From Pseudomonadota bacterium (GTDB lineage Bacteria; Desulfobacterota; Binatia; UBA1149), in NCBI GenBank assembly GCA_014382245.1, contig JACNKC010000054.1:631-64630 (forward strand): DNA of 64,000 nucleotides, read 5' to 3'. How positions within the stretch are numbered: position 1 is the first letter of the stretch; the number at the start of each line of letters is the position of its first letter. Below the pieces are notes generated by a model. It made no database searches and had not been told where the DNA came from. It worked only from the letters and a program-made list of their open reading frames with translations. This document shows, one piece after another, positions 1 to 64,000 of the stretch. The position numbers and the translations under genes were made by a program.

Positions 1-384
1 GTTGTTCAGCTGTCCGATGTCGTTGCGCAGGCCGCTGGGTTTCTTGCGCGGCTTGGCCCACTCGGACAGGTAGCGCTGGGAGAATTCCTCGAAGGTTGGG
101 GATCGGCGGCTGGCTTCGCGCTCGGCCGTTGGGTCGTTGCCGCGGGCTATGTCGCCGAGCATCTGCAGGGCCTTGCGTCGCGCGTCGGCTGTTTCGATCT
201 GCCCGTGGCGACCCAGCGTGATGCTGCGCTGCTTTCCGTCGATGCGGGTGCGCAGGACGTAGCTGCGGCTGCTGCTAGTAACGCGACACCAGAAACCTGG
301 TATCTCGCTGTCGCGCAGGATGAGTTCGCCAGTGACGGGTGCGGTGGCGGCTTCCACTGTCTTTTTGTTGAGCTTGATGTTCAT
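1..384 (-). CDS. int: Tyrosine-type site-specific integrase (P4-like), N-terminal part only; the gene continues beyond the window start
   Basis: Minus-strand translation from ATG at 384..382 gives MNIKLNKKTVEAATAPVTGELILRDSEIPGFWCRVTSSSRSYVLRTRIDGKQRSITLGRHGQIETADARRKALQ... The GFxxRV..SG.KS[WY]V.R.R pattern is typical of the N-terminal arm-binding domain (DUF4102) of P4-family integrases. The frame is open to the window edge and is missing from the ORF track only because it lacks a stop. Confidence 0.7.
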   Translation of the reverse strand, partial: MNIKLNKKTVEAATAPVTGELILRDSEIPGFWCRVTSSSRSYVLRTRIDGKQRSITLGRHGQIETADARRKALQMLGDIARGNDPTAEREASRRSPTFEEFSQRYLSEWAKPRKKPSGLRNDIGQLNN

Positions 385-409
385 TCGGTCTTGCCTCCGG
401 TGGTCTGAA

Positions 410-431
410 ATTTGGTACCAATTTGGTACCA
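410..431. repeat. Tandem direct repeat 2 x ATTTGGTACCA (each unit contains a GGTACC palindrome) 25 bp upstream of the integrase start
   Basis: Read directly: gaaATTTGGTACCAATTTGGTACCActtgg. It may be an integrase arm-type or regulator binding site. Confidence 0.6.
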
Positions 432-556
432 CTTGGCGCGTAGTGAGGGTGAGTACAGCCGGGTAACGCGTCACGTTCAGTAGGCGACCCAGCGCTCAAT
501 TTGTCAATGGAGTCAGAGGCTTGAGAGGGCGGGAGAGTAAAGGTGAGTGCGTGTGG

Positions 557-618
557 CTGTGCGCCTGGCTCGATTCGTAATCAGCAGGTCGGCGGTTCAA
601 CTCCGCCCGTCAGCTCCA
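557..618 (+). other. tRNA/tmRNA-like 3' fragment (variable loop AGGTC, T-arm GGCGG-TTCAACT-CCGCC, 7-nt acceptor 3' strand, discriminator, CCA); probable att-site remnant rather than an intact tRNA
   Basis: A canonical T-arm and GTTCAACT loop followed by CGTCAGC-T-CCA. Only a 4-bp partner (GCTG at 557-560) for the acceptor stem could be found, and no D-arm or anticodon arm. Not foldable as a 76-nt tRNA by hand. Confidence 0.35.
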
Positions 619-673
619 GTCTTTCCGCGGCCCGTGCGTCGCTTCTTCCCCGGTTGGTCTGTTAACAGCCCCA

Positions 674-1228
674 CTAACCACCCGCGACCTGCTCGAGTCC
701 TCGGCCCCAGGCCCTCGAACTCTCCCTGACGCTGATTATCTCCTGGTCTGACAAGCACAGCAGTTCGAGGAACTCCCGGTGCTTGCCAGGCGCGCTGCGT
801 TCGAACCTGGCGTGCCACTGTTGCATCTCCTTTTCACCGAAGCCTGATGACGCCAGCAGCGAAATCCAACGCTCGCGGTTCATGATCGCTGCCTGGCTCA
901 GGTGTCCCTGTTTCTCAAGCAGCCCCACTATCATCCGTTGTTGTTCCTGCAGTCCATGGATTTCACCGTTGAGGTCGGTGAGTCGTTGTTCGAGGATGCC
1001 GACCAGGCGTTCACTGGCGGAGTCGAGCACCCGCTTGATGTTTTCGAGCGTAATGCCCGCGCCGCGGTAGCGGCAGATCGTTTTGAGCCGCTCGGCGTCT
1101 TCATCCGAGTAGAGGCGGTAGCCGTTCGCCGTTCGGCTGCAGGGGCTGAGCAGGCCGATCGAGTCGTAGTACAGAAGCGTGCTCCGCGAGAGCCCGAAGC
1201 GGCGGGCCAGCCTGCCTATCGTGGTCAT
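674..1228 (-). CDS. MerR family transcriptional regulator
   Basis: N-terminal HTH MTTIGRLARRFGLSRSTLLYYDSIGLL, typical of MerR, followed by a coiled-coil dimerisation helix. 184 aa. Confidence 0.85.
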   Translation of the reverse strand: MTTIGRLARRFGLSRSTLLYYDSIGLLSPCSRTANGYRLYSDEDAERLKTICRYRGAGITLENIKRVLDSASERLVGILEQRLTDLNGEIHGLQEQQRMIVGLLEKQGHLSQAAIMNRERWISLLASSGFGEKEMQQWHARFERSAPGKHREFLELLCLSDQEIISVRESSRAWGRGLEQVAGG

Positions 1229-1265
1229 AAAAGCATACTGGGCACGCGGCCCGGGCCCGTCAAGC

Positions 1266-1296
1266 TTGACCTGTCCACGGCTTTACAGCTTAGACT
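1266..1296 (+). promoter_or_regulatory. Putative MerR-type promoter TTGACC-(19 bp)-TAGACT driving the divergent LLM oxidoreductase gene
   Basis: A -35-like TTGACC (1266-1271) and a -10-like TAGACT (1291-1296) separated by a 19-bp spacer, the suboptimal spacing typical of MerR-regulated promoters. GGAGG Shine-Dalgarno at 1324-1328 before ATG 1336. AAGCTT/AGCTT dyad ends flank the spacer. Confidence 0.4.
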
Positions 1297-1335
1297 CCAG
1301 ATCGTCGTCCAGGAGAGGGCGAAAGGAGGCGAGCC

Positions 1336-2325
1336 ATGAAATTCGGGATGCTACATCTTTACGCAAACCCCGGCGACCTGTCCGAACGGCAGGCCATACG
1401 CGAGCAGTTAGAACTGATGAAAGCCGCCGAGGATCTCGACTTTGACTCGGTATGGCCCGCGGAGCACCACTTTTCGCCCTTGGGCTACACCGCGTCGCCC
1501 GCCATAGGGCTGGCGGCGTTGGCTGCCGAAACCAAGCGGATACGCCTGGGGACGGGCGTGGTGGTGTTGCCGTTCAGCAACCCCATCAGGGTGGCCGAGG
1601 ACTTCGCTTATCTCGATCACCTGAGCGATGGGAGGGTTGACCTCGGTATCGGTTGCGGTGCCCAGCCCGGGGAGTTCGGTCCCTTCGGTGTCGACCAGGC
1701 CACCTCGCGCGCGCGCATGGAGGAGGGGCTGGAGATAATCCGGCAGGCCTGGCTCAACGGCAGGGTAGACGCACACGGCGAGTTCTACCAATTCGACGAC
1801 GTACCCGTTCTTCCGGCGCCCGTGCAGGTACCTCATCCGCCGGTATGGATGGCGGCGGTGTCGGGTGACAGCTTCGAACGCGCCGGCCGCCTGGGCTGCA
1901 ACCTGCTGTGTGGTACCGTGCTGGGATTGAACCGACAGGTCGCTGCGGAACGACGCGAAAGTTACCAGCGTGGACTCGAGGAGGGCGGCTTCGCGGCGGA
2001 AGATTTTTTTTCTGGTTGCCTGGTCATCATCTACGTTGCCGATACCACCGAGCAGGCCCGCAGCGAGTTCCGCGAAGCCGAGGGTTGGTATCGCAACACC
2101 ATAGGCAGATTCATCGCCCCCGAGTCGGATCCCGAGGACAGTGTCATCTGCGGGAGTCCGGAGTTCGTGACACAACGGCTCGGTGAGCTGCAGCAGACCT
2201 ACGGTTTCAGCGACCTGCTGTGCTGGTCCCGGCTGGGGGTGCTCTCCCAGAAGAAGGTGCTGCGCTGCATGGAGCTCATGCAGCACAAGGTCATGCCTCA
2301 CCTGCGGGACGGGGTGGCGGCGTAA
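1336..2325 (+). CDS. LLM class (luciferase-like) flavin-dependent oxidoreductase
   Basis: 329 aa. MKFGMLHLYANPGD..SVWPAEHHFSP..RIRLGTGVVVLPFSNPIRVAEDFAYLDHLSDGRVDLGIG matches the luciferase-like monooxygenase TIM-barrel family. Confidence 0.85.
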   Translation: MKFGMLHLYANPGDLSERQAIREQLELMKAAEDLDFDSVWPAEHHFSPLGYTASPAIGLAALAAETKRIRLGTGVVVLPFSNPIRVAEDFAYLDHLSDGRVDLGIGCGAQPGEFGPFGVDQATSRARMEEGLEIIRQAWLNGRVDAHGEFYQFDDVPVLPAPVQVPHPPVWMAAVSGDSFERAGRLGCNLLCGTVLGLNRQVAAERRESYQRGLEEGGFAAEDFFSGCLVIIYVADTTEQARSEFREAEGWYRNTIGRFIAPESDPEDSVICGSPEFVTQRLGELQQTYGFSDLLCWSRLGVLSQKKVLRCMELMQHKVMPHLRDGVAA

Positions 2326-2444
2326 GTTTTCTCCGGACTTCAATGCAGGGCCACCATCAGCGTCGCGAGAATCCTCAGCGGACAGGCCGCCTTGCGGCAC
2401 CATCGGCACGGCGGTAGCCATACAAGCCCACGAAGGTTTTACCC

Positions 2445-2852
2445 ATGCCCGTTGACGTCGAAGATTTTCTTAGCAGTTGGAACAGCGCGGTTCACGCGCG
2501 CGACACAGAGGGCCTGGCTGCCCTGCTGGCCGACGAAGTGAGCATGGGCGCGCCGCCTTACTGGAATCGCATCGAGGACAAGGCGGTAGTGGCCCACCTG
2601 CTGGGCATAATCGTGGAGACCATTACCGACTTCACCTACCAGCGGCAGTGGCTCGACGGCGCCGAGTTGGCTCTCGAGTTCCACGGCCACGTAGACGATT
2701 GCGAGCTGCAGGGTATCGACCTGATCACCCTCGGAGAGGACGGGTTGATAACGCGCCTGGATGTAATGATACGGCCGGAAAACGCGCTGGTGCTGCTGCG
2801 CGAGCGGGTGGGCCCGCGAATGCTGGAGTTCTTCGAAGCGTCCGGCGACTGA
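2445..2852 (+). CDS. NTF2-like / SnoaL-like domain protein
   Basis: 135 aa; small alpha+beta cone protein pattern (DFLSSWNSAVHARDTEGLAALLADEV...). Stop at 2850-2852 precedes the MBL gene. Confidence 0.6.
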   Translation: MPVDVEDFLSSWNSAVHARDTEGLAALLADEVSMGAPPYWNRIEDKAVVAHLLGIIVETITDFTYQRQWLDGAELALEFHGHVDDCELQGIDLITLGEDGLITRLDVMIRPENALVLLRERVGPRMLEFFEASGD

Positions 2853-2914
2853 ACAAGCAGGCCGACGTTCCGCCACCACGTTGGTTCAGCTGCGCAATCA
2901 AATACAATGCGCCC

Positions 2915-3979
2915 GTGAAGAACGGCCTCAGCTACCCGATCGAGACCCCTCCCGAACCGGGTGAACTCATAGAGGTCGCCGACGGTGTTATGTGGCTCAG
3001 GCAACCGCTGCCGTTCTCGCTCAACCACATCAACTGCTACCTGTTGCGCGACAACGGCGGCTGGACCGTCCTCGATACCGGCCTGCGCAACAGCGACGTC
3101 AAGAAGCTGTGGCAGTCCATCATCGACAACCGTCTTTCGGGAGAACCCATACGCCGGGTGATAGCCACCCACCTGCACCCCGATCACGTTGGCCTGGCCG
3201 GCTGGTTCACCAGTCGGTTTGGCGTGGAGCTGTGGATGGCTCGGTCAGAGTTCTTTTTGCTGCGCATGCTGGCCGCCGACGGTCCGCAGGACATTCGCGC
3301 CGACGCTGTGGCCTTCTACAAGCGCGTTGGTTTCAGCGAGGAGCGCCTGGACAACTACCGCATGCGTTTTGGTTCTTTCGGCGCGCTGATACACCCGCTG
3401 CCTGCCGGCCACCGCCGCTTGCGCGATCGCCAGATGGTGGAGATCGACGGGCGCGAGTGGGAGGTGGTGGTCGGTCGCGGCCACTCGCCCGAGCACGCGT
3501 GTCTCTACTCGCGCGACCTGAAAATCATGCTTGCCGGTGACCAGGTTCTGCCCCGTATAACTCCCAACGTGAGCGTGCACCCTACCGAGCCGCACGCCGA
3601 CCCGCTGGGCGAGTGGCTCGAGTCGTGCACGACGCTGCCCGATCGTATTGCCGACGACGTGCTCGTGCTGCCCGCCCATGGCCTGCCGTTTAACGGACTG
3701 CACGCGCGCCTGGCCTATCTCGTGGAGCATCACCGCGAGGCCCTGGTTCGCGTGCGCGCGGCCTGCGGCGAGGCGGCCACGGTACCCGATGTCTTTCCGG
3801 CGCTGTTCGATCGCGAGATCGACGATTCGCAGTTCTTCATGGCCGCTGGCGAGTGCCTGGCCCACATCAACTACCTCGAGGCCCGCGGTTATCTCAGGGG
3901 CGAGGTAGATGGCGAAGGCCTGGCGCGTTACCAGTCCACCGACGCCGAGTTTGATCCTGCCGGTGTGGGCGGCGGCTGA
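2915..3979 (+). CDS. MBL fold metallo-hydrolase
   Basis: HLHPDH (HxHxDH) zinc motif and downstream H/D ligands (GRGHSPEH). Proposed GTG start at 2915 (alternative ATG at 2990). The long upstream ORF extension 2477.. overlaps the NTF2 gene and was rejected. Confidence 0.8.
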   Translation: MKNGLSYPIETPPEPGELIEVADGVMWLRQPLPFSLNHINCYLLRDNGGWTVLDTGLRNSDVKKLWQSIIDNRLSGEPIRRVIATHLHPDHVGLAGWFTSRFGVELWMARSEFFLLRMLAADGPQDIRADAVAFYKRVGFSEERLDNYRMRFGSFGALIHPLPAGHRRLRDRQMVEIDGREWEVVVGRGHSPEHACLYSRDLKIMLAGDQVLPRITPNVSVHPTEPHADPLGEWLESCTTLPDRIADDVLVLPAHGLPFNGLHARLAYLVEHHREALVRVRAACGEAATVPDVFPALFDREIDDSQFFMAAGECLAHINYLEARGYLRGEVDGEGLARYQSTDAEFDPAGVGGG

Positions 3980-4004
3980 TTCGCGCCGCTCGTTCCCGCG
4001 CGGT

Positions 4005-4760
4005 CTACCCTGGCAGCCTGAAGTCGACACCGGCCAGCCGAAGCGTGTTGCCCTCTACGGGCAGGCCGCACTCCCGGGCCGCTTCGAGTATGCCCGGCGC
4101 ATGGTCGGTGGCCAGCTCCATACCGACTATTCCTTCGCCCTCCACGGCGCGGTCGTCAGCCATCGGCACGAAGATCACGCGTCCCTCGTTGAGTGTCACC
4201 GCGTACCCGTCGGCCTGCGCGCTTACGGGTCTCGCCAGCACCTGGCCCCAGCGCTTGGCCATGGCTGCGGGGTCGTCGGCCTGTATGACGACAGCCCGTA
4301 TGCCCGACACGCGCCCCTCGCCGCGGCGCTGCTCCCAGTCGGGGCCTCCCCATTCCCACGACGCTGGCGGTGTCATCTGGTCGAGCGACAGCAGGGCACC
4401 ACCCAGGTCGCGCGGGTGCAGGTGCACCGTAGCCGCCTGCCCGAGGTCTATCTCCCATGCCACGCGAACGCCTAGTTGTTCGACACGCTGGCGCTCGGTG
4501 GCCAGGTCGTCTACCTGCACTATGACCATGTAGCCGCCCGGGCCGCCGCGACGGGCCAGCTGTCGGCCTGCGGTCGTGCCGTCGGCCACGGGCGAAACGA
4601 CTTCGAGAAAACAGTCACCCAGGGCGAACACGGTGTTGGCCAGCCCGAAGGTGGCCACGCCGGGGTCGCGAAAAGGATCGCCCAGTGAGAACACTCGCGT
4701 CAGTGCGCGCGCGGTCTGCTCGAGATCCTCGGCCACCAGCGCGAGTTGTCTTAGTCTCAT
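4005..4760 (-). CDS. VOC family protein (glyoxalase/bleomycin-resistance/dioxygenase fold, two-domain)
   Basis: MRLRQLALVAEDLEQTARALTRVFSL... and a second beta-alpha-beta-beta-beta module. Start chosen at the ATG on the minus strand at 4760. Confidence 0.7.
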   Translation of the reverse strand: MRLRQLALVAEDLEQTARALTRVFSLGDPFRDPGVATFGLANTVFALGDCFLEVVSPVADGTTAGRQLARRGGPGGYMVIVQVDDLATERQRVEQLGVRVAWEIDLGQAATVHLHPRDLGGALLSLDQMTPPASWEWGGPDWEQRRGEGRVSGIRAVVIQADDPAAMAKRWGQVLARPVSAQADGYAVTLNEGRVIFVPMADDRAVEGEGIVGMELATDHAPGILEAARECGLPVEGNTLRLAGVDFRLPG

Positions 4761-4911
4761 GTGGTTGTTGCTAGTCCCCCGTCCCGCCCGAGGCAAGCGC
4801 GCGGCGCGGGTAAGTGCCGGCAGCAGAAAGACCTCGGCGAGGTGGCCTGTGGCCGGGCGTTCTGCAATAAGTCTTGCTTGCCCGCCTGCGCGCGGGGTGG
4901 AGAGGCATCGC

Positions 4912-5640
4912 GTGGAAAAACTTGTTTACGTTTTATGGAAGGATGGCGGTACCGACAGCGCGGCCTTTTCGGCTGCTTTGCGCGAGCAACTGCCCGCGCA
5001 GCTGCGCGGGGCGGGTGCATCGAGCATCGCTGTAAACCTGGCCGACGCCGACGTCGACTACGCTGCCGCCCAGCGCATGACGCGTTTTGATCCTGCGCCG
5101 GCAGCCGTCGTGTCGTTCTGGCTCGAGGACTCCGACCTGCGCGGGCCGCTGGAGCAGGCCTTGCATGCTTGCTGCGAAAAACTCGCCGGCTATCTCGTGG
5201 TCGAGTCGCTTCCGCTGGTCAACACCACGCACACCGCCGCGGTGGGGCAGCGCACTCCGGGCACCAACGTAATCGCGCTCATCGAGTGCCCGTCGACCAT
5301 GCCTTACGCCGACTGGGTGGAGCACTGGCACACCATCCACCGGCGCGTGGCCCTCGAAGTGCAGTGCACCTACGAGTACATACGCAACGAGGTCGTGCGC
5401 GCCCTGACCGACGACGCGCCGCCGTTTAACGCCATAGTCGAGGAGGGTTTTCCGACCGAGGCCGTCGTTGACCCCATGCTGTGGTACTGCGCCGATGGCA
5501 GCGACGACAAGTTGCAGGAAAATTTTGGACGCATGATGGAGAGCGTGGCTGCGTTTCTCGAAGTAGCGCGGGTGGAGTCCCACCCGATGTCGCAGTACGT
5601 TCTCGACGCAGCATTGCCGCGCAACCAGGGCCGGGACTAG
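4912..5640 (+). CDS. Hypothetical protein (about 240 aa, function unknown; possibly a duplicated Dabb/EthD-like alpha+beta barrel)
   Basis: Frame open from 4576, but the 5' part overlaps the convergent VOC gene. In-frame GTG starts at 4897 or 4912 (VEKLVYVLWKDGG...). No confident family assignment from sequence alone. Confidence 0.45.
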   Translation: MEKLVYVLWKDGGTDSAAFSAALREQLPAQLRGAGASSIAVNLADADVDYAAAQRMTRFDPAPAAVVSFWLEDSDLRGPLEQALHACCEKLAGYLVVESLPLVNTTHTAAVGQRTPGTNVIALIECPSTMPYADWVEHWHTIHRRVALEVQCTYEYIRNEVVRALTDDAPPFNAIVEEGFPTEAVVDPMLWYCADGSDDKLQENFGRMMESVAAFLEVARVESHPMSQYVLDAALPRNQGRD

Positions 5641-5661
5641 GTCCCGGGAGAGAAGAAAAAC

Positions 5662-6459
5662 ATGGGAAAACTTGAAGGGAAGGTTGCCGTCGTCACTGGC
5701 GGGGCAAGTGGTATAGGCGAGGCAACGCTGCGCTTGTTTGTCGAAGAGGGCGCGCGCGTGGTGGTTGCCGACATCAAGGACGAGCAGGGGCAGGCGCTCG
5801 CCGACGAGCTGGCCTGGGAGAAAGGCGCCGCCGTGTTCCAGCACACCGACGTGACCAACGGCGAGCAGGTGGCTGCCGCGGTGGCCCGCGCGCTGAGCGA
5901 ATTCGGGCAACTCGACATCATGTATAACAACGCCGGTGCCATGGTTGGTCGTGGCTCGCTGCTGGAGATGGAAGAGTCCGAGGTCGACCGCGCGATGGGC
6001 CTGTTGTTCAAGAGCGTATTTTTCGGCGTGCGCGAGGCAGGGCGCGTGATGTCCAAGCAGGGCAAGGGCAGTATCGTCAACACGGCGAGTATAGCCGGGC
6101 TGCGGCCGGGCGCGGGCCCGCACCTGTACGCGACGGCCAAGGCCGCCGTTGTGTTTTTCAGCGCCTCGGCGGCGCTCGAACTCGGCGAGTACGATGTGCG
6201 CGTTAACTGCGTGTGCCCCGGCGGCGTGGCCACCGAGCTGGTGTCTAACGCGCTCGGTGTTGGCGCCGACATACTACCTGACCTTGAGCAGGGCATGCGC
6301 GGCCGCCAGGCCATAGAGCGACCGGGGCGGACGATAGACATCGCGCGCACCGTCTTGTGGTTGGCCTCCGACGAATCCGACTACGTGACCGGCCAGGCGA
6401 TCGCCATTGACGGTGGCGAGAACTTCGGCGCCAAGTGGTCAGAGCAGCCCATGCAGTAG
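5662..6459 (+). CDS. SDR family oxidoreductase
   Basis: KVAVVTGGASGIGEA Rossmann motif; NNAG; catalytic YxxxK (YATAK). Confidence 0.9.
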   Translation: MGKLEGKVAVVTGGASGIGEATLRLFVEEGARVVVADIKDEQGQALADELAWEKGAAVFQHTDVTNGEQVAAAVARALSEFGQLDIMYNNAGAMVGRGSLLEMEESEVDRAMGLLFKSVFFGVREAGRVMSKQGKGSIVNTASIAGLRPGAGPHLYATAKAAVVFFSASAALELGEYDVRVNCVCPGGVATELVSNALGVGADILPDLEQGMRGRQAIERPGRTIDIARTVLWLASDESDYVTGQAIAIDGGENFGAKWSEQPMQ

Positions 6460-6467
6460 AGGGTCGC

Positions 6468-7190
6468 TCAGGTCAGCAGCAGGCCGAGGCCGGCCAGGCC
6501 CAGCCCCAGCCAGCAGGCGGTGCGAAAACGTTCGGGACTCACGTGGCGGGCGGTGCGCACGCCGAGCCACGCGCCCAGCAGTACCAGCGGTGTCATCATC
6601 AAGGCTTCGAGTACGACCTCGCCGCTCATCAACCCTCGCGAAGCGGCCACCGGCAGTCGCGCCAGGCCCATCACGAGAAACAGTGCCTGCAGGGTGGCCT
6701 TGAGCGCCTCGGGATCCTCGTCCTGTCGGTAAAACTGTATGACCAGCGGTGGTCCTCCGGCGTTGAAAGCACCTGCCAGCGAGCCCCCGGCCAGGCCCGC
6801 CAGCATGTCTGTCCACGCGGGTGGGTTTTTCGTGAGCTCGCCGCCGCGCAGGTTCAGGATCGACACGACAAGGATCATGCCGCCGAGCACGCGGGTCATC
6901 AGGTCGGTGTCGAGGCTGGCCAGGGCCGTAACGCCCAGGGCCACCCCGGCGATGGCGGGCAGTGCCGTACGCTTGAGCAGCGGTAGCAGAAGGTGGTGAC
7001 GCAGCATGTACAGCGCGCCCATGTTCATGGCCAGGCCCGCCACGTTTACCACGCCCGATGCGTGCAGCAGGTCGGAAGCCACCACCGTGCCCATCATGGC
7101 GATGGCGCCGAAGCCGAAGCCGACAAAGCCCTGCGTGAAGGCTGCCAGCAACATAACGGCGGCGGTGAGGGCCAGTGCTTCGGGGCTCAC
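6468..7190 (-). CDS. TSUP family transporter (TauE/SafE sulfite-exporter-like, DUF81)
   Basis: 240 aa polytopic membrane protein with Gly-rich TM helices (GFVGFGFGAI..., LAGGSLAGAFNAGGPPL) characteristic of DUF81/TSUP. Confidence 0.8.
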   Translation of the reverse strand: MSPEALALTAAVMLLAAFTQGFVGFGFGAIAMMGTVVASDLLHASGVVNVAGLAMNMGALYMLRHHLLLPLLKRTALPAIAGVALGVTALASLDTDLMTRVLGGMILVVSILNLRGGELTKNPPAWTDMLAGLAGGSLAGAFNAGGPPLVIQFYRQDEDPEALKATLQALFLVMGLARLPVAASRGLMSGEVVLEALMMTPLVLLGAWLGVRTARHVSPERFRTACWLGLGLAGLGLLLT

Positions 7191-8977
7191 GAGTCCCGTT
7201 CCGCCTCAAAAGGCGGGTAGCCGGCCGCGGCCAGGCTGTCGTCGCTCAGCGGCACGAAACTCTTTTGTGCGTCGTCGCGCACGAGCAGCGGGTCGTCTTT
7301 TGCGTCAGCCGGATCGTAGCCGTCGCGTTGCAGGTCGACCTTGCGCAGTTTGAAGGTGCTGGTCATGTCGGCCTGTCGCGACAGGCGCAGGAACACCGGC
7401 TGCGCGTATGCCGCCAGGCGTTCGCTGCAGTGCTCGAAGAACGCGCGGCCGTCAAAGTCGTCGGCATTGTCGACGATGAGCGCCGCCATGCCGGCGCGTC
7501 CCTCCGTGCCGGGCACGCGCACGCCGTACACGTTGGCCAGCAGCAGCCCGTCGAAACCCGACAGCGCCTCGGCGACCTCCTGGGTCGATACGTTTTCTGA
7601 CTTCCAGCGAAAGGTGTCGCCCACGCGGTCAACAAAGTAGTAGTAATCGTGCTCGTCGCGCCGCAACAGGTCGCCGCTGCGATACCAGCTGTCGCCGGGG
7701 GCGAATACGTCGCTGAGCAGCTTGGCGCTCGTGGCCTCGGGGTCGGTGTAGCCCTCGAAGCGGCCGGCGCCCGAGTCGGGCAGGTCGGGCACCATGCCCA
7801 CGAATTCGCCGGTCTCGCCCACCTCGCATTCAATGCAGAAGCCCTCGGTATTGCGCGGATGACTGTCGGCCTGGTCGTCGTAGCGTATCAGTCGGCCGTT
7901 GTGCATCTGGGGAAACGGTACCCGCCCGCAGGAGCCCACGTGGTTGTCGAGGTTGATCAACGAGGTGTTGGCCTCGGTCGACGACCAGCCTTCGAGTATG
8001 CGCTCGACGCCAAAGCGTTGCTGAAACTCCTGCCAGATATCGGGCCCCAGGCCCGCGCCCATCATCACTCGCAGGTCGTGGTCGCGGTCGTTGTCGCGCG
8101 GTGCTTGCGCGAGCAGGTAGCGGCATATCTCGCCTATGTACTGGCAGCCGGTCACCCCGTAGCGCCGCGCGTCGTCCCAGAAGCGGCTGGCGCTGAAGCG
8201 CCGCAGCATTGCTATGGCCGCGCCGTGCGACAGGGCCGACGAGGTAACGACCATGCCCGCCGCGCCATGGTAGAGCGGCAACACGCAGTAAATCACGTCG
8301 TTGGTTGTGTAGCCGGCGATGGCCGACATGCCGTCGCCCACGCCCAGGTAGCGCATGTGGCTCAAGCGCGCGGCCTTGGGCAGGCCGGTGGTACCCGAGG
8401 TGAAGACGTGGAACAGGTCGTCGCCAGCCAGCAGGCCTTCGCGCACGGAGGGGTCGGGGTTGTCGTTGGACTGGTCGGCCAGCAGTTGGTCGAGGTCAAG
8501 GGAGCCGGGCGGCGCCTGGGCCGACGCGCCGAGTTCGCGATCGGCCATCACCGCGAAGGTGTAGCGAGCGCTGGCGTCGCCGGCCAGGCTCGCCACGCGG
8601 TCAAGGCATTCCTCGCCAACGATCACGGTCGAGCAGTCGGCCACCGACAGTGCGTGCTCGAGCACCTGGCCCGTGCTGTTGCTGTTGACGAGCACCGTCA
8701 CCACGCCCAGCTTGCACAGGCCGCCCCACGCGACCAGGAACTCGGGACGGTTTTCCATCATCAGCGCCACGCGGTCGCCGCGGGTAAGGCCCCGGGCTAC
8801 TGCCCAGTGCGCCACGCGGTTGGCCTGGCTGTTGAACTCGGCGTAGGTCAGTTGCCTCTCGCCGAAGAACACGAACACGCGCTCGCCGCTGTCGAGGGCT
8901 CGCTGCTCGATACGGTCGGCTACCGTGAGCATCTGCGACGGCGTGTGAGCAAGGGTGGCCGCCGATAGCAGGTTCAT
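7187..8977 (-). CDS. Long-chain fatty acid--CoA ligase (AMP-binding enzyme, FadD/FATP-like)
   Basis: AMP-binding signature FTSGTTGLPKAARLSH, YGVTGCQYIGE, GWSSTE and C-terminal SGDLLRRDEHDYYYFVDRVGDTFRWKSENVS. Start chosen at the ATG on the minus strand at 8977 (MNLLSAATLAH). Its 3' end overlaps the TSUP gene start by 4 nt. Confidence 0.85.
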   Translation of the reverse strand: MNLLSAATLAHTPSQMLTVADRIEQRALDSGERVFVFFGERQLTYAEFNSQANRVAHWAVARGLTRGDRVALMMENRPEFLVAWGGLCKLGVVTVLVNSNSTGQVLEHALSVADCSTVIVGEECLDRVASLAGDASARYTFAVMADRELGASAQAPPGSLDLDQLLADQSNDNPDPSVREGLLAGDDLFHVFTSGTTGLPKAARLSHMRYLGVGDGMSAIAGYTTNDVIYCVLPLYHGAAGMVVTSSALSHGAAIAMLRRFSASRFWDDARRYGVTGCQYIGEICRYLLAQAPRDNDRDHDLRVMMGAGLGPDIWQEFQQRFGVERILEGWSSTEANTSLINLDNHVGSCGRVPFPQMHNGRLIRYDDQADSHPRNTEGFCIECEVGETGEFVGMVPDLPDSGAGRFEGYTDPEATSAKLLSDVFAPGDSWYRSGDLLRRDEHDYYYFVDRVGDTFRWKSENVSTQEVAEALSGFDGLLLANVYGVRVPGTEGRAGMAALIVDNADDFDGRAFFEHCSERLAAYAQPVFLRLSRQADMTSTFKLRKVDLQRDGYDPADAKDDPLLVRDDAQKSFVPLSDDSLAAAGYPPFEAERDS

Positions 8978-9116
8978 CTGCTCCTGCGTCTGCTCCCTCG
9001 AAGGGGCTTGGGTGGTGCTTCGGGGAGACAAGTAAAAATACCGCTTCCCATCCGTGTGCGACGGGTAGGAATGGGTATCTATAAGCCCTGCGTTGGTATT
9101 GAAAGGAGACCTACGA

Positions 9117-9157
9117 CCTTTTCGGGGTTTGAGACGTGGTCTGAAACCCCGAAAAGG
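9117..9157 (-). terminator. Long near-perfect hairpin (18/19 bp, loop GTG) 17 nt downstream of the TonB-dependent receptor stop; probable terminator or REP-like element
   Basis: CCTTTTCGGGGTTTGAGAC-gtg-GTCTGAAACCCCGAAAAGG. On the minus-strand transcript it is followed by UCGUAGGUCUCCUUUC (only a weak U-tract). Confidence 0.4.
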
Positions 9158-9173
9158 TGCGTCTTCCCGTTCT

Positions 9174-11555
9174 TCAGCCGCCCCATTCCCAGGCAGTTTC
9201 TACGCCGATGGTCCTCGGGTCGCCGTAGGTGTTGCCCGAAATACCGAAGGCGTCGCCGAAGTCGATGCCGTAGTTGCGGTATTCCTTGTCAAACAGGTTG
9301 CGTGCCCACAGGGCCAGCGTCAGCGTTCCGTCGGGCGTGGCCACGTCGCTCAGCTGCAGGCGGGCGTTCACCAGCGCGTATTGTCCCTGGGCGTTGTACT
9401 CGTTGTCTTTGCCCAGGAACACGACTTCGTCCTGCCAGTAGGCGTCGATCCTCGCCGACCAGGTGCCGTAGCTCGTCGGGGCAAAGGTGTAAGAGCTGCT
9501 GGCGGTTACGGTCACGTCAGGGGTTTGTATGAAGGCGCGATCATCGGAAACATCGACCTCGGTTTCAACCCCTGTACCGGGGTCCACCACTATCTCGGTG
9601 AACTCGTCGTACTCAGGGTCGATGAGCCCTACGCCCAGGCGCAGGTCCAGCCCGGCCATGGGCAGGGCCACGACCTCGATCTCGGCCCCGGTGATCTCGG
9701 CCTTTGCCGCGTTCTCCAGCGTAGTGACAGCACCCTGCAGCGGGTCAGCGCGAAACACGGTCACTTGCTTGTTGTCGTAGTCGCTCAGGAAGGCCGCCGC
9801 GTTGATGACCAGGCGGTTGTCGAGCAGCTCGCTCTTTACGCCCAGCTCGTAGGAGGTTACTTCTTCGGGGTCGTAGCCGGCCTCGAAGGTGGCCTGGCTG
9901 GTGGCCCTGCCGTTGAAGCCGCCGCTCTTGAAGCCCCGCGCTACCCTGGCGTAGGTCATCAGTTTGTCGGTGGCCTGCCACTTGACGTCGACCATGGGCG
10001 AAAAGTTATCCCAGTCGTCCTCTGCGCTGGACGAGAAGTCGAGAAAATCGCAAGGGATCACCCCGCCCAGCCCGTCCGACACTGCCACGCAGTCGTAGTT
10101 GCGGTCGAGTTTCTTTTTTTCGTAGGTGTAGCGCCCACCGGCGGTCACGCTCACCGAGTTGTTGACCTGGTAGGTCGCCTGCCCGTAGGGGGCCACCGAG
10201 TAGTTGTCGAAACTCACGTCGGAGATGAAATCGTTGACCCCGCCGAAGAATATCTGCCGGTTATCGGCGCTACCGTCTTCTTCGAAGTAGTAAAGGCCGG
10301 CAACGTACTGCAGGCGGTCGTCCATGGCGCTGCCGATGGCCTGCAGCTCCTGGCTCAGCTGGTCCTGCTCGATTTCGAGGGCAAACTCGGCAAAGGACAG
10401 TGGCGTGCCGTCGAGATCCTGGTTTTCGGTGGTCTCGAAACTGCGGAGCCCGGTGATCGACTTGATGGTTACGTCGCCCAGGTCGTAGCTCGCAACCAGC
10501 CCGTGCCCGCGAACGTCGGCGTCGTGTATCAAGGGGCTGTCAAAACCGTTGAACGAGGTCACGCGGTTGTTCGAGGTCGAATCGCTGCGATCGGGGTTTA
10601 TGAAAGGAGTGATAATGCCCGCCGGTATCCCGGCGCCAGGGTCGCCGAACTGGTTGAGCAGGTCCAGCGGTGAACCGGGCCTGAGCGCTGAGAGCTGGAA
10701 GGCCGTGGGCTCCTCGGTCGAGTGGTGAAAGTCAAAGTTGTAGTCCAGCGTCCAGCGGTCGTTGCTGGGTTCCCACCTAAGCGAGGTGTTGCCTGCCCAG
10801 CGGTCGAGGTTGTCGAGCTCGCTGCTGCCCGGGCCCGGGTTGTCAAAGAAGCCGTCGCGGGTTTCGAACGAAAAAGTCGTGCGTCCGTTGACCGTACCTG
10901 CGCTGGCATTGTCAACGAGCGGGAAGTCCAGCGAGGCGGTGTTCTTAAGGTACTCTTCGCTGCCCAGCGACAACTTGTTGCGAAAGCCCCAGTCGCCCGA
11001 CGGCTTGCGGGTGATGAGATTGATGGCGCCGCCCACCGTGTTGCGGCCGTAAAGTGAGCCCTGTGGTCCGCGCAGCACCTCGATGCGTTCGAGGTCGGCC
11101 ACCGAGAACAGCGAGCCGGCCGACTTGGCCACGTAGACCCCGTCGAGATACACGCCCACGGTTGGTTCCAGCGTCACCGCCGGGTCCGAGGTTATCAGGC
11201 CGCGAATGCTCACCGTCATGCCGCTGTTGCCGCCGGCGTTGGTGTGCATGCCCAGGTTGGGGGTCATGTGGGCGATGTCGATGACCTCCGCCGCACCGAT
11301 TTCCTCAAGGGTAGTGGCAGAGAAGGCGCTTATCGATAACGGCGCTTCCTGCAGCTTTTCTTCGCGCTTCTGCGCGGTGACGGTGATTTCTTCGACCTCG
11401 GTCTTGCGGAGGTCCTCGGCCAACACGGCGGTTGGTACCGAGACTCCCGTCCCGGCCAGTACTGTGCAGGCCGCGAGCGCGAGAAGTCGTTTCGCGTGTT
11501 TTTCTTCCAGGAGGCTTACCGGCGAGATTCCGGATGTGATCGTAAAATGAGACAT
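9174..11555 (-). CDS. TonB-dependent receptor
   Basis: Signal peptide, then TonB box-like EITVTAQKRE, plug and barrel motifs (RIEVLRGPQGSLYGRNTVGGAINLITRKP), C-terminal aromatic end ...AWEWGG. Start at the ATG on the minus strand at 11555 (MSHFTITS...). Confidence 0.9.
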   Translation of the reverse strand: MSHFTITSGISPVSLLEEKHAKRLLALAACTVLAGTGVSVPTAVLAEDLRKTEVEEITVTAQKREEKLQEAPLSISAFSATTLEEIGAAEVIDIAHMTPNLGMHTNAGGNSGMTVSIRGLITSDPAVTLEPTVGVYLDGVYVAKSAGSLFSVADLERIEVLRGPQGSLYGRNTVGGAINLITRKPSGDWGFRNKLSLGSEEYLKNTASLDFPLVDNASAGTVNGRTTFSFETRDGFFDNPGPGSSELDNLDRWAGNTSLRWEPSNDRWTLDYNFDFHHSTEEPTAFQLSALRPGSPLDLLNQFGDPGAGIPAGIITPFINPDRSDSTSNNRVTSFNGFDSPLIHDADVRGHGLVASYDLGDVTIKSITGLRSFETTENQDLDGTPLSFAEFALEIEQDQLSQELQAIGSAMDDRLQYVAGLYYFEEDGSADNRQIFFGGVNDFISDVSFDNYSVAPYGQATYQVNNSVSVTAGGRYTYEKKKLDRNYDCVAVSDGLGGVIPCDFLDFSSSAEDDWDNFSPMVDVKWQATDKLMTYARVARGFKSGGFNGRATSQATFEAGYDPEEVTSYELGVKSELLDNRLVINAAAFLSDYDNKQVTVFRADPLQGAVTTLENAAKAEITGAEIEVVALPMAGLDLRLGVGLIDPEYDEFTEIVVDPGTGVETEVDVSDDRAFIQTPDVTVTASSSYTFAPTSYGTWSARIDAYWQDEVVFLGKDNEYNAQGQYALVNARLQLSDVATPDGTLTLALWARNLFDKEYRNYGIDFGDAFGISGNTYGDPRTIGVETAWEWGG

Positions 11556-11614
11556 AAGTGTTTTTCCCCTCGTGTTTTGCGGCAGGGCTATGATTGCCCT
11601 GCGCCACCGGGGCA

Positions 11615-12976
11615 TCAAGGTTTATTAAGCAATTGAGCGTTTTTTTCTGCCGAGATGTGCGCAGTCCAACGCCGCGCGTCATCGAGGGCGGTGCTGTCGC
11701 CGCCCTCCCTTTCGATCTGCTCGAAGACCTTGAGGGCTTCGCCCAGGCGCTCGTCGGACGCCAGGCTTATGCCCAGCAACAGGCTGGCAGTACTCCATTG
11801 GCGTGAGCGGGCCGGGGTATCGTCGTTGTCGCGTTCGCCGTCGCGGGTGTGGCCGGGCTCGCTGTCCAGCGCGGCGAGGCAGCCCCTGAGCACGCGCTCG
11901 GCGTCGCGCCAGCGCTCGCCGGCGATGTACAGCCGCGCCAGTTGCAGGGCGGGGGGTCCGGCCGGCTCAAGGGCCGCGGCTTTTTCCAGGGGCACAAGGG
12001 CGCGCTCGCTTTCACGTGCCAGCAGGTAGGAGTCGGCCAGCAGTTGCCAGTCGTCCAGGCCGGGGTCCAGGACCTTGTCGGTGATGGCGTTGTCAACCAC
12101 CCGCGCCGCTATCCACGGCAGGTCGTGGTAGAGGTAGCGCCGGGCGAGCCGGCGCAGCTCCGGCGCGCGATCGAGCAGGCCCGCTTCCCAGGCCACCTGC
12201 TCTATGGCCAGCGCGTCGTCGTGGCGACCCAGCTCGCCGTACACTGCCGACAACTGCAAGAAGTAACGCTTGCGGGCAAAGCGTTGCACGAGTTCTTCGA
12301 GCAGTGGCGCCGCGGCTCCGTAGCGCTGTTGTTCGAGTTCGAGCGACACCAGCAGCTCGAGCCACGACCTGGCAGGCGTCTTGCTCAATTGAACCGCGTG
12401 GCGTGCAGGCTCGAGCGCGTCGGCGTGGCGTTCGAGCTGCACGTACACCGCGGCGAGCAGGTACCAGGCCGAACCGGCCGGCCGGTCGGTCTGCTCAAAC
12501 CACTGCTCGAGCGCGGCCAGGGCCTTGCCAAAGTTTTCGGTGGCCAGGTGTAGTTGGGCCAGGTTATAGCGGGTGTTGAGCATCGCGCTTTCGGGCAATG
12601 CGTCCTGGGCCAGGCACTTGTCGAACCAGAGGGCCGCTGCGGCGTAGTCTCCAAGTGCCGATGAAAGATAGCCACGGGCCTGGTAGAGCAGGGCGGTTTC
12701 GTGAGGGTTGAGCTTAGACCTGCCCGCGAGCTGGTCGAGAAGTTCGCCCGCCCCGCTCAGCTGCTCGGCTGCCAGCAGTTCGTGGATTTTTTCGAGCTTG
12801 CGGTAGGCGTACTCGCCCACCGTGTAGTTGCCAGGCCGGCCCGCGGCGCAGGCCTCGTGGGGTTGCAGCACTGTCGCCAGCAGCACGGTCGCGCCCAGCA
12901 TGGTCGTCAGCAGCGCGCCCAGCACGGCGCGCACTGTCGGCCAGCCATTGCTACGCGGCAGCCGGGTGGCCGTCAC
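11615..12976 (-). CDS. TPR repeat protein (TtpD-like component of a TonB2-type system), signal-peptide bearing
   Basis: Multiple 34-aa TPR-like repeats (ALLYQARGYLSSALGDYAAAALWFDKCL...). GTG start overlaps the tonB stop (GTGA). Confidence 0.7.
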   Translation of the reverse strand: MTATRLPRSNGWPTVRAVLGALLTTMLGATVLLATVLQPHEACAAGRPGNYTVGEYAYRKLEKIHELLAAEQLSGAGELLDQLAGRSKLNPHETALLYQARGYLSSALGDYAAAALWFDKCLAQDALPESAMLNTRYNLAQLHLATENFGKALAALEQWFEQTDRPAGSAWYLLAAVYVQLERHADALEPARHAVQLSKTPARSWLELLVSLELEQQRYGAAAPLLEELVQRFARKRYFLQLSAVYGELGRHDDALAIEQVAWEAGLLDRAPELRRLARRYLYHDLPWIAARVVDNAITDKVLDPGLDDWQLLADSYLLARESERALVPLEKAAALEPAGPPALQLARLYIAGERWRDAERVLRGCLAALDSEPGHTRDGERDNDDTPARSRQWSTASLLLGISLASDERLGEALKVFEQIEREGGDSTALDDARRWTAHISAEKNAQLLNKP

Positions 12977-13587
12977 CGCGTGCCCTCCAACGAAAAGTTC
13001 AGGCGCACGCGCACGCCCTGTCTTTCAACGGGCTGGCCGTCAACGAGACGGGGACGGTATTTCCAGCGGCGTATGGCGCGTATGGCGGCGCGGTTGAACA
13101 CCGTGCCGCCGCTGGTAGCGGTCACCCTGGGGCCGCGTACCGTGCCCACGGCCGTGATCGTGAACTCGATCTCCACCCAGCCCTCCAGCCCGCGTTCCTG
13201 GGCCGCCAGCGGGTACTGTGGGTTCACGCGCACCAGGGGCACTACGTCGGTGTCGCTGGGAGCGCCCAGCCACGGGCCGCCCGACATGTCGACCGTGGGA
13301 GTAAAATTCGATCCTGATTTCAACAGGTCCTGTTGCGGCAACTCGCGTGGCCGTGGTGCCGCCGGCGGTGGGGGCGGAGCCGGTGGGGGTTGGGCGCGAT
13401 CGGGTAGCTGCCGGTCACGCGCGCGCGTCTCGGAGTCTTTCTTCAGGCGCACGAACTCTATGCGTCCACCGTGAACGCTATCTTCGAGCGGTGCCTGTTC
13501 GGGCTCCACCAGCGCGCGCATCACCAGCAGCACTGCCAACGTCACGGCGGCCGACGCGGCGCCGAAAAGCAGGTAGCGCAGGGTCAT
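12973..13587 (-). CDS. tonB: Energy transducer TonB
   Basis: N-terminal TM anchor, Pro-rich spacer PPPAPPPPPAAPRPRELP, C-terminal TonB domain (YPLAAQERGLEGWVEIEFTI...GTV..RVNFSLE). Confidence 0.85.
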   Translation of the reverse strand: MTLRYLLFGAASAAVTLAVLLVMRALVEPEQAPLEDSVHGGRIEFVRLKKDSETRARDRQLPDRAQPPPAPPPPPAAPRPRELPQQDLLKSGSNFTPTVDMSGGPWLGAPSDTDVVPLVRVNPQYPLAAQERGLEGWVEIEFTITAVGTVRGPRVTATSGGTVFNRAAIRAIRRWKYRPRLVDGQPVERQGVRVRLNFSLEGTR

Positions 13588-13597
13588 CGGGCGGGGG

Positions 13598-14002
13598 TCA
13601 CTCCACTGCTTCCGCGGCTATCGACACGTTGGCTATGCCGGCAAGGCGGGCCGCGTCCATTACCTGCACGAGCAGGCCGTTTTTCGATTCGCGGTCGGCC
13701 TGTATAACCAGTGCGCCCTGTGGGTTCTCGGCGTGCATTTTTTCCAGGTTGGCACGCACGCTGCGCACGTCGACCGCGCGCCGGTCTATCCATACCTGCC
13801 CGTCACGGCTTATGGCCACCAATATGTTGCCGCGTTGCTCGCGTTCCGCGGTGGCCGCGTCGGGCTTGCTCACTTCTATGCCTGACTCCTTGACGAAGGA
13901 GGCCGTGACGATAAAAAAAATCAGCATGATGAACACGACGTCCAGCATGGGGGTCATGTTGATGTCGGTTTCTTCTTCCTGCCCTTTGCGTTTACGCCGC
14001 AT
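13598..14002 (-). CDS. exbD: Biopolymer transporter ExbD/TolR
   Basis: 134 aa; INMTPMLDVVFIMLIFFIV TM and periplasmic domain typical of ExbD. Confidence 0.9.
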   Translation of the reverse strand: MRRKRKGQEEETDINMTPMLDVVFIMLIFFIVTASFVKESGIEVSKPDAATAEREQRGNILVAISRDGQVWIDRRAVDVRSVRANLEKMHAENPQGALVIQADRESKNGLLVQVMDAARLAGIANVSIAAEAVE

Positions 14003-14017
14003 AAAATCGTCCGTGTT

Positions 14018-14578
14018 TCAGATGCTTCCAGGGCCGGCGTGCCCAGCGCTCACCATGCGGTCGCCGAGGGCCTGGCCTTCGCGTTGAGCGTGGCGTTCGA
14101 GCTGGCTGACCACCAGCAGGCCCGACAACGCCGCTACCATGCCGGCCATGGTGGGTATGGTGGCGCGCCCCACCCCGGCCGCCATGGCGCGGGCGTTGCC
14201 GTTGCCCGACACCGCCATTACGTCGAAGACCTCTATCATGCCGGTCACCGTGCCCAGCAGCCCGAGCAACGGGCACACGGCCACCAGCGTGCGTATGAGC
14301 AGCAGGCCTTTTCCGAGTTCCTCGCGGGTGCCCGCCACCAGCATGCGCTTGATGTCGTGGGCCCCGCGCGACGAACGTTCGGGTAGCCTTAGCCAATGAT
14401 CGAGCGCGAGCTGCTTTACCGCGGGATAATCGGCGCGCTTGTACCACAGCCTTTCGAGTATCAGCGCCCACATCACGAAGGTCACCAGCGCGATAACCGC
14501 TAGTACCGGGCCGCCGGCTTCGAGGAAATCACGCGCCAGTAGAACGGGTGTCAGCAGCCAGGCCAGGACGTCAGCCAT
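14018..14578 (-). CDS. exbB: MotA/TolQ/ExbB proton-channel family protein
   Basis: 186 aa; LLGLLGTVTGMIEVF motif of the ExbB/TolQ TM2-3 region. Confidence 0.9.
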   Translation of the reverse strand: MADVLAWLLTPVLLARDFLEAGGPVLAVIALVTFVMWALILERLWYKRADYPAVKQLALDHWLRLPERSSRGAHDIKRMLVAGTREELGKGLLLIRTLVAVCPLLGLLGTVTGMIEVFDVMAVSGNGNARAMAAGVGRATIPTMAGMVAALSGLLVVSQLERHAQREGQALGDRMVSAGHAGPGSI

Positions 14579-15968
14579 TGCCGCCGTCCTTCTTTGATCT
14601 CAGCACGACCATGCCGGCTGCCTGCTGCTCGAGCACGTCGTTTATACGCCGGACGCCGCTCGTGACCAGCGCGTGCAACAGCAGCAGCGGGATGGCCACG
14701 CACAGGCCGAGCATGGTTGTGACCAGCGCTTCGGATATGCCGCCGGCCATCAGTCGCGGGTCGCCGGTGCCGAACAGGGTGATGGCCTGAAAGGTTCGTA
14801 TCATGCCGGTCACGGTGCCCAGCAGTCCCAGCAGTGGCGCCACCACCGACACCGTGCGCACCACCCACAGGTAGCGGTCCAGGCTGGTGGTTTCCTTGAG
14901 GATGGCTTCGTCGAGAAGCAGTTCGAGCGACTCTACGTCGGCGGTGGTGTTTGTATCGGCCACCGCGAGCACGCGTCCCAGTGCGTTACCGGCGCTGGCA
15001 TCGGGCGACTGCTGCTGGGCGCGTACCCTGCGGTCTTCGGCCAGCGTGACCAGTAGCCGCCACAGCCCCAGTACCGCTCCCGCAGCGCCGAGCAACAGTA
15101 TGACCGCTCCCACCGCGCGACCCTGGGCTATGCGTTCGCCCAGGCTTGGGGTCTGCACCAGCAGCGACAGCAGCACGCCGCGCGAGGGGTCGAGCGCCAG
15201 CGCGGCGCTGCCTGGCCCTGCTTTCTCGAAACGGCGCACGCTGGCCAGGTGTCTCGACGAGGGTTGACGGCCGAGTTCGGCCAGGCGTTTTATCCCGGGA
15301 AGCCACTGCAGGTAGTGCCCGTCCAGGAGCACGTTGAAGGCGCCCACGCGCAGCACTTCGCGCTCGCGTTCTTTTCCGTCGGCGCCCAGAACCGGGGCGC
15401 GAAAGCGCAGCACCCGGCCCTGTTCGGTCATTTCCTGCTGAAGGGCGTACCAGAGTTTTTCGAGCGACTCGGCCTGCGGGAGCTTGCGGCTTGAAGCCAG
15501 TTCGCCAAGGAACTCACCGCGATTGGTTATCTGGGCGCTGGTGATCGATTGCTCGAGGTGCCCCAGGGTGTCACCTGCCACCTGCCTGACGGTACCGAAG
15601 GCTTCGCCCAGTGTGCCCAGGCGTTCGGCAAGCGTGCCCTCGAGCTGCGTGATGTGCTGCTCGTTGTTTTCAAAGTCCTGCTCGAGCTGTTGGCTGCGTG
15701 CTTCCTGCAGGGCCAACTCGTTGCGCGCGGCGCTGAGCAGGCGTTTCTGCCGGTCACGATCACGGGCAAAGCTGCTTTCGCGCTCGCGGTTTTCACCGCG
15801 CTCGCGCTCCCATCCGCTGCGGACCGTGGAGAGCAATTCGGCCAGCGTTGCGGGTTTCTTTGTGCCAGCGTCCACGCCAGGGGAGGCGCTGTCGGCCGCA
15901 CCCACGGGCACGGCGGCCATTGCCGCCAGCAAGATAGTGTTCGCCAGCAACAAGGCGCAGCGCTTCAC
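14571..15968 (-). CDS. Large MotA/TolQ/ExbB family protein with an N-terminal periplasmic coiled-coil domain (TtpC-like)
   Basis: C-terminal LLGLLGTVTGMIRTFQAI ExbB motif preceded by about 300 aa of coiled-coil. GTG start 15968 overlaps the DUF3450 stop (GTGA); signal-like N-terminus VKRCALLLANTILLAAMAAVPVGAA. Confidence 0.8.
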   Translation of the reverse strand: MKRCALLLANTILLAAMAAVPVGAADSASPGVDAGTKKPATLAELLSTVRSGWERERGENRERESSFARDRDRQKRLLSAARNELALQEARSQQLEQDFENNEQHITQLEGTLAERLGTLGEAFGTVRQVAGDTLGHLEQSITSAQITNRGEFLGELASSRKLPQAESLEKLWYALQQEMTEQGRVLRFRAPVLGADGKEREREVLRVGAFNVLLDGHYLQWLPGIKRLAELGRQPSSRHLASVRRFEKAGPGSAALALDPSRGVLLSLLVQTPSLGERIAQGRAVGAVILLLGAAGAVLGLWRLLVTLAEDRRVRAQQQSPDASAGNALGRVLAVADTNTTADVESLELLLDEAILKETTSLDRYLWVVRTVSVVAPLLGLLGTVTGMIRTFQAITLFGTGDPRLMAGGISEALVTTMLGLCVAIPLLLLHALVTSGVRRINDVLEQQAAGMVVLRSKKDGGNG

Positions 15969-16825
15969 GACTGGTCTCCGCCGCTTCCTGCCGGCTGCCG
16001 AGCGGTGGGTAGTGGCGTGGCTGCTGGAAGCGGCAGCTCGAGCAGGGCCGGCGCGGTCTGCTCGCGGGCCACCGCAAGCCCCTTGCGTATGGCCGCGCCG
16101 TAGTCGCCGTCGAGGTCGGTCCACGCGCCGGTGTCGCGGTCCCAGGCTCCCGTGAGTTTGCCGTCGAGCGAACGATAGAGCAGTGCCAAGCGGCCCACGC
16201 GCAGGAAGTCCACCGTGCGCTCTGTGTCACCCAGGCTAAGCGTGCCGCGATAGGCCTCCAGGGTACGGCCGTACTCGTTTTCGACCTGGTACGCTTCGAG
16301 CACGCGACGGTATTTTTCGGAGTCGGTAACGTCGGCCCTGTCCATCATGGCCCTGAGCGAGGCCACCCTGTTGGCTCGCTCGTCGGCGAGGAAAGGAATA
16401 TCGAGCTCGACGAAGCTCTCCAGTGAGTCGATCATGCGCAGCATCAGCGGTGAGAGTTGACGACCGACCAGGGCCACCTGCTCGATCTGTTCGCCCAGCG
16501 AATCTATGTCTTCTTTTTGCCTGGTCAGCAGGCGGTTGAGCTGGACGTTGTAGACGCGCAGTGACTTGACCTGCTCGAGCACGCGGCGGTACTCGGCGAT
16601 CGTGGTGTCGGTTTCGTCTGCCAGCCGATCTATCTTCTGCTGCGAGAGCAGCGAATCGGCGTTGGCCTTATCGCGGATCTCGATGGCCAGGTCCAGTGCC
16701 TCGGGGGGATCGTCTGCGGTTGCTGTTGCCGCCAGTACTGCCGCCAGGAACAAGGTCGTGGTGACCGAGGCCACGCTTGCTCGCCAGGGAAGGATAGGGC
16801 GGTTATGAAAAACAAGTGGCTTCAC
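15965..16825 (-). CDS. DUF3450 domain protein (first gene of TonB2-type operon, TtpB-like)
   Basis: Signal peptide plus coiled-coil rich protein (LLSQQKIDRLADETDTTIAEYRRVLEQVKSLRVYN...) in the conserved position upstream of the large ExbB homolog. Start approximate (GTG 16825). Confidence 0.65.
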   Translation of the reverse strand: MKPLVFHNRPILPWRASVASVTTTLFLAAVLAATATADDPPEALDLAIEIRDKANADSLLSQQKIDRLADETDTTIAEYRRVLEQVKSLRVYNVQLNRLLTRQKEDIDSLGEQIEQVALVGRQLSPLMLRMIDSLESFVELDIPFLADERANRVASLRAMMDRADVTDSEKYRRVLEAYQVENEYGRTLEAYRGTLSLGDTERTVDFLRVGRLALLYRSLDGKLTGAWDRDTGAWTDLDGDYGAAIRKGLAVAREQTAPALLELPLPAATPLPTARQPAGSGGDQS

Positions 16826-16971
16826 ATCTGGACTCCAGGGTTTACGATCATCGCGGTACCGCATGCGCCGGGCTGCCTTGCGACGTCTGCTGCGTATAAC
16901 GTAGAAGCGCTAACTATTACAACGACTGCCTGGTATGCACGGGCGTGAGCGATGACGAGGAGCACAAGACG

Positions 16972-17790
16972 ATGACCGGTAACAGCGAGGGCAGGGTGGT
17001 GCTGGTTACGGGGGCGTCCTCGGGCTTCGGGCGCGAGACAGCGGCGCTGCTGGCCGAGAGGGGTTGGCGCGTGTACGGCACGAGTCGTCGCCCGTCCGGC
17101 TGCGAGGAGTCGCGTTTCGATCTGCTCGAACTCGACGTTACCAGCGAGCGTTCTGTGACCGACTGTGTCGGCGAGTTGCTCGAGCGCGAAGGTCGCGTGG
17201 ACGCGCTGGTCAACAATGCCGGGGTCGTGATGGGTGGTGCTCTTGAAGAAACCAGCGACGACGAGGCGTTGGCGCTGTTGCAGGTCAACTTGCTGGGGCC
17301 TGCCCGGGTGGCGCGCGCGGTGCTGCCGGCCATGCGCAGCGCCGGACGTGGGCGCATAGTCAACGTGGGCTCCCTGGCCTCGATGGTGGGCCTGCCTTTT
17401 CAGGCCTGGTACTCGGCGAGCAAGGCCGGCCTGGCGCTGTTCAGCGAGGGCCTGCGGCAGGAAGTGCGTGCGCAGGGCGTGTGGGTGTCGCTGGTGGAGC
17501 CCGGTGATTTTGCCACCGAGATAAGCGATCACCGCTTGTCGGTTGATAAGCGTCTCGATGTTTACGCGGCTGCGCGCGAACGCGCGGTGGCCGTCATGGC
17601 GGCCGATGAGCGCAGCGGTCCCGCGCCCGTGGTCGTGGCTCGCATGGTCGCGCGCGCTTTGTCGGACCGCCGGCCGCGGCACTGCTATAGAGTCGGTCGC
17701 GAGGTCCCGTGGTTGACCGCGGCCATGGCCCTGCTGCCCGCTCGTTTTACCGAGGCCGCTGTCAGGCGCCTCTACCGCGTAGACGGCTGA
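16972..17790 (+). CDS. SDR family oxidoreductase
   Basis: VVLVTGASSGFGRETA, NNAG, YSASK catalytic motif. Start at M10 (alternative 16945). Confidence 0.85.
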   Translation: MTGNSEGRVVLVTGASSGFGRETAALLAERGWRVYGTSRRPSGCEESRFDLLELDVTSERSVTDCVGELLEREGRVDALVNNAGVVMGGALEETSDDEALALLQVNLLGPARVARAVLPAMRSAGRGRIVNVGSLASMVGLPFQAWYSASKAGLALFSEGLRQEVRAQGVWVSLVEPGDFATEISDHRLSVDKRLDVYAAARERAVAVMAADERSGPAPVVVARMVARALSDRRPRHCYRVGREVPWLTAAMALLPARFTEAAVRRLYRVDG

Positions 17791-17910
17791 CGTCGCTCTC
17801 CCCCTTCGGCGTTCTTTTGTGCTGGCCGGTGGTTGTGCGTAGCGTCTGGGGGTCGTTGGTTTACCGTGTCGGCGGTGAAAAAAGGGAGGCCTCGTCCCGG
17901 AGGTGTAATC

Positions 17911-19638
17911 GTGAACTGGTATTCGTTTTCTGGTCTTGGTTTTGGTAGCAGGCTGTCGCCGCGCGTGACGGCAGCCGTGGCGCTGTTTGCGTTACTGGTG
18001 GGAACGGCTGGCTGCGAGTATTTCCTGGGTGCCTTGCTTCAGCGTGCGCCCCGCCTGGCGGGCGCTCCCCTGGTGTACGGGCCGGCCACGGGCGTGGGGC
18101 TTGTGCCGTCTGACGATTCAATCGCTGCGAGCTCGTCGTGGCAGCTCAGTTTCGACATAGGCGCCGGCTGGCTGGAGACCTATCACGCCGAGGCTATCTG
18201 GCCAAACGACTTTGTTTTCAACGGTTTCCTGGCCGTGGGTTCGGTGGGTAGCGTGGTGGGCAGTCACGGTTTCGACTTCGATTTTGACGGCGTGGCTGAT
18301 TACTCGGTCTCGGTGTTGTCTATCGATGACAACAACGCCTGGGTAGACGCCCTGCCCAACGGCATCCAGGACGCCAACGAGCCCACCGTGAGCGTGGGAC
18401 CTTACCCGCCACCGAGACTACCCGGTGAGCCGGCAGACCAGGCAGGTGCCGACGCGCGGAAGCACAGCAGCAGGTTTGCCATCTATACAACGCTTCCGCT
18501 GGGTGGCGACGGCGACGCGAGTACCATAACCGGGTTCGGGCCAATGCGTATTGTTTCAACCATAGGGGCGGGTTTGATCACAAATCCTGCCACGTCGGGA
18601 GACTACAGTGTGTCGGCGTCGTTCTGGTCGGTGGACCCGGACACCGACGGCCCCGACGATGGCCTGGGCGATTCGCCCATATACCTTCCAGGGGGTACGA
18701 CGATCCTTATTTCCGGGCCCATGTGCGGCGACACCGACGGCAGCGGAGACGTTACGGCCAGCGACGCGCTCAGGGCGCTGCAGGCGGCTGTGGGTGTGGG
18801 TAGCTGTGCCCTGGATTTCTGCGATGTGGTCAACGCCGACGGTGATGTTACCGCCTCCGATGCTTTGGCCATACTGCAGAGGGCCGTGGGAATCCCGGTT
18901 GCCATCGCCTGCCTGGCCGACGGATCTTTGACCGGTTGCCAGGCAAGCCTGGTGCCCACCTGCGGCGGCGTGTGTCGTGCAGGAGAGGTCTGCGCCAGTG
19001 ATTTTTTTGATCCGTCGCGCTGCGAGTGCGTGCCTGGCTGCGAGCTCGAAACCTCTCCCGCCTGCGGCGTGGGCGATTGCGCTGTATACCCGGGCACGAC
19101 CTGCCAGCAGCTCACCCTTGCCGTGCCGGCGCTGGGACAACAGGCCGAGTTGTGCGACTGCATAGAACCGGGTTTGCAGGTCTGCGGCGACTCGGCTGGT
19201 TCGGGTTGCGACGGGGCCTGCTCGCCGGGTCGCCTTTGCGGCGACGACGGACAGGGGGGATGCAGCTGCACAGCTTTGCCCGTGCAGGGCGATTGCGCGC
19301 AAGCAACGGCTCCTGCCTGTGGCGGTACCTGTGCGCCGGGGGGGAACGTATGCGAGGACAACGGTTCGGGCTCCTGTGCCTGTGTCAGCGCAACGGGGAA
19401 CGACAGTTGCGAGGAACAGGCCTGGCCGTCCTGTGGTGGAAGCTGTGAAAGCGGCCGCCTCTGTGCCGCCGGCATACTGGGCGACTGCGAATGCGTTAAC
19501 CCCTGCGAACTGGGTGAGGCCCCGGCCTGCGGCGGCTCCTGCCTGCAGGCCGGCGACGAGTGCATGGAAATGACGGGTACGGTGGGTGGTGTGACCTTGA
19601 CCTTCTGCAATTGCCTGGGCCTGGGCCCTGCGCCGTGA
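17911..19638 (+). CDS. Secreted protein with two dockerin-like Ca-binding repeats and a C-terminal array of six cysteine-rich modules
   Basis: GTG start with GGAGG Shine-Dalgarno 5 nt upstream; signal peptide ...AAVALFALLVGTAGC. Two repeats GDTDGSGDVTASDALRALQAAVG and DVVNADGDVTASDALAILQRAVG match the dockerin type I repeat pattern (DxNxDGxVxxxDxxxLxxxLxG). Then six P[AS]CGGxC...C.C modules (about 35-45 aa each, 5-6 Cys each). Confidence 0.7.
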   Translation: MNWYSFSGLGFGSRLSPRVTAAVALFALLVGTAGCEYFLGALLQRAPRLAGAPLVYGPATGVGLVPSDDSIAASSSWQLSFDIGAGWLETYHAEAIWPNDFVFNGFLAVGSVGSVVGSHGFDFDFDGVADYSVSVLSIDDNNAWVDALPNGIQDANEPTVSVGPYPPPRLPGEPADQAGADARKHSSRFAIYTTLPLGGDGDASTITGFGPMRIVSTIGAGLITNPATSGDYSVSASFWSVDPDTDGPDDGLGDSPIYLPGGTTILISGPMCGDTDGSGDVTASDALRALQAAVGVGSCALDFCDVVNADGDVTASDALAILQRAVGIPVAIACLADGSLTGCQASLVPTCGGVCRAGEVCASDFFDPSRCECVPGCELETSPACGVGDCAVYPGTTCQQLTLAVPALGQQAELCDCIEPGLQVCGDSAGSGCDGACSPGRLCGDDGQGGCSCTALPVQGDCAQATAPACGGTCAPGGNVCEDNGSGSCACVSATGNDSCEEQAWPSCGGSCESGRLCAAGILGDCECVNPCELGEAPACGGSCLQAGDECMEMTGTVGGVTLTFCNCLGLGPAP

Positions 19639-19654
19639 CTTACCTGGGAGTGGC

Positions 19655-20062
19655 GTGAGCCCGGCCGTCGCCAAGAGCCAGGCAGCCGCAGAGATTGCGC
19701 GCGACTTTATTGACGCGCTCTCGAGCGGTGATACCGAGCGCATACTGGCCTGTTATACAGACGACGCGACGGTATGGACGGCCGGGTCACTGCCCATATC
19801 GGGCCTGCACGACCTCGACGAGATCAGGGCTCTGTGCGATGGATTGCTGGGGGCCTTTCCCGACGGGCTGAAGTTTACGATTACCGCCATGACGATAGGC
19901 GACGACCGGGTAGCCATAGAAGCCGACGGCCACGGCCTGCACGCAAGCGGGCGCGTTTATGACCAGCGCTACCACTTCCTGCTCGAGTTGCGTGACGGCA
20001 AGGTCGCGCAGATGAAAGAGTACTTTGACACCGAGCTCGCGCGCGAGGTGCTGCTGGGCTGA
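19655..20062 (+). CDS. NTF2-like / SnoaL-like (ketosteroid isomerase-like) domain protein
   Basis: 135 aa; ...ILACYTDDATVWTAG... pattern typical of the SnoaL_2/NTF2 superfamily. Confidence 0.6.
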   Translation: MSPAVAKSQAAAEIARDFIDALSSGDTERILACYTDDATVWTAGSLPISGLHDLDEIRALCDGLLGAFPDGLKFTITAMTIGDDRVAIEADGHGLHASGRVYDQRYHFLLELRDGKVAQMKEYFDTELAREVLLG

Positions 20063-20083
20063 TCTCCAGCCGCGTTCTCGACG

Positions 20084-21412
20084 TCAGCGTCCGGCGGCTA
20101 TGATCGCGCTAAGCGCGAAGAAATCCTCGGTGGTGCCTTCTTTTTCGCCCAGGTTCACGTACCAGCCCTGCTCCTCGGGAAACAGATCACTCGGAAGTGA
20201 GCAGTGGGTGGCGTGCTCCAGTTGCATGTCGACCATGGTGATAGACGGGCGGTAGGCTACCTCCCATTCCGAACCGTAGCGCGCTCCGGGTCGTGGGTGG
20301 GTGGCGAACTTGTAGTTGTTGACCCACATCTTCCACAGCTCACCGGCGTGGTCGTACATCTCGGTGTAGGGGATGCGATGCACCTCCTTGTCGATGTAGA
20401 TGATCCGCTTGGAGTAGGCGTACTGCGGCAGCTTGGACTTGCCGGCCACTATCCACACGTTGCGGGGTTCCCACTTGTCGTCGTGCATGAAATCGGCCGA
20501 AGGAGCCGCCCACTTCACGGGCAGGTGTTCGGCGTTCATGGTGCCGAGGATGGTTTTCTCGCCGAGGAATTTCCATTCCATCCACGCCGGGTTGCCCTGG
20601 TAACCCTCGTAGCTGTCGGCGTCGGTGTCCTGGCCGAAGAGCGCGTCGCTGCGCTGGGCCGACGATAGTCGGCGCACTCTCCTCAGGGCGGGCAAGTACA
20701 GCCAGGAGTTGTCGTGCTTGGTATGGTCGAGGTGGCGCACCATGGTGAAGCCTACGCCCTTGAGATCGAAGGGTTCGATCAACGGATACAGGGCTTCCTT
20801 GAAGCGCGCCTGGTCAATGTTTTCCTCGAAGGCGGGTATGGGCTCAACCTCGGTTCGTTCGATCATGTAAAGGCGGCGTATGTGGTCTATGAGAAAGTGC
20901 CGTTCCACTGTCAGGCGATCGCCCCTGCTGCCCACCGCACCCGTGTCGCAGTCAAAGTTTCGAATGTCCGAATCGTCGGGTGCGATGGCGGCATTGAAGT
21001 TGAAGATCAGCTTGGTGGCTATCATCGGATCGTTGGCGTCCACCGTGGGAAACGGTAGTCCGGCTACGTGATCGATCATGTGGGTGCCGTCCTCGGAAAG
21101 CTTGACCTGGCCGGAGTACTTTTCGGTGGCGGCTATGAAAGGGGGCGTGTGCGAGAGCCGACGGTGTTCAGAAACCTTGATTTCCAGGCCGCGGTCGATG
21201 ACCCACAGCATTCCCGGGCCGAAGAATTCTTTCCATTCGGTGACGTTGACGCCGTCGATCTTTGTCCCTGGCGGTGGCGGATCTACAGCCGCCGCCGGGG
21301 CGGGCAAGACCGCGCAGGCAGCAAGCAGCATTGCGGTAGCCAGGGCCGGCCTCCAACCCGCCTTGCAGGAGCTGATGCGTAGGGTGCCAGGCTCAGACCG
21401 ATGGATTTTCAT
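20084..21412 (-). CDS. DUF1329 family protein (LolA-like, periplasmic/outer-membrane associated), signal-peptide bearing
   Basis: 442 aa from ATG 21412 (MKIHRSEPGTLRISSCKAGWRPALATAMLLAACAVLPAPAAA). Family assignment from memory of DUF1329 architecture; moderate certainty. Confidence 0.55.
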   Translation of the reverse strand: MKIHRSEPGTLRISSCKAGWRPALATAMLLAACAVLPAPAAAVDPPPPGTKIDGVNVTEWKEFFGPGMLWVIDRGLEIKVSEHRRLSHTPPFIAATEKYSGQVKLSEDGTHMIDHVAGLPFPTVDANDPMIATKLIFNFNAAIAPDDSDIRNFDCDTGAVGSRGDRLTVERHFLIDHIRRLYMIERTEVEPIPAFEENIDQARFKEALYPLIEPFDLKGVGFTMVRHLDHTKHDNSWLYLPALRRVRRLSSAQRSDALFGQDTDADSYEGYQGNPAWMEWKFLGEKTILGTMNAEHLPVKWAAPSADFMHDDKWEPRNVWIVAGKSKLPQYAYSKRIIYIDKEVHRIPYTEMYDHAGELWKMWVNNYKFATHPRPGARYGSEWEVAYRPSITMVDMQLEHATHCSLPSDLFPEEQGWYVNLGEKEGTTEDFFALSAIIAAGR

Positions 21413-21518
21413 GCTTTCTCTCCCGTGGGCCGGGTGCGGCGCTGCCCGATGATTGCCCAGCCGGGGGCTGGGTGCAAGGCCTGTTTCCCTAAGGCCTGCG
21501 CTCGTGGGAGACAGGAGC

Positions 21519-22655
21519 ATGGAAAACCAGACCCTCGCGCCCTTGTCGCAGGCGGCATGGAAACAATTGGTCGAGTTGCTGGCGGGTGGAGAAGAGAGTT
21601 TCCTGGCTCCCCACCGCGGGGTGAAGCTCGAGCACGACCAGGCCTCGGGCTACCGCTCGCTGATCCACCTGCTCGGCTACGCCGTTGACCTCTACATGGA
21701 CAACGACCCGCTGCGGCCCACGCTGGTGCAGCTGGCCTCGCCGGTGCGCAAGATGCTGGGCGACAACGTCGATTCGCACTATCATTTTACCCAGCTCGAC
21801 CCCACGCGCAGCTACCGGTTGTACGGGCGCAAGGGCAATCACTGTTACCTGGGCTTCTGCGTTTACGCCGGCCCGCGCGACGGCTCATGGTCGGATCGTA
21901 TCGCCGCCAATATGTCGCACAGGGACATCGAGTTTGAAGACAACGGTGCCTTCGAGTTGTCGCTCGTGCCCGCGGCGTCGCTGCCTGGCACTGGCGATAA
22001 CGGCCCCTCCAGAAATGATGCGAAGAACGTAATCCTCCTCGACGAGGACGTGAGCTGTCTCATCGTGCGCCAGTATTTTTTTGACCGCGACGAGGCCGAG
22101 CCGGCCGAGCTCGAGATAGAGATGACCGAGGACATCGGCCCTCCCGCCCCGCTGTCGGACCAGGAGATGGCCGACCGTTTGCGCGCGGCGACGCGTTTTG
22201 TCGAGCAGACGATGGGTGCGGTGCCCATGCCCGATCTTGGCGAGGCCAACGACTTCCTGGGCTTTATAGAGTTTGACAAGAACGCCAGTGGCTGGGGCAC
22301 GACCGATAACGTGTACGCGCTGGGCAACTACAGCCTGGCCGACGACGAGGCGCTGGTCGTGGAGGGCCACCCGCAGCCCTGCTGTTACTTCGGCCTGCAG
22401 TTGTGGAACCGCTACATGCAGTCGCTCGATTACCGCTACCAGCGCGTGGCCATCAACGGTGAGCAGCTCGAGTTCGAGGACGACGGCAGCTTCCGCGTGG
22501 TCATAAGCGCCGTCGATCCAGGCCTACCCAACTGGATTAGCACCGCCGGCCACCCCGAGGGCGTGTTTTTCTGTCGATGGCTGCTCGCCGACGGAGATCT
22601 CGATATGCCCAGCTGCAGCGTGGTGCCGGTCGACAGCCTCCGCCCTGGCGGCTGA
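21519..22655 (+). CDS. Conserved hypothetical protein (possibly DUF1214/DUF1254-like), divergent from the DUF1329 gene
   Basis: 378 aa from MENQTLAPLSQAAW...; long clean ORF with good codon usage. Family call uncertain. Confidence 0.55.
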   Translation: MENQTLAPLSQAAWKQLVELLAGGEESFLAPHRGVKLEHDQASGYRSLIHLLGYAVDLYMDNDPLRPTLVQLASPVRKMLGDNVDSHYHFTQLDPTRSYRLYGRKGNHCYLGFCVYAGPRDGSWSDRIAANMSHRDIEFEDNGAFELSLVPAASLPGTGDNGPSRNDAKNVILLDEDVSCLIVRQYFFDRDEAEPAELEIEMTEDIGPPAPLSDQEMADRLRAATRFVEQTMGAVPMPDLGEANDFLGFIEFDKNASGWGTTDNVYALGNYSLADDEALVVEGHPQPCCYFGLQLWNRYMQSLDYRYQRVAINGEQLEFEDDGSFRVVISAVDPGLPNWISTAGHPEGVFFCRWLLADGDLDMPSCSVVPVDSLRPGG

Positions 22656-22697
22656 CACTCTGTGGCATCAGGCCCTGCGGGCGGGCATACTGCTGCG

Positions 22698-24437
22698 ATG
22701 CACGACCTGGTGATTCGCAATGCGACCGTAGTGGATGGAACCGGCCGCGAGCGCTTTGAAGGCGATGTGGCCATAGACGGCGGACACGTGGCCGAGCTGG
22801 GCCAGGTGGCGGGCAAGGGTGAAGAGGAGATCGACGCCTCGGGCCTGCTGGCGATGCCCGGCTGGGTGGACGTGCACACGCACTACGACGGCCAGGTCAC
22901 CTGGGATCCGCTGCTGACGCCTTCGTTCTGGCACGGGGTAACGACCGTGGTCATGGGTAACTGCGGAGTTGGCTTTGCGCCGGCCGCTCCGGGGCAGCGC
23001 GAGTGGCTGGTCGGCCTGATGGAGGGCGTCGAAGATATTCCCGGTACCGCGCTCAACGAGGGCATACGCTGGGACTGGGAGAGTTTTCCGGAGTACCTCG
23101 ACGCGCTCGAACGCTGTCCGCACGCCATCGACGTGGCCGCGCACATTGCCCACGGTCCGGTCCGGGCCTACGTCATGGGCGAGCGCGGTGCGAGCAACGA
23201 GCCGGCCTCCGCCGAAGACATAGCCAGGATGGCCGAGCTGGTGGGCGAGGCCATGCGCGCGGGCGCCCTGGGTTTCTCGTCCTCTCGTACGCTGCTGCAC
23301 GTGGCCATCGATGGCGAGCCGGTACCCGGCACCTTTGCCGCCGAGGACGAGTTGATGGCCTTCGCGCGGGTGCTGGGCGAACACGGCAGCGGCATTTTTG
23401 AGGTCGCGCCGGCGGGCGTGTCGGGCGAGGACCTCGCTGCCCCCGAAAAAGAGATAGCGTGGATGCAGAGGGTATCGGCGGCCACCGGCTGTCCGATCAC
23501 TTTTCTGCTGGGGCAGAACACTCTCGAGCCCGACGCGTGGCGGCGCATGCTGCAATTGTGCGAGCAGGCCGACGCCGAAGGCGCGCGCGTGTACCCGCAG
23601 GTGTTCGGGAGACCGACCAACCTGCTGTTCAGTTTCGAAGGCGTGAGCCCCTTCGCGCGCTACCCGAGTTTCGAGCCGCTTATGAACATGACTCCAGAAG
23701 AGCGCATGCCGTTTCTTCGCGACCCGTCGTTTCGCGCCAGGGTGTTGTCGGAGTGCGATCCCAACGACGACGTCTTCGCCATGATGATGAAAGACCCGTG
23801 GCATCAGTCCTTCGAGCTTGGCGACCCACCCGACTACGAGCCCGACGCTTCGTGCTCGCTGGCGGCGCGTGCGGCGCGTGACGGTGTCGATCCGCGCGAA
23901 CTGGCCTGGGACATAATGCTGGGCGACGAGGGGCGCGCAGTGGTGTTGTGGGCCCTGCTCGGTTACGCCGACGGCGACCTCGAGCCGGTGCGTCATATGC
24001 TCGAGCACCCCTTGTCGGCCGTTGGCGGAAGCGACGGTGGAGCCCACTGCCGCATGATATGTGACAGCAGCGTGCCGACCTTCCTGCTCACCCACTGGAC
24101 CCGCGACCGCAGCCGTGGGCCGCGCTTGTCGCTGGAGTCACTGGTCAAGAAACAGAGCCGCGACACGGCGCGCTTGTACGGCCTCGATGACAGGGGAGAG
24201 ATCACGCCCGGGCAGAAGGCTGACATCAACCTGGTCGATTACGACGCCTTGTCGGTCGGCGTGCCGCGCATGGTGTATGACCTGCCCGGTGGCGCGCCGC
24301 GCTTCATGCAGAAGGCGCTTGGCTACAAGGCCACGCTCGTGGCTGGACAGGTGGTGCAGCGCGACGGCGAAGACAGCGGAGCACGACCGGGTCGCGTGGT
24401 CAGGGGCCCCCAGCCGGCGTACCAAGCAGGGCTGTAA
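22698..24437 (+). CDS. N-acyl-D-amino-acid deacylase (D-aminoacylase) family amidohydrolase
   Basis: MHDLVIRNATVVDGTG...GWVDVHTHYDGQ...VTTVVMGNCGVGFAP metal-dependent amidohydrolase motifs; about 580 aa, typical of D-aminoacylases. Confidence 0.85.
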   Translation: MHDLVIRNATVVDGTGRERFEGDVAIDGGHVAELGQVAGKGEEEIDASGLLAMPGWVDVHTHYDGQVTWDPLLTPSFWHGVTTVVMGNCGVGFAPAAPGQREWLVGLMEGVEDIPGTALNEGIRWDWESFPEYLDALERCPHAIDVAAHIAHGPVRAYVMGERGASNEPASAEDIARMAELVGEAMRAGALGFSSSRTLLHVAIDGEPVPGTFAAEDELMAFARVLGEHGSGIFEVAPAGVSGEDLAAPEKEIAWMQRVSAATGCPITFLLGQNTLEPDAWRRMLQLCEQADAEGARVYPQVFGRPTNLLFSFEGVSPFARYPSFEPLMNMTPEERMPFLRDPSFRARVLSECDPNDDVFAMMMKDPWHQSFELGDPPDYEPDASCSLAARAARDGVDPRELAWDIMLGDEGRAVVLWALLGYADGDLEPVRHMLEHPLSAVGGSDGGAHCRMICDSSVPTFLLTHWTRDRSRGPRLSLESLVKKQSRDTARLYGLDDRGEITPGQKADINLVDYDALSVGVPRMVYDLPGGAPRFMQKALGYKATLVAGQVVQRDGEDSGARPGRVVRGPQPAYQAGL

Positions 24438-25584
24438 CAACGGCTTCGGCCACGCGCGCTTGCTCGTCATCGCCGAGGTAGGCCGAGATGGGCAGGCTCA
24501 GCACCTCGCTGCAGGCCTGTTCAGTTGTTGTCAGCGCTACCGGCGCGGCCGAGTTGTCGGCAAACGCTGGTTGCTTGCTCAGGGGCTCAGGGTAGTAGAC
24601 CCCGCTCGCGATTCCCTGCTCGGCCAGGGCTGCGCGCAGCTGGTCCCGTCGCTGGGCGGCCACCCGAAGCGTGTACTGCGCCCAGACCGGCAGCGAGCCG
24701 GGTGCGGTCGTGGGCAGGATGATGGCCGGAAGCGGGCTCGCCTCGGCCGCCGCGGCGAGCAGTTGCCCGTAACGCTCGGCGAGTTCGCGGCGGCGGTTAA
24801 GTTCTTGTTCAAACAACGGCAACCTGGCCAGTAGTACGGCCGCCTGCATGGTGTCCATGCGCGCGTTCAGGCCCACGCGCAGGTTGCGGTAGCGGTCGCC
24901 GCCCTGGCCGTGTTCGCGTATGGACCTGAGCAGGTCAGCGGTATCGCTGTTGCCCGTGAAGACCATGCCACCGTCACCCCAGCAGCCCAGCGGCTTGGCC
25001 GGAAAGAAACTCGTGGCGGCGTCAACACCAAGGCCGCCCGCCTTGCGCCTGCTGCGCGAAGCCCCCATCGACTGGGCGGCGTCCTCGAGCAGCAGAAGTT
25101 CGTGCCGGTCGCACAACTGCCCCAGCGCCTCGTAGTCGGCCAGGTGACCGAACAGGTCCACGGCGATGACGGCCCGCGGAGTGGCCTGCGCAGTTTTTGC
25201 CGTGGCGGCAATGGCGGCGGACAGCGAGTCGGCGCTCATGTTCATGGTGGCGGCGTCAATGTCGACAAACACCGGCGTGGCACCGGCCAGCGCCACCGCG
25301 CCCGCGGTGGCGGCAAAGGTAAAGGCGGGCACGAACACCGCGTCGCCCGGCCCTACGCCGTGGGCCATCAGCAGCATCAGCAGCGCGTCGGTTCCCGACG
25401 AGCAGGCCACCGCGTGGTGGGCGCCGGTAAACTCGGCCAGAGCGGCTTCGAGCTCGGCTACTTCGGGCCCGTTGATGTAGCGGCCCGACGCCATCACGCG
25501 CTCGAGACGCGGTTGAACCAGGGGCCGCAGCACCGCGTCCTGCGCGGCAATATTCATCATCGCTATGTTCGGGTTGTCAGCCAT
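24400..25584 (-). CDS. DegT/DnrJ/EryC1/StrS family aminotransferase (PLP-dependent)
   Basis: ...ASGRYINGPEVAELEAALAEFTGAHHAVACSSGTDALLMLLMAHGVGPGDAVFVPAFTFAATA... hallmark of DegT sugar aminotransferases. Convergent 38-nt overlap with the D-aminoacylase 3' end. Confidence 0.9.
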   Translation of the reverse strand: MADNPNIAMMNIAAQDAVLRPLVQPRLERVMASGRYINGPEVAELEAALAEFTGAHHAVACSSGTDALLMLLMAHGVGPGDAVFVPAFTFAATAGAVALAGATPVFVDIDAATMNMSADSLSAAIAATAKTAQATPRAVIAVDLFGHLADYEALGQLCDRHELLLLEDAAQSMGASRSRRKAGGLGVDAATSFFPAKPLGCWGDGGMVFTGNSDTADLLRSIREHGQGGDRYRNLRVGLNARMDTMQAAVLLARLPLFEQELNRRRELAERYGQLLAAAAEASPLPAIILPTTAPGSLPVWAQYTLRVAAQRRDQLRAALAEQGIASGVYYPEPLSKQPAFADNSAAPVALTTTEQACSEVLSLPISAYLGDDEQARVAEAVVTALLGTPAGGP

Positions 25585-25634
25585 GGGGACGCTTCCTTTC
25601 TACAGGGGCGGCGAGGGGCTAGAAATGCCACATT

Positions 25635-26096
25635 ATGACGCAATTTGACAGAGAAGAAGTGCAAGCCGCCTTCGCAGCCCGCCTCGAGATACAGGAACGT
25701 GACGACTGGGCTGCCTTCGCCGATACCTTTACCGACGATGCCGTCTACGTGGAACACCACGAGGGTACCTTCCGCGGCCACGCCGCGATAAAGGAATGGC
25801 TGGTGCCGGTCATGAAGCTCTGCGAAGGCTGGACCTATCCCAACGAGTGGGTGGTCGTTGAAGGCAACCGCGTGATCTACAAGTGGTTGAATCGCCTGCC
25901 GGGCAAGCGAAGCGACGGCAGCTACTACGAGTTTGCCGGCATCTCGGTGTCCGAGTACGCGGGCGACGGCAAGTTTAATTTCCAGGAAGATCTCTACAAC
26001 TGGGAAGAAACCATGGCCGTGATGAAGCAGTGGAGCGAGGACAACAAGGCTGCTGGCAGCGCTGTTGACGGCAACGACGCCGCTGGCAGGGACTAG
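25635..26096 (+). CDS. NTF2-like / SnoaL-like domain protein
   Basis: 153 aa; DDWAAFADTFTDDAVYVEHHEGTFRGHAAIKEW pattern of SnoaL-like polyketide cyclase/limonene epoxide hydrolase-like fold. Confidence 0.65.
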   Translation: MTQFDREEVQAAFAARLEIQERDDWAAFADTFTDDAVYVEHHEGTFRGHAAIKEWLVPVMKLCEGWTYPNEWVVVEGNRVIYKWLNRLPGKRSDGSYYEFAGISVSEYAGDGKFNFQEDLYNWEETMAVMKQWSEDNKAAGSAVDGNDAAGRD

Positions 26097-26100
26097 CTTC

Positions 26101-26886
26101 GTGAGCGCGGGGCCACTCGAGGGGCGGCGCGCGCTGGTGACCGGTGCGGCGTCTGGCATAGGCGAGGCGACAGCCCGCCTGCTCGTTGCCCAGGGCGCGC
26201 GCGTAGCGCTGCTCGACCGCGACGGTGAGCGGCTTGTCGCCGTGGGCAAAAGCCTCGACTCGCTGGCTCTTGAAGCCGACGTGTGCGACGAGCAGGCCGT
26301 CGAGCGAGCGGTCGGCGAGGCCAGCGAGGCGCTGGGCGGCCTCGACCTGCTGGTAAACAACGCCGGCGCCGGCAAGCTGGCGCGCTTTGAAGATCACGCG
26401 GCCGATGACTGGCAGCGCGTGCTGTCGGTCAACCTTGCGGCCGTTGCTACCGTCACGCGCGCGGCGTTGCCCGCGCTTCGAGCCGCCGGCCCCGGGTCGG
26501 CAATCGTAAACAACGCGTCGGGCAGCGCTCCGAGGCCAACCCGCGGCGAGTCGGCCTACTCGGCGGCCAAGGCCGGCGTGGTGGCGCTTACCCAGGCCCT
26601 GGCCCAGGAACTCGCGCCCGACATCCGCGTGAACTGCGTGTCGCCTGGCGTTATCCGCACGGCCATGACCGAGCCGCTGTTCCAGATCGAGGGGCTGCTC
26701 GAGCCCGTCAACGAAGCCACGCCGCTGGGCCGCGCGGGCACGGCCGAGGAAGTGGCGGCGGTCATCGCCTTCCTCGCCGGCCCGGGTGCGGCTTTCGTCA
26801 CCGGCCAGAACCTGGTCATCGACGGCGGCATGTCGCTGCCCCAGGCCGGCATTGACCAGCTGCTCAAGGGCGTGGTCGGAGGCTGA
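26101..26886 (+). CDS. SDR family oxidoreductase
   Basis: GTG start giving MSAGPLEGRRALVTGAASGIGEA; NNAG; YSAAK. The upstream ATG at 26065 would overlap the previous gene. Confidence 0.85.
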   Translation: MSAGPLEGRRALVTGAASGIGEATARLLVAQGARVALLDRDGERLVAVGKSLDSLALEADVCDEQAVERAVGEASEALGGLDLLVNNAGAGKLARFEDHAADDWQRVLSVNLAAVATVTRAALPALRAAGPGSAIVNNASGSAPRPTRGESAYSAAKAGVVALTQALAQELAPDIRVNCVSPGVIRTAMTEPLFQIEGLLEPVNEATPLGRAGTAEEVAAVIAFLAGPGAAFVTGQNLVIDGGMSLPQAGIDQLLKGVVGG

Positions 26887-26892
26887 CGCCGC

Positions 26893-28152
26893 TCAGCCTC
26901 CAGGAGCCCCGGCCGGCATGGCTTGCCCCGGCACCAGCGGGCGCGGCCGGCCGCTGAATTCGCGCGAGAACGCGAAGCCCAGCGCCACAACCAGCAGCAG
27001 CGCGGCTGCCACCAGGTAGGTAGACTGGTAGCCGGCAACGGTCGCGAGCTCACCCAGTCCCCACGCACCGGCCGACATGCCTCCGTAGAAGGCGGCGACG
27101 AACAGAGCCATCATCCTGCCGTGCTCCCGCGCGGGAGTGGCCGCCAGCACCATGCCGTGCAGCGACGGAAAGAACAGGCCGTGGGCCAGGCCCAGCACCA
27201 GTCCCGCCAGGTAGAGCGCGTCGGCTCCCAAAAGCGGCGTTGCCGCGACGGCGGCCACGTACACGTGCAGGGAGACCACGGCCGTGCGAAAGCGTCCCAC
27301 GCGATCCGGAAGACCACCGAGCAGCAGGCGAACGAAGACCGCGGCCCCGGCGTAGGCTGCAAAGAACCCGGCCACCTGATCGCGACCGAGCTCGAGCGCC
27401 ATCGGCGGGGTAAAGGTAAACATCACCCCGAAGGCGCAGCCGGTAACGGCCGACACCAGGGCGTACTGTCGAGTTTGCCTGCGATCCATCATCGCGCGTC
27501 CGGTACCCCGGGCGGCCGGCGTTGCCGGAACGGCCGCGTCGCCTCCCGGAACGGCAAGCGCAAGCCCGGTAGCCAGGGTGGCTGACGCCGCCGCTATGGC
27601 GAACACCAGCCGCCAGCCGGCGGCGTGGGCCAGCGGCTCCATGAGCGCGGGCGCTATGGCGTTCATCACCAGCATGCTGGCGCCGACCAGCCCCATCGCC
27701 TGGCTCAGCCGTTCGCGCGGGGCCAGCCTGGCAACCAAGGCGTTGAGCGATGTGAACACCACTGTAAACGTGGCGCCGTGCACGGCTCGCAGCAGGTACA
27801 TGGCCGGGCCCACCGACTCGACGAAATAGAATGCCGCCGCCGACACTGCCATCGTGGCCGAACCCATGGCGGCCAGCCTCCCCAGCGCCACCCGGTCGGC
27901 CCAGCGGGCAACCAGCGGCGCGGCCAGGACCGTGGCCAGGGCGCAGGTAGCCGTAACCGATCCTATGGTATCGGCGCTGGCGCCCAGGTCACCAGCCAGC
28001 CACGCGGGCAGCAGGTAGAAGCTCGACATGGAAAACCCGTACGCTGACCCGCAGGCCAGCGCGGTCAGCAGGGCGCGGTTAAGCAGGGCCGGCCGGGTAT
28101 CGCGGGAACGATTCAGCCCACGGGAGGCGTTGTTTTGTCTTTGCGCATTCAT
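26893..28152 (-). CDS. MFS transporter
   Basis: 12-TM profile, Gly/Ala-rich helices, MFS motif region GRLAAMGSATMAVSAAAFYF. Start at the ATG on the minus strand around 28152 (MNAQRQ...). An in-frame upstream extension to 28314 was judged to be leader sequence. Confidence 0.85.
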   Translation of the reverse strand: MNAQRQNNASRGLNRSRDTRPALLNRALLTALACGSAYGFSMSSFYLLPAWLAGDLGASADTIGSVTATCALATVLAAPLVARWADRVALGRLAAMGSATMAVSAAAFYFVESVGPAMYLLRAVHGATFTVVFTSLNALVARLAPRERLSQAMGLVGASMLVMNAIAPALMEPLAHAAGWRLVFAIAAASATLATGLALAVPGGDAAVPATPAARGTGRAMMDRRQTRQYALVSAVTGCAFGVMFTFTPPMALELGRDQVAGFFAAYAGAAVFVRLLLGGLPDRVGRFRTAVVSLHVYVAAVAATPLLGADALYLAGLVLGLAHGLFFPSLHGMVLAATPAREHGRMMALFVAAFYGGMSAGAWGLGELATVAGYQSTYLVAAALLLVVALGFAFSREFSGRPRPLVPGQAMPAGAPGG

Positions 28153-28202
28153 GGCGTTCGGGCCCGCGCCGCCAGCTGCCGGGGGCCGTCGCTTCGCGCA
28201 AC

Positions 28203-28238
28203 AAAAAAGCCCTCCGGTCGCTAGTGCGACGGGAGGGC
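28203..28238 (-). terminator. Intrinsic terminator-like hairpin plus U6 on the minus strand, inside the 5' leader of the MFS transporter gene (possible attenuator or riboswitch expression platform)
   Basis: Minus-strand RNA: GCCCUCCCGUCGC-acua-GCGACCGGAGGGC-UUUUUUG, about 55 nt upstream of the MFS start. An upstream GGGAGGGC (28290 region) could pair with the 5' arm as an anti-terminator. Confidence 0.45.
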
Positions 28239-28457
28239 CATTCTCCTTGCCGTTTATCCTGTTGGTCAGGTAATCGGCTGCAGCCCTCCCGTGCCACTGG
28301 CGAGGCAGATCCACGCCACCGCCTGCTCGTGAGAAGCGGTGGTCGCGGCCAGGACGCCCGTTATCGGGGTCCCCGGCATATAAAGTGAGAGGGAGAACTG
28401 CATCGAAGAAATATTACTCGCTTCAGTTTGTATCGGCAAGCCATCGCACCCCAACCG

Positions 28458-28466
28458 GGGGGGGGA
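28458..28466. repeat. G9 homopolymeric tract (C9 on the minus strand) in the 440-bp divergent intergenic region
   Basis: ccaaccGGGGGGGGGatacagg read directly; about 125 bp upstream of the 28590 secreted-protein gene. Confidence 0.9.
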
Positions 28467-28589
28467 TACAGGGCTTTTCTCTTGACTCAGGACGGGACGA
28501 GGTGCTGACTTTCGGGCATACTGGCCAGGTTGAGGCGGTGTTGATCTAGGGGTATCCGATAGTCGGGCCGAGCCAGCAGGGGGACAGTA

Positions 28590-30872
28590 ATGATAAGCAG
28601 GCGTTTTTTTGTTGGTGTTTTGAGATCTTTTCACCGCGGATCAGCCGCGCTGGCGACGGCTCTCCTGATCTTCAGCCCGGCCGTAAGCCTGGCCGCCGGG
28701 AGTACGAGCATCCTGGCCGCCAAGTGCGATGCGGCAATGTTCAAGACAGCGGGCAAGCTCCTGTCGTGCCGCCTGCGCGTTGACTCCAAGGCGGTAAAAG
28801 GCGGCGTGATGGCCGACTACTCCAAGTGCTCCGCCAAGTTCAACAAGAAGTGGGACAAGCTGATAGTCAAGGGTGCAGGTGAATGCGCGCCGGGGGCAGA
28901 AAGCTCGACCGTGGGCGCGACCCTGGACGACCAGGCCGGCGAGTTGGCGGCCGCGCTGGCGGGCAGCGGCTCGGACCCGGCTGCCAGGAAGTGCGAATCT
29001 GCTAAGCTCAAGGAGACCGGCAAGTACAGCTACTGTCGGCTCAAGGAAGACTCCAAGGCTGCAAAGAAGGGGTCAATCCAGGGCTATACACGTTGCCGCG
29101 ACAAGTTCGCGGCCAAGTGGGCAAAAATCGAGGCGCGCGGCGGTAGCAGTTGCCCGACCCTGGGCGATGTCGCCGCCATAGACGTCAGCGTGGTGGGTCA
29201 CGCTGGCCAGATCACGGTGGCCGTGTCGACGCGCAGCGACGAATTGAAGTTTGTCACGGTCGCCCCGACCTTCGTGACGGGAGCACCCTACGCCTCGGTG
29301 GATCCCGACCAGGGTGACCCCAACACCAGGGACGAGGAAGACGAGGGGCGCATGATAGTGCCCGACGGCCCGCTGGTAGGCGATCTTAACCCGGCCAACG
29401 ACGAGACCACCGTGGCGTCGCTCGATGGCGGCGTGTGCGCGGGCAAACCCGGGCAGTCCTGCAACGGCGACAGCGAGTGCCCCGACTGGGGCCGTTGTAT
29501 CAACTCCGAGGCCGTCCCCTGCACCGACCCGGCCGGCCAGGGTTGCTCGTGCAGCTCGAACGGGCAGCTTGCCTGCGCGACCGACGCCGATTGCCAGGAG
29601 TGCCTGGCGCCGGCTCGCGCGGCCGGGCGCGCCCCGGTGACCTTTCCGCGCATAACGGTTTTCCAGGGGGCCGTGTCTGCCTTGCCGTCGCTCAACCCAC
29701 CCGATTCAAATGTCGCCAGCGGCGGCGACAACAGCGTGGTGCTGGCTTCGGGCAACACCTACGCGGCTCTTTCGACCGACGGCGGTGCGACATTCGCAGG
29801 GGTGAACCCCTCCACCGTGTTTCCCAGTGCCGCGGTGGCCGGCGTGCACGGCGGGCTGTGCTGCGACCAGGTGATTCAGTACGTACCCGGGATAGACCGC
29901 TTCGTCTGGCTGATGCAGTACTGGAGGGATGCCACCGGGCCCAACATGCTGCGCATCGCCTCGGCCAGTGCCTCGGCCGTGGTTTCGAGCGGGGCCACTG
30001 CGTGGACTTACTGGGATCTCCCCTCCACCCTGTTCGGCCTGGGTACGGGCTGGATGGACTACCCGGACCTGGCCGTCGGCGACAACCATCTTTACATGAG
30101 CGTGGACCAGGTGGGCGTGGGCTTGCTGGTGGCGCGCATATCGCTGGCCCAGGTACAGGCCGGCGGCAGCATCAACATCGGCTACACCAACCCGGCCTTG
30201 TCGAGCACTGCCTACTTCAGCCACCTTACCCAGAACACCGGTGACGAGATTTTCTGGGCCGGCCACAACAACAGCAGCCAGATGCAGGTGTTTTCGTTGC
30301 ATTCGGCGTCGAACACTTACTTCTGGCGCAACGTCAATATCAACAGCTGGAACAACACCACTGCCAACTACACGTCTACCGCGGCAGACGGGACCGACTG
30401 GTACAGCTCGGCGCGCGGGGTAGGCGGGTCGTGGATAATCGGCGCGGCGCGCGCGGGTAACGACATCTGGTTCGCGTGGAACGCCGCCTCGGGCGGCGGC
30501 TTTGCCCAGCCTCACTCGCAGCTGGTGCGCGTCAATCCGTCCACCTACAACCTTGTCAGCCAGCAGCAGGTATGGAACGGCTCTGTTGCCTTCAGCCACC
30601 CCTGCCTGTCGTCGAGCCCGGCGGGCGAAATCAGCATGTCGCTGGCCTTTGGCGGTGCGGCCTTCGACGCCAGCCACGCAGTGGGCTACTGGGGAGACTA
30701 CGTGGTCTACTACCCACGCCTGAGCGATCACTCACTGGGCAGGCAGGGCGACTACTACGGGCTCAGGCGGGCGTCGCCGGACGCGAACCAGTTCTCGGCC
30801 TCGGGCTACAGCAGGCAGACCGTCGCGGGCACGCAACGCTACGAGCCGCATTACATTTTGTTCGGGAGGTAG
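28590..30872 (+). CDS. Large secreted protein: signal peptide, two tandem 4-Cys basic modules, Cys-rich linker, C-terminal roughly 450-aa beta-rich (BNR/propeller-like) domain
   Basis: MISRRFFVGVLRSF...AVSLAAG signal. Repeats AAKCDAAMFKTAGKLLSCRLRVDSKAVKGGVMADYSKCSAKFNKKWDKLIVKGAGEC and ARKCESAKLKETGKYSYCRLKEDSKAAKKGSIQGYTRCRDKFAAKWAKIEARGGSSC. Linker CAGKPGQSCNGDSECPDWGRCINSEAVPCTDPAGQGCSCSSNGQLACATDADCQEC. C-terminal motifs SGNTYAALSTDGGATF are BNR-like. Confidence 0.75.
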   Translation: MISRRFFVGVLRSFHRGSAALATALLIFSPAVSLAAGSTSILAAKCDAAMFKTAGKLLSCRLRVDSKAVKGGVMADYSKCSAKFNKKWDKLIVKGAGECAPGAESSTVGATLDDQAGELAAALAGSGSDPAARKCESAKLKETGKYSYCRLKEDSKAAKKGSIQGYTRCRDKFAAKWAKIEARGGSSCPTLGDVAAIDVSVVGHAGQITVAVSTRSDELKFVTVAPTFVTGAPYASVDPDQGDPNTRDEEDEGRMIVPDGPLVGDLNPANDETTVASLDGGVCAGKPGQSCNGDSECPDWGRCINSEAVPCTDPAGQGCSCSSNGQLACATDADCQECLAPARAAGRAPVTFPRITVFQGAVSALPSLNPPDSNVASGGDNSVVLASGNTYAALSTDGGATFAGVNPSTVFPSAAVAGVHGGLCCDQVIQYVPGIDRFVWLMQYWRDATGPNMLRIASASASAVVSSGATAWTYWDLPSTLFGLGTGWMDYPDLAVGDNHLYMSVDQVGVGLLVARISLAQVQAGGSINIGYTNPALSSTAYFSHLTQNTGDEIFWAGHNNSSQMQVFSLHSASNTYFWRNVNINSWNNTTANYTSTAADGTDWYSSARGVGGSWIIGAARAGNDIWFAWNAASGGGFAQPHSQLVRVNPSTYNLVSQQQVWNGSVAFSHPCLSSSPAGEISMSLAFGGAAFDASHAVGYWGDYVVYYPRLSDHSLGRQGDYYGLRRASPDANQFSASGYSRQTVAGTQRYEPHYILFGR

Positions 30873-30928
30873 GCTTCGGGAGCTGGGCTTCGGGAGCTGG
30901 TAGCGGGATAGCTCCGGGCACGGCGACT

Positions 30929-31702
30929 TCAGCCAGCGGCGACTTTTCTTGCGGCCACGATAGTGCTGCGCGCGCACAAGGTGCGCCAGCTGTTCATCGC
31001 CGCGAGTGCTGTAGAGTTGTCGGCCAGCAGGCCGGGGGTCTTGCGCGCCATGCGACGCCGCGACTTCCACTCCGACAGCTTGATCAGCGGCCAGGCCAGC
31101 GGCAGCATCGCCAGGGCCGAGCTCTTGAAGCGATCGTGGTGGTGGGCCACTTGCTCGAAACCGGCCCGAGCCATTCCCCAGTTCAGGTAGTAGGGGTGCA
31201 TGGGCATTATGTGTCCCGACAGGTAGCGGGCTGACTCTTCGTCGGTGGCCAGGGGCCCGAACAGCATCCAGAAGCCCCGCCCTGCAAACGCCAGCCTCGA
31301 GTTGAGGTTGAGCAGGTTGGGGGTCGTGACCACCGCCAGGCCACCGGGGCGTAGCACGCGATAGATTTCGCGCAGGAAGGCGTAAGGGTTTTCCAGGTGC
31401 TCTACGACTTCCACCGAGTACACGCAGTCAAAGCTCGCGTCGTCGTAGGGCAGGGAGTCCATGAAACGCATGCCACGGCACTCGACTCCCTCGCAGTCGA
31501 AGTAGTCGGGAAACAGGTCGCAGGCCGCCAGTACCTGCCCGGGGTCGAGTCCCTCGTCGCGCGCGTGATCAGCCAGCAGGCGGGCGAGGTAGCCGTTGCC
31601 CGCGCCCAGGTCGAGCAACCGTCGGTCGCGTAGCCCTCCCTCGGTCACCAGCTCGAGTACGCGAGCGTTGGTTGTGGGGTTTGAAAGTGGTTGCGGGTCC
31701 AT
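30929..31702 (-). CDS. Class I SAM-dependent methyltransferase
   Basis: LLDLGAGNGYLARLLADH (motif I GxGxG) and VVEHLENPYAFLREIYRVLRPGGLAVVT (motif II/III). Confidence 0.8.
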   Translation of the reverse strand: MDPQPLSNPTTNARVLELVTEGGLRDRRLLDLGAGNGYLARLLADHARDEGLDPGQVLAACDLFPDYFDCEGVECRGMRFMDSLPYDDASFDCVYSVEVVEHLENPYAFLREIYRVLRPGGLAVVTTPNLLNLNSRLAFAGRGFWMLFGPLATDEESARYLSGHIMPMHPYYLNWGMARAGFEQVAHHHDRFKSSALAMLPLAWPLIKLSEWKSRRRMARKTPGLLADNSTALAAMNSWRTLCARSTIVAARKVAAG

Positions 31703-31743
31703 GTTCTTGACGAGTTTTCGACGAGTTGTTGATGACCCGCGCG

Positions 31744-32973
31744 TCAGACTCCCTGGCTAGCCGGCAGGAGGTAAAACCACAGCGGCTGTGCGACGCCCGC
31801 TTCTTTCATGGCCGCGGCCGCCGCGCGGATGACCTTGCCGGTTTCGGTCTGGCGGTAAATCCAGTTCTCGGTCTGCCGGGCCGCGGGCACGTGGTCGGCC
31901 AACTGCATGGCCGCCAGCTCGTAGTAGCAGCGTAGGTCGTGGCCGGCCGCCAGCAGGTCGCCGCCGGGGATGTCGGCGTCTTCAAAGGGCGTACCGTCGG
32001 CTATGCGCACGAAGGCCGCCACCGCGTCGGGCACGCTGTCTGCGGTCAGCTTTTTGCCGAAGCCCGAGCGCAGGGCGTTTTCGCCGGCGCGCTCAAAGGC
32101 CGCGCGCAGTCCGCGTGCTTCTTCAACGGCCGGGTGACTGTCGCCGTCGTGGCGCGGGGGCAGTGGGCATGAGAACTGCTCGGCCTGTTCGTCGACTATG
32201 ACCTCGGGGTAATCCAGCAGTACCGGGCCCGAGGGAGCCTCGAGCATCTCGAAGGCGGCGCGCAGAACTCCGCGTTGAAACTTCGCATCACCCGGACGCC
32301 CCAGCGGTCGTCCCAGCGGAAACTCGCAGTGCATCATGCGCGGCGCGTGCACGCGCTCGGCCTGTCCGCGAACCGACGACAGGCTCACTGTCGCCAGCCC
32401 TGCCTGCTCAAAAACGTGGGCGAGCACACCAACGGTGCGCGTGCAGAACGGTCATATGGGGGTGAGCACAACGATGTCGGTTCCGTCGCGCTTGAGGCGT
32501 TCGGCGCAGGCCGGTCCGCTGTCCAGGCGCATGGTTTCAAGGTTGTGGTCAGGCTGGGCACCCATGAAGGAGTAGTGCCGCGGGGCCACGCTGCCAATGC
32601 TGCCGTCAGCCGCCAGTTCGGCCAGGCGCTTGACGGGAAACACCACCTCGGGGTCGGCCATGAAACCGCTGCGGTCGAAGTTGGGGCTGAAGTGCGCGAG
32701 CGCCAGCTTGTCTGCGTCCACGGGGATCTCGGTGAAGGCCTGGTCACCGGGTGCCCAGTAGGTGTCTCCGTCCGTGCGCAGGCCGGCAGTGGTCACGATG
32801 GCCACCTGGGCCTCGGCCAGCAGTCGCGGTTTGGTGAACGCGGTGTTGTCGAAGTCGTAAACGGGGATGTCGTTGACGAACTGTCGCAGCAGCACGTCTC
32901 CCTGGGGATCGTCGCCCTGTTCCTGGTCGCCCTGGTTTTTTTCGGCCCGCGGCTGGTCACTCATGAGCGACAA
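31744..32973 (-). CDS. Glycine/betaine/proline reductase 'selenoprotein B' (GrdB/PrdB)-like family protein with a single in-frame TGA (32454..32452); candidate selenocysteine codon (TPI-U-PFC)
   Basis: Track ORFs 32452..32973 and 31744..32427 are in the same frame and are separated only by one TGA: ...DIVVLTPI-TGA-PFCTRTVGVLAHVFEQAGLATV... Together about 409 aa, the size of GrdB-family proteins. The UxxC motif and a downstream hairpin support recoding over pseudogenisation. Confidence 0.55.
32424..32440 (-). promoter_or_regulatory. SECIS-like hairpin 11 nt downstream of the in-frame UGA: GCGCACC-GUU-GGUGUGC
   Basis: mRNA UGA-CCGUUCUGCAC-[GCGCACC GUU GGUGUGC]-UCGCC. A 7-bp stem including one G-U pair, with G and U in the apical loop. 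The spacing from UGA matches the bacterial SECIS arrangement (about 11 nt to the stem). Confidence 0.35.
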
Positions 32974-33061
32974 TTACCACGGCGCCGCCGAAGCCGAAAG
33001 GCCGGTGTGCCTGTACGGTGGCAACGGGCTATAGCTGTTGCCGGGAGAAAGGGGCAAGCAC

Positions 33062-34012
33062 ATGGAACTCACGCAGCTAGCAGATTCGATTTACGCGGTT
33101 ACGCAGCTTGGCAAGGCCACTGTGCTGGGCTGGAGCAACTCGGGCCTGGTCGATTCGGGCGACGGGCTGGTGGTCGATACTTTCTGGGACCGCCCGCTGA
33201 CCGACGAACTGTTGGGGCTTTACGCGGGCATTCGCCCGGAGCGTCCCGGCACGCTGGTCAACACCCACCACAATGTTGACCACACCGGCGGCAACTCGGC
33301 CATGCGCGGAGCGCGCATAATCGCCCACGCCAACTGCGCGGCCGCGATGCAGGCAGAGGCCGGGATGCACGGCTTGTTCCAGGCCCTGGCCGACGCTGAC
33401 CCGGCCACCCTCGAGCCCGCGCAGGCTGCGCTGGCCGAGGAGCTGCGCCCTTTTGACCACGCGAGCGTGGAGCTGGAGCTGCCCACCGAATCGGTCGTGG
33501 AGGCCACCGAGCTTGATCTTGGCGGCACGGTAGTGCGGCTGGTCCCCATGGGCCCGGCGCACACCGACAACGACATGGTCGTTCACCTTCCGGAGCAGAA
33601 CGTGCTGTTCACCGGCGATCTGCTTTTCAACCAGTGCACGCCCATAGGCTGGGCCGGCACCACGCAGCTGTGGATGGACTCGCTCGACGCCATGGTGGCG
33701 CTTGAGCCCGAGGTGGTAGTGCCCGGCCACGGGCCGGTGTGTGGTACTGACGGCTTGCTGGGTCTGCGCGATTACTTTGCCTACGTGTTGCGAGAGGCGC
33801 GCGTGTTTTTTGACCGCGGCGTGGCGGTGGACGACGCCTGCCGGCAGATAGACCTCGGGCCCTACGGCGAGTGGGAGGCCCCCGAGCGACTGGTGTTCAA
33901 CGTGCAGCGCTCTTACAACGAGTTTGCCGGCGACACCGACGCCACGATAGACGCGGCCGACATGATGTCGCGCGCGTTCGCCCTCAAGCCCGCCCTCAAG
34001 CCCGCGCGCTGA
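33062..34012 (+). CDS. MBL fold metallo-hydrolase
   Basis: TLVNTHHNVDHTGGN (HxHxDH), downstream His/Asp ligands (TDNDMVVH, VPGHGP). Confidence 0.85.
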   Translation: MELTQLADSIYAVTQLGKATVLGWSNSGLVDSGDGLVVDTFWDRPLTDELLGLYAGIRPERPGTLVNTHHNVDHTGGNSAMRGARIIAHANCAAAMQAEAGMHGLFQALADADPATLEPAQAALAEELRPFDHASVELELPTESVVEATELDLGGTVVRLVPMGPAHTDNDMVVHLPEQNVLFTGDLLFNQCTPIGWAGTTQLWMDSLDAMVALEPEVVVPGHGPVCGTDGLLGLRDYFAYVLREARVFFDRGVAVDDACRQIDLGPYGEWEAPERLVFNVQRSYNEFAGDTDATIDAADMMSRAFALKPALKPAR

Positions 34013-34865
34013 CCATCCAGCTGCGGCCGGGCATGATCACGCCGCGCTCGGCGCTGTAGTAAGGCTCGAGTGCTTCGCGCACCGCGCCGCGGGCGGCCTC
34101 GGCGGCCTGGGCGTCGGCCTCGCGCACGGCCTGTGCGGCCGGTCCCATCTGCAGCATGAACTCGACGGTCTGGTCCAGCTCGGCGCCGCCACCGACTTCC
34201 ATTTCTACTTCGAAGGGCTCGACCAGAAGGTCACCGAAGCCTGCCCCCTTGAGCAGTCCGAGCAGCCGCTCGCGGTCGGCAAAGGCGAAGGGCCCGGGCG
34301 CGTTCGGGTCGGAGGGTAGCTCGATTGCAACGTGGGCCAGGGCCGCGCGCGTGGGTTCGAACATCCACGGGTTTTCGGTAATGGCCTGCCAGCACACGAA
34401 AGACATCCTGCCGTCGCCCTCTATTGCGCGCCTGAGGTTGCCGAGCGCGGTTACGGGGTCGTCAAAGAACATCACCCCGAAGCGAGAGTACACGAGGTCG
34501 TAAGCCCCGGGCTCAAAGTCGTATACCTGGGCGTCGGCCACGAAGGCCTCTATATTTTTAAACCCGCCGCTCGCGGCACGTTCGTTGGCCCGCGCGACCA
34601 TGGGCGAAGACACGTCCACGCCCGTAACGCTCCCGCTCTCGCCCACATCTGCGGCAAGTTCGAGCAGTGTCTGCCCGCAGCCGCAGCCGACGTCGAGCAC
34701 TGACTCGCCCGCGCAGGGCGCGCCCCGACGCCGGGCCTCGACCCCCAGCGGTCCTATCAAGCGGTCGAGCGAGTCCTGCATGGCCACCCAGCGCGGGCCC
34801 GCGGTCTGGTCCCAGTAGTCGATCTGTTTTTCGTTGGTCGTGGTCGCGCTGCCTTCGTTCTGCAT
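33996..34865 (-). CDS. Class I SAM-dependent methyltransferase
   Basis: VLDVGCGCGQTLLELA motif I, DLVYSRFGVMFFDDP motif. Start at the ATG on the minus strand at 34865 (MQNEGSATTTNEKQIDYWDQ). Confidence 0.8.
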   Translation of the reverse strand: MQNEGSATTTNEKQIDYWDQTAGPRWVAMQDSLDRLIGPLGVEARRRGAPCAGESVLDVGCGCGQTLLELAADVGESGSVTGVDVSSPMVARANERAASGGFKNIEAFVADAQVYDFEPGAYDLVYSRFGVMFFDDPVTALGNLRRAIEGDGRMSFVCWQAITENPWMFEPTRAALAHVAIELPSDPNAPGPFAFADRERLLGLLKGAGFGDLLVEPFEVEMEVGGGAELDQTVEFMLQMGPAAQAVREADAQAAEAARGAVREALEPYYSAERGVIMPGRSWMVSARA

Positions 34866-35004
34866 GCGTGGGTTTTTACACGCTTGCAGCGTATTGAAAA
34901 GCACTTGGGCCCGGTCGTCGGCCGCGTGGCGGAGAGAAGTCCGCTGTTCGCGAAACAAAAAATACCCCTGCGGCTATCGGTGGTGGGCCGCCGGACAGGC
35001 TACA

Positions 35005-36354
35005 ATGGGAGGAGTGCTCCAATCCGTGACAGAAGAAGAACATCCCGACGACCTGCCAGGCCCGGCGCTGCTCGAAATGGCTTATTCGCTGATGCCATCG
35101 TTGATTACGCGGGCGCGCGTGCCGAGCGATATCAGCAGCGTGGAGACCATAGACCACGAGCGCGAGGTGCACCCGGCCGAGGTGGGCGCGGATTCGGTGC
35201 CGCTCGAGAAATCGTGGCAGGCCGCCCGCGACTTGTTTGCCAGTGGCATTCACCCGGCGGTGGGCATGTGTGTGCGTCGCCACGGGCGCATCATACTCAA
35301 CCGGACCATAGGCTACGTGAGAGGCTCGGGGCCGGGTGACCCGGAAGACGTGCCGCCGGTCAAGGTGGGCCTGGACTCGCCCTTCAATATTTTCTCGGCG
35401 TCCAAGGCCATAACAGCCATGGTCATTCACCTGCTCGACGAGCGCCACTTGCTGCACCTCGACGACCCGGTTTGCGAGTACATCCCGGAGTTCAACGCGC
35501 AGCAGAAAAAATGGATAACCATCAAGCACGTGCTCACCCACCGGGCCGGGCTGCCGCATCTCCCCCCGGCGGCTTTTGACCTCGACTATCTCGACGATCG
35601 CGACTGGGTGATCGGCCACCTGGCCGAAGCGCGGGTAAGCGGACGCCCGGGCCGTCGCCTTGCCTATCACGCCATCAGCGGCGGCTTTATCCTGGGCGAG
35701 ATCGTACGTCGCGTGACCGGCAAGAGTATCCGCGAGGTGCTGGCCAGCGAGATACTCGACCCGCTTGGTTTCGAGGGATTAAACTACGGGGTGGCGCCCG
35801 ACAAGCTGGACAGCGTGGTGCGCAATTACCACACCGGCCTGCCCTTGATGCCGCCGGTTTCCACGGTCCTGAAGCGCGCCCTGGGCCTGGACTTTGACCA
35901 GGTCATAGAGATGACCAACGACCGTCGCTTTCTCACCGGCATCGTTCCGTCGGCCAACATCTGCGGCACGGCCGAAGAACTCAGCCGTTTCTACGAATTA
36001 TTGGCGGCCGGTGGCACGCTGGGCGGAGTGCAGGTGTTCAACCCGCTCACCATACGCCGGGCCACGATGGAGCAGTCTTACCTCGAGTTTGATTTCACCC
36101 TGGGCGCGCCAATACGTTACGGCATGGGGTTTTTCCTGGGCGGTGAATGGATCAGCGTTTACGGCCCCGACACGAGCACGGCCTTCGGGCACCTCGGTTT
36201 TACCAACGTACTGGGTTGGGCAGATCCGGAGCGTCGCATCTCGGTGGGGCTGGTGACCAGCGGCAAGCCGGTGTTGTACCCCGAACTGTTCCACGGCTGG
36301 AACCTCTTGCGCTACCTGGGGCAGGCCTGCCCCAGGGTTCGCGAGGTCAACTGA
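35005..36354 (+). CDS. Serine hydrolase, beta-lactamase (class C / penicillin-binding protein-like) family
   Basis: SxxK active-site motif FSASKAITAM, downstream YHA-like (LAYHAISGG) and HxG elements; about 450 aa. Confidence 0.85.
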   Translation: MGGVLQSVTEEEHPDDLPGPALLEMAYSLMPSLITRARVPSDISSVETIDHEREVHPAEVGADSVPLEKSWQAARDLFASGIHPAVGMCVRRHGRIILNRTIGYVRGSGPGDPEDVPPVKVGLDSPFNIFSASKAITAMVIHLLDERHLLHLDDPVCEYIPEFNAQQKKWITIKHVLTHRAGLPHLPPAAFDLDYLDDRDWVIGHLAEARVSGRPGRRLAYHAISGGFILGEIVRRVTGKSIREVLASEILDPLGFEGLNYGVAPDKLDSVVRNYHTGLPLMPPVSTVLKRALGLDFDQVIEMTNDRRFLTGIVPSANICGTAEELSRFYELLAAGGTLGGVQVFNPLTIRRATMEQSYLEFDFTLGAPIRYGMGFFLGGEWISVYGPDTSTAFGHLGFTNVLGWADPERRISVGLVTSGKPVLYPELFHGWNLLRYLGQACPRVREVN

Positions 36355-36430
36355 CCCGGACCCGCTGCGTCCCCCGACAGCGAGGCGGGCCTGCGTGGAT
36401 TCGCAGCCCTCCCGGTGACATAACCACGCT

Positions 36431-36841
36431 GTGAGTACTCGCAGGCCACGCTTCGTATTGGCACTCGTCGTGGTGGCGTTGTCGGCCACGGTTTTTGAGC
36501 TGGGCCGCGTGGCGCTGGCTGGCCCGGCCGACTACTCGCAGACGCTTTTCGGTTGGCGCTTCAGCGGTACCGTGGCCGCGCTTGCCCTGCTCGTTCACCT
36601 GGCGGTGTGGTTGCCCGGGGCCTGGGGGCTGTGGACCCGCCGTGCCTGGGCAAGGTGGCTGGCCATGGGCTACCTGGGCTACCTGCTGGGCTGTTTTATG
36701 ATCTGGGGCGTACGCGATGTTCGCCAGCTGGGTGCTGGCTGGGCGTTGGCCTGGCACGCAGCGCTCGTACCCAGCGCGACTTTCGCGGTGGGTTTCCTCT
36801 GGCAGGGGAAACGTTACTTCGGCGAGGGCGGAGGGGCGTGA
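36431..36841 (+). CDS. Hypothetical small membrane protein (4 predicted TM helices, Trp/Gly-rich)
   Basis: 136 aa, hydrophobic helices FVLALVVVALSATVF, AALALLVHLAVWLPGAWGLW. Its stop overlaps the next GTG start (GTGA). Confidence 0.5.
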   Translation: MSTRRPRFVLALVVVALSATVFELGRVALAGPADYSQTLFGWRFSGTVAALALLVHLAVWLPGAWGLWTRRAWARWLAMGYLGYLLGCFMIWGVRDVRQLGAGWALAWHAALVPSATFAVGFLWQGKRYFGEGGGA

Positions 36842-37338
36842 ACGAGCCGGCGCTCGAATCGACGCTGGTCCGGCTGCAGCGCTCGGCTTATGCGCGCAGA
36901 CTGGGGATCAGCTGCGGCCCTGCTGCCGACGGAGTGCGCGTGAGTCTTCCGTGGAAGGACGACAACACCAGCACTGGCTTGCGCCTGCACGGCGGTGCCG
37001 CGGAGGCGCTTCTCGAAGAGCCCAGCGGTCCCCCGCGGGCTGCCTGGCCGCGCGCCGGTCAACAGGCGCCTTCGGCCTACACTACATCTGCCGATGGTGG
37101 CCGTGGCCCGTCGTCAACACTGGGGCTGGACCTGTCGTTCATCACGCCGCTGGCAGGAGACTGCCGGGCGTTGTCGTGCGCGCTGGGGCGCAGCGGCGAG
37201 GTCGCGACCGGTTGCGTGGAAGGGCGGATGATCGATGCCGACACGGCAGCTATCGATGCCGAATGCCGCCGCCGGGACGTTGCCGTCGTGGGAACGATCA
37301 CTTACCGGTTGCGGTTGTCGCCGGGGAAAACACAGTGA
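36838..37338 (+). CDS. PaaI/hotdog-fold thioesterase family protein
   Basis: GTG start. Motif NTSTGLRLHGGAAEALLEE fits the N-x-x-G-x-hHGG signature of PaaI/YbgC-type hotdog thioesterases; about 166 aa. Its stop overlaps the next GTG start (GTGA). Confidence 0.55.
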   Translation: MNEPALESTLVRLQRSAYARRLGISCGPAADGVRVSLPWKDDNTSTGLRLHGGAAEALLEEPSGPPRAAWPRAGQQAPSAYTTSADGGRGPSSTLGLDLSFITPLAGDCRALSCALGRSGEVATGCVEGRMIDADTAAIDAECRRRDVAVVGTITYRLRLSPGKTQ

Positions 37339-38372
37339 AGGCGGATCGTGGTGAGGGCTTTTCACGGCCGCGGTTGGCCATGGGCGAACGTGGGTTTCCG
37401 TTCGCCGTTACCGTTGCAGCCATAGGAACGCTCACGGCGAGTGGCACGCTGGGCTTCATGTATATCGAGGACCTGGGCTGGATCGATTCGCTGTACATGG
37501 CCGTGATCACGCTTTCGACCGTGGGTTTCGGCGAGGTCCACGAGCTGAGCCAGGCAGGCCGCCTGTTCACCGTCGCGCTGATCGTGCTCGGCATCGGCGT
37601 GGTGCTTACCATAATAGGGGCCTGGGCTCGCGCTCTACTCGAGGGCGAGCTGCAGGCCTACTTCGGGATGCGGAGGACGCAGAGAATGCTTCGCGATTTG
37701 AAAGATCACTACATCGTTTGCGGCTACGGCCGTTTTGGTCGGCGCCTGGTCGGCGAACTTGAACAGAGGGGCGTGAGTTTCGTGGTCATCGAGCGCGAAA
37801 AACCACTGCCCGAGGGCATGCTGGGGATTAACGCCGACGCTACCCGAGAAGAAGTACTCGAGCAGGCCGGTGTCGCGCGGGCCCGCGGCCTGTTGACTAC
37901 CTTTCCGTCTGACGCCGACAATCTCTACGTGACTCTCACCGGTCGGGAGATGAACCCCGGCCTGTTCATCGTGGCGAGGTGTGAGAACGAGGCCAACGAG
38001 GCTCGTCTCAAGCGTGCCGGGGCCACGCGCACGGTGTCTCCCTACAGCATCGCCGGCCACCGCATGGCCCAGGCGGCGCTGCACCCGCGTGTGCTCGATT
38101 TTGTCGACGTGCTCACATCTCCCAGTGATCGCAAGGTGGGAATGGCCGAGGTTGCCATAGCAGAGGGCTCGCTCTGTGACGGGATCAGCCTCGGTGACGC
38201 CGACCTGCGCAGCCGCTTCGGCGTTCACGTGGTGGCGGTCGCGCGCGGCGGCGGCGAGATGGAGTTCAACATTGCACCCGACCGCGTACTCGAGCAGGGC
38301 GATACGCTGCTGGCCATAGGCAATGAGAAATCGATAGAGCTGCTTGCATCCGCCACCGGGTCTGCGCAGTGA
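37335..38372 (+). CDS. Potassium channel protein with RCK (TrkA_N/TrkA_C) domain; 2-TM pore
   Basis: Pore helix plus filter VITLSTVGFGEV (a TVGFGE variant of TVGYGD), then Rossmann-like HYIVCGYGRFGRRLVGEL RCK domain and a C-terminal TrkA_C. Alternative ATG start at 37380. Confidence 0.8.
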   Translation: MKADRGEGFSRPRLAMGERGFPFAVTVAAIGTLTASGTLGFMYIEDLGWIDSLYMAVITLSTVGFGEVHELSQAGRLFTVALIVLGIGVVLTIIGAWARALLEGELQAYFGMRRTQRMLRDLKDHYIVCGYGRFGRRLVGELEQRGVSFVVIEREKPLPEGMLGINADATREEVLEQAGVARARGLLTTFPSDADNLYVTLTGREMNPGLFIVARCENEANEARLKRAGATRTVSPYSIAGHRMAQAALHPRVLDFVDVLTSPSDRKVGMAEVAIAEGSLCDGISLGDADLRSRFGVHVVAVARGGGEMEFNIAPDRVLEQGDTLLAIGNEKSIELLASATGSAQ

Positions 38373-38379
38373 AGGTGGC

Positions 38380-39201
38380 ATGTCGCCCCCCGGCCTGACC
38401 GCGGGCGCCGCTTCGGCGGGTCCCTACAGCTTTTCACGCGTGAACCAGTTCACGCAGTGCGCTCGTCGTTTTCGCTATCGTTATCTCGATGGTGTCAAGG
38501 AGGCTTTCCAGTCAGTTGAGGGCTTCATGGGCAGCCGCGTACACGACGCGGCCGAGTGGCTGTTCAACGAGCGCGTAGATGGCCGCGAACGCTCGTCCGA
38601 GGAAGCGGTGGAGTGGTACTGCCGCCGCTGGGACAAGATGCTCGCCGACCACGTTCCGCCGATTCGTGTCATCAAGGCCAACGACAACATGGAGTACTAC
38701 CGCCGCGAAGGGGCGAGGATTCTCAGCTCCTGGCACGCTACGCGCTTCTGTGTCGACCAGATGAAGACGCTGGGCTGCGAGTACCACTTTGAAATAGAGC
38801 TGGCCAACGGCAGGTTCTTCCAGGGCTTCATTGATCGCCTGGCCAGGGACGACGAGGGCCGCCTGCACATCATCGACTACAAGACCGGCAAGCGCGTCCC
38901 GACTCGATTCGAGGGCAAGGAGGCCGAGCAGTTGCGTGCATACGCGCTGGCGATGTTTCGTGAGACCGACGACGACGAGGTCGAGCTGGTGCTCGATTTT
39001 CTCAAGCGCGGGCGCGTCCTGCGCGCGGTGGTACGCCGCGAGGAAGCCGACGAGATAGAATCCGGGCTGGTGCAGAAGATCGCGGCCATCGAAGCGGCGA
39101 CGGTTTTCCCGCCCGACCCCGGAGTGCTGTGCAACTGGTGCGGTTACAACGACCTGTGCGACGCGGCCTCGGCGGGCCTGTTCAGGGCCCGGGCTTCCTG
39201 A
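38380..39201 (+). CDS. PD-(D/E)XK nuclease family protein, Cas4/RecB-like with C-X2-C-X5-C cysteine cluster
   Basis: Motifs QGFIDRL (D), IIDYKTGK (D/E-x-K), N-terminal Cys (FTQCARRF) and C-terminal CNWCGYNDLC, as in Cas4/AddB-type Fe-S nucleases. No CRISPR array nearby. Confidence 0.7.
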   Translation: MSPPGLTAGAASAGPYSFSRVNQFTQCARRFRYRYLDGVKEAFQSVEGFMGSRVHDAAEWLFNERVDGRERSSEEAVEWYCRRWDKMLADHVPPIRVIKANDNMEYYRREGARILSSWHATRFCVDQMKTLGCEYHFEIELANGRFFQGFIDRLARDDEGRLHIIDYKTGKRVPTRFEGKEAEQLRAYALAMFRETDDDEVELVLDFLKRGRVLRAVVRREEADEIESGLVQKIAAIEAATVFPPDPGVLCNWCGYNDLCDAASAGLFRARAS

Positions 39202-39239
39202 TAGCTGTCTTCTTTCCGGGCCGACAAAGGAGAAGCACA

Positions 39240-39812
39240 TTGGCTAGACTTGATTACCCCGATCTCGACACGCTCGACGAGGAGACCACCCGGCGCCTGA
39301 ACGCGCTTGGCCGGCCGCTCAATATCTTCCGCATGCTGGCCTGGTCGCCGGGCCTGCTGGCCGGTTTCCAGGACATGGGCGCGGTGGTGCTCGGTGGGCT
39401 CGAACTGGACGCGTCGCTGAGAGAGATCGCCATACTGCGCGTGGCCCAGGTGGCAGGTGCCGGTTACGAGTGGGCCCAGCACGTTCCCATAGGCATGGCC
39501 TGCGGTGTGACCCAGGCCCAGGTGGACGCTCTCGAGCAGGGCGCGGCCGACTCCGACGCGTTTTCGGAGTTGGAGCTCGACGTCATCGCGGCGGCAGACG
39601 AGTTGTTGGCTGACGCCCGCCTGGGCGACTCAACCCTCGAAAAACTTTGCGAGGCTCTCGGTGATCGCCAGGTGGTGGAGCTGTTGGTGGCCGTGGGCTT
39701 CTACACCATGGTGAGTCGTTTTCTCGAGAGCACCGGCGTGGAAATCGAGGCTGGCGGCGTGCCCGGCCCCGATGAGCAGCGGCGCGTGATGGATCGCGTC
39801 GGCGACGCCTGA
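39240..39812 (+). CDS. Carboxymuconolactone decarboxylase (CMD/AhpD-like) family protein
   Basis: TTG start 8 nt after an AAGGAG Shine-Dalgarno; ...LRVAQVAGAGYEWAQHVPIG... is the CMD-family CxxH-like helix region. Confidence 0.7.
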   Translation: MARLDYPDLDTLDEETTRRLNALGRPLNIFRMLAWSPGLLAGFQDMGAVVLGGLELDASLREIAILRVAQVAGAGYEWAQHVPIGMACGVTQAQVDALEQGAADSDAFSELELDVIAAADELLADARLGDSTLEKLCEALGDRQVVELLVAVGFYTMVSRFLESTGVEIEAGGVPGPDEQRRVMDRVGDA

Positions 39813-39819
39813 GGCGCGC

Positions 39820-40737
39820 ATGCCCGGGTCGAAAGTGGAACGCATCGGCCTGGGTGAGCGGGGTGACCTGCGCCTGCTCGGCGGATCGCGCGGTGGCAAG
39901 TATCCATCGGGCAACTCGCTGCTGCTCGAAGACGACTTGTGCCTGGTCGTAGACCCGTCGCTCGACGTGGCCGAGGCGGGCGCGTCGGTCACGAGCCGCA
40001 AGGTCGACCTGGTCATCAACAGTCACGCGCACGAGGACCACTTTGCCGGTAACTCCGTCTTTGAAGACGCCGAGCTGCTGCTGCACGAGAACGAGGCCCC
40101 CCTCATGGCTTCGCTGGACGCGCTCATGGCCGCTTACGGAATGGACGAGGAGTTCGATACGCTGTGGCGGCAGGTAACGGTAGACAAGTTCAATTTTCGC
40201 CCGCGTCCAGACGCGCGCTCAGCCGTGGACGGCGAGGTTATCGACACCGGGCGTAACCGCGTCCACCTGCTGCACACGCCCGGCCACACGAGTGGGCACC
40301 TGGTAGTTCGTTTTGAGCCCGACGACATAGTGTTCGTGGGCGATCTCGATCTGACCACCTTCGGGCCTTACTACGCCGACGCTTCTGCGAGCCTGGACGA
40401 AACGGTTGCTTCGCTCGAGATGCTGCGTGACATGGCTCCAGGGTTGCGGGCCTTCGTGAGTTTTCATGAAGCGGGCGTCATAGAAGACGACCTCGTTGGC
40501 GCCGTCGACCGTTACCTGGCCGTGGTCGATCATCGCGACCGGCGCTTGCTCGAGTTGAGCGAAGAGCCGCGCAGCCTGGCAGAGATCGCCCGCGAGTGCG
40601 TGGTGTACGGCAAGCGCTACGAGCACATACCATGGCAGCCCTTCGCCGAGCGAGTGATGATGGAGCGGCACGCCGAGCGCTTGATCGTACGCGGCGAGCT
40701 GACCAGGGAAGAAGATGGCCGCTTTCGCCGCGTATGA
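39820..40737 (+). CDS. MBL fold metallo-hydrolase
   Basis: VINSHAHEDHFAGN (HxHxDH), LLHTPGHTSGH. Confidence 0.85.
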   Translation: MPGSKVERIGLGERGDLRLLGGSRGGKYPSGNSLLLEDDLCLVVDPSLDVAEAGASVTSRKVDLVINSHAHEDHFAGNSVFEDAELLLHENEAPLMASLDALMAAYGMDEEFDTLWRQVTVDKFNFRPRPDARSAVDGEVIDTGRNRVHLLHTPGHTSGHLVVRFEPDDIVFVGDLDLTTFGPYYADASASLDETVASLEMLRDMAPGLRAFVSFHEAGVIEDDLVGAVDRYLAVVDHRDRRLLELSEEPRSLAEIARECVVYGKRYEHIPWQPFAERVMMERHAERLIVRGELTREEDGRFRRV

Positions 40738-40746
40738 GCCAGGCGG

Positions 40747-41145
40747 CTATCCGCCCGCGAGCTCGAGCAGCAGGCCGGCTGGATCCCACCAGGACATCAA
40801 CGCGCGGATCTTACCGTCGTCGTTGAACTCGAATACGTCGATGCCTTCGCAGTCGGTCTCGCTCGACTCAGCGGAGGCAGTACCGGTCCAGTAAACGGCC
40901 GCGCCGCCCCTGCTCTGCAGCACCCGCTCGGGACGCCGTTGGTAGGACGAGAACGGCCCGGTGAACTGCTTCCACAATTTGGTTATTGCCTCGCGGCCCT
41001 CGGCCGCTGGCGAGTCGACGGGGTCGTGCACCACCGCATCGGTGGCAAACAAGTCGAGCCAGGCGGCGAGGTCGCGCGAGGCCTGGGCCTTGTAGAGCAG
41101 GTCTATTGTACGGGTGATGGAGGGGTCTTCTAGGGTTGTATCCAC
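40747..41145 (-). CDS. NTF2-like / SnoaL-like (ketosteroid isomerase-like) domain protein
   Basis: 132 aa; ...IDLLYKAQASRDLAAWLDLFATDAVVHDPV... typical SnoaL_2 start. Confidence 0.6.
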   Translation of the reverse strand: MDTTLEDPSITRTIDLLYKAQASRDLAAWLDLFATDAVVHDPVDSPAAEGREAITKLWKQFTGPFSSYQRRPERVLQSRGGAAVYWTGTASAESSETDCEGIDVFEFNDDGKIRALMSWWDPAGLLLELAGG

Positions 41146-41484
41146 AGGCTCTGCCTGCCCGCAGATGGCTGCCGATTCAAGCCGAGTATACGCTTGGCCG
41201 CCTGTCTTGCGGGCTCCCGTAGCTGCTCCACCGGCAAAGCCGCGTGTTTTGCGGGCTTTTCGCCGACGTGGAAAAATGCAATAAGAAACACGTACTTAGG
41301 GAGAACCATCCACTTGGGGGGGCAGCCCAAGGCGGCCTCCACCCCTGCCTCGCCGAACAGCGCTCTGCTAAATCGCGGGCAAGCCGAGCCTGCTCGGGGG
41401 TCGGTGCGAAAGAGACTGGGATTCGCTCTGCAAGTGGTGCAATCTTGAGTCACTGCCATTCTCCTTCACACGAACTACGGCAGG

Positions 41485-41518
41485 GGGAGCCTCGCTTCGG
41501 AGAGGCTCCCTTTTTTTT
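41485..41518 (+). terminator. Rho-independent terminator (9-bp GC stem GGGAGCCUC/GAGGCUCCC, 8-nt loop, U8) on the plus strand, not preceded by any plus-strand gene
   Basis: GGGAGCCTC-gcttcgga-GAGGCTCCC-TTTTTTTT read directly. The minus-strand version lacks a U-tract, so it is unidirectional. Confidence 0.7.
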
Positions 41519-41644
41519 GGCCTTCCTCTTTGCGGAATAATACAGCAAAAATAAAGTAAAGGGTGGGGGCACCAGGTTGAGGGGGCATAGCTGTCGGCCC
41601 CCTGGCTTGTGTACCGCGGCTGACCCGTCTAGCACGGCACTGTT

Positions 41645-43000
41645 ATGGCTCAATCAAATCCTGATCTTCTCGTCATCGGTGGCGGCAGCGGTGGACTGGC
41701 CGCGGCCAAGCGGGCGGCGTCTTACGGCGCGCGCGTACTGTTGGTCGAAGGCGACCGCCTGGGCGGCACCTGCGTCATACGCGGCTGCATTCCCAAGAAG
41801 CTGATGTTCTTTGCGGCCTCGTACGCCCACTCGGCCCACGACGCGGCCGCTTATGGTTGGCGATCCAGCAGCCCGGCCGAGCTCGACTGGCCGGCACTGG
41901 TGGCCGCTCGCGACGCCGAGGTAGGCAGGCTCGAGGGCGTGCACGAGCGCTTGCTGGCCGAGGCCGGCGTGGAGTTGCTGCACGGCAGGGCCAGGCTTTG
42001 CGGTCCGGGCAGCGTGCAGGTGGGTCGCCGCGAGATAAAGGCGGACAGGGTGCTGCTCGCTACCGGCAGCCGGCCCGCGCTGCCCACGCTGCCGGGCGTG
42101 GAGCACGCGATTACCAGCGATGGGTTTTTTGAACTCGCCGAACAGCCGGCGAGAGCGGTGGTGGTCGGTGCCGGCTACATAGCCGTTGAGCTGGCCGGCG
42201 TATTATCGGCGCTTGGTACCCACACCTCGCTTGTCTACCGGCGTGGGCTACCACTTCGCGGCTTCGATGAAGACATCCGCGCCGAGCTGGCCGAGCGCAT
42301 GGCTGATTCGGGTATAAAACTCTGTGCAAACAGCGTGGTTGAGGGCATAGAACACGGCGATGGCGGGTTGACCGTGCAGTTAAAAAGCGGCGACCAGGCG
42401 CCGGAGATCACGAGCGACGTGGTTATTTATGCAACCGGGCGTAAGCCCAACACCGAGGGCCTGGGCCTCGAAGCGGTCGGCGTGGCCACGGGGGCGCAGG
42501 GGCAGGTGCTGGTGGACGAGGGTTTGCGTAGCAACGTCGAGGGGGTGTTTGCGGTGGGCGATCTCACCGGGCGCGTGATGCTGACACCGGTGGCCATACA
42601 GGAAGGTCGCGCGCTGGCCGACCGCGAGTTCGGCGGCAAGGACAGCGAGATGGACTACGAGGGCATACCCACGGCGGTGTTCAGCGAGCCGCCCATAGCC
42701 AGCGTGGGTCTGAGCGAAGAACAGGCCCGCGAACGCTGGGGCGAAAACGGCGTACGCGCCTTCAGCACGCGCTTCAATCCGCTATTGCACTCGCTCACCG
42801 GTCGCCGCGCACCGGTGTTCATGAAACTGGTCGTGCGCGAAAGCGACGACACGGTGGTGGGATGTCACATGACCGGACCCGACGCGCCCGAGATCATACA
42901 GGGCGTAGCCGTTGCCATGAAGGCCGGCGCCACCAAGGCCCAGTTTGACGCCACGGTGGGCATTCACCCGAGCAGCGCCGAAGAACTCGTCACCCTCTGA
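41645..43000 (+). CDS. gor: Glutathione-disulfide reductase
   Basis: FAD motif LLVIGGGSGGLAAAKRAA, redox-active disulfide GGTCVIRGCIPKK, NADPH motif, C-terminal HPSSAEE. Confidence 0.9.
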   Translation: MAQSNPDLLVIGGGSGGLAAAKRAASYGARVLLVEGDRLGGTCVIRGCIPKKLMFFAASYAHSAHDAAAYGWRSSSPAELDWPALVAARDAEVGRLEGVHERLLAEAGVELLHGRARLCGPGSVQVGRREIKADRVLLATGSRPALPTLPGVEHAITSDGFFELAEQPARAVVVGAGYIAVELAGVLSALGTHTSLVYRRGLPLRGFDEDIRAELAERMADSGIKLCANSVVEGIEHGDGGLTVQLKSGDQAPEITSDVVIYATGRKPNTEGLGLEAVGVATGAQGQVLVDEGLRSNVEGVFAVGDLTGRVMLTPVAIQEGRALADREFGGKDSEMDYEGIPTAVFSEPPIASVGLSEEQARERWGENGVRAFSTRFNPLLHSLTGRRAPVFMKLVVRESDDTVVGCHMTGPDAPEIIQGVAVAMKAGATKAQFDATVGIHPSSAEELVTL

Positions 43001-43020
43001 AGGGGATCACGCTCCTTCGA

Positions 43021-43404
43021 TCAGTGCAGGGTGCGCGGCATGTTCAGCTCGAAGCGGGGTATGCTCACCCGGAAGCTCTCGCCATCCTCGCCTATCATGC
43101 CGTAGCTGCCCTGCATGCTGCCGTCGGGGCAAGCCAGTATCGCACCGCTGCTGTACTCGTGCTCTTCGCCTGGTTCGAGCACCGGCTGTTCCCCGACCAC
43201 GCCTTCGCCTTCTACTTCGCGCACCGAGCCGTCCTGCTCGCTGATAACCCAGTGGCGGTCGAGCAGTTGCACGCTGCGCTCTGACTGGTTGCCAATCGTG
43301 ATGTGGTAGGCAAACACGTAGCGGTCCCGGGCCGGGTCGGACTGTTGGGCAATGTAGGCAACCCGTACCGCAATTTCGATTCCTTTTGTGATTTCACTGG
43401 GCAC
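43021..43404 (-). CDS. apaG: ApaG (DUF525) protein
   Basis: 127 aa; ...YVFAYHITIGNQSERSVQLLDRHWVI...G..F.Y.S... matches the ApaG family. Confidence 0.85.
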   Translation of the reverse strand: MPSEITKGIEIAVRVAYIAQQSDPARDRYVFAYHITIGNQSERSVQLLDRHWVISEQDGSVREVEGEGVVGEQPVLEPGEEHEYSSGAILACPDGSMQGSYGMIGEDGESFRVSIPRFELNMPRTLH

Positions 43405-43509
43405 AGGCCCTTTCTAGCAGCTGCTGCCGCCCGTGCGCAATCGAGTGCGTGCAAGCCGGGCCGTCGCGGACCTGTTCCGTGGGCAACGCCGCTGTGGCAA
43501 GCTATCCCC

Positions 43510-45651
43510 ATGCCGCTACATCATCGTGCCTGCAACCTGTGTGAAGCCTGCTGTGGAATCCTCGTGGAGACCGAGCAGGACCGTGTCGTAAAAATCGAGG
43601 GAGACGAGAACGACCCCTTGTCGCGGGGCTACATATGTCCCAAGGTATTTGCGCTCGTCGACCTGTACGAAGACCCCGACCGCCTGCGTCGCCCGGTGAT
43701 TCGCGAGGGCGACAGCTGGCGGGAAGTAGAGTGGGACGAGGCCTTTCGTGTCGCCGCGCAGGGATTGCACGCTGTGCAGAAGACGGGCGGTCGCGACACC
43801 CTGGCCACCTACTTCGGTAACCCCACGGTACACAACCTGCCGGCCCAGTTGTCGGCCGCCATGCTCATACGCACGCTGGACAGCCAGGTGCGTTTCAGCG
43901 CGTCGACGGTCGACCAGTTCCCCCACATGCTGGCGGCCCAGCAGGTGTTCGGCGGCCAGCTGACCATCGCCGTCCCCGACGTCGACCGCTGCCGAATGCT
44001 GATCATGATGGGCGCCAACCCGCTGGCCTCGAACGGCAGCTTCATGACCGCCCCTGGCATCCGTGGTCGCCTGCGGGCCATACAGAAACGCGGCGGCAAG
44101 GTGGTCGTCATAGACCCGCGTCGCAGCGAGACCGCGCGCCTGGCCGATCGCCACCTGTTCATACGACCGTCCACCGACCCGCTGCTGCTGCTGGCCATGC
44201 TCAACGTCATTTTTGCCGAGGGCCTGGTTGCGCCCGGCGCGGCTGACGGGCTGATCGACGGCGCTGAGCTCATCGAACAGCACGCCGCGAGTTACACCCC
44301 CGAAGCGGTGGAGCTGCTCACGGGAATTGCCGCGGCCGACATCCGCGAGCTCGTCAAGGATTTTACCGACGAACCGGCGGCGGCCGTGTACCCCCGCATC
44401 GGCACTTGCCTGCAGCCCTACGGCACGCTGGTCAGCGTGCTGGCCCTTGCCGTGAACCTGCTAACGGGCAAGGTCGACCGGGAAGGCGGCCTGATGTTTC
44501 CCCACGCCGCGATACCCAACCGTTCGCGTGGCAGGTACGGTCGCTGGAAGTCACGGGTGCGCGGAATGGCCGAGTTCGCCGGCGAGATCCCGGCGGCCAC
44601 CATGGCCGAAGAAATGGATACGCCTGGTGAAGGGCAGTTGCGCGGCCTGGTCACGATGGCCGGCAACCCGGTACTGTCTACGCCCAACGGTCGGCGACTG
44701 GAGGGCGCGCTGGAGGGGCTCGACTTCATGGTCAGTCTCGACCCCGCGCTCAACGAGACCACCAGGTTTGCCAACGTGATACTGCCGCCGAGGAGTTCGC
44801 TCATGAACCCGCAGTACAGCCTGGCGTTTCACCAACTGGCCGTGCGCGACACCGCTCGTTTCAGCCAGCCGGTTTTTGAGGCCGCAGATGGCGACCTGAG
44901 CGAGTGGGAAATCAGCCGTGGCTTGCTATCCGAGCTCGTCCGGCTGCGCAACGAAGACGCCGCCGCTTCGGGCGGCGAGACCGAGGCCGACCCCGCCCAG
45001 GCCATGTCGGCGACGGTTACCGAGGTGGTGGACATGATGCTCGCCGGTGGTGAGCACGGGCTGACGGTTGAGAAACTCTCCGAGCATCCCTCGGGGCTGG
45101 ACCTGGGTGCGCTCAAGACAGGCGGGCTGGCGCGGGTCGTGCTCCACGACGACGGACGCGTCAAGCTTGGCGGTGACATGGTCGAGCGAGAGCTCGAACG
45201 CCTGGCCGCTGACTTTGCCCGGGGAAGGGTAGGGCAGGTGACTGAGCCCGACGCCGAGGGCAACGGCATGCTGCTGGTTGGCCGACGGCACCTGCGGTCA
45301 AACAACTCCTGGATGCACAACTGTCCGAGCCTGGCCGAGGGCAAGCCGCGCTGCACGGCGCTGATCAATCCGGCCGATGCCTCGCGCCTGGACCTGGCGG
45401 ATGGACAGCTGGTGAGCGTACAGAGCCGCGTGGGCCGGGTGGATATTCCGGTGGAGCTGAGCGACGAGATTATGGTCGGGGTGGTCAGCATTCCCCACGG
45501 CTGGGGGCACGACCGCCCCGGGACCCGCATGAAGGTGGCGGCAGAAGCCGGTGGTGTGTCGGTAAATGACCTCACCGACGAGACCCAGACCGAGGGCCTG
45601 ACGGGCAACGCGGTGCTCAACGGCGTTCCTGTAACCGTGGCTGCGGCCTGA
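43510..45651 (+). CDS. Molybdopterin-dependent oxidoreductase (formate dehydrogenase/nitrate reductase-like catalytic subunit with N-terminal 4Fe-4S Cys motif)
   Basis: CNLCEACCG...CPKV (C-x2-C-x3-C-x27-C) followed by molybdopterin-binding domains and a C-terminal MoCo dinucleotide-binding beta-barrel (VSVNDLTDE...). 713 aa from ATG 43510. Confidence 0.85.
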   Translation: MPLHHRACNLCEACCGILVETEQDRVVKIEGDENDPLSRGYICPKVFALVDLYEDPDRLRRPVIREGDSWREVEWDEAFRVAAQGLHAVQKTGGRDTLATYFGNPTVHNLPAQLSAAMLIRTLDSQVRFSASTVDQFPHMLAAQQVFGGQLTIAVPDVDRCRMLIMMGANPLASNGSFMTAPGIRGRLRAIQKRGGKVVVIDPRRSETARLADRHLFIRPSTDPLLLLAMLNVIFAEGLVAPGAADGLIDGAELIEQHAASYTPEAVELLTGIAAADIRELVKDFTDEPAAAVYPRIGTCLQPYGTLVSVLALAVNLLTGKVDREGGLMFPHAAIPNRSRGRYGRWKSRVRGMAEFAGEIPAATMAEEMDTPGEGQLRGLVTMAGNPVLSTPNGRRLEGALEGLDFMVSLDPALNETTRFANVILPPRSSLMNPQYSLAFHQLAVRDTARFSQPVFEAADGDLSEWEISRGLLSELVRLRNEDAAASGGETEADPAQAMSATVTEVVDMMLAGGEHGLTVEKLSEHPSGLDLGALKTGGLARVVLHDDGRVKLGGDMVERELERLAADFARGRVGQVTEPDAEGNGMLLVGRRHLRSNNSWMHNCPSLAEGKPRCTALINPADASRLDLADGQLVSVQSRVGRVDIPVELSDEIMVGVVSIPHGWGHDRPGTRMKVAAEAGGVSVNDLTDETQTEGLTGNAVLNGVPVTVAAA

Positions 45652-45889
45652 AAAAGCGGGTCTCCCTGCAGTCGGGCGAACTATTTGCGTGAGCGATCGG
45701 GGGGGAAGCGTCACCGTGGCTGTGCGTTGTGCGAATATTGTTGGCCGCCAAGCCAGATAGCTCTTGCCCTGCCGTTGCAGGGTGGCATCGTTGTCCTGCG
45801 GACGGGGCACACCGATCGGAGTCCCGGAACTGCATATAGAGCCGTCCTACTGAGGCGGTTCATAAACGGGGGCGCAATAAGCACCCTTG

Positions 45890-45934
45890 CTCCGGGGACA
45901 AGGTGAAGACCCTTGTTTCCGGAGTCGTTTTTTT
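45890..45934 (+). terminator. Rho-independent terminator (14-bp stem with 2 G-U pairs, 7-nt loop, U7), 240 bp downstream of the Mo-oxidoreductase and 100 bp upstream of the next gene
   Basis: CTCCGGGGACAAGG-tgaagac-CCTTGTTTCCGGAG-tcg-TTTTTTT read directly. Confidence 0.65.
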
Positions 45935-46036
45935 GGCTTCTTTTCGCGTTTTCTCACCCGGCCCTACGGCTTTTCCTGGCGGTATAACGCGGTTTCCCCT
46001 TGCAAGGCAGCGGTATCGCTTTATGCTGTAGCCGTT

Positions 46037-46594
46037 ATGAAAGTTATTACGGCTGGCCCGCACCGGGCAATTTTTCTCGTCGTCCCTGCACTGCTTTGCG
46101 CCCTTGCGCTACCTGCCGCTGCCGCCGACGTGGTGGTGGACCACTGCGGCCAGCTGGTCGAAGCCGGCGACACGGGCTGGCTGCTTGCTGATCTGGACTG
46201 CAGTGCGGTATCCACCGAGGGAGTAGTGCTGTCCGATCGAGCCAGCCTGCACCTCGATGGCTTCAGCATTATCGGCAACCCCGAAACCAGTACCCCCCGG
46301 CAGGGAGTACGCTGCCTTTACGGAAGCAGCTGCAGCGTGCTGGGGCCGGGCGAGATCAGGGGCTTTTCGGCCGCCGGCGTTGCCGGCACCCGCGTGCGCG
46401 TGCGCGACCTGCGCATCGTGGGCAACGGCAGGGCGGGCGTGGCTGCTTACCGGCGGGTGGTGGCCCGCTCGGTAGAGATTGAGGAGAACGCGCTCACCGG
46501 TAGTCACGCCGGCTTGCACGCCGGTCGAAGGGTTCGGGTGCGCGACTCGGTGCTGGGCGAACATCCGGCGGGGGCCACGCTTACCGGCAACTGA
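46037..46594 (+). CDS. Secreted hypothetical protein, probable right-handed parallel beta-helix fold
   Basis: Signal peptide MKVITAGPHRAIFLVVPALLCALALPAAAA, then short repetitive beta-strand segments (VRVRDLRIVGNG..., VRVRDSVLGEH). 185 aa. Confidence 0.55.
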   Translation: MKVITAGPHRAIFLVVPALLCALALPAAAADVVVDHCGQLVEAGDTGWLLADLDCSAVSTEGVVLSDRASLHLDGFSIIGNPETSTPRQGVRCLYGSSCSVLGPGEIRGFSAAGVAGTRVRVRDLRIVGNGRAGVAAYRRVVARSVEIEENALTGSHAGLHAGRRVRVRDSVLGEHPAGATLTGN

Positions 46595-46642
46595 TATCCC
46601 GGCTGGCGCTTTCTCGCGCTACCCGCCGCTGCGTTTACTACC

Positions 46643-48634
<1,992 letters not shown>

Positions 48635-48645
48635 CAGCTGCACGC

Positions 48646-49401
48646 TCAGGTGTGGATGTACTGGCCGCCGTCCACGCGCAGCACCTTGCCGGTGATCCAC
48701 TCGCCGTCGCTTGAGGCCAGGAAAGCCACCATGCGGCCTATGTCGTCGGGCTGGCCCATGCGGCCGAGTGCGATGCTGGCCAGCGCGGCTTCGCCGTGGG
48801 CGTTGACCACGGCGTCGCCCATGGCTGATTTCACCAGGCCGGGAGCCACGACGTTGACCCTGATTCCCGAAGAGGCGACCTCTTTTGCCAGTGTCAGGGT
48901 AAGCGCGTTGACGCCGGCCTTGGCCACGTTGTAGGGAGACCCGAAGGGCATGAGGTTATCGGCAGCTATCGACGAGATCGCCGTTATCGAACCGCCGCCA
49001 GCGTTCTCGATGTAGGGCACCGCGGTTCGCAGCGTGTAGAACACGCCGTCGAGGTTGGTGTCGAGCACCTTGCGCCAGTAGCGCGGCTCGACCTGCGACA
49101 CCGGGGCCACGCCCGAGGGCAGGCCGGCGTTGGCCACCACGGTGTCCAGTCCGCCGAGGAATTCGTTGGCCCGGGCAAACGCTTCTTCAACCTGCTCGAG
49201 GTCACTCGCGTCGCTCTTGAGGGCCAGCGCTCGTCCGCCGAGCGCTTCTATCTCGGCCACCGCCGAGGCGGCTTCTTCTTCTGCGCGACGATAAGTGATG
49301 ACCAGTGAAGCCCCGCAGCCGGCCAGTGCCAGCGCGATTCCCCGGCCTATTCCCCGCGAGCCGCCGGTAACGAGCGCGCGATGTCCATCGAGATCAGCCA
49401 A
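48646..49401 (-). CDS. SDR family oxidoreductase (3-oxoacyl-ACP reductase-like)
   Basis: ALVTGGSRGIGRGIA, NAG, YNVAKAG catalytic motif. Confidence 0.9.
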   Translation of the reverse strand: MADLDGHRALVTGGSRGIGRGIALALAGCGASLVITYRRAEEEAASAVAEIEALGGRALALKSDASDLEQVEEAFARANEFLGGLDTVVANAGLPSGVAPVSQVEPRYWRKVLDTNLDGVFYTLRTAVPYIENAGGGSITAISSIAADNLMPFGSPYNVAKAGVNALTLTLAKEVASSGIRVNVVAPGLVKSAMGDAVVNAHGEAALASIALGRMGQPDDIGRMVAFLASSDGEWITGKVLRVDGGQYIHT

Positions 49402-49403
49402 TG

Positions 49404-50009
49404 TCAGCTCTCCTTTTCAGCGGGTGGCCGCGCTCGGTCTTCGCCGCGGGTGTCATCTATGTTTCTGGTAGGCATGTCCTGCTCGAGCATGCGCAGGGGG
49501 GTGGCTTTTTCTTCTACCAGCTGTCGGTTCGCGGTGCTGTAGCTGAAGCAGGTGTCGCGCATGCCGGGCACGTTGTTGAGAACGAAATCGTGGCGTTGCA
49601 GCGGCACGTCTTCCCGTTCGCGTTCCTCGCGCGATTGCGAGGTAAACAGGCGCACGAAATGCAGCTGGTAGGCGGCCTGGGCGATCTCGACCAGTAGCTC
49701 CGATACGCGGTGGCATCCGCCCGAACCGCCAACGGCCTTGCGCGCTTCCAGCGTAAAGCCGCGCGCGACCTTCATTCCCACCAGGCGTTCGATGTTGGGG
49801 TGGGTCATGTTGCAGACCTCGGTGAAGGGCCCGTTGCGTACCTCGCTGCGGGCGGCGACTATCTCCAGCGAGGGATGCAGGATCTCCACCTCGGCTCGAA
49901 CGTCGTGTACCTCGTCGCGCAACGAGGCCGTTATGAGAAAGCGATCTCCCTCGATTGGGAAAATGCTCACGTTCTTGTTGCGGTGATAGATGGCGCTGCG
50001 TGTAGGCAT
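49404..50009 (-). CDS. DUF2889 domain protein
   Basis: 201 aa; stop-start overlap (ATGA) with the downstream SDR. Family call from memory of DUF2889 proteins encoded next to SDRs and ligases; moderate certainty. Confidence 0.5.
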   Translation of the reverse strand: MPTRSAIYHRNKNVSIFPIEGDRFLITASLRDEVHDVRAEVEILHPSLEIVAARSEVRNGPFTEVCNMTHPNIERLVGMKVARGFTLEARKAVGGSGGCHRVSELLVEIAQAAYQLHFVRLFTSQSREEREREDVPLQRHDFVLNNVPGMRDTCFSYSTANRQLVEEKATPLRMLEQDMPTRNIDDTRGEDRARPPAEKES

Positions 50010-50066
50010 CGCTACTGTTTAGCGGGGTGGCCTACCCGAAAGAAGCAGCTTCTCAGCCCTGCTGCT

Positions 50067-51707
<1,641 letters not shown>

Positions 51708-51817
51708 TCAATGGAAACGGCGGGCTGGGCGACTTGGTGTGTACGCGGGCCACGGCTATACCTGTCGGCCGGTCGTGCAGGCTGGTCATTTTGACCCGGC
51801 CCGGCCACTGATGGAGC

Positions 51818-52627
51818 ATGCGCATAGTTTCGTGGAACGTTAACGGCATTCGCGCGGCGGCGCGCAAGGGCTTCCTCGGGTGGCTCGAACGCAGCCGTCC
51901 CGACGTCGTGTGCTTGCAGGAAACAAAGGCCCTGCCTGAGCAGGTGCCCGACGACGTGCTGCTGGCCATCACGTCGCTGGGCTACCATCTCGATTGGCAC
52001 TCGGCCGAGCGCAAGGGTTACAGCGGCGTGGCGACCTTCAGCCTCGAAAAACCCTTGTTCGTCACCCGCGGGCTCGGGTTTGAGCGCAACGAGGGGCGTA
52101 TTCTCGTCACCGAGCACGGCGCGGTCACGGTCTACAATGTTTACTTTCCCAACGGCCGGCAGACCCCCGAGGGGCCCGACCCCGATCGCCTGGGCTTCAA
52201 GATGGAGTTTTACGCCGCGCTGCTCGAGGTGGTCGACGAAGAACGCGAGCAGGGTAAGAACGTGGTCGTATCCGGTGACTGGAATACAGCCCACACCGAG
52301 GTCGACCTGGCCCGACCGAAACAGAACGAGACCGTGACTGGTTTTCTACCCGAGGAACGCCGGGCGTTGCAGGACTGGTTTGATCGCGGCTACGTCGACA
52401 CCTTTCGCGCCCTGAATCCCGCGTCGGCCTATGAAGGCAAGCAAGCGCACGAGCGGGATTATTCCTGGTGGAGTTATCGCGCGGGTGCGCGGGATCGCAA
52501 CGTGGGCTGGCGCATCGACTACCACGTTGTCGATGCGGGGCTGGTTTCGCGTGTGAAGTCGGCGCTCATCCACGCCGAGGTCATGGGCTCAGACCACTGT
52601 CCCATCGAGCTGGAGCTCGACGTTTAG
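51818..52627 (+). CDS. xthA: Exodeoxyribonuclease III
   Basis: MRIVSWNVNGIRAA...DVVCLQETK...GDWNTAH...SDHCPIELELDV; canonical Xth/APE1 EEP-family motifs. Confidence 0.9.
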   Translation: MRIVSWNVNGIRAAARKGFLGWLERSRPDVVCLQETKALPEQVPDDVLLAITSLGYHLDWHSAERKGYSGVATFSLEKPLFVTRGLGFERNEGRILVTEHGAVTVYNVYFPNGRQTPEGPDPDRLGFKMEFYAALLEVVDEEREQGKNVVVSGDWNTAHTEVDLARPKQNETVTGFLPEERRALQDWFDRGYVDTFRALNPASAYEGKQAHERDYSWWSYRAGARDRNVGWRIDYHVVDAGLVSRVKSALIHAEVMGSDHCPIELELDV

Positions 52628-52956
52628 AAACCGTCGCGGCCCACGCGCGGGAGATGTTGAGACAGGTGAATAGTGGGCGGCCACCTGCGCCGCTGTCGCG
52701 GGGTGGAGTGGCTGTGGAAGAGCAGGGCCCACATTCCGCCGCAGGCGCCGACGACCGTTGCCACCAGCAGCACGAAAGCGATGCTGGTGGGCACGACGCG
52801 CATTATGGTCTGCAGCAAGGTGAGGGCCAGCATGCAGGTCCCCAGCCCGAACACGAGGTAGCCCAGCGCGGCGGCAACCGTGCCCCCAGCTGGTTCGTCG
52901 GGTCGTTCATCGGGCGCCAGGCTGGCATCCCAGCCCGCTCTGTTTACTGCAACCAT
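52624..52956 (-). CDS. Hypothetical small membrane protein
   Basis: Two to three predicted TM helices (LGYLVFGLGTCMLALTLL, IAFVLLVATVVGACGGMWALLF). Start at internal ATG 52956; the upstream extension was rejected. Confidence 0.4.
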   Translation of the reverse strand: MVAVNRAGWDASLAPDERPDEPAGGTVAAALGYLVFGLGTCMLALTLLQTIMRVVPTSIAFVLLVATVVGACGGMWALLFHSHSTPRQRRRWPPTIHLSQHLPRVGRDGF

Positions 52957-53254
52957 TGTTTCACCGTGGTGCCGAGCTGTGCCGCCTCGGGGGGGCACTT
53001 GTTCCCCTGGCTGGCAAGCATACGGCCGACGCCGCATTTTAACCCCACCCGGGGGCTGGATGCCAAGCTGGCGAGCCGTTTATGGTGATAAAAAGGCGTA
53101 AAAAGGCAAAAGATAAGTTATTTCCGCTCTTGGCTCGCAATTTTGCACGATTTCGGCCGGAGCGTTTTGTTCCCCCCTGAGTGGGGGCTATCGGGTCCTT
53201 TGGCTTGGGAGCGCGTACTCGACACAACACGCGAGACAGGCGAAAAACCATTCC

Positions 53255-54676
53255 ATGAGTGACTTGATGGACCTGTCGGCCGTTGAACTTGCGGCACTGG
53301 TGAGGGCCGGCGACGCTTCGCCCAGCGACTGCGTGGAGGCGGCGCTGGCGCGTATATCCGAGCGCAACGAATCGCTCAACGCTTTCGTACACGTCTGCGC
53401 CGAGCGTGCGCTGGGTGACGCGCGCGACCTGGAAAAACGCATGGCCCATGGCGAGCAAACGCTTCCGCTGGCCGGCGTTCCCCTGGGCGTCAAGGACCTC
53501 GAAGAGGTGGCCGGACTTCCTTGCACCTACGGCTCGGTGCCCCTGCGCGACAACGTGGCCGAACGCGATTCGGTGCAGGTGGAGCGCCTGCGCGCAGCCG
53601 GTGCCATCGTGGTGGGCAAGACCAACACGCCCGAGTTCGGTTACACGGGCTTTACCAGGAACCGCGTGTTCGGCACCACGCGCAACCCGTGGAACGCCGA
53701 GCGCACGCCGGGTGGATCGAGCGGAGGGTCGGCGGCGGCGCTCGCCGGTCGCATGGTGCCGCTGGTCACGGCTTCCGACGGGGGCGGGTCCACGAGGATA
53801 CCCGCTTGCTACACCGGCGCGTTCGGCATCAAGCCGAGCTTTGGCCGCATACCGCTGGGCCCGCTCGACGGTGGCAGTGCGCAATGGGCCGACACCATTC
53901 ACCTTGGTCCCATAACCCGCAGCACGGCTGACGCGGCGACGTTCATCGACGCCGCCTGCGGTTATCATCCCGCCGATGCCAACTCGCTTCCGCACCCGGG
54001 GTTTTCTTACCTCGAGAGCATCGATGATCTGCCGACCGGGTTGCGAGTGGGCTTCAGTCGCGACCTCGGATACGCGCGGGTGCAGAAAGACGTGCTGCGC
54101 GAGGTCGAAGGCAGCGTGGCCGAGCTGGCGGCGCTGGGGTTCGAAATAGACGAGCTGGATTTGAAGTTGCCCGACCTCGGCAACGACTGGGGCATGATGG
54201 CCGGCGCTGAGTCATTCGGCGTAGTGGCGCCGCTGGTCGAAGGCCACGAGGAAGAGCTGGGACGGGGTTTCTGGCAGGGCCTGCAGTTTGCTTCGCGGCT
54301 CGACCCGGCCGGCATCGCGCGCATACAGCGGCAACGCGCTGAGCTGAACGCGGCGCTTGGTGCCCTGTTCGAAGATTATGATCTGCTGGTAACGCCGCAG
54401 TTGCCGACCGAGGCTTTTGCGGCTTCGGGGCCGCCGCCCTCGGGCGTCGACGGTCGGGATTTTGACGCGCCCATGCACGCGGTGGCTTTTACTTACCCGT
54501 TTAACATGTCGGGGCATCCGGCGGCCAGCCTGCGTGCCGGCATGACCGACGCGGGCTTACCTGCGGGCCTGCAACTGGTGGCCGAGCGTCATCGTGACGA
54601 GCTGGTCTTGCAGACGGCACGGGCACTGGAGCTGTCCCGGCCCGCGGCCGACTGGCCGGCCTTTCCGTTCTCCTGA
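53255..54676 (+). CDS. Amidase (amidase-signature family)
   Basis: [12 protein letters not shown] Ser-cisSer-Lys signature region, and K (VKDLEEV) upstream. Confidence 0.9.
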
Positions 54677-54677
54677 T

Positions 54678-56426
54678 CTACAGCGACAGTCGTTCGGCCA
54701 GGGCTCGGTGCTGCTCCCAGATTTTCTCGGGCAGGCGATCACCGAACTTTTCGTAGAAGGCTTTCTGGTCCTCCACCTCGGCCTGCCATGACTCACGGTC
54801 AATGTGCAGCAGGTCGGCCATCGTCTCTTCGTCGACGTCGTCCAGGCCGTCAATGTCGATCGTGCCCTCGGCCGGCACCCAGCCTACGGCTGTTTTTACC
54901 GCGTCGGCCGCCCCCAGGCAGCGCTCGCGTATCCAGCGCAGCACGCGGAGGTTCTCGCCGAAGCCCGGCCATATGAATCGGCCGCCGTCGTCCTGGCGAA
55001 ACCAGTTTACGTGGAAGATAGCGGGCAGCTTGTCTGACTTGGCACCCAGCGACAGCCAATGGGCAAAATAGTCGGCCATGTTGTAACCGCAGAACGGTAT
55101 CATTGCCATGGGGTCGCGCCTGACGACGCCGACCGCGCCCGTGGCCGCTGCCGTTGTTTCCGAGGCGACCGCCGATCCAACGTAAACGCCGTGCTCCCAG
55201 TCGAAGGCTTCGAACACGAGCGGAGCCGTTTTCGCCCGCCGCCCGCCGAATATGAAGGCTGAGATCGGCACGCCGCGCGGTGATTCCCAGTCCTCGGATA
55301 TGCAGGGACACTGGGAGGCGGGCGCGGTGAAGCGCGAGTTAGGGTGGGCGGCTTTATCTTCACTGGCCGGCGTCCAGTCGTTGCCGCGCCAGTCGGTGGC
55401 GTGGGCCGGCGGGTCGCCGTCCATGCCTTCCCACCATGGCTGGCCGTCATCGGTCAGCGCCACGTTGGTGAATATGGTGTTGGCCGAGGCGCTGATCATC
55501 GCGTTGGGGTTGGTCTTGCTGCTCGTGCCCGGCGCGACACCGAAGAATCCGTACTCGGGGTTTATGGCGTAGAGTCGGCCGTCTTCACCGAATTTCATCC
55601 ACGCGATGTCGTCGCCCACGGTCCAGATTTTCCAGCCGTCCTGGCACTCGGGCGGGACCAGCATGGCGAGGTTGGTCTTGCCGCAGGCACTGGGAAAAGC
55701 AGCTGCCATGTAAGTGATGTCGCCCTCGGGGCTTTCGAGTCCGAGGATGAGCATGTGCTCGGCCAGCCAGCCCTCGTCGCGCGCCATGGTCGACGCGATT
55801 CGCAAGGCGAAGCATTTTTTGCCCAGCAGCGCATTGCCGCCGTATCCCGACCCCACGCTCCAGATCTCGCGGCGCTCGGGAAAGTGCAAGATGAAACGAC
55901 GATCGGGTGAAAGGTCGCCCAGCGAGTGCAGGCCCTTGACGAACTGGCCGTCGTCGCCGAGCTGCTCGATCGCGATCTGTCCCATGCGCGTCATCGTACG
56001 CATGTTGATAACGACGTAGGGCGAATCGGTTATTTCGACGCCCACCTGGGATATGGGCGAGCCGGCAGGTCCCATGATGTAGGGAATCACGTACATGGTG
56101 CGGCCCTTCATCGCGCCTTCGTAAAGCGGGCGGACCTTTTTCTCGGCGTCTTCAGGCGACATCCAGTTGTTGGTGGGGCCGGCGTTATTCTCGTCTTCGC
56201 TGCAGATGAAGGTGAGGTGCTCCACCCGGGCGACGTCCTGGGGGTCGCTGCGGTACAGGTAACAGCCGGGGTAGGTCTCCTCGTTGAGAACGGTGAAATC
56301 ACCGCTGGCCACCAGCTGGTCGATCAGCCCCTGGTACTCCTGTTGTGAGCCGTCGCACCAGACCACGCGGTCGGGGCAGGTAAGCTCTGATATTTCGTTG
56401 ACCCAGTCGTTAAGAACCTTGTTCAT
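54678..56426 (-). CDS. pckG: Phosphoenolpyruvate carboxykinase (GTP)
   Basis: Canonical GTP-PEPCK motifs ([11 protein letters not shown] kinase-1a, [10 protein letters not shown]-terminal ...[18 protein letters not shown]). Confidence 0.95.
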
Positions 56427-56564
56427 CCTGGTTATGAATACTCCCGTGGCGCTGCCTGCCCGGACCCTCGACTGCTCTTACGGGTGGGCGGCTGAACAGC
56501 GTATATCACGCCACACTAGACCGGAAAATAAACGGTTTCCAATTTCGCCGCGTAGCGGGATGGG

Positions 56565-57206
56565 TCAGCCTTTGCCGGCCTTCCAGAGCTCTACGTCGCC
56601 CGAAAGGGCCACGAAGCGCTGTACCAGGCGGGGCTGGCTGAATCCGGCCGACTCGAGTTCGTAGCCGGGGCCGCGGTCATCCGGGGGGTCCGGCCCTATG
56701 CCCGCGGCCTGGGCCAGCACGCGCGCGGGTGCTGCCGCCAGTGCCAGCCACGCGGGCCAGGCGGCCGACCAGTCGGCGACCAGCACGTGGCCCCCGGTGG
56801 CGAGCACTCTCCTGGTCTCGGCCAGCACCTGGTGGCGGGTGGCCAGTCCCAGTTCGTTGAGCACCATGGTGAGAGCGATGACATCAAAAGAGTTGTTTTC
56901 AAAGGGCAGCGATTGGCCAGAGCCTTCGAGCAGGTGCACGCGCTCTCCGCTGCCTCCCAGGCGCCGACGGGCTACATTGAGAGCGTCGGGGGTGGGCTCC
57001 ACACCATAGAGCAGCGCTCCCGGTTCGTCGTAGACCGCTCGCTCGAGCAGCGAACCCGTGCCGCAACCGACATCGAGCATGCGGGTGCCGGATTTTAACT
57101 CGCAGGCAGCAACCAGGTCTTCAATAAACGAGCTTTCCGGCCACAACAGTGACCGCCAGCTGCGGTTGAAGCTGTCGTACATTGACCCGGTTTCGGCAAC
57201 GATCAT
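56565..57206 (-). CDS. Class I SAM-dependent methyltransferase
   Basis: MLDVGCGTGSLLERA (motif I), VIALTMVLNEL, TGGHVLVADW. Confidence 0.8.
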   Translation of the reverse strand: MIVAETGSMYDSFNRSWRSLLWPESSFIEDLVAACELKSGTRMLDVGCGTGSLLERAVYDEPGALLYGVEPTPDALNVARRRLGGSGERVHLLEGSGQSLPFENNSFDVIALTMVLNELGLATRHQVLAETRRVLATGGHVLVADWSAAWPAWLALAAAPARVLAQAAGIGPDPPDDRGPGYELESAGFSQPRLVQRFVALSGDVELWKAGKG

Positions 57207-57323
57207 CTATCCATTATAGCCTACGCGGCGGCGGGCGCAGGCTATTTGTTGCAGGGCCCGTCCTTGTAAGCATTGTCGCCCGGTGGCAAGCATGGTGCTG
57301 CGGTGGGTACGGGGGCCTCAACG

Positions 57324-58739
57324 ATGAGCAGGGCGCTGGCCCTGTTGCTGCTGCTCGGGGCAGGTATGGCCGCGTTCTGTATCGACCTGCGTCCTGTTGT
57401 ATCGCCTCCCGGCCCAGACATTCTCCTGGTCACGATCGACACCCTCAGGGCCGACCATTGCTCGGCTTATGGCTACACCACTGAGACCACGCCTTTTCTT
57501 TCCGACCTGGCCCGCGGGGGGGTGCTCTACGAGCAGGCGTGGGCCCCCACGGCAACGACTGCTCCTTCGCACGCGGCACTGTTTGCGTCGAGGTGGCCGC
57601 GCTCGATGGGCGTGATGCAGAACGGCCAGCCGGTGCCTGGCGGCGAGCTCATGTTGGCCGAACTGATGTCAAGGGGTGGATACGCGACGGCTGCCTTCGT
57701 GAGCTCGCTGCCCGTGAGCTCGCGGTTCGGCTTCGGCCAGGGCTTTGATTACTTCGACGATGATTTCGACGCCGAGGGAGCCTCGCGCGGTAAACGCAAG
57801 ATCCCGGGTGATGGCAGCCGGGGCGCGCACCGGCTTGACCGTCGTGCCGACGCCACGGCCCGGCATTTTGAGAACTGGTTGCGGCGACGCGATGACCCGC
57901 GGCCACTGTTTGCCTGGCTGCACTTCGTTGACCCCCACTATCCCTACGGCCGCGATCGCCTGCTCGATCTCGAATGGCCCGATTCGGTTGGGTTGGCGCT
58001 GCGCGCTTACGACAGCGAAATACTGAGGGCCGACCGCGGTCTCGCGACGGTCGTTAAGGCTTTTCGCCGACACTCGGCCACTCGCTCCTCGGGCGGAGAA
58101 ACTTCGGACAGGGGTTCGGTGGTGCTGGTGACCTCCGACCACGGCGAGGGGCTGGGCGATCACGGCTGGAAGTTTCACGGCATCAACGTTTACGAAGAGG
58201 CCGTCAGGGTACCCCTGCTGCTGTGGGGCAGCCCGGGGATCGACTTAGGCGGTACCGTGACTGGCGATACCGTGGCGGGTAGCAAATTGGCAGGGCGGGT
58301 TCGCAGCCAGCCGGTGACCCTGCTCGACGTGGCGCCCACCCTGGCCGGCCTCGCGGGGATTGAGCGTGCCCCTTCTTTTCTTGGACGCGAGCTTACCGGG
58401 GCGCTGCCCGAGGATCACGCCGTGTTCCTGCAGCGACGCAACTACCGGTCGCGGAGGGTGAGGGGACGCGAAGTACGGGGGCCACTGACTGCCGTCGTTG
58501 CCCAGGGCCACAAGTACCTGGCCACGGTTTCGGGGGAGCAGTCGATTACCGAGGAGCTATACCACCTGGCCGATGACCCCGGCGAACTCAACGACCTGTC
58601 GGCATCCAGGCCCGGGCTGTCGTTGCGACTGGCCCGCCTGCTGTCGGACTGGGAGTCGGAGTACCCGGCCGTGAAGGGGGTTCCCGTTTCTGACCGCGAA
58701 GTCATAAAGGCGCTGCGGTTGCTGGGCTACGTGGAGTGA
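57324..58739 (+). CDS. Secreted sulfatase-fold (AlkP superfamily) protein lacking the FGly Cys/Ser; has T-A-P-S-H instead of C-x-P-x-R; probable phospho-ester hydrolase/transferase
   Basis: Signal peptide MSRALALLLLLGAGMAAFC. LLVTIDTLRADH metal site, TTAPSHAALFAS nucleophile region, VLVTSDHGEGLGDHGW, C-terminal ELYHLADDPGELNDL and tail ...LRLLGYVE. Alternative start 57273. Confidence 0.75.
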   Translation: MSRALALLLLLGAGMAAFCIDLRPVVSPPGPDILLVTIDTLRADHCSAYGYTTETTPFLSDLARGGVLYEQAWAPTATTAPSHAALFASRWPRSMGVMQNGQPVPGGELMLAELMSRGGYATAAFVSSLPVSSRFGFGQGFDYFDDDFDAEGASRGKRKIPGDGSRGAHRLDRRADATARHFENWLRRRDDPRPLFAWLHFVDPHYPYGRDRLLDLEWPDSVGLALRAYDSEILRADRGLATVVKAFRRHSATRSSGGETSDRGSVVLVTSDHGEGLGDHGWKFHGINVYEEAVRVPLLLWGSPGIDLGGTVTGDTVAGSKLAGRVRSQPVTLLDVAPTLAGLAGIERAPSFLGRELTGALPEDHAVFLQRRNYRSRRVRGREVRGPLTAVVAQGHKYLATVSGEQSITEELYHLADDPGELNDLSASRPGLSLRLARLLSDWESEYPAVKGVPVSDREVIKALRLLGYVE

Positions 58740-60154
58740 AGCGGGCGTTGCAAAGAACAGCCACCGCCTTGTCGGTGGCCTTGTTGTTTTCGTTGGCAGC
58801 CTGCAGCGAGCCGCCATCTACCGAGCCATTCCCCACTGGTCCGTATCCCGAAGCACCGCTGCTGCTGCTCGGCGTCGACGGTCTCGAGTGGGACGTGGTG
58901 CTCGAACTGGTCAAGCTCGGTGACCTGCCCGTGCTCGCCGGCCTCATGCGCCGCGGCGTGTACGGCAGTCTTGACGTCGATCGTCCCACCTTGTCGCCGG
59001 TGCTGTGGACAACGGCCGCCACCGGTCACCTCGCGGCTGAGCACGGGATTTCCGGCTTCGTGTACAGGCACAAAAAAAAGGTCAAGTTGTTTCGCAGCTT
59101 CGATCGTCGTCGCCCGGCTTTCTGGAACCTCCTGGGCATGGCTGGCCAGCGAGTAGCCACGGTGGGTTGGTGGCTCACCTGGCCCGCCGAAGAAGTGAAC
59201 GGCATCATGGTTTCCCAGGCCAACACGATCACCAACTCCATGCGCCGCGACGGCATGGGTATAAGCAAGAACTCGTTGTTTACCGGTCTGCAGCAGCAGG
59301 TATGGCCGCCGGCCATGGAGGCCAGCGTGTTGGCCGTACCCGGGCGGGTGGAGAGCGGGCTCGACGAGCACGTGGAGCGAGTACTGGGACGCCTGCCCGC
59401 TGATCTGCCCAAGGTAGAGGCGGTGCTCATGCGCCACTGTCGCTGGGCCTTGCGGGCCGACGAAACTTATCGCCGCGTGGCGCTCGACCTGATGGCTGTC
59501 GACGAGGGGTTTGACCTGCTGTCGGTATACTTCGGTGGGTCCGACGTGCTGGGGCACCGCTTCTGGCGCTATGCCTATCCGCAGCAGTACAAGCACCCGC
59601 CCACCGCCGATATGATAGAGGCCCTGGGCGACGTTCTGCACGACTACTACCGCTGGCTCGACACGACCCTCGGCGAGTTGATCGCTGCCGGGCCCGCTAA
59701 CGCCAACGTGGTCGTGGTGAGCGATCACGGCATGCACGCCATTCGTCCGCGCGCGCGTTTTGCTTCTGCCGACCGCATTCCGGCCCTCAACTCGGGTGGC
59801 CACTCGGACGCGCCCGATGCCTTGCTCATCGCCGCCGGTCCCTCGCTGCCGCTGGGCGACGGTGGCCTGCCGGAAAACCGCGAGCAGATCGTCGAGCTTG
59901 GCCGCCTGGTGGATCTCGCCCCTTCGCTGCTCGCGCTGCGGGGGCTTCCCTACGGGCTCAACATGACGGGCCGACCGATGCCGGCACTGCTGTCGGCGTC
60001 TTTTGCCGAGAAATTTCCGCTGACCTCGCGCCGTCGCTGGACCAGTGATGATTGGCGTCCGAGCTGGACCACTCCCTTTGCCGAGGAGCGTCTGCAGGAC
60101 GACGATTCGGAGCAGCGGCTGGAGCAACTGCGCTCGCTCGGTTACATAAAATAA
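58736..60154 (+). CDS. Lipoprotein, type I phosphodiesterase/nucleotide pyrophosphatase (NPP, AlkP superfamily) family
   Basis: Lipobox LFSLAAC; LLLGVDGLEWDVV; RPTLSPVLWTTAATGHLAAEHGI matches the NPP catalytic-Thr motif (T-x-P-x...TG...HGI); VVVSDHGMH; tail ...LRSLGYIK. ATGA overlap with the upstream paralog. Confidence 0.75.
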   Translation: MKRALQRTATALSVALLFSLAACSEPPSTEPFPTGPYPEAPLLLLGVDGLEWDVVLELVKLGDLPVLAGLMRRGVYGSLDVDRPTLSPVLWTTAATGHLAAEHGISGFVYRHKKKVKLFRSFDRRRPAFWNLLGMAGQRVATVGWWLTWPAEEVNGIMVSQANTITNSMRRDGMGISKNSLFTGLQQQVWPPAMEASVLAVPGRVESGLDEHVERVLGRLPADLPKVEAVLMRHCRWALRADETYRRVALDLMAVDEGFDLLSVYFGGSDVLGHRFWRYAYPQQYKHPPTADMIEALGDVLHDYYRWLDTTLGELIAAGPANANVVVVSDHGMHAIRPRARFASADRIPALNSGGHSDAPDALLIAAGPSLPLGDGGLPENREQIVELGRLVDLAPSLLALRGLPYGLNMTGRPMPALLSASFAEKFPLTSRRRWTSDDWRPSWTTPFAEERLQDDDSEQRLEQLRSLGYIK

Positions 60155-60164
60155 CTCCTGGGGG

Positions 60165-61577
60165 TCAGTCGAGGTAGCCCAGGGCCTTGAGGGCGGCGCG
60201 TTCAGATGGGCTGATGTCCGCCTCGCCGCCGTCCTGCCGGATGCGGGCCGGAGGATTGGCCTGCTTCCATGCCTCGAGGGCCGCGCTCATCCGGGCCAGG
60301 TGAACGGCTTGTCGTTCGGCCAGGTTGCTGCGTTCGTTCGGGTCAAGGTCGAGTCGGTACAGTTCGGGCGGCCGCTGTTCGGCGAGGATGAGTTTCCACG
60401 GTGTCTCGAACCACGCTTCTTCGCTGCCGGACAGGCGCTTAAGAGGCGGCGTACGAAAGGGGCGTCGCTGGGCATAGAACGGCACCACGGGCGGCTGGGT
60501 TTCTACGAACAGCCAGGATGACAGGTCGCGGCCCTGGGCCGCAAAAGGGCGGGTGGGATCGAGCAGGCCCGCGACGGTGGGCGCGAGATCCACCAGCGAC
60601 ACGGGCGTGGTTATTATCCGCGGCGCGAGCTTTCCCTGCCACTGCATTATGAGCGGCACGTGCAGGGCTTCTTCGTACAGCAGCGTGCCGTGGCCGAAGC
60701 CGATACCGGTTTCCTGTTGCCGTTCGGCCAGAGATTCGCCGTGGTCGGAGGTGACGACGACGAGCGGAGCCTGGCCGCGAGGTGACGATTGCCGGGCCAG
60801 GTTCACGATCGCGCCCAGCGCGCTGTCCACGTGGCTGACCTCACCGTCGTACAGCCCACGTGCGGCCTCGACCTGTCCGGCGGGGAGCACAGCCGAACGA
60901 AGAAAACGTGGCGGGTCGCTGAAGCGTTGCGGTAGCTGATCGTGGTGGGCCATCGTGCCACGACGCAGTGCCGACGGGGGCTCGTAGGGTTTGTGGGGTT
61001 CCCACAGGTGTACCCACAGGAACCAGGGCTCGTCGCCGTTGTCCGCGAGCCACTTGCGCGTGAGCTCGACCATCTCCCGGGAGTTGCGCCAGTGTTGCTC
61101 GCGCGGTGGCGAGTCGCTGCTGTCAAAGCCCGACAGGTTGCGGCGTGGCGGATCCAGTCCCAGGCGCGCCGTTATCGCCGCGGTGGTCTTGCCTTGCGCG
61201 CGCATCCAGTCGGCGAGCGTGGGCAGGTCGTCGACCGCGCGGGACGCGTTCACCAGCAGGCCGTGGCTGCGCGGGTACAGCCCGGTAAGAATGGAGGCGT
61301 GCGAGGGGTCGGTGGTGGGCACGGTGGCGTGTGCCGACTCAAAACGTACGCCGCCGGCCGCCAGCCGGTCGAGGGCCGGCGAGCCGTGGGCATTATTTTC
61401 GGGGCCGTATCCCCAGCTTCCCAGGCGATCGGCCCTCAGCGTGTCGATGGTAACCAGCAACACGTTGGCGTTGGCCCGGTCGGTGGCGGGTTCGGACTGG
61501 GAGCAGGCGCTGGCAAGCAAGGTCGCTGCGGCGAGCGTTGCGGCGATCCTGCCCGAAATCATCATCGTGACCTGCAT
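60165..61577 (-). CDS. Secreted sulfatase-fold (AlkP superfamily) protein with T-D-P-S-H in place of C-x-P-x-R
   Basis: Signal/lipobox-like LLASAC; LLVTIDTLRADRLG; PTTDPSHASILTGLYPRSHG; VVVTSDHGESL; ELYRLDLDPNERSNLA; tail ...LKALGYLD. Confidence 0.75.
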   Translation of the reverse strand: MQVTMMISGRIAATLAAATLLASACSQSEPATDRANANVLLVTIDTLRADRLGSWGYGPENNAHGSPALDRLAAGGVRFESAHATVPTTDPSHASILTGLYPRSHGLLVNASRAVDDLPTLADWMRAQGKTTAAITARLGLDPPRRNLSGFDSSDSPPREQHWRNSREMVELTRKWLADNGDEPWFLWVHLWEPHKPYEPPSALRRGTMAHHDQLPQRFSDPPRFLRSAVLPAGQVEAARGLYDGEVSHVDSALGAIVNLARQSSPRGQAPLVVVTSDHGESLAERQQETGIGFGHGTLLYEEALHVPLIMQWQGKLAPRIITTPVSLVDLAPTVAGLLDPTRPFAAQGRDLSSWLFVETQPPVVPFYAQRRPFRTPPLKRLSGSEEAWFETPWKLILAEQRPPELYRLDLDPNERSNLAERQAVHLARMSAALEAWKQANPPARIRQDGGEADISPSERAALKALGYLD

Positions 61578-61593
61578 GGAAGGTACAGGTTAG

Positions 61594-63063
61594 ATGTATG
61601 GCCCGTCCTTAGCTACAGTCGCCGCCGTGAGAGTCGTGATCGCAGCGTTGTTCAAGCGCAGGCTGAACGCGCGCGCCGCCGTACTGTTGTTGGCCCTGGG
61701 CGTGGTCAGCGCAGCCGGTTGCGTGGGCGACCCGGGGCCTGCGCCGCGTCGGGCCTACGACGATAAACCCAACGTCCTCCTGGTGAGTATTGACAGCCTT
61801 CGCGCTGACCACCTGGGCTTCATGGGCTACGAGCGCGCCACCAGCCCGGTAATGGATCGCCTGGCCAGGAGCGCGGTCGTATTCGACAACGCCCACAGCA
61901 GCAGCTCGTGGACGCTTCCTGCCCACGCCGCGCTCATGACCGGTCTGCCCGACAGCACCCACGGCGTGAGTCGTGGAGGGCGCGCTTTGCCGACCGCCGC
62001 CGAGACCCTGGCCGAGGCTTTTCGCGTGGCGGGCTATCGCACCATGGGCTTCTACTCCGGGCCCTTCCTTCATCCGGTGTACGGCTTCGGGCGCGGGTTT
62101 GACGACTACGTAGACTGCAGCTCCTATGGCCTGGGCTCGGCAGGCGCTGACCCCAAGCGCCTTCACTCCGCGTCGCACCGCGACGTGACGGGCCCCATCG
62201 TCAAGCGCGAGCTCGAGGCGAGGGTGGCGTCACTGGGTCGCGGACCGTGGTTTGTTTTTGTCCACCTGTGGGACGTTCACTACGATTACATACCGCCGGC
62301 ACCTTACGACACGATGTTTGATCCCGATTACACGGGCTCGATGACCGGCGTCAATTTCAAGGGCAACCGGGATTTTAAACCAGGAATGGACGAGGCCGAC
62401 CGTCGCCACGTGCTGGCGCTGTACGACGGCGAGATAGCCTGGACCGACGACACTCTGGGCAGCATCGTGCGGACCTTGCTCGCTGAGCAGGGTGATCTCG
62501 ATAACAGCATCGTGGTCGTGACCTCGGACCACGGCGACGAGTTTCTTGAGCACGGAGGCAAGGGCCATCGGCGCACGCTTTACGAAGAGGTGTTGAAGAT
62601 CCCGTTGCTGCTGCACTGGCCGGCGGGGCTCAAGTCACGTCGCGTCAGCGACGCAGTGGGCCTTGTAGACATCGCGCCGACCCTGCTCGACCTGGCCGGG
62701 CTGCCGCCGATGGCGGGCGTGCTGGGGTCGTCGTTGGCCGGGCTAGCCCGTGGTGGCGTCGAGGCAGACCGCGCCGTCCTGGCCGAGCTTAACGTGGCCC
62801 CCCACCTTCTGAGTGCGGTCGTGCAGGGTCAGTCCAAGCTGATTACCCGCCGCGATGGTCGCCGGTCCAAGTACTTTGACCTGCGCTCGGATCCGGGCGA
62901 GCAGCGGCCCCTGCCTGCAGATAGCGGGGGCGCTTTGTCTGGCCGCCTGCGTGGGCTGCTCGACGAGGCCAAGCAGCGGGCGCTCGAACCGCTGCTGCTG
63001 TCGCCGTCTGATCTTTCGCCGGCGATGGAAGAACAGCTGCGGCAGCTGGGCTACATAGACTGA
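61594..63063 (+). CDS. Secreted sulfatase-fold (AlkP superfamily) protein with T-L-P-A-H in place of C-x-P-x-R
   Basis: Signal peptide ...AVLLLALGVVSAAGC; LLVSIDSLRADHLG; SSWTLPAHAALMTGLPD; VVVTSDHGDEFLEHGGKGH; tail ...LRQLGYID. Confidence 0.75.
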   Translation: MYGPSLATVAAVRVVIAALFKRRLNARAAVLLLALGVVSAAGCVGDPGPAPRRAYDDKPNVLLVSIDSLRADHLGFMGYERATSPVMDRLARSAVVFDNAHSSSSWTLPAHAALMTGLPDSTHGVSRGGRALPTAAETLAEAFRVAGYRTMGFYSGPFLHPVYGFGRGFDDYVDCSSYGLGSAGADPKRLHSASHRDVTGPIVKRELEARVASLGRGPWFVFVHLWDVHYDYIPPAPYDTMFDPDYTGSMTGVNFKGNRDFKPGMDEADRRHVLALYDGEIAWTDDTLGSIVRTLLAEQGDLDNSIVVVTSDHGDEFLEHGGKGHRRTLYEEVLKIPLLLHWPAGLKSRRVSDAVGLVDIAPTLLDLAGLPPMAGVLGSSLAGLARGGVEADRAVLAELNVAPHLLSAVVQGQSKLITRRDGRRSKYFDLRSDPGEQRPLPADSGGALSGRLRGLLDEAKQRALEPLLLSPSDLSPAMEEQLRQLGYID

Positions 63064-63986
63064 TCGATCAGCATGTAGACCTTGACCTTGTGCGAGGCGA
63101 ACTGCTTGTCGGCTACCTGGCGGTAGTTTTTTTTCAACCAGCGGTTGCCGCCGGGCATAGGGCTGCGGGAGTGCAGCACTACGTCGGGAAGCCGCCCGTC
63201 GCGCAGCGGCTTCCACGGCAGATCGCCGCGGTCGTGCATCCACGCGGTCATGCCACGTATGCCCAGGCCCAGCGGCACGTGGTTGTCCATGTGCGAGAAG
63301 GCCAGCAGGTGGGTGCAGCCCACCGCGTAGATCGTCTGTCCCGACTCCTGCATGGCGTGCACGCGTTCGGCCAGGCGGTATTGCGAGGCGAGCTTGCGGC
63401 CGGCCGACAGGTTTCTACCGGGCAGCGCCAGGGGTAGCAGGACGGCGACAGACACTGCCAGCAGCAGGGCAGCGGCGGGGTAACGACTGTGCCGCGCCAG
63501 CGCTGACACGGGCAGGCCCAGCAACAGGCCTATACCCACGGCCATGAAGGGCTCGACCAGGAAGCGGTCGGGGAAGCCCTGGTAGTCGTGCAGCGTGAAC
63601 AGCAACGCGGCGTGGCCGCCTGCCACCAGCGCTATCCATCCCGGCCGGGCCGACAGCCAGCCGCCCACGCGAGATGGCCTGGCCAGGCACCAGAGCCAGG
63701 CTACGGCCGCCGCGGCCACCGACAGGGCCGGCAAAACGCTTGCGCTGTTGAAGCCCTCCTGCACGCGCAGGAACCAGACCACGTGGCGGCCGAGTAATTT
63801 CAATCCCAGGCCGTGGGTCATGTACATCGAGGGGTAGACGATCGTCTGTTCCCACTGCTGGGCCAGCGCGTCGTGGGCCACGAAGTAGAGCTCGTAGGGG
63901 AGAAGCGCCAGTGCGAAGCCGGCGCAGTACAGCGCAAAGCTGCGCAGGCGCCTGGGTGCTACGAGCAGGTCGACCAGCGCAAACAC
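63051..63986 (-). CDS. Polytopic membrane protein resembling the C-terminal two thirds of a GT-C type glycosyltransferase (ArnT/PMT/DUF2142-like); the N-terminus may lie beyond the window end
   Basis: 311 aa with at least 8 hydrophobic helices and a Trp/Arg-rich C-terminal periplasmic tail. The frame is still open 14 nt before the window edge, so the ATG at 63986 may not be the true start. Confidence 0.4.
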   Translation of the reverse strand: MFALVDLLVAPRRLRSFALYCAGFALALLPYELYFVAHDALAQQWEQTIVYPSMYMTHGLGLKLLGRHVVWFLRVQEGFNSASVLPALSVAAAAVAWLWCLARPSRVGGWLSARPGWIALVAGGHAALLFTLHDYQGFPDRFLVEPFMAVGIGLLLGLPVSALARHSRYPAAALLLAVSVAVLLPLALPGRNLSAGRKLASQYRLAERVHAMQESGQTIYAVGCTHLLAFSHMDNHVPLGLGIRGMTAWMHDRGDLPWKPLRDGRLPDVVLHSRSPMPGGNRWLKKNYRQVADKQFASHKVKVYMLIDQSM

Positions 63987-64000
63987 GGCAACGAGTGCCG

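What the first reader, a model, noticed from the sequence alone, without database searches (positions are those of the whole stretch)
17911..19638. Secreted protein combining dockerin-like Ca-binding repeats with six tandem cysteine-rich modules
After a signal peptide and a roughly 290-aa Asp/Gly-rich region, the protein has two 23-aa repeats (GDTDGSGDVTASDALRALQAAVG and DVVNADGDVTASDALAILQRAVG) that match the dockerin type-I duplicated EF-hand-like segment used for cohesin binding. These are followed by six modules of the form P[AS]CGG[ST]C...C...C.C (5-6 Cys each), which resemble small disulfide-rich EGF-like or granulin-like repeats. Dockerin-bearing proteins are rare outside cellulolytic Firmicutes, and no cohesin/scaffoldin is visible in the window. 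The Cys-rich array suggests an extracellular adhesive or binding function, possibly docking to an unknown partner.
Basis: partly seen in the sequence, partly recalled or inferred. Interest (0 to 1): 0.6.

Follow-up and report, generated by a model that had tools for sequence, protein, structure and literature searches.

The report
Binatia surface protein: dockerin-like plus cysteine array
This gene from an uncultured marine Binatia bacterium encodes a real secreted, probably lipid-anchored, very acidic three-part protein (an unannotated calcium-loop beta-sandwich, a diverged dockerin-like module with four conserved cysteines, and a rare unannotated unit of six 6-cysteine modules); its function is unknown, and it most likely sits on or outside the cell and docks to an unidentified partner.

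Summary
Window 17911-19638 (+) is a 575-aa gene with three parts after a signal peptide that looks like a lipoprotein signal.

1. Residues 36-271 are a folded beta-sandwich, not low complexity. It belongs to a family of at least 67 unannotated metagenomic proteins.
2. Residues 272-334 are a dockerin-like pair of calcium-loop/helix segments with four conserved Cys.
3. Residues 343-568 are six modules of exactly six Cys each.

The dockerin call is borderline for this protein alone: Pfam Dockerin_1 scores 17.4 bits in context and 22.7 bits in isolation, against a cut-off of 22.9. It is sound at family level: 28 of 42 sibling modules hit Dockerin_1, and the best solved-structure matches are all type I dockerins.

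The six-module unit is real and rare. All 36 Cys are invariant across homologous units, and only 114 of 1.84 billion representatives match. It has no Pfam, NCBIfam or PDB relative, so neither "EGF-like" nor "granulin-like" is supported.

The host is Candidatus Binatia. The same 4-Cys dockerin-like module is found on most of 263 other secreted proteins, so dockerins are not rare here. No cohesin was seen.

The gene lies in a strain-variable locus: flanks are 87-94% identical to a related contig, but the gene is only 57% identical and has a different domain architecture.

Function is inferred, not shown.

The parts
17899..17903 (+). Shine-Dalgarno-like GGAGG, 7 nt upstream of the GTG start
   Evidence: Read directly from the sequence.
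17911..19638 (+). Whole gene: 575 codons plus stop
   Evidence: ORF list. A 99% identical gene call exists in an independent assembly (P0001).
17911..18015 (+). Signal peptide (residues 1-34) ending in the lipobox-like G-T-A-G|C35, so a probable lipoprotein
   Evidence: The sequence has R14 and R18, a hydrophobic stretch VTAAVALFALLVG, then TAG-C. The Cys count is 41 = 36 (array) + 4 (dockerin-like) + 1, leaving C35 as the only unpaired Cys. Several N-domain homologues have clear lipoboxes: P0062, P0065, P0072, P0074 and P0075. No signal-peptide or lipoprotein predictor was available.
18016..18723 (+). N-terminal beta-sandwich domain (residues 36-271) with conserved Asp-rich motifs DFDFDG, LPLGGD and SVDPDTDGPDDG
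   Evidence: A family of 67 proteins at E<=0.01, none carrying a precomputed Pfam domain over this region. AF2 gives pLDDT 86 and pTM 0.80, mostly beta strands with two short helices. Foldseek against the PDB finds only weak Ig-like sandwich matches, TM 0.28-0.36 by query length. A profile of the query domain and three homologues (A4) finds no solved-structure relative.
18724..18912 (+). Dockerin-like module with four conserved Cys (C272, C299, C304, C334)
   Evidence: Pfam Dockerin_1 scores 17.4 bits in context and 22.7 bits in isolation, against a cut-off of 22.9. 28 of 42 siblings hit Dockerin_1. Top solved-structure profile hits are type I dockerins. The AF2 model has two helices at the expected places and matches Doc48S locally, TM 0.52 by target length.
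18727..18795 (+). Segment 1: a canonical 12-residue calcium loop D274-T-D-G-S-G-D-V-T-A-S-D285, then a helix
   Evidence: Only 16 of 93 sibling modules keep a canonical loop 1.
18823..18891 (+). Segment 2: an atypical 13-residue loop D305-V-V-N-A-D-G-D-V-T-A-S-D317, then a helix
   Evidence: Of 93 siblings, 90 have a 12-residue loop 2. The query is the only one with 13 residues.
18937..19029 (+). Cys module 1 (residues 343-373), short type, joined to module 2 by 3 residues
19039..19161 (+). Cys module 2 (residues 377-417), long type with an extended beta-hairpin between Cys4 and Cys5
19183..19269 (+). Cys module 3 (residues 425-453), short type
19294..19383 (+). Cys module 4 (residues 462-491), short type
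19408..19494 (+). Cys module 5 (residues 500-528), short type, joined to module 6 by 3 residues
19504..19614 (+). Cys module 6 (residues 532-568), long type with an extended beta-hairpin

Best explanation
**What it is.** The gene encodes a secreted, strongly acidic modular protein of a marine Candidatus Binatia bacterium. It is probably anchored by an N-terminal lipid. Calcium binding and disulfide bonding are inferred from its motifs.

**Shown**
1. A real gene with a signal peptide and three independently evolving parts.
2. An N-terminal beta-sandwich domain from an unannotated family. Relatives usually carry other C-terminal domains, and one carries a canonical dockerin.
3. A diverged dockerin-type pair of loop-helix segments with four conserved cysteines.
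4. A unit of six position-specific 6-Cys modules. Elsewhere this unit occurs as a stand-alone protein (signal peptide, dockerin-like module, one unit) or with two units.

**Inferred mechanism**
- After Sec export and lipidation at Cys35, the periplasmic disulfide machinery forms 18 disulfides in the array and 2 in the dockerin-like module.
- Calcium fills the dockerin loop or loops and the Asp-rich loops of the N-domain.
- The dockerin-like module then acts as a calcium-dependent protein-protein docking tag. It would bind a still unidentified partner shared with the many other Binatia secreted proteins that carry the same tag.
- The rigid cysteine array serves as a stalk or binding surface, and the beta-sandwich serves as a ligand-binding head.

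**Exposure.** The gene sits in a strain-variable locus, which is what one expects of an exposed surface protein under diversifying selection.
For: **Gene and start.**

**Host.** The window's PEPCK is 97% identical to that of an uncultured Candidatus Binatia genome assembled from a metagenome. Array homologues are named Candidatus Binatia (P0191 and P0209).

**Dockerin-type module.**

**The tag is modular and widespread.**
- 263 proteins match at E<=0.001. Most carry only the 4-Cys module, joined to unrelated cargo such as PQQ sugar dehydrogenase, endonuclease/exonuclease/phosphatase, laminin-G, Kelch, PD40, BNR or FG-GAP domains.
- In the 93 proteins parsed, the module is N-terminal 41 times, C-terminal 48 times and internal 6 times.

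**The array is a conserved unit.**
- All 36 Cys are invariant, and module lengths are position-specific.
- The profile matches 114 representatives at E<=1e-3 and 12 at E<=1e-30, out of 1.84 billion.
- AF2 of residues 266-575 gives pLDDT 82 and pTM 0.65, with a beta-hairpin in each module.

**N-domain.**. P0029 is an N-domain joined to a canonical dockerin.

**Acidity.** The mature protein has 66 Asp/Glu against 13 Lys/Arg.

**Variable locus.**
- Flanking DNA is 87-94% identical to contig L005, and the SnoaL-like neighbour is 92% identical in protein.
- This gene is only 57% identical in protein and 68% in DNA to L005's gene. L005's gene has a dockerin-like module plus two units and no N-domain.
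- L088 has the same SDR gene upstream.
Against: - No partner is known. No cohesin Pfam hit was found in the window ORFs scanned or in six related loci.
- This protein's own Dockerin_1 score is below the cut-off.
- Its second calcium loop has a one-residue insertion, and most relatives have a degenerate first loop. Two-site calcium binding as in cellulosomal dockerins is therefore not assured.
- Lipidation, disulfide connectivity, calcium binding and surface exposure are all unverified.
- Family members share no gene neighbourhood outside the near relatives of this window (L002, L005, L088), so context gives no functional hint.
Confidence: 0.5

Rival explanations
1. The six-module cysteine array is itself the receptor for the 4-Cys dockerin-like tag. 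It would be a scaffoldin analogue that lacks cohesins. Array proteins, which always carry one tag themselves, would then chain together and display the many tagged enzymes of Binatia. The window protein would be a lipid-anchored base of that assembly.
For: - Every array protein recovered whose N-terminus is complete also carries the tag.
- Array proteins and tag-only proteins both occur in genomes named Candidatus Binatia.
- The unit has six position-specific, non-interchangeable modules, and units are duplicated in some proteins, as cohesins are in scaffoldins.
- No cohesin was found.
Against: - There is no direct evidence of binding.
- Tag-only proteins are also named from Limnocylindrales and Dadabacteria, where no array protein was identified.
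- Array proteins are rare, about 25 clusters, against hundreds of tagged proteins.
- The AF2 model does not place the protein's own tag confidently against the array: pLDDT in the tag region is 51-87.
Confidence: 0.1
2. The dockerin-like module has no dedicated protein partner. It is a calcium- and disulfide-stabilised structural or linker element, or a glycan- or cell-envelope-binding element, as proposed for other non-cellulosomal dockerins. The protein is then simply a soluble or envelope-associated binding protein. Its activity would lie in the N-domain or in the array.
For: - Non-cellulosomal dockerins without cohesins are common and of unknown role (Peer et al. 2009, via ref. 42 of PMC10066038; that paper suggests an adhesin role).
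- Loop 1 is degenerate in 77 of 93 siblings, unlike the dual-binding cellulosomal dockerins.
- No cohesin was seen.
Against: - The same about 65-aa module is conserved across very different cargo proteins and at either end of the protein. This pattern is typical of a shared interaction or sorting tag.
- The helix faces, motif SDAL..L..AVG, are the most conserved part. This suggests a conserved binding surface rather than only a fold-stabilising core.
Confidence: 0.27
3. The cysteine array is a metal-binding or redox-active element, metallothionein-like or sequestering copper or zinc, rather than a disulfide-bonded scaffold.
For: - The array is 15% Cys.
- Among the weak structural neighbours of the N-domain is the copper-binding protein YcnI.
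- The protein is very acidic.
Against: - It is an exported protein with an even number of Cys, six, per module.
- The conserved Pro and Gly positions (CPxGxxC) and the predicted beta-hairpins are typical of disulfide-rich extracellular modules.
- There are no His- or Met-rich motifs.
- The YcnI match is weak, TM 0.35 by query length. The N-terminal histidine that binds copper in YcnI (from the literature on that protein, not checked here) has no evident counterpart.
Confidence: 0.06
4. The gene is not real: a chance ORF in GC-rich DNA or a chimeric assembly.
For: Long overlapping ORFs exist on the opposite strand at 18556-19743 and 18603-19610, as expected in DNA of 65% GC.
Against: - Each of the three parts has many homologues.
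- An independent assembly carries the same gene.
- There is a ribosome-binding site and a signal peptide.
- Both AF2 models are confident.
Confidence: 0.01

Closest known systems
Type I dockerin (Pfam PF00404), e.g. the Clostridium thermocellum Xyn10B/XynY dockerin (PDB 1OHZ, 2CCL) and the CelS dockerin (1DAQ, 2MTE)
   Same: - Two tandem segments of about 22 residues, each a 12-residue EF-hand-type calcium loop followed by a helix.
- Dockerin_1 is the only Pfam family hit.
- The top solved-structure hits for the family profile are these dockerins.
- The AF2 model matches Doc48S locally, TM 0.52 by target length.
   Different: - It has four conserved Cys, probably two disulfides, which the aligned canonical dockerin sequences lack.
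- The score is just below Pfam's cut-off.
- Loop 2 has 13 residues here, and loop 1 is degenerate in most siblings.
- The host is an uncultured Binatia bacterium with no sign of a cellulosome.
- No cohesin was found.
- The cargo is not carbohydrate-active.
Non-cellulosomal dockerin-like modules (Peer et al. 2009, FEMS Microbiol Lett 291:1; cited in PMC10066038, where nine such domains in a giant Omnitrophota ORF are suggested to act as adhesins)
   Same: Dockerin-type modules on secreted proteins of non-cellulolytic organisms, with an unknown partner.
   Different: - This is a distinct 4-Cys subfamily that is strongly expanded in Binatia and a few other uncultured lineages.
- It is coupled to a specific cysteine-rich unit.
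- I did not check whether this subfamily has been described. Searches for Binatota plus dockerin found no paper.
[quoted passage not shown]
   Same: - The concept is similar: tandem acidic Cys-rich repeats in a secreted or surface protein next to a recognition domain, in a polymorphic locus.
- Some 4-Cys dockerin-like proteins (P0211) also carry TIGR02232 repeats.
   Different: - TIGR02232 does not hit this array or its relatives.
- The motif and Cys spacing differ.
- There is no MYXO-CTERM tag.
EGF-like domains
   Same: - Modules of about 30-40 aa with six Cys.
- A CPxGxxC...CxC beta-hairpin core.
- Sub-threshold profile hits to PvRipr EGF7-8 (E 0.73) and NELL1 (E 1.5).
   Different: - No significant hit in Pfam, NCBIfam or the PDB.
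- The repeat register is fixed by the first and last Cys of the array. It puts the C-x-C at the end of the module, not at Cys4 and Cys5.
- There is no G-aromatic motif after the C-x-C.
- The fold search found nothing.
Ig-like beta-sandwich proteins: TTHA1873, YcnI (DUF1775), BslA, fimbrial subunits, type II cohesins
   Same: The N-domain model is mostly beta strands and its weak structural neighbours are these sandwiches.
   Different: - TM is only 0.28-0.36 by query length and sequence identity is 6-13%.
- No sequence relationship was found.
- The N-domain is larger, 236 aa, with Asp-rich DxDxDG-type loops.

Membership tests
Type I dockerin (PF00404) | Two tandem segments of about 22 residues, each a calcium-binding loop followed by a helix | tested here: met
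   Residues 273-295 and 305-327. AF2 places helices at residues 283-293 and 315-325.
Type I dockerin (PF00404) | Canonical 12-residue loops with Asp, Asn or Ser at positions 1, 3 and 5 and Asp at position 12, in both segments | tested here: inconclusive
   Loop 1 is canonical (D-T-D-G-S-G-D-V-T-A-S-D). Loop 2 has 13 residues and is unique among 93 siblings.
Type I dockerin (PF00404) | Score at or above Pfam's gathering cut-off of 22.9 bits | tested here: not met
   17.4 bits for the whole protein and 22.7 bits for the isolated module. 28 of 42 siblings match at E<=0.01, the best at 1.4e-12.
Type I dockerin (PF00404) | Dockerin fold | tested here: inconclusive
   Foldseek finds local matches to 2MTE (TM 0.52 by target length, rmsd 4.2 over 60 columns) and 5M2O_B, but at E above 1. 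pLDDT in the module is 51-87.
Type I dockerin (PF00404) | Binds a cohesin module | not testable with these tools
   No Cohesin Pfam hit in 40 window ORFs scanned or in the precomputed annotation of related loci. The whole genome was not available.
EGF-like domain | A significant match to an EGF profile | tested here: not met
   No Pfam hit at E<=10. The module profile against the PDB finds EGF proteins only at E 0.73-1.5.
EGF-like domain | Disulfide pattern 1-3, 2-4, 5-6 | not testable with these tools
   Model coordinates are not returned, so connectivity is unknown.
Granulin | A 12-Cys motif with four CC doublets | tested here: not met
   No adjacent Cys anywhere in the protein (Cys positions listed). 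No Pfam hit.
Myxobacterial cysteine-rich repeat (TIGR02232) | A match to the TIGR02232 profile | tested here: not met
   NCBIfam finds nothing for the query or for the array relatives P0192, P0209, P0090 and P0093. It does hit P0211.
   Dockerin_1 is the only Pfam family at E<=10. The isolated module also gives weak EF-hand hits only.
Bacterial lipoprotein | A signal peptide ending in a lipobox with an invariant Cys | tested here: inconclusive
   G-T-A-G-C35 fits the permissive PROSITE PS51257 residue classes (recalled from memory), but has Thr rather than Leu at position -3 and no Lys or Arg in the first 7 residues. C35 is the only unpaired Cys. Homologues with clear lipoboxes exist. No predictor was available.
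Six-module Cys unit family (defined here) | 36 conserved Cys in six modules of fixed order and length, preceded by a 4-Cys dockerin-like module | tested here: met
   About 25 clusters share the architecture.

The most novel reading that the evidence does not exclude
Binatia, and perhaps a few other uncultured lineages, have a protein-docking system that works without cohesins. A dockerin-like tag with four conserved Cys, found on hundreds of secreted enzymes and binding proteins, would dock onto proteins built from the six-module cysteine-rich unit. The window gene, with its lipid anchor and extra beta-sandwich head, would be a strain-variable, cell-anchored base of such an extracellular assembly.
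Probability: 0.08. Interest if true: 0.8.

Novelty: new variant of a known kind. Interest (0 to 1): 0.48.

Why it matters
- Dockerin-like modules outside cellulosomes have been catalogued since 2009, but their partners and roles are largely unknown. Here one lineage, Binatia, an uncultured phylum-level group, uses a distinct 4-Cys dockerin-like module on a large and varied set of secreted proteins. That makes the partner question tractable, for example by pull-downs with one conserved tag.
- The gene also defines two domain families that no curated library covers, both with confident predicted structures. One is a calcium-loop beta-sandwich. The other is a 6 x 6-Cys unit with no solved structural analogue found.
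- The gene lies in a locus that differs between closely related strains. That pattern points to an exposed protein involved in interactions with phages, predators, neighbouring cells or surfaces.
- If none of this holds, it remains an ordinary hypothetical secreted protein of an uncultured bacterium.

Tried and rejected
- **Curated family libraries.** Pfam and NCBIfam on the whole protein and on relatives find nothing beyond weak Dockerin_1 and EF-hand hits.
- **Solved structures, by sequence.** Profiles of the single Cys module (A7), the six-module unit (A2) and the N-domain (A4) find nothing significant.
- **Solved structures, by fold.** Foldseek of both AF2 models against the PDB gives only weak Ig-like sandwich hits for the N-domain. 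It gives nothing for the array.
- **Species-representative genomes.** The alignment-based scan failed for lack of a conserved stretch. The single-protein scan found no relative.
- **Literature.**
  - Binatota plus dockerin returned no paper.
  - The 2026 preprint on cysteine-rich repeats describes a different motif, Cx6-9Cx5-7Cx8-11Cx7-8CC.
  - Peer et al. 2009 is not held.
- **DNA-level signals.** Promoter and terminator scans and DNA repeat scans were uninformative.
- **Gene neighbourhoods.** Six family members beyond the near relatives of this window have no conserved partner gene.
- **N-domain as a cohesin.** I considered this because of weak type II cohesin hits in Foldseek (E 0.014-0.04, TM 0.28 by query length). 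That is too weak to claim.
Full report
**1. The observation**

The ORF list shows a + strand ORF ending at 19638. An independent JGI gene call uses the same start for a 99% identical 575-aa protein (P0001). That JGI contig is 99.6% identical in DNA to the window over 14 kb, so the architecture is not an assembly artefact.

The protein has 41 Cys. One is at position 35, four are at 272, 299, 304 and 334, and 36 lie between 343 and 568. The two quoted 23-aa repeats are at residues 273-295 and 305-327.

The six Cys modules are at 343-373, 377-417, 425-453, 462-491, 500-528 and 532-568. Each has exactly six Cys. There is no repeat at the DNA level, so the modules are old, diverged duplications.

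**2. Anatomy**

*(a) N-terminus.* Residues 1-34 form a signal peptide: R14, R18, the hydrophobic stretch VTAAVALFALLVG, then T-A-G|C35. C35 is the only Cys without a possible partner. Several relatives of the next domain have clear lipoboxes. I therefore read it as a probable lipoprotein signal. No predictor was available, so this is inferred.

*(b) Residues 36-271.* This is not a low-complexity Asp/Gly stretch.
- A profile of this region finds 67 metagenomic proteins at E<=0.01, most of them far below 1e-30. All that carry a source name are called hypothetical, and none has a precomputed Pfam domain over this region.
- Conserved motifs are DFDFDG, LPLGGD and SVDPDTDGPDDG. They resemble DxDxDG-type calcium-binding loops. 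That resemblance is my own knowledge and was not tested.
- AF2 with 65 sequences gives pLDDT 86 and pTM 0.80, a fold that is mostly beta strands.
- Foldseek against the PDB gives only weak Ig-like sandwich neighbours: TTHA1873, YcnI, BslA, fimbrial subunits and type II cohesins. TM is 0.28-0.36 by query length.
- A profile of the query domain and three homologues (A4) finds no solved-structure relative.
- Most relatives join this domain to a different C-terminal domain of about 130 aa. One, P0029, joins it to a canonical dockerin.

*(c) Residues 272-334, the dockerin-like module.*
- Dockerin_1 is the only Pfam family found at E<=10, at 17.4 bits in context and 22.7 bits for the isolated module. 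The cut-off is 22.9.
- At E<=0.01, 28 of 42 homologous modules hit Dockerin_1, the best at 1.4e-12.
- Profiles of the module family against solved structures return type I dockerins (XynY/Xyn10B, CelS, ScaB, ScaH and others) as the top ten hits, the best at E 1.5e-3.
- The AF2 model has helices exactly at the two SDAL..L..AV stretches. It matches Doc48S and a Ruminococcus group 1 dockerin locally.
- Four Cys are invariant in the family. The canonical dockerin sequences aligned have no Cys at those positions.
- In this protein loop 1 is canonical and loop 2 has one extra residue. In the 93 modules I could parse, the reverse is the rule. Loop 2 is a canonical 12-residue loop in 79. Loop 1 is canonical in only 16.

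*(d) Residues 343-568, the cysteine array.*
- All 36 Cys are invariant in five aligned copies of the unit. The Cys columns are invariant or at least 90% conserved wherever the 16-row alignment has enough rows.
- Module lengths are position-specific in ten proteins.
- Modules 1-2 and 5-6 are short-long pairs joined by three residues. Modules 3 and 4 are short.
- AF2 of residues 266-575 with 16 rows gives pLDDT 82 and pTM 0.65. Each module has a beta-hairpin, and modules 2 and 6 have long hairpins.
- An exhaustive HMMER search of 1.84 billion representatives finds 114 proteins at E<=1e-3 and 12 at E<=1e-30.
- The close ones share one architecture: signal peptide, 4-Cys dockerin-like module, then one or two units.
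- More distant hits carry long tandem arrays of a related single module. Its consensus is PxC-x5-P-x-C-[GDN]-G-x-C-P-x-G-x-x-C-x6-9-C-x-C, seen in 678 distinct modules.
- None of these has a Pfam or NCBIfam hit or a solved relative.
- The whole mature protein is very acidic, with 66 Asp/Glu against 13 Lys/Arg.

**3. Host and distribution**

The window's PEPCK is 97% identical to that of an uncultured Candidatus Binatia genome assembled from a metagenome. The next best hit is another Binatia genome at 70%. Array homologues P0191 and P0209 are named Candidatus Binatia. An older record in the P0192 cluster is named Deltaproteobacteria bacterium.

The 4-Cys dockerin-like module is far more widespread than the array. 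A profile of module plus array finds 263 proteins at E<=0.001. Only about 25 clusters of these have the array. The rest join the module to other domains. These include PQQ-dependent sugar dehydrogenase, endonuclease/exonuclease/phosphatase, laminin-G-like, Kelch, PD40, FG-GAP, BNR/sialidase-like, multihaem cytochrome and alpha/beta-hydrolase domains.

Named sources for these are Binatia, Limnocylindrales and Dadabacteria. The module sits just after the signal peptide (41 cases), at the C-terminus (48) or internally (6). That is the behaviour of a mobile tag.

**4. Context**

Neighbouring genes are as follows.
- Upstream on the minus strand lie a TonB/ExbB/ExbD/DUF3450/TPR/TonB-dependent receptor cluster, then an SDR gene on the plus strand.
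- Downstream lie a SnoaL-like gene 16 nt away, DUF1329 (minus strand), a 400-aa unknown, an amidohydrolase, a DegT aminotransferase, another SnoaL-like gene, another SDR and an MFS transporter.

No Cohesin hit was seen in the 40 window ORFs scanned. No other dockerin-like module or Cys module exists in any frame of the window.

Contig L005 (NCBI GCA_001623305.1) shares the downstream genes at 87-94% DNA identity. Its SnoaL-like protein is 92% identical. Its gene at this position, P0192, is different. It has a dockerin-like module plus two six-module units and no N-domain, and it is only 57% identical in protein and 68% in DNA.

A Binatia contig, L088, has P0191 (also two units) directly downstream of an SDR that is 53% identical to the window's SDR. 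The locus is thus conserved in position but variable in content. Two further secreted-protein genes near it, DUF1329 and the 760-aa ORF at 28590-30872, are present in the window and absent from L005.

Other family members have unrelated neighbours.

**5. How it probably works**

Shown: an exported, modular, acidic protein built from three mobile parts.

Inferred:
- Lipid anchoring at C35.
- Disulfide bonding of all 40 remaining Cys.
- Calcium loading of the dockerin-like loop or loops and the N-domain Asp loops.
- Docking through the dockerin-like module to a partner shared with the other tagged proteins.
- The array acting as a rigid stalk or binding face, and the beta-sandwich as a ligand-binding head.

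The strain-level replacement of the gene between conserved flanks is what one expects for an exposed protein under diversifying selection.

I put 0.5 on this overall reading. The main rival, at 0.27, is that the module has no dedicated partner and is a structural or envelope-binding element. A more novel rival, at about 0.1, is that the array itself is the receptor for the tag. Metal binding by the array (0.06) and an artefact (0.01) are unlikely.

**6. Comparison with known families**

The module works like, and is homologous to, type I dockerins. Strict membership for this protein alone fails Pfam's cut-off by 0.2-5.5 bits. Cohesin binding, the defining function, could not be tested.

The array is not EGF-like by any significant test. 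It cannot be granulin-like, because it has no CC doublets. It is not the myxobacterial TIGR02232 repeat. The closest analogy in concept is the acidic Cys-rich stalk of the polymorphic myxobacterial receptor TraA (PMC6372800, PMC6626042).

It is contradicted by the literature (Peer et al. 2009, cited in PMC10066038) and.

**7. Verdict**

This is a new variant of a known kind: a non-cellulosomal dockerin-bearing secreted protein. It carries two domain families that no curated library covers. It also points to a lineage-wide tag whose partner is unknown. Function is not established. Interest is moderate, at 0.48.

**Limits**
- No model coordinates, so no disulfide map.
- No signal-peptide predictor.
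- No whole-genome census for cohesins.

Noticed in passing
window 28590-30872 (+): A 760-aa secreted protein with no Pfam hit. It has a signal peptide, a duplicated Lys/Cys-rich N-terminal motif, a Cys-rich stretch and a BNR-like STDGGATF motif. The gene is absent from the otherwise 89-94% identical contig L005, which runs straight from the MFS gene to the methyltransferase gene.
   Followed up: partly
window 20084-21520 (-): The DUF1329 gene next to the target is present in the window and in L002 but absent from L005. This is a second gene-content difference at the same variable locus.
   Followed up: partly
window 21453-22655 (+): A 400-aa ORF with no Pfam hit. It is conserved in the syntenic contig L005 as a 378-aa gene.
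   Followed up: no
window 9174-16864 (-): A complete TonB-dependent uptake cluster lies divergent from the SDR and target gene pair. In order it holds a TonB-dependent receptor, a TPR protein, TonB, ExbD, two ExbB/MotA genes and DUF3450. No link to the target was established.
   Followed up: no
window 17911-19638: Third-position GC of the target ORF is 0.71, measured on the longer TTG-start ORF 17833-19638, against 0.70-0.86 for the other 53 ORFs picked. Together with the strain-level replacement of the gene, this hints at acquisition by recombination. Amino-acid composition could also explain it.
   Followed up: no
proteins P0090, P0093, P0095: Long tandem arrays (up to 15 or more) of a related single 6-Cys module, followed by a shared C-terminal domain. 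That domain carries the motif ...SYNVYR...YLVTG.N..GEGSLG...RPN..CP, which looks fibronectin-type-III-like. There is no Pfam or NCBIfam hit. This is a broader unannotated repeat family.
   Followed up: partly
proteins P0210-P0213: Proteins with two 4-Cys dockerin-like modules interleaved with myxobacterial-type cysteine-rich repeats (TIGR02232 hit in P0211). The tag can thus occur in multiple copies and together with a different Cys repeat.
   Followed up: no
window 3245-5640: Three consecutive ORFs (3245-4030 minus strand, 4045-4533 plus, 4576-5640 plus) have no Pfam hit at E<=1e-4.
   Followed up: no
proteins P0084, P0207: In these array proteins the dockerin-like module has an extra Cys in helix 1 (TDCLL) and another in the second helix (ALICLQ). 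In P0080 and P0192 the second conserved Cys is lost and a new Cys appears in helix 1 (ALYCLQ). This is consistent with the two helices packing against each other, and it could help work out the disulfide map.
   Followed up: no

Follow-up and report, generated by a model that had tools for sequence, protein, structure and literature searches.

The locus lies on the minus strand of a 64-kb window, the whole stretch of DNA that was analysed (64,000 nucleotides). Translation of positions 32973..31744 of this strand revealed a sole internal stop, the TGA at 32454..32452, in the context DIVVLTPI-*-PFCTRTVGVL, as anticipated by the original prediction of a single in-frame UGA within TPI-U-PFC. Gene callers place the start at ATG 32964 on independent assemblies, and read-through from this codon yields 170 aa, U171 and a further 235 aa, that is, a product of 406 aa. 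A length of about 409 aa, likened to that of GrdB, had been proposed earlier; the read-through itself stands, at 406 aa from the ATG, whereas the resemblance to GrdB is coincidental, the domain architecture being different. The features of the locus are as follows.

31744..32964, minus strand: predicted complete selenoprotein coding sequence of 406 aa, with ATG at 32964, Sec-UGA at 32454..32452 and the true stop TGA at 31746..31744
32452..32454, minus strand: in-frame UGA predicted to be read as Sec (U171); Cys in Cys-form homologs, TGA in 79/80 related loci
32443..32454, minus strand: U-P-F-C redox motif (U171, C174); C174 invariant, U/C171 column at least 97% conserved
32420..32444, minus strand: predicted SECIS element, with its core hairpin GCGCACC-GUU-GGUGUGC at 32440..32424, 11 nt past the UGA
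32239..32886, minus strand: PrdB/GrdB-like alpha/beta domain (aa 27-242), matched by the Pfam GRDB and NCBIfam PrdB profiles; AF2 pLDDT 92
31747..32238, minus strand: family-specific, mostly helical C-terminal domain (aa 243-406), beyond the ends of the PrdB and GrdB profiles
32169..32167, minus strand: conserved Cys266, within the C-terminal domain
30929..31702, minus strand: class I SAM methyltransferase (Pfam Methyltransf_11), 41 nt downstream of the selenoprotein gene on the same strand

Elsewhere in the window TGA is an ordinary stop codon. It terminates 31 of the 39 Pfam-supported genes and is thus the main stop of this organism, so that genome-wide TGA reassignment was rejected and recoding at 32454..32452 must be local. 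A second candidate selenoprotein gene, the same-frame, high-GC3 pair 21453-22655 and 22656-24437, was also discarded; it is the only other such pair in the window and consists of two separate genes. Coding on both sides of the TGA at the locus under study had been described as clean and as an argument against a decayed pseudogene, and read-through translations from 79 species bear this out, with 53% identity upstream and 52% downstream of the codon in the same frame.

Profile searches placed the protein in the neighbourhood of the protein B subunits of amino acid reductases. Pfam GRDB (PF07355) matches aa 27-168 with 28.6 bits, above its gathering cut-off of 22. The best NCBIfam match, PrdB (TIGR04483), aligns positions 25-219 of its 238 to aa 47-242, yet its 114.5 bits remain below the cut-off of 300; TIGR01918 (profile positions 199-409 of 431; 46 bits against 65.45) and GrdB TIGR01917 (positions 199-404 of 431; 32.9 bits against 602) also score below theirs. 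These values indicate a PrdB-sized domain of the GRDB superfamily rather than an equivalog of any characterised protein B. The C-terminal domain yielded no match in Pfam or the PDB, and C266, P269, E282, W368 and T373 within it are conserved in Sec and Cys forms alike. Across the family, conservation reaches at least 97% at U/C171, C174, C266, H130, D97, D104 and R209 and in the motif FPLGxPLGxP. In the AF2 model, U171 sits in a loop between strand 164-168 and helix 174-187, of which C174 is the first residue, and pLDDT exceeds 96 over residues 160-200, which span the TGA site. The UxxC context initially pointed out at the TGA is equally evident in the alignment, where full-length homologs have, at this column, a near-invariant Cys belonging to a CPxC motif. 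A fusion architecture also exists, as a 1019-aa protein (P0226) carries the post-Sec region of the family at residues 656-825.

The names given to homologs at JGI and GenBank imply that the gene codes for a genuine catalytic component of D-proline reductase (PrdB) or of glycine, sarcosine or betaine reductase (GrdB/GrdF/GrdH). Such a reading is favoured by the rank of PrdB among the NCBIfam matches, the above-cut-off GRDB score, the UxxC motif at the equivalent position and the label 'D-proline reductase (dithiol) PrdB' that homologs bear in the source databases. However, the equivalog and subfamily scores fall far short of their cut-offs, the GrdB profile is matched only in its C-terminal half, and the 165-aa extra domain is absent from both PrdB and GrdB. 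The gene surroundings speak against it as well: genes for Gly_reductase (PrdA/GrdE), GRDA, GrdC and GrdD were found neither in the window nor in any annotated homolog context, the annotated contexts of five Cys forms being likewise devoid of PrdA/GrdE, GrdA and GrdC/D. When all ORFs within 6 kb were clustered, no neighbour family occurred in more than 14 of 77 loci, and thus no neighbour is conserved. Moreover, the host lineages are largely aerobic heterotrophs. On balance, we regard a role as a genuine PrdB or GrdB subunit as highly improbable, and the PrdB-like protein appears to act alone. The earlier view that this context is unlike that of grd operons, and that the product is an uncharacterised GrdB-like oxidoreductase, agrees with the missing grd/prd partners and the sub-cut-off NCBIfam scores.

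A side-by-side comparison with the characterised enzymes delimits the relationship further. D-proline reductase PrdB (TIGR04483) of Clostridium sticklandii and C. difficile shares with the window protein a homologous alpha/beta domain and a UxxC motif whose Sec occupies the corresponding position, but it is a single-domain protein of ~240 aa, whereas the window gene encodes 406 aa including 165 additional C-terminal residues, has no prdA/prdC/prdD/prdE/prdF operon nearby and belongs to a family hosted by largely aerobic lineages. With GrdB/GrdF/GrdH (TIGR01917, TIGR01918, NF040794, NF040795; PF07355) it has in common the Pfam GRDB match above the gathering score, and its Sec column matches the Sec region of GrdB at the end of the Pfam model. 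In contrast, the match to the ~430-aa GrdB profile is confined to its C-terminal half, at a sub-cut-off score, and grdA, grdE, grdC, grdD and trx are missing from the vicinity.

As to the immediate neighbourhood, the methyltransferase gene at 30929..31702 is possibly co-transcribed with the selenoprotein gene, and the same three-gene order is kept in relatives at 90% identity or more. The remaining flanking genes encode a divergent MBL-fold hydrolase, a second methyltransferase, a serine beta-lactamase-family protein, an MFS transporter, an SDR and a DegT aminotransferase. None of the window neighbours, the methyltransferase at 30929..31702 included, recurs in 80 related loci, and the nearby methyltransferases and MBL hydrolases were rejected as partners because they are not conserved across those loci. 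Three class I SAM methyltransferase genes occur in the 64 kb (30929-31702, 33996-34958 and 56565-57206), and two of these lie on either side of the selenoprotein gene; Cys forms in two loci (L087, L094) likewise have methyltransferases nearby, without conservation across the 80. At one Cys-form locus (L092:6001-7628, encoding P0003), a gene for GCV_H, the lipoyl-carrying H protein of glycine cleavage, follows the homolog after 32 nt and is a possible thiol-carrier partner, seen once only.

The rest of the window has the look of a Gram-negative aerobic heterotroph, with TonB/ExbB, TonB-dependent receptors, DUF1329, sulfatases, PEPCK and ThiC. A TonB-dependent uptake cluster at 9174-16909 (minus strand) comprises genes for a TonB-dependent receptor, a TPR protein, a TonB C-terminal domain protein, two MotA/ExbB proteins and DUF3450. 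Positions 57270-63063 hold three sulfatase-family genes and a type I phosphodiesterase-family gene; sulfatase genes are likewise found beside certain homologs (L089, L093). A series of redox genes at 39240-45651 includes a second MBL-fold hydrolase, a CMD/AhpD-like protein (~39240-39812), a pyridine nucleotide-disulfide oxidoreductase (41633-43000) and a molybdopterin oxidoreductase (43285-45651), the last of which has no in-frame TGA and is thus not a Sec form. A 760-aa high-GC3 ORF at 28590-30872 (plus strand) is called in four assemblies; it belongs to no Pfam family, and none of the 80 loci contains a relative.

We then turn to the conservation of the TGA codon itself. The exact protein sequence of the neighbouring methyltransferase is present on at least 23 contigs, four of which, from four different samples, were fetched. 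Over 15-21 kb, three of these match the window with 100% identity, and the window may itself derive from one of the three; the fourth (L082) represents a 99.16%-identical strain with three substitutions within the selenoprotein gene. All four contigs keep the TGA. The sequencing error considered at the outset is thereby excluded, the codon being present in three further assemblies and in a 99.2% strain variant. A protein search returned ~50 full-length homologs (380-420 aa) at 41-53% identity, in which the TGA column is a nearly invariant Cys of the CPxC motif, together with many fragments of 226-240 aa that begin just past this column. One genome per species was also scanned, which yielded 323 relatives, and the best 80 were used to check the codon: it is TGA in 79 of them and never TAA or TAG, within the motif LTPV-U-P[LFM]C[TP]R. 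The exception among these 80 is a locus with two Cys paralogs (L075). The alignment of homologs called for by the original prediction therefore gives Cys at the TGA column in full-length proteins and TGA in 79/80 loci of other species. Hosts comprise Binatia/'Deltaproteobacteria' MAGs (the closest, at 56-57%), Acidimicrobiia, Pseudomonadales, Thermoanaerobaculia, Chloroflexi and others. Finally, a library of 1.84 billion representatives at 50% identity was searched with the post-TGA part, which matched 883 clusters at E up to 0.001, and most of the complete matches start at the residue after the TGA, which indicates that Sec forms are truncated by gene callers.

Downstream of the UGA, the hairpin GCGCACC-GUU-GGUGUGC, predicted to follow an 11-nt spacer, was found in its place. 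The spacer covers 32451..32441, the 5' arm 32440..32434, the GUU loop 32433..32431 and the 3' arm 32430..32424; the core stem is a perfect 7 bp, and G32444-C32420 and C32443-G32421 could add a 2-bp lower stem. Hairpins with a 7-bp stem and a 3-nt loop arise at ~0.0014 per position in the window (65% GC), so that a chance occurrence at a set offset is unlikely. In single-sequence thermodynamics, a 66-nt fold proved no more stable than shuffled controls (z = -0.26); folding energy alone is thus uninformative, and support for the hairpin is comparative. Rfam returned no SECIS or other relevant family, either at the gathering threshold or at E up to 10.

This comparative support comes from a gap-free alignment (A2) of 78 sequences around the TGA, in which pairing was scored over 74 distinct sequences. 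Standard pairs fill 91% of stem cells, a share that drops to 15-63% once the 3' partner is displaced by 1-3 columns. At pair 24-34, 48 sequences have C-G, 24 have U-A and two have U-G, and none is unpaired; pair 21-37 alternates among G-C, U-A and G-U; and one locus (L034) carries the fully compensated variant GCGUGUC-gug-GGCACGC. The closing pair is formed in only 24 of the 74 sequences, leaving a 5-nt loop in most members, and the loop has an invariant G followed by a U conserved in more than 90%. Because the stem overlaps conserved codons, Cys forms were taken as the control: of 84 TGA forms (mean -8.9 kcal/mol), 79 have the complete set of six core pairs, whereas eight distinct Cys forms retain only 2-5 of the six, at -0.7 to -5.7 kcal/mol. 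Bacterial SECIS elements place the apical loop 16-37 nt from the UGA (PMC10778597) and carry a conserved G in this small loop (PMC10778597; PMC1088965); here the distance is 18 nt, within that range, and the loop contains the G. Together, these data show that the hairpin is a conserved, TGA-specific structure with the geometry of a bacterial SECIS. Like the E. coli fdhF-type element, it is an intra-ORF hairpin directly after the UGA, with an 11-nt spacer and a small loop bearing a conserved G-U, but it differs in its short stem (6-7 bp), its 3-5 nt loop and the lack of an evident bulged U. The minimal fdhF SECIS has an 11-nt spacing.

These results bear directly on two further readings of the locus. 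A nonsense mutation, or a TGC/TGT miscalled as TGA in the assembly, could have split an ordinary Cys-form gene, in line with the public annotation of two ORFs and with the existence of Cys forms in the family; yet the recurrence of the TGA in three further assemblies, in a divergent strain and at the same column in 79/80 other species, the equal conservation of both halves and the restriction of the SECIS to TGA forms leave such a pseudogene or error with next to no likelihood. Equally negligible is the notion of two separate genes, with termination at the UGA and an independent start at GTG 32427 giving two possibly associating polypeptides: ORF callers do report a GTG-started ORF of 227 aa, but the stop is always TGA and never TAA or TAG in 79 species, the conserved PFCTRT between TGA and GTG, invariant C174 included, would stay untranslated, both parts belong to a single uninterrupted alpha/beta domain predicted with high confidence (pLDDT >96 at residues 160-200), and the Cys forms are single chains.

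Regarding the machinery for Sec insertion, no tRNA and no Rfam match was found in the 64-kb window, nor did tblastn with E. coli SelA, SelB or SelD, or a search for relevant Pfam families, return a hit there; the earlier remark that the window holds no selA, selB, selD or tRNA-Sec is thus correct. In three unrelated genomes, however, sel genes adjoin the homolog or lie within ~6 kb of it. An Iamiaceae locus (L033; 916-5842) has tRNA-Sec, selD, selA and selB divergently adjacent to it, a gammaproteobacterial locus (L060; 8001-17107) has tRNA-Sec, selB and selA at ~5 kb, and an Acidimicrobiales locus (L051; 1695-6468) has tRNA-Sec and selD at ~2.5 kb. This proximity supports the family being a real client of Sec insertion and suggests that the PrdB-like protein is a principal one in these three genomes.

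We conclude, with a probability of roughly 93%, that a single gene occupies the locus and encodes a selenoprotein of 406 residues, a stand-alone PrdB/GrdB-like enzyme whose UGA is recoded via the downstream hairpin. By the established bacterial mechanism, when a ribosome reaches the UGA at 32454..32452, the hairpin 11 nt downstream would act as a SECIS and bind SelB-GTP-Sec-tRNA(Sec), leading to insertion of selenocysteine instead of termination; in the absence of selenium or SelB, a truncated product of 170 aa would be expected. The full-length product would consist of the alpha/beta domain, presenting U171-P-F-C174 between a strand and a helix, followed by the helical C-terminal domain. If the enzyme resembles protein B of glycine and D-proline reductases in its chemistry, the selenolate may serve as the nucleophile of a reductive cleavage or of a thiol-disulfide type reaction, and C174 might then resolve the intermediate into a selenenylsulfide, to be re-reduced by a thiol reductant such as thioredoxin. 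The enzyme would operate on its own rather than as a subunit of a classical grd/prd complex. This putative catalytic scheme is modelled on enzymes that need a pyruvoyl partner subunit, and none was found here.

The family as such has a history under another name. In the Sargasso Sea selenoproteome (Zhang, Fomenko and Gladyshev 2005; PMC1088965), 'Proline reductase PrdB' (UxxC) ranked as the third most abundant selenoprotein family, with 42 genes, and the GOS survey (Zhang and Gladyshev 2008) listed 235 Sec and 110 Cys forms with UxxC under pfam07355. One Sargasso supplement entry, AACY01584242 (VVLLTPVuPLCTRTVG...FARIADGEDW), is 53% identical to window residues 164-334 (171 aa; E = 6e-62) and extends into the C-terminal domain. 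Both have the same motif, which reads LTPV-U-PLC-TRT in the Sargasso entry, and they agree in the sequence that follows it, as far as the first part of the C-terminal domain. The marine sets, on the other hand, are made of fragmentary reads, with short and long subfamilies under one name and an assumed proline reductase function, whereas the window provides a complete gene of known context from a Binatota-like MAG. Neither the extra domain nor the missing partner genes are discussed in those papers, and reviews of 2022 and 2026 list only 'D-proline reductase, TIGR04483', with no separation of stand-alone homologs. The single 'GrdB' of the Sargasso supplement, AACY01202822 (PMC1088965), has Sec at about residue 161 (VDVVLLVPNuPVCHQTV) and a post-UGA hairpin whose CGUGA loop resembles that of the window family; it would seem to be one more stand-alone protein of the PrdB-like kind, not a canonical GrdB. 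The window gene is a fresh member of an already known predicted selenoprotein family, listed since 2005, for which the proline reductase (PrdB) label is not supported. The initial proposal of an uncharacterised GrdB-like oxidoreductase outside a grd operon held, but the family is not new, having been catalogued as 'Proline reductase PrdB' in 2005 and 2008.

In public records the gene is mis-annotated as two ORFs from a 'Proteobacteria bacterium' MAG: the N-terminal fragment is MBC8292378.1, 'selenoprotein B glycine/betaine/sarcosine/D-proline reductase', and the C-terminal one MBC8292377.1, 'hypothetical protein H8E45_04340'. The split and the gene order recur in relatives that share 90% identity or more and bear the label Candidatus Binatota or Deltaproteobacteria. 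Our analysis corrects this division, in which one half appears as a truncated 'selenoprotein B' and the other as a 'hypothetical protein'; it adds little as a discovery, the family having been catalogued as a selenoprotein since 2005. For the organism, it implies that the uncultured Binatota-like bacterium of the window very probably uses selenocysteine. At even odds, we propose that the two-domain family, whose hosts are for the most part aerobic (Acidimicrobiia, Binatota, Pseudomonadales and others), is neither a proline nor a glycine reductase but a separate selenoenzyme, with a reductive chemistry of its own that would dispense with a pyruvoyl partner, and that it may be the main client of the Sec machinery in some lineages, given that selC-selD-selA-selB adjoin the homolog in the Iamiaceae genome. 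Environmental bacteria carry this family in abundance, and Sec forms predominate among the closest relatives, which makes it a reasonable target for biochemical characterisation.

Follow-up and report, generated by a model that had tools for sequence, protein, structure and literature searches.

An array of Thr- and Ser-type alkaline phosphatase superfamily proteins with a shared C-terminal LGY element: putative envelope phosphoesterases associated with a GT-C gene

Four consecutive genes, here called A to D, in the window (the whole 64-kb stretch of DNA that was analysed) encode alkaline phosphatase (AlkP) superfamily proteins that lack the formylglycine motif of sulfatases, carry a Thr (A, C and D) or a Ser (B) at the nucleophile position and end in the same short LGY element. 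We propose, at a probability of roughly 0.55, that in the envelope they act as metal-dependent phospho(di)esterases, together with a GT-C protein encoded next to them. The Thr-type and B families are both large and uncharacterised, and have a conserved end helix in common. The genes of the array and its flanks are as follows.

56565-57206, - strand: SAM methyltransferase gene, flank of the array
57324..58739, + strand: gene A, 471 aa, Thr-type S1-sulfatase-fold protein (PF00884, 1.4e-37)
58736..60154, + strand: gene B, 472 aa, NPP-like lipoprotein, lipobox LAAC (PF01663, 4.7e-27)
60165..61577, - strand: gene C, 470 aa, Thr-type S1-sulfatase-fold lipoprotein, lipobox LASAC (PF00884, 9.5e-42)
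61594..63063, + strand: gene D, 489 aa, Thr-type S1-sulfatase-fold lipoprotein, lipobox SAAGC (PF00884, 8.6e-43)
63051..64000, - strand: GT-C membrane glycosyltransferase-like gene, truncated at the window end (528 aa in full)

The four AlkP reading frames and both flanking genes described in an earlier note, made from the sequence alone, are all present, and the lengths of A, B, C and D are those of independent gene calls on the same contig. The stop codon of A and the start codon of B overlap by 4 nt (GTGA), and only 16 bp separate the start of C from the annotated start of D, whose true start probably lies downstream of 61594. The description of the four as paralogous holds for A, C and D, which are 29-37% identical in pairs and have both PF00884 and the two-domain S1 fold (E 1e-37 to 9e-43; the AF2 model of C has a pLDDT of 91.8, and D has a second Pfam match, SGSH_C, at 2e-10). 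It does not extend to B, which is ~25% identical to A and belongs to a different but related family; profile-profile comparison of the Thr-type and B families gave a probability of 99.4%. A is an additional paralogue confined to this lineage. As the note had read from signal peptides and lipoboxes, an aligned, lipobox-compatible Cys closes the hydrophobic N-terminus of all four proteins; A has a signal peptide with an atypical lipobox (MAAF-C). Among the aligned Thr-type sequences this Cys is at least 90% conserved, and the B-family alignment has it as consensus.

Where sulfatases have the formylglycine motif, the Thr-type proteins read:

57558..57572, + strand: A, T79-A-P-S-H
61299..61313, - strand: C, T89-D-P-S-H
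61912..61926, + strand: D, T107-L-P-A-H (aligned to 7oz8 and 4upi)

In phmmer alignments with solved sulfatases, the T-L-P-A-H of D fell column for column on S-T-P-A-R of 7oz8 and also over x-G-P-S-R of 4upi, and the family profile placed T89 and H93 (C numbering) in the formylglycine Cys/Ser and Arg columns, which confirms that T-x-P-x-H replaces C/S-x-P-x-R. None of the four proteins has C/S-x-P/A-x-R at the nucleophile site, in line with the claim that they are not formylglycine sulfatases. Elsewhere in C, SDPPR (220) and SLAER (282) are chance matches away from the aligned nucleophile position. No FGE signature motifs were found within the 64-kb window. Close homologues already known as ordinary sulfatases, which would have spoken against the claim, were not found either: no close homologue has been characterised, and the best solved relatives are formylglycine enzymes at ~20% identity.

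Seven residues are invariant in the Thr-type family (D45, T89, H190, H195, D278, H279 and H296, C numbering), among them the general-acid His195, and A has the active-site signature D,T,T,P,H..H,H,D,H,H. The sulfate-binding Lys/His/Lys columns (Lys and His of GKWHLG, and a second Lys before Y-E) read Arg, Gly and Gly/Arg. Furthermore, the spacing of T-x-P-x-H-x4-T-G-x2-P-x2-H-G and IDxLRAD in A, C and D is that of Xanthomonas NPP. Given this identical spacing, and since I, L, V or F can stand in place of the motif His in the Thr-type family at large, the replacement of Arg by His is less distinctive than the earlier note had supposed. Invariant D45, T89, D278 and H279 supply the Thr, acidic residue, Asp and His of a one-metal site, and correspond to the Zn1 site of MCR-1, whose ligands are E246, T285, D465 and H466, with further conserved His residues near the phospho-Thr (PMC5216409).

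In B, profile alignment to Xanthomonas NPP located the predicted nucleophile:

58994..58996, + strand: B, Ser87 codon

Ser87 (PTLSPVLW) aligned with T90 of the Xanthomonas enzyme (PSLTFPNH) and is invariant in 96 B homologues, so that the motif is of Ser type and not, as had been claimed for this gene, of the NPP Thr type; the assignment to the NPP family itself stands, with PF01663 matched at 95.9 bits against a cutoff of 23. A hydroxyl nucleophile is thus present at the N-terminus of the catalytic helix, as Ser rather than the Thr of NPPs. In the same alignment D48 took the place of the first metal Asp, D270/H274 fell on DEAGH and D330/H331 on SDHG. All five residues are invariant, and the sixth ligand of the NPP-type two-metal site, which has three Asp and three His, is probably the likewise invariant H356, which lies beyond the reach of the alignment. 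The AF2 model of B (pLDDT 90.8) has NPPs as its nearest folds.

The nearest folds of the C model in Foldseek were formylglycine sulfatases, choline sulfatase and phosphonate monoester hydrolases (PMHs), with neither EptA nor LtaS among the top 50 matches, and the family profile matched the dimeric arylsulfatases 4upi (E 5e-64) and 4upl (E 1e-62). Overall, the best matches of A, C and D were SpAS1/SpAS2 (4upi, 4upl), PMHs (2vqr, 2w8s, 4upk) and choline sulfatase (6fny, 6g5z), with E-values down to 5e-64, TM of 0.63-0.70 and ~20% identity. Common to all are the two-domain S1 fold, an SGSH_C-like subdomain, a D-x-L-R-x-D first strand, a D-H metal pair, a conserved general-acid His and family-specific C-terminal extensions. 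In the known enzymes C-x-P-x-R yields the formylglycine, and the Arg and both Lys are retained. A, C and D instead have a Thr nucleophile, His for Arg, Arg and Gly/Arg for the Lys residues, and the added His190 and His296; their LGY tail is unrelated in sequence to the tails of these relatives. Nucleotide pyrophosphatase/phosphodiesterases (NPPs; Xanthomonas NPP 2gsn, ENPP1-7) and the phosphonoacetate hydrolase PhnA align with B in nucleophile and metal ligands (PF01663), and the NPP nucleophile-helix motif, its spacing and the IDxLRAD strand also occur in A, C and D, although the sulfatase C-terminal subdomain of these three is absent from NPPs. B differs from NPPs in its Ser for Thr, Trp for the motif His, large helical insertions, lipobox and LGY tail, at TM of 0.4-0.54 and 13-17% identity. 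EptA/MCR-1, LtaS, OpgB and CptA resemble the Thr-type proteins: they act on the periplasmic side and have a Thr nucleophile with a D/E-D-H metal site and additional conserved His residues close to it. However, they have an N-terminal multi-helix membrane domain and no sulfatase C-terminal subdomain, whereas only a signal peptide with the lipobox Cys precedes the catalytic domain in A-D.

The C-terminal element L-[RK]-x-LGY-x-x ends all four proteins, as the earlier note had observed:

58713..58736, + strand: A tail, LRLLGYVE
60128..60151, + strand: B tail, LRSLGYIK, end of helix 458-467 in the model
60168..60191, - strand: C tail, LKALGYLD, end of helix 457-465 in the model
63037..63060, + strand: D tail, LRQLGYID

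A six-frame translation of the window held exactly four matches to [LMIV]xx[LMIV]GYx{1,3} followed by a stop, namely those of A-D. Mean top-residue frequency was 0.74 and 0.86 over the last 12 positions as against 0.34 and 0.35 in the preceding linker. In the models of C and B the tail forms a helix after a low-confidence linker, with a pLDDT of ~70 that is compatible with packing in cis, packing in trans or a free tail. Across the loci, 68 of 69 LGY-ending ORFs came from the two AlkP families, and no non-AlkP protein among 3,459 neighbourhood ORFs had the motif. Nearly all Thr-type neighbours carried the tail and none of the five formylglycine-type neighbours did, which answers in the negative the question whether LGY is merely the last strand of all PF00884 proteins. 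The element is therefore no part of the fold common to PF00884 proteins, and it goes together with Thr-type sites. In fusion proteins it is internal, directly before a Gly-rich linker to TPR or arylsulfotransferase domains, and some homologues have short acidic extensions after it. Because of these internal occurrences a terminal sorting tag, one of the two roles the note had considered, is unlikely; moreover, only 1-2 polar residues follow LGY, in place of the hydrophobic helix and basic tail that follow the motif of a sorting signal. The other, structural role fits better: the element is probably a conserved helix that follows a variable linker and forms the end of the catalytic module. Choline sulfatase, PMHs and dimeric arylsulfatases have conserved C-terminal extensions that mediate oligomerisation and can complete a neighbouring active site (PMC5870055). 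We also observed that simple self-packing gives no account of why the same tail sequence occurs in two different families.

Neither the active site nor the array is rare. At E<=1e-10, homologues of C number more than 7,354; T-x-P-x-H occurs in 82 of the best 120 of these, and C/S-x-P-x-R in none. Thr occurs in 30 of the 59 PF00884 seed sequences according to SulfAtlas (PMC5066984). B-type relatives were found in at least 533 species-level genomes of Planctomycetota, Myxococcota, Binatia, Acidobacteriota and Krumholzibacteriia, and arrays mixing the Thr-type and B families occupy ~28 of 82 loci. The Thr/His four-gene array can thus no longer be called unusual, as it had been.

The GT-C gene is convergent with D, with a 13-bp overlap. 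Its full 528-aa product matched PF15971 at 40 bits (cutoff 33) and PMT_2 weakly, and has seven to nine hydrophobic segments, thereby combining a GT-C/PMT-type match with polytopic topology. PF15971 has been treated as homologous to GT-C/PMT-type transferases (PMC7801869). Members of this family adjoin AlkP-LGY genes at loci L005, L008, L020, L024, L032, L061, L087, L088, L089, L091, L093 and L094. The order C(-) D(+) GT-C(-), or its mirror image with B, recurs at L005, L008, L087, L088, L091 and L093, with C and D orthologues found at L005 and L008; L020, L024, L032 and L089 have divergent GT-C/B pairs. Among eight newly sampled GT-C homologues, six had AlkP neighbours and two had none. The association is limited to some lineages (Myxococcota, Binatia and 'Deltaproteobacteria' MAGs), and most Planctomycetota loci are without this GT-C. 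Hence, in some lineages, B, C, D and the small GT-C family (PF15971) make up a gene module that has been conserved. The earlier note, which listed the GT-C gene as a flank, had overlooked it as a module partner.

The comparisons show directly to which families the proteins belong, which residues they carry, that the tail is conserved and tied to Thr-type sites, and that the genes are associated; what the enzymes do chemically, what the tail is for and what substrate they meet in the cell we infer as follows. A, C and D would be lipid-anchored periplasmic or envelope enzymes with the two-domain S1-sulfatase/PMH fold, an NPP-type Thr helix and no formylglycine, and B a remote member of the NPP family with Ser as nucleophile and its two-metal site intact. 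The Thr or Ser catalytic residue makes cleavage of a phosphate ester most likely: its alkoxide, assisted by metal, would attack a mono- or diester, possibly a phosphonate ester, and the covalent phospho-enzyme would then be hydrolysed, so that the proteins would be phosphoesterases and not sulfatases. The earlier suggestion of phosphoester rather than sulfate substrates agrees with this, as a Thr nucleophile would point to phosphoryl transfer. In both families the catalytic module would end with the short helix E-x-L-x-x-L-R-x-L-G-Y-[IVL], most likely packed on its own or a neighbouring protomer, as the tails of the closest solved relatives do. Since B, C, D and the GT-C form a conserved module, enzymes and GT-C probably share a phosphorylated glycolipid or glycan at the periplasmic membrane face; phosphate-linked groups may, as one possibility, be removed or trimmed before or after glycosylation. 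EptA with ArnT exemplifies a phospho-enzyme and GT-C pair that remodels the envelope (lipid A). The likeness here lies in a periplasm-facing phospho-enzyme and a GT-C that are encoded together or work on one envelope molecule, a link made in the present case by the genome only, and in sequence the neighbouring GT-C is related to ArnT only through the GT-C/PMT-like fold family.

The precedent of EptA also suggests that A-D could be phospho-group transferases, in which a membrane lipid would donate phosphoethanolamine, phosphoglycerol or the like to the Thr or Ser, for delivery to a GT-C-made glycan or lipid, as lipoprotein-anchored counterparts of EptA, OpgB or LtaS. To our knowledge, every characterised Thr-type PF00884 enzyme, LtaS and OpgB included, is a transferase and none is a hydrolase. 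MCR-1 belongs to the same set (PMC5216409), a lipid anchor would hold the enzymes at the membrane, and the conserved GT-C link fits as well, as do weak, partial NCBIfam matches to EptA, MCR and CptA models in the vicinity of SDHGE. Nevertheless, we consider transfer somewhat unlikely: the proteins lack a transmembrane domain with which lipid donors could be reached, B is nearest to hydrolytic NPPs, and soluble hydrolases are much closer (E 5e-64) than EptA-type models (~1e-8). The matches to these models lie far below cutoff (at best 20-34 bits against 400-1250). That the proteins are dead or regulatory binders of a phosphorylated ligand, like YejM/PbgA, would suit the altered cationic residues (Arg to His, GKWHLG Lys to Arg, second Lys to Gly or Arg) and a weak NCBIfam match of D to LapC/YejM, but it is very improbable, because distant phyla show no variation in the nucleophile or in any metal ligand, which a pseudoenzyme would not be expected to maintain. 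Least credible of all is a true sulfatase independent of formylglycine, even though the overall fold and best profile matches are those of sulfatases and a Phycisphaerales locus has such genes in one operon with two canonical formylglycine sulfatases. There is no convertible Cys or Ser, and the sulfate-binding Arg and Lys are replaced. A sulfate ester on Ser or Thr is not readily released, and we know of no Thr-dependent sulfatase. The SulfAtlas authors likewise excluded Thr variants from the sulfatases (PMC5066984).

The LGY element could also be a docking or recognition peptide for a shared partner (the GT-C, a TPR protein, or an export or sorting factor) or serve hetero-oligomer assembly of the AlkP enzymes. 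Two different families keep nearly the same sequence, conserved above most of the protein and set on a flexible linker; their genes cluster in the mixed arrays, and fusion to TPR domains, which bind peptides, is frequent. We nevertheless hold this role to be unlikely. Internal LGY motifs, before Gly-rich linkers and domains or acidic extensions, mean that a free C-terminus is not required; the motif is confined to AlkP proteins in the neighbourhoods; no conserved partner gene across phyla was found in the loci; and the hydrophobic segment of PEP-CTERM- or LPXTG-type signals is missing. Quite unlikely, and the most speculative form of docking, is a hitherto unrecognised periplasmic machine of Myxococcota-, Binatia- and 'Deltaproteobacteria'-like bacteria, in which LGY would bring together the Ser-type NPP-like protein, two or three Thr-type sulfatase-fold lipoproteins and the dedicated GT-C, and which would remodel phosphate-linked groups on a glycolipid or glycan of the envelope.

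The Thr-type proteins bear on annotation. Their group includes thousands of database entries under the name 'sulfatase' or 'arylsulfatase A-like', a name that is almost certainly wrong for them; to tell them from real formylglycine sulfatases, the LGY tail together with the D/T/HH/DH/H signature offers a simple criterion, and the correction affects counts of 'sulfatase-rich' genomes such as those of Planctomycetota. With an S1-sulfatase fold and an NPP-type nucleophile helix, the group stands between two well-studied branches of the alkaline phosphatase superfamily, and its sister NPP-like family has the identical layout of lipobox, core, linker and tail. The conserved association with a small GT-C family that lacks any annotation suggests an envelope pathway not yet explored, in lineages for which metagenomes are almost the sole source.

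Four genes of the alkaline phosphatase (AlkP) superfamily, A to D, lie next to each other in the window and are followed by a membrane glycosyltransferase-like (GT-C) gene. The four ORFs that the earlier note described were all recovered when genes were called independently on this metagenomic contig.

AlkP-superfamily genes and the adjacent GT-C gene (E-values from Pfam)
57324-58739, + strand: A, 471 aa, PF00884 (E 1.4e-37)
58736-60154, + strand: B, 472 aa, PF01663 (E 4.7e-27)
60165-61577, - strand: C, 470 aa, PF00884 (E 9.5e-42)
61594-63063, + strand: D, 489 aa, PF00884 (E 8.6e-43)
63051-64000, - strand: GT-C gene, cut by the window end

A, C and D, sulfatase-fold proteins with Thr at the formylglycine column (hereafter Thr-type), also gave weaker matches to SGSH_C, the model of the sulfatase C-terminus, and none of the four products reached the cutoff of any NCBIfam model. 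Pairwise identity is 29-37% among A, C and D, and about 25% between B and A. In all four, a hydrophobic N-terminus is followed by a Cys at the same alignment position, at least 90% conserved among the aligned Thr-type sequences and the consensus residue for the B family; we therefore regard them as lipoproteins, the lipobox of A (MAAF-C) being atypical. The stop codon of A and the start codon of B overlap by 4 nt (GTGA), and the convergent D and GT-C genes overlap by 13 bp. C and D are divergently oriented. Because their annotated starts (61577 and 61594) are only 16 bp apart and D carries a long N-terminal extension ahead of its signal peptide, the true start of D is probably further downstream. 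Elsewhere in the window, a 760-aa ORF (28590-30872, +) with high third-position GC matched no Pfam family at E<=1e-5.

In D, each position of T-L-P-A-H pairs with its counterpart in S-T-P-A-R of 7oz8, and the motif also lies on the equivalent one in 4upi. A family profile built from 59 sequences matched the dimeric arylsulfatases 4upi (E 5e-64) and 4upl (E 1e-62), which allowed the active site to be mapped residue by residue.

Residues of C and their sulfatase counterparts, from the family-profile alignment to 4upi and 4upl (C numbering)
D45: first metal Asp of sulfatases
T46: Asp or Gln adjoining the first metal Asp
T89: formylglycine Cys
H93: Arg of C-x-P-x-R
R138: Lys of GKWHLG
H195: general-acid His
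D278/H279: D-N(H) metal pair
H296: extra invariant His, immediately before the second-Lys position
G297 (Arg in D): second Lys

Across the wider Thr-type family D45, T89, P91, H190, H195, D278, H279 and H296 are fixed, and the His position of the motif is also occupied by I, L, V or F. A search of A to D for a conventional formylglycine motif elsewhere returned only chance matches in C (SDPPR at 220 and SLAER at 282), neither at the nucleophile position. No motifs of the formylglycine-generating enzyme (FGE) were found within the 64-kb window; radical-SAM pattern matches do occur there. In A, C and D, the pattern T-x-P-x-H-x4-T-G-x2-P-x2-H-G and the IDxLRAD strand stand at exactly the spacing seen in the Xanthomonas NPP, so the Thr/His motif is not a peculiar sulfatase variant. 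For B, to which the earlier note had assigned a Thr nucleophile, alignment of PTLSPVLW with PSLTFPNH of the Xanthomonas NPP identified Ser87 instead. This residue is invariant in 96 homologues, and D48, D270/H274 and D330/H331 of B fall on the NPP metal ligands in the alignment to the same enzyme.

AlphaFold2 models of C and B were of high confidence (pLDDT 91.8 and 90.8, respectively). The nearest folds to the C model are those of formylglycine S1 sulfatases, choline sulfatase and phosphonate monoester hydrolases (TM 0.63-0.70, 18-23% identity), with neither EptA nor LtaS among its top 50 fold matches. The B model is a distant NPP (TM 0.4-0.54, 13-17% identity), and the single B sequence matched no solved structure. 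Profile-profile alignment joined the Thr-type and B families end to end, lipobox and tail included (99.4%, E 9e-22). In one uncultured bacterium, six NPP-family paralogues stand in tandem (L086, 2324-10274).

A to D share the C-terminal element L-[RK]-x-LGY-x-x, the LGY tail, and are the only genes in the window with this motif followed by a stop. Among 3,459 neighbourhood ORFs from 86 loci, 69 end with the motif, 68 of them from the two AlkP families, and no other protein family bearing the tail was found among these ORFs or elsewhere in the window. All 120 best B homologues contain ERLEQLRSLGY[IVL]x, at the extreme end in 90 and followed by a short acidic or low-complexity extension in the rest. 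In the C family the tail is either terminal or located at residues 400-460, directly ahead of a Gly-rich linker and a TPR region; in 700-aa Acidobacteriota proteins the LGY helix precedes a GGSGGGG-type linker and a long TPR region (e.g., P0055, residue 428). Two B-type proteins of about 820 aa, P0166 and P0173, carry arylsulfotransferase domains (PF05935/PF14269) behind the NPP-LGY module and a Gly-rich linker, so that a phosphodiesterase-like and a sulfotransferase-like enzyme are unexpectedly fused. A free C-terminus is thus probably not needed by the tail. The mean top-residue frequency in the two families is 0.74/0.86 over the last 12 positions, 0.34/0.35 over the preceding 25 and 0.52/0.55 overall. 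In each model a low-confidence linker leads into the tail, which is helical (C 457-465, B 458-467) at pLDDT about 70.

That the tail is the generic end of PF00884 proteins was ruled out: Pfam models stop about 30-130 residues earlier, alignments to solved sulfatases end ahead of it, and the motif, found in nearly all Thr-type neighbours, is missing from all five neighbours that have a canonical formylglycine signature. The tail closes the catalytic module of two sister families and is not a general PF00884 feature. Choline sulfatase, phosphonate monoester hydrolases and dimeric arylsulfatases oligomerise through C-terminal extensions particular to each family, and that of choline sulfatase additionally serves to complete the adjacent active site (PMC5870055). 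These closest solved relatives offer a precedent, by analogy with which the LGY tail may pack in a similar way.

The GT-C gene encodes a 528-aa polytopic protein that we assign to the GT-C-type transferases because it matches PF15971 at 40 bits (cutoff 33) and PMT_2 weakly. It belongs to a small family of 53 clusters, every one labelled 'hypothetical', in which the nearest cluster (92% identity) is from a MAG named 'Deltaproteobacteria bacterium', and the family profile matched no solved structure. The earlier note listed this gene as a flank and missed a conserved module, which recurs in the following loci.

Recurrent layouts of the GT-C module
L005, L087: alternating Thr-type, GT-C, Thr-type, GT-C, NPP-like; one GT-C/Thr-type pair with a 4-bp overlap
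L008: C(-) D(+) GT-C(-) B(+)
L088, L091, L093: B(-) GT-C(+) S(-) S(+), at the window's chromosomal position between PEPCK-methyltransferase and BolA-glutaredoxin
L020, L024, L032, L089: divergent GT-C/B pairs
L094: three Thr-type genes around GT-C

In L003 (1-6396), from a strain variant of the window's organism, C, D and GT-C are kept, while A and B are missing, their place being occupied by a Macro-domain gene and an ORF of 301 aa that matches the NPP profile weakly. Given these layouts and L003, the conserved unit is B, GT-C and two Thr-type genes, with A as an extra paralogue. Beside two of the GT-C homologues there is no AlkP gene. In L094 (1055-6004, +), three consecutive genes for 516-572-aa proteins with no Pfam match lie directly upstream of GT-C on the same strand, flanked by the three Thr-type genes; their products may be further membrane partners.

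Outside the GT-C-bearing lineages, the two AlkP families cluster together in about 28 of 82 loci, without this GT-C. Clustering of all ORFs of the 82 loci yielded no neighbour conserved across phyla, only lineage-level synteny (e.g., ClpP, LpxB, an aminotransferase and an ABC permease), and the SAM methyltransferase keeps its position only inside the window's own lineage. Large membrane proteins beside B homologues are a mix of SNF, OPT and Nramp transporters, a permease and two families without a Pfam match. A 540-aa polytopic family with no Pfam match and a conserved DDAYISFRYARN motif (L046 4475-6115, L050 1623-3251, L016 6276-7874) is encoded directly downstream of the NPP-LGY gene in L046 and L050 and about 1.2 kb off in L016; it could represent a GT-C that has diverged strongly (hhalign against the GT-C profile, E 0.02 only). 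On the Phycisphaerales chromosome CP070685.1 (L007, 1190-11482, +), six co-directional genes encode a Thr-type protein (794 aa), two canonical formylglycine-type sulfatases (DD..CxPxR..DN..K), a weak GT-C-like protein, a second Thr-type protein (649 aa) and an NPP-LGY protein, so that true sulfatases and Thr-type enzymes appear to share one operon. The lipid-A-disaccharide synthase gene lpxB occurs in the same locus as a B homologue in L047, L049, L052, L053, L067 (about 1.3 kb apart), L073 and L075, all labelled Phycisphaerales, Phycisphaeraceae or Planctomycetota. This co-location, noted in view of the proposed envelope role, is probably lineage synteny.

More than 7,354 homologues of C score E<=1e-10 and go by database names such as 'arylsulfatase A-like', 'choline-sulfatase' and 'sulfatase-like hydrolase/transferase'. 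Pattern matching of the best 120 found T-x-P-x-H in 82 and C/S-x-P-x-R in none; about half of these 120 are the 700-aa Acidobacteriota forms with C-terminal TPR repeats (P0051-P0120). Confirmed B-type relatives come from 533 species-level genomes of Planctomycetota, Krumholzibacteriia, Binatia, Acidobacteriota and Myxococcota, the kept loci all being MAGs. The SulfAtlas authors noted Thr in 30 of 59 PF00884 seed sequences and would not class those 30 as sulfatases (PMC5066984). On these counts and the SulfAtlas remark, the Thr/His arrangement, considered unusual in the earlier note, is widespread and uncharacterised rather than rare. Literature searches found no characterised member of either AlkP family.

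Alignments give A to D a hydroxyl nucleophile, an intact D/T(S)/D/H metal site and additional invariant His residues; the cationic sulfate-binding residues are replaced and a lipid anchor is present. To our knowledge, all characterised Ser-/Thr-type members of the superfamily transfer phosphoryl or phosphonyl groups. For this reason, and because the fold and nearest relatives are those of soluble hydrolases, we infer that a phospho-Thr/Ser intermediate would be formed with metal assistance and then hydrolysed. In MCR-1, one of these characterised members, Zn1 is bound by E246, T285, D465 and H466, the conserved His395 and His478 lie beside the phospho-Thr, and autophosphorylation has been observed (PMC5216409). 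Transfer of the phospho-group instead of its hydrolysis is a serious alternative to the hydrolytic reading. With no formylglycine motif at the site and the sulfate-binding residues replaced, the original suggestion of phosphoryl chemistry rather than sulfatase activity pointed in the right direction.

A to D represent a new and uncharacterised variant within the alkaline phosphatase superfamily, one that is systematically mis-annotated and occurs very widely in uncultured phyla. As their GT-C partner is conserved, its association with the AlkP enzymes suggests a common substrate, which might be a phosphorylated envelope glycolipid or glycan.
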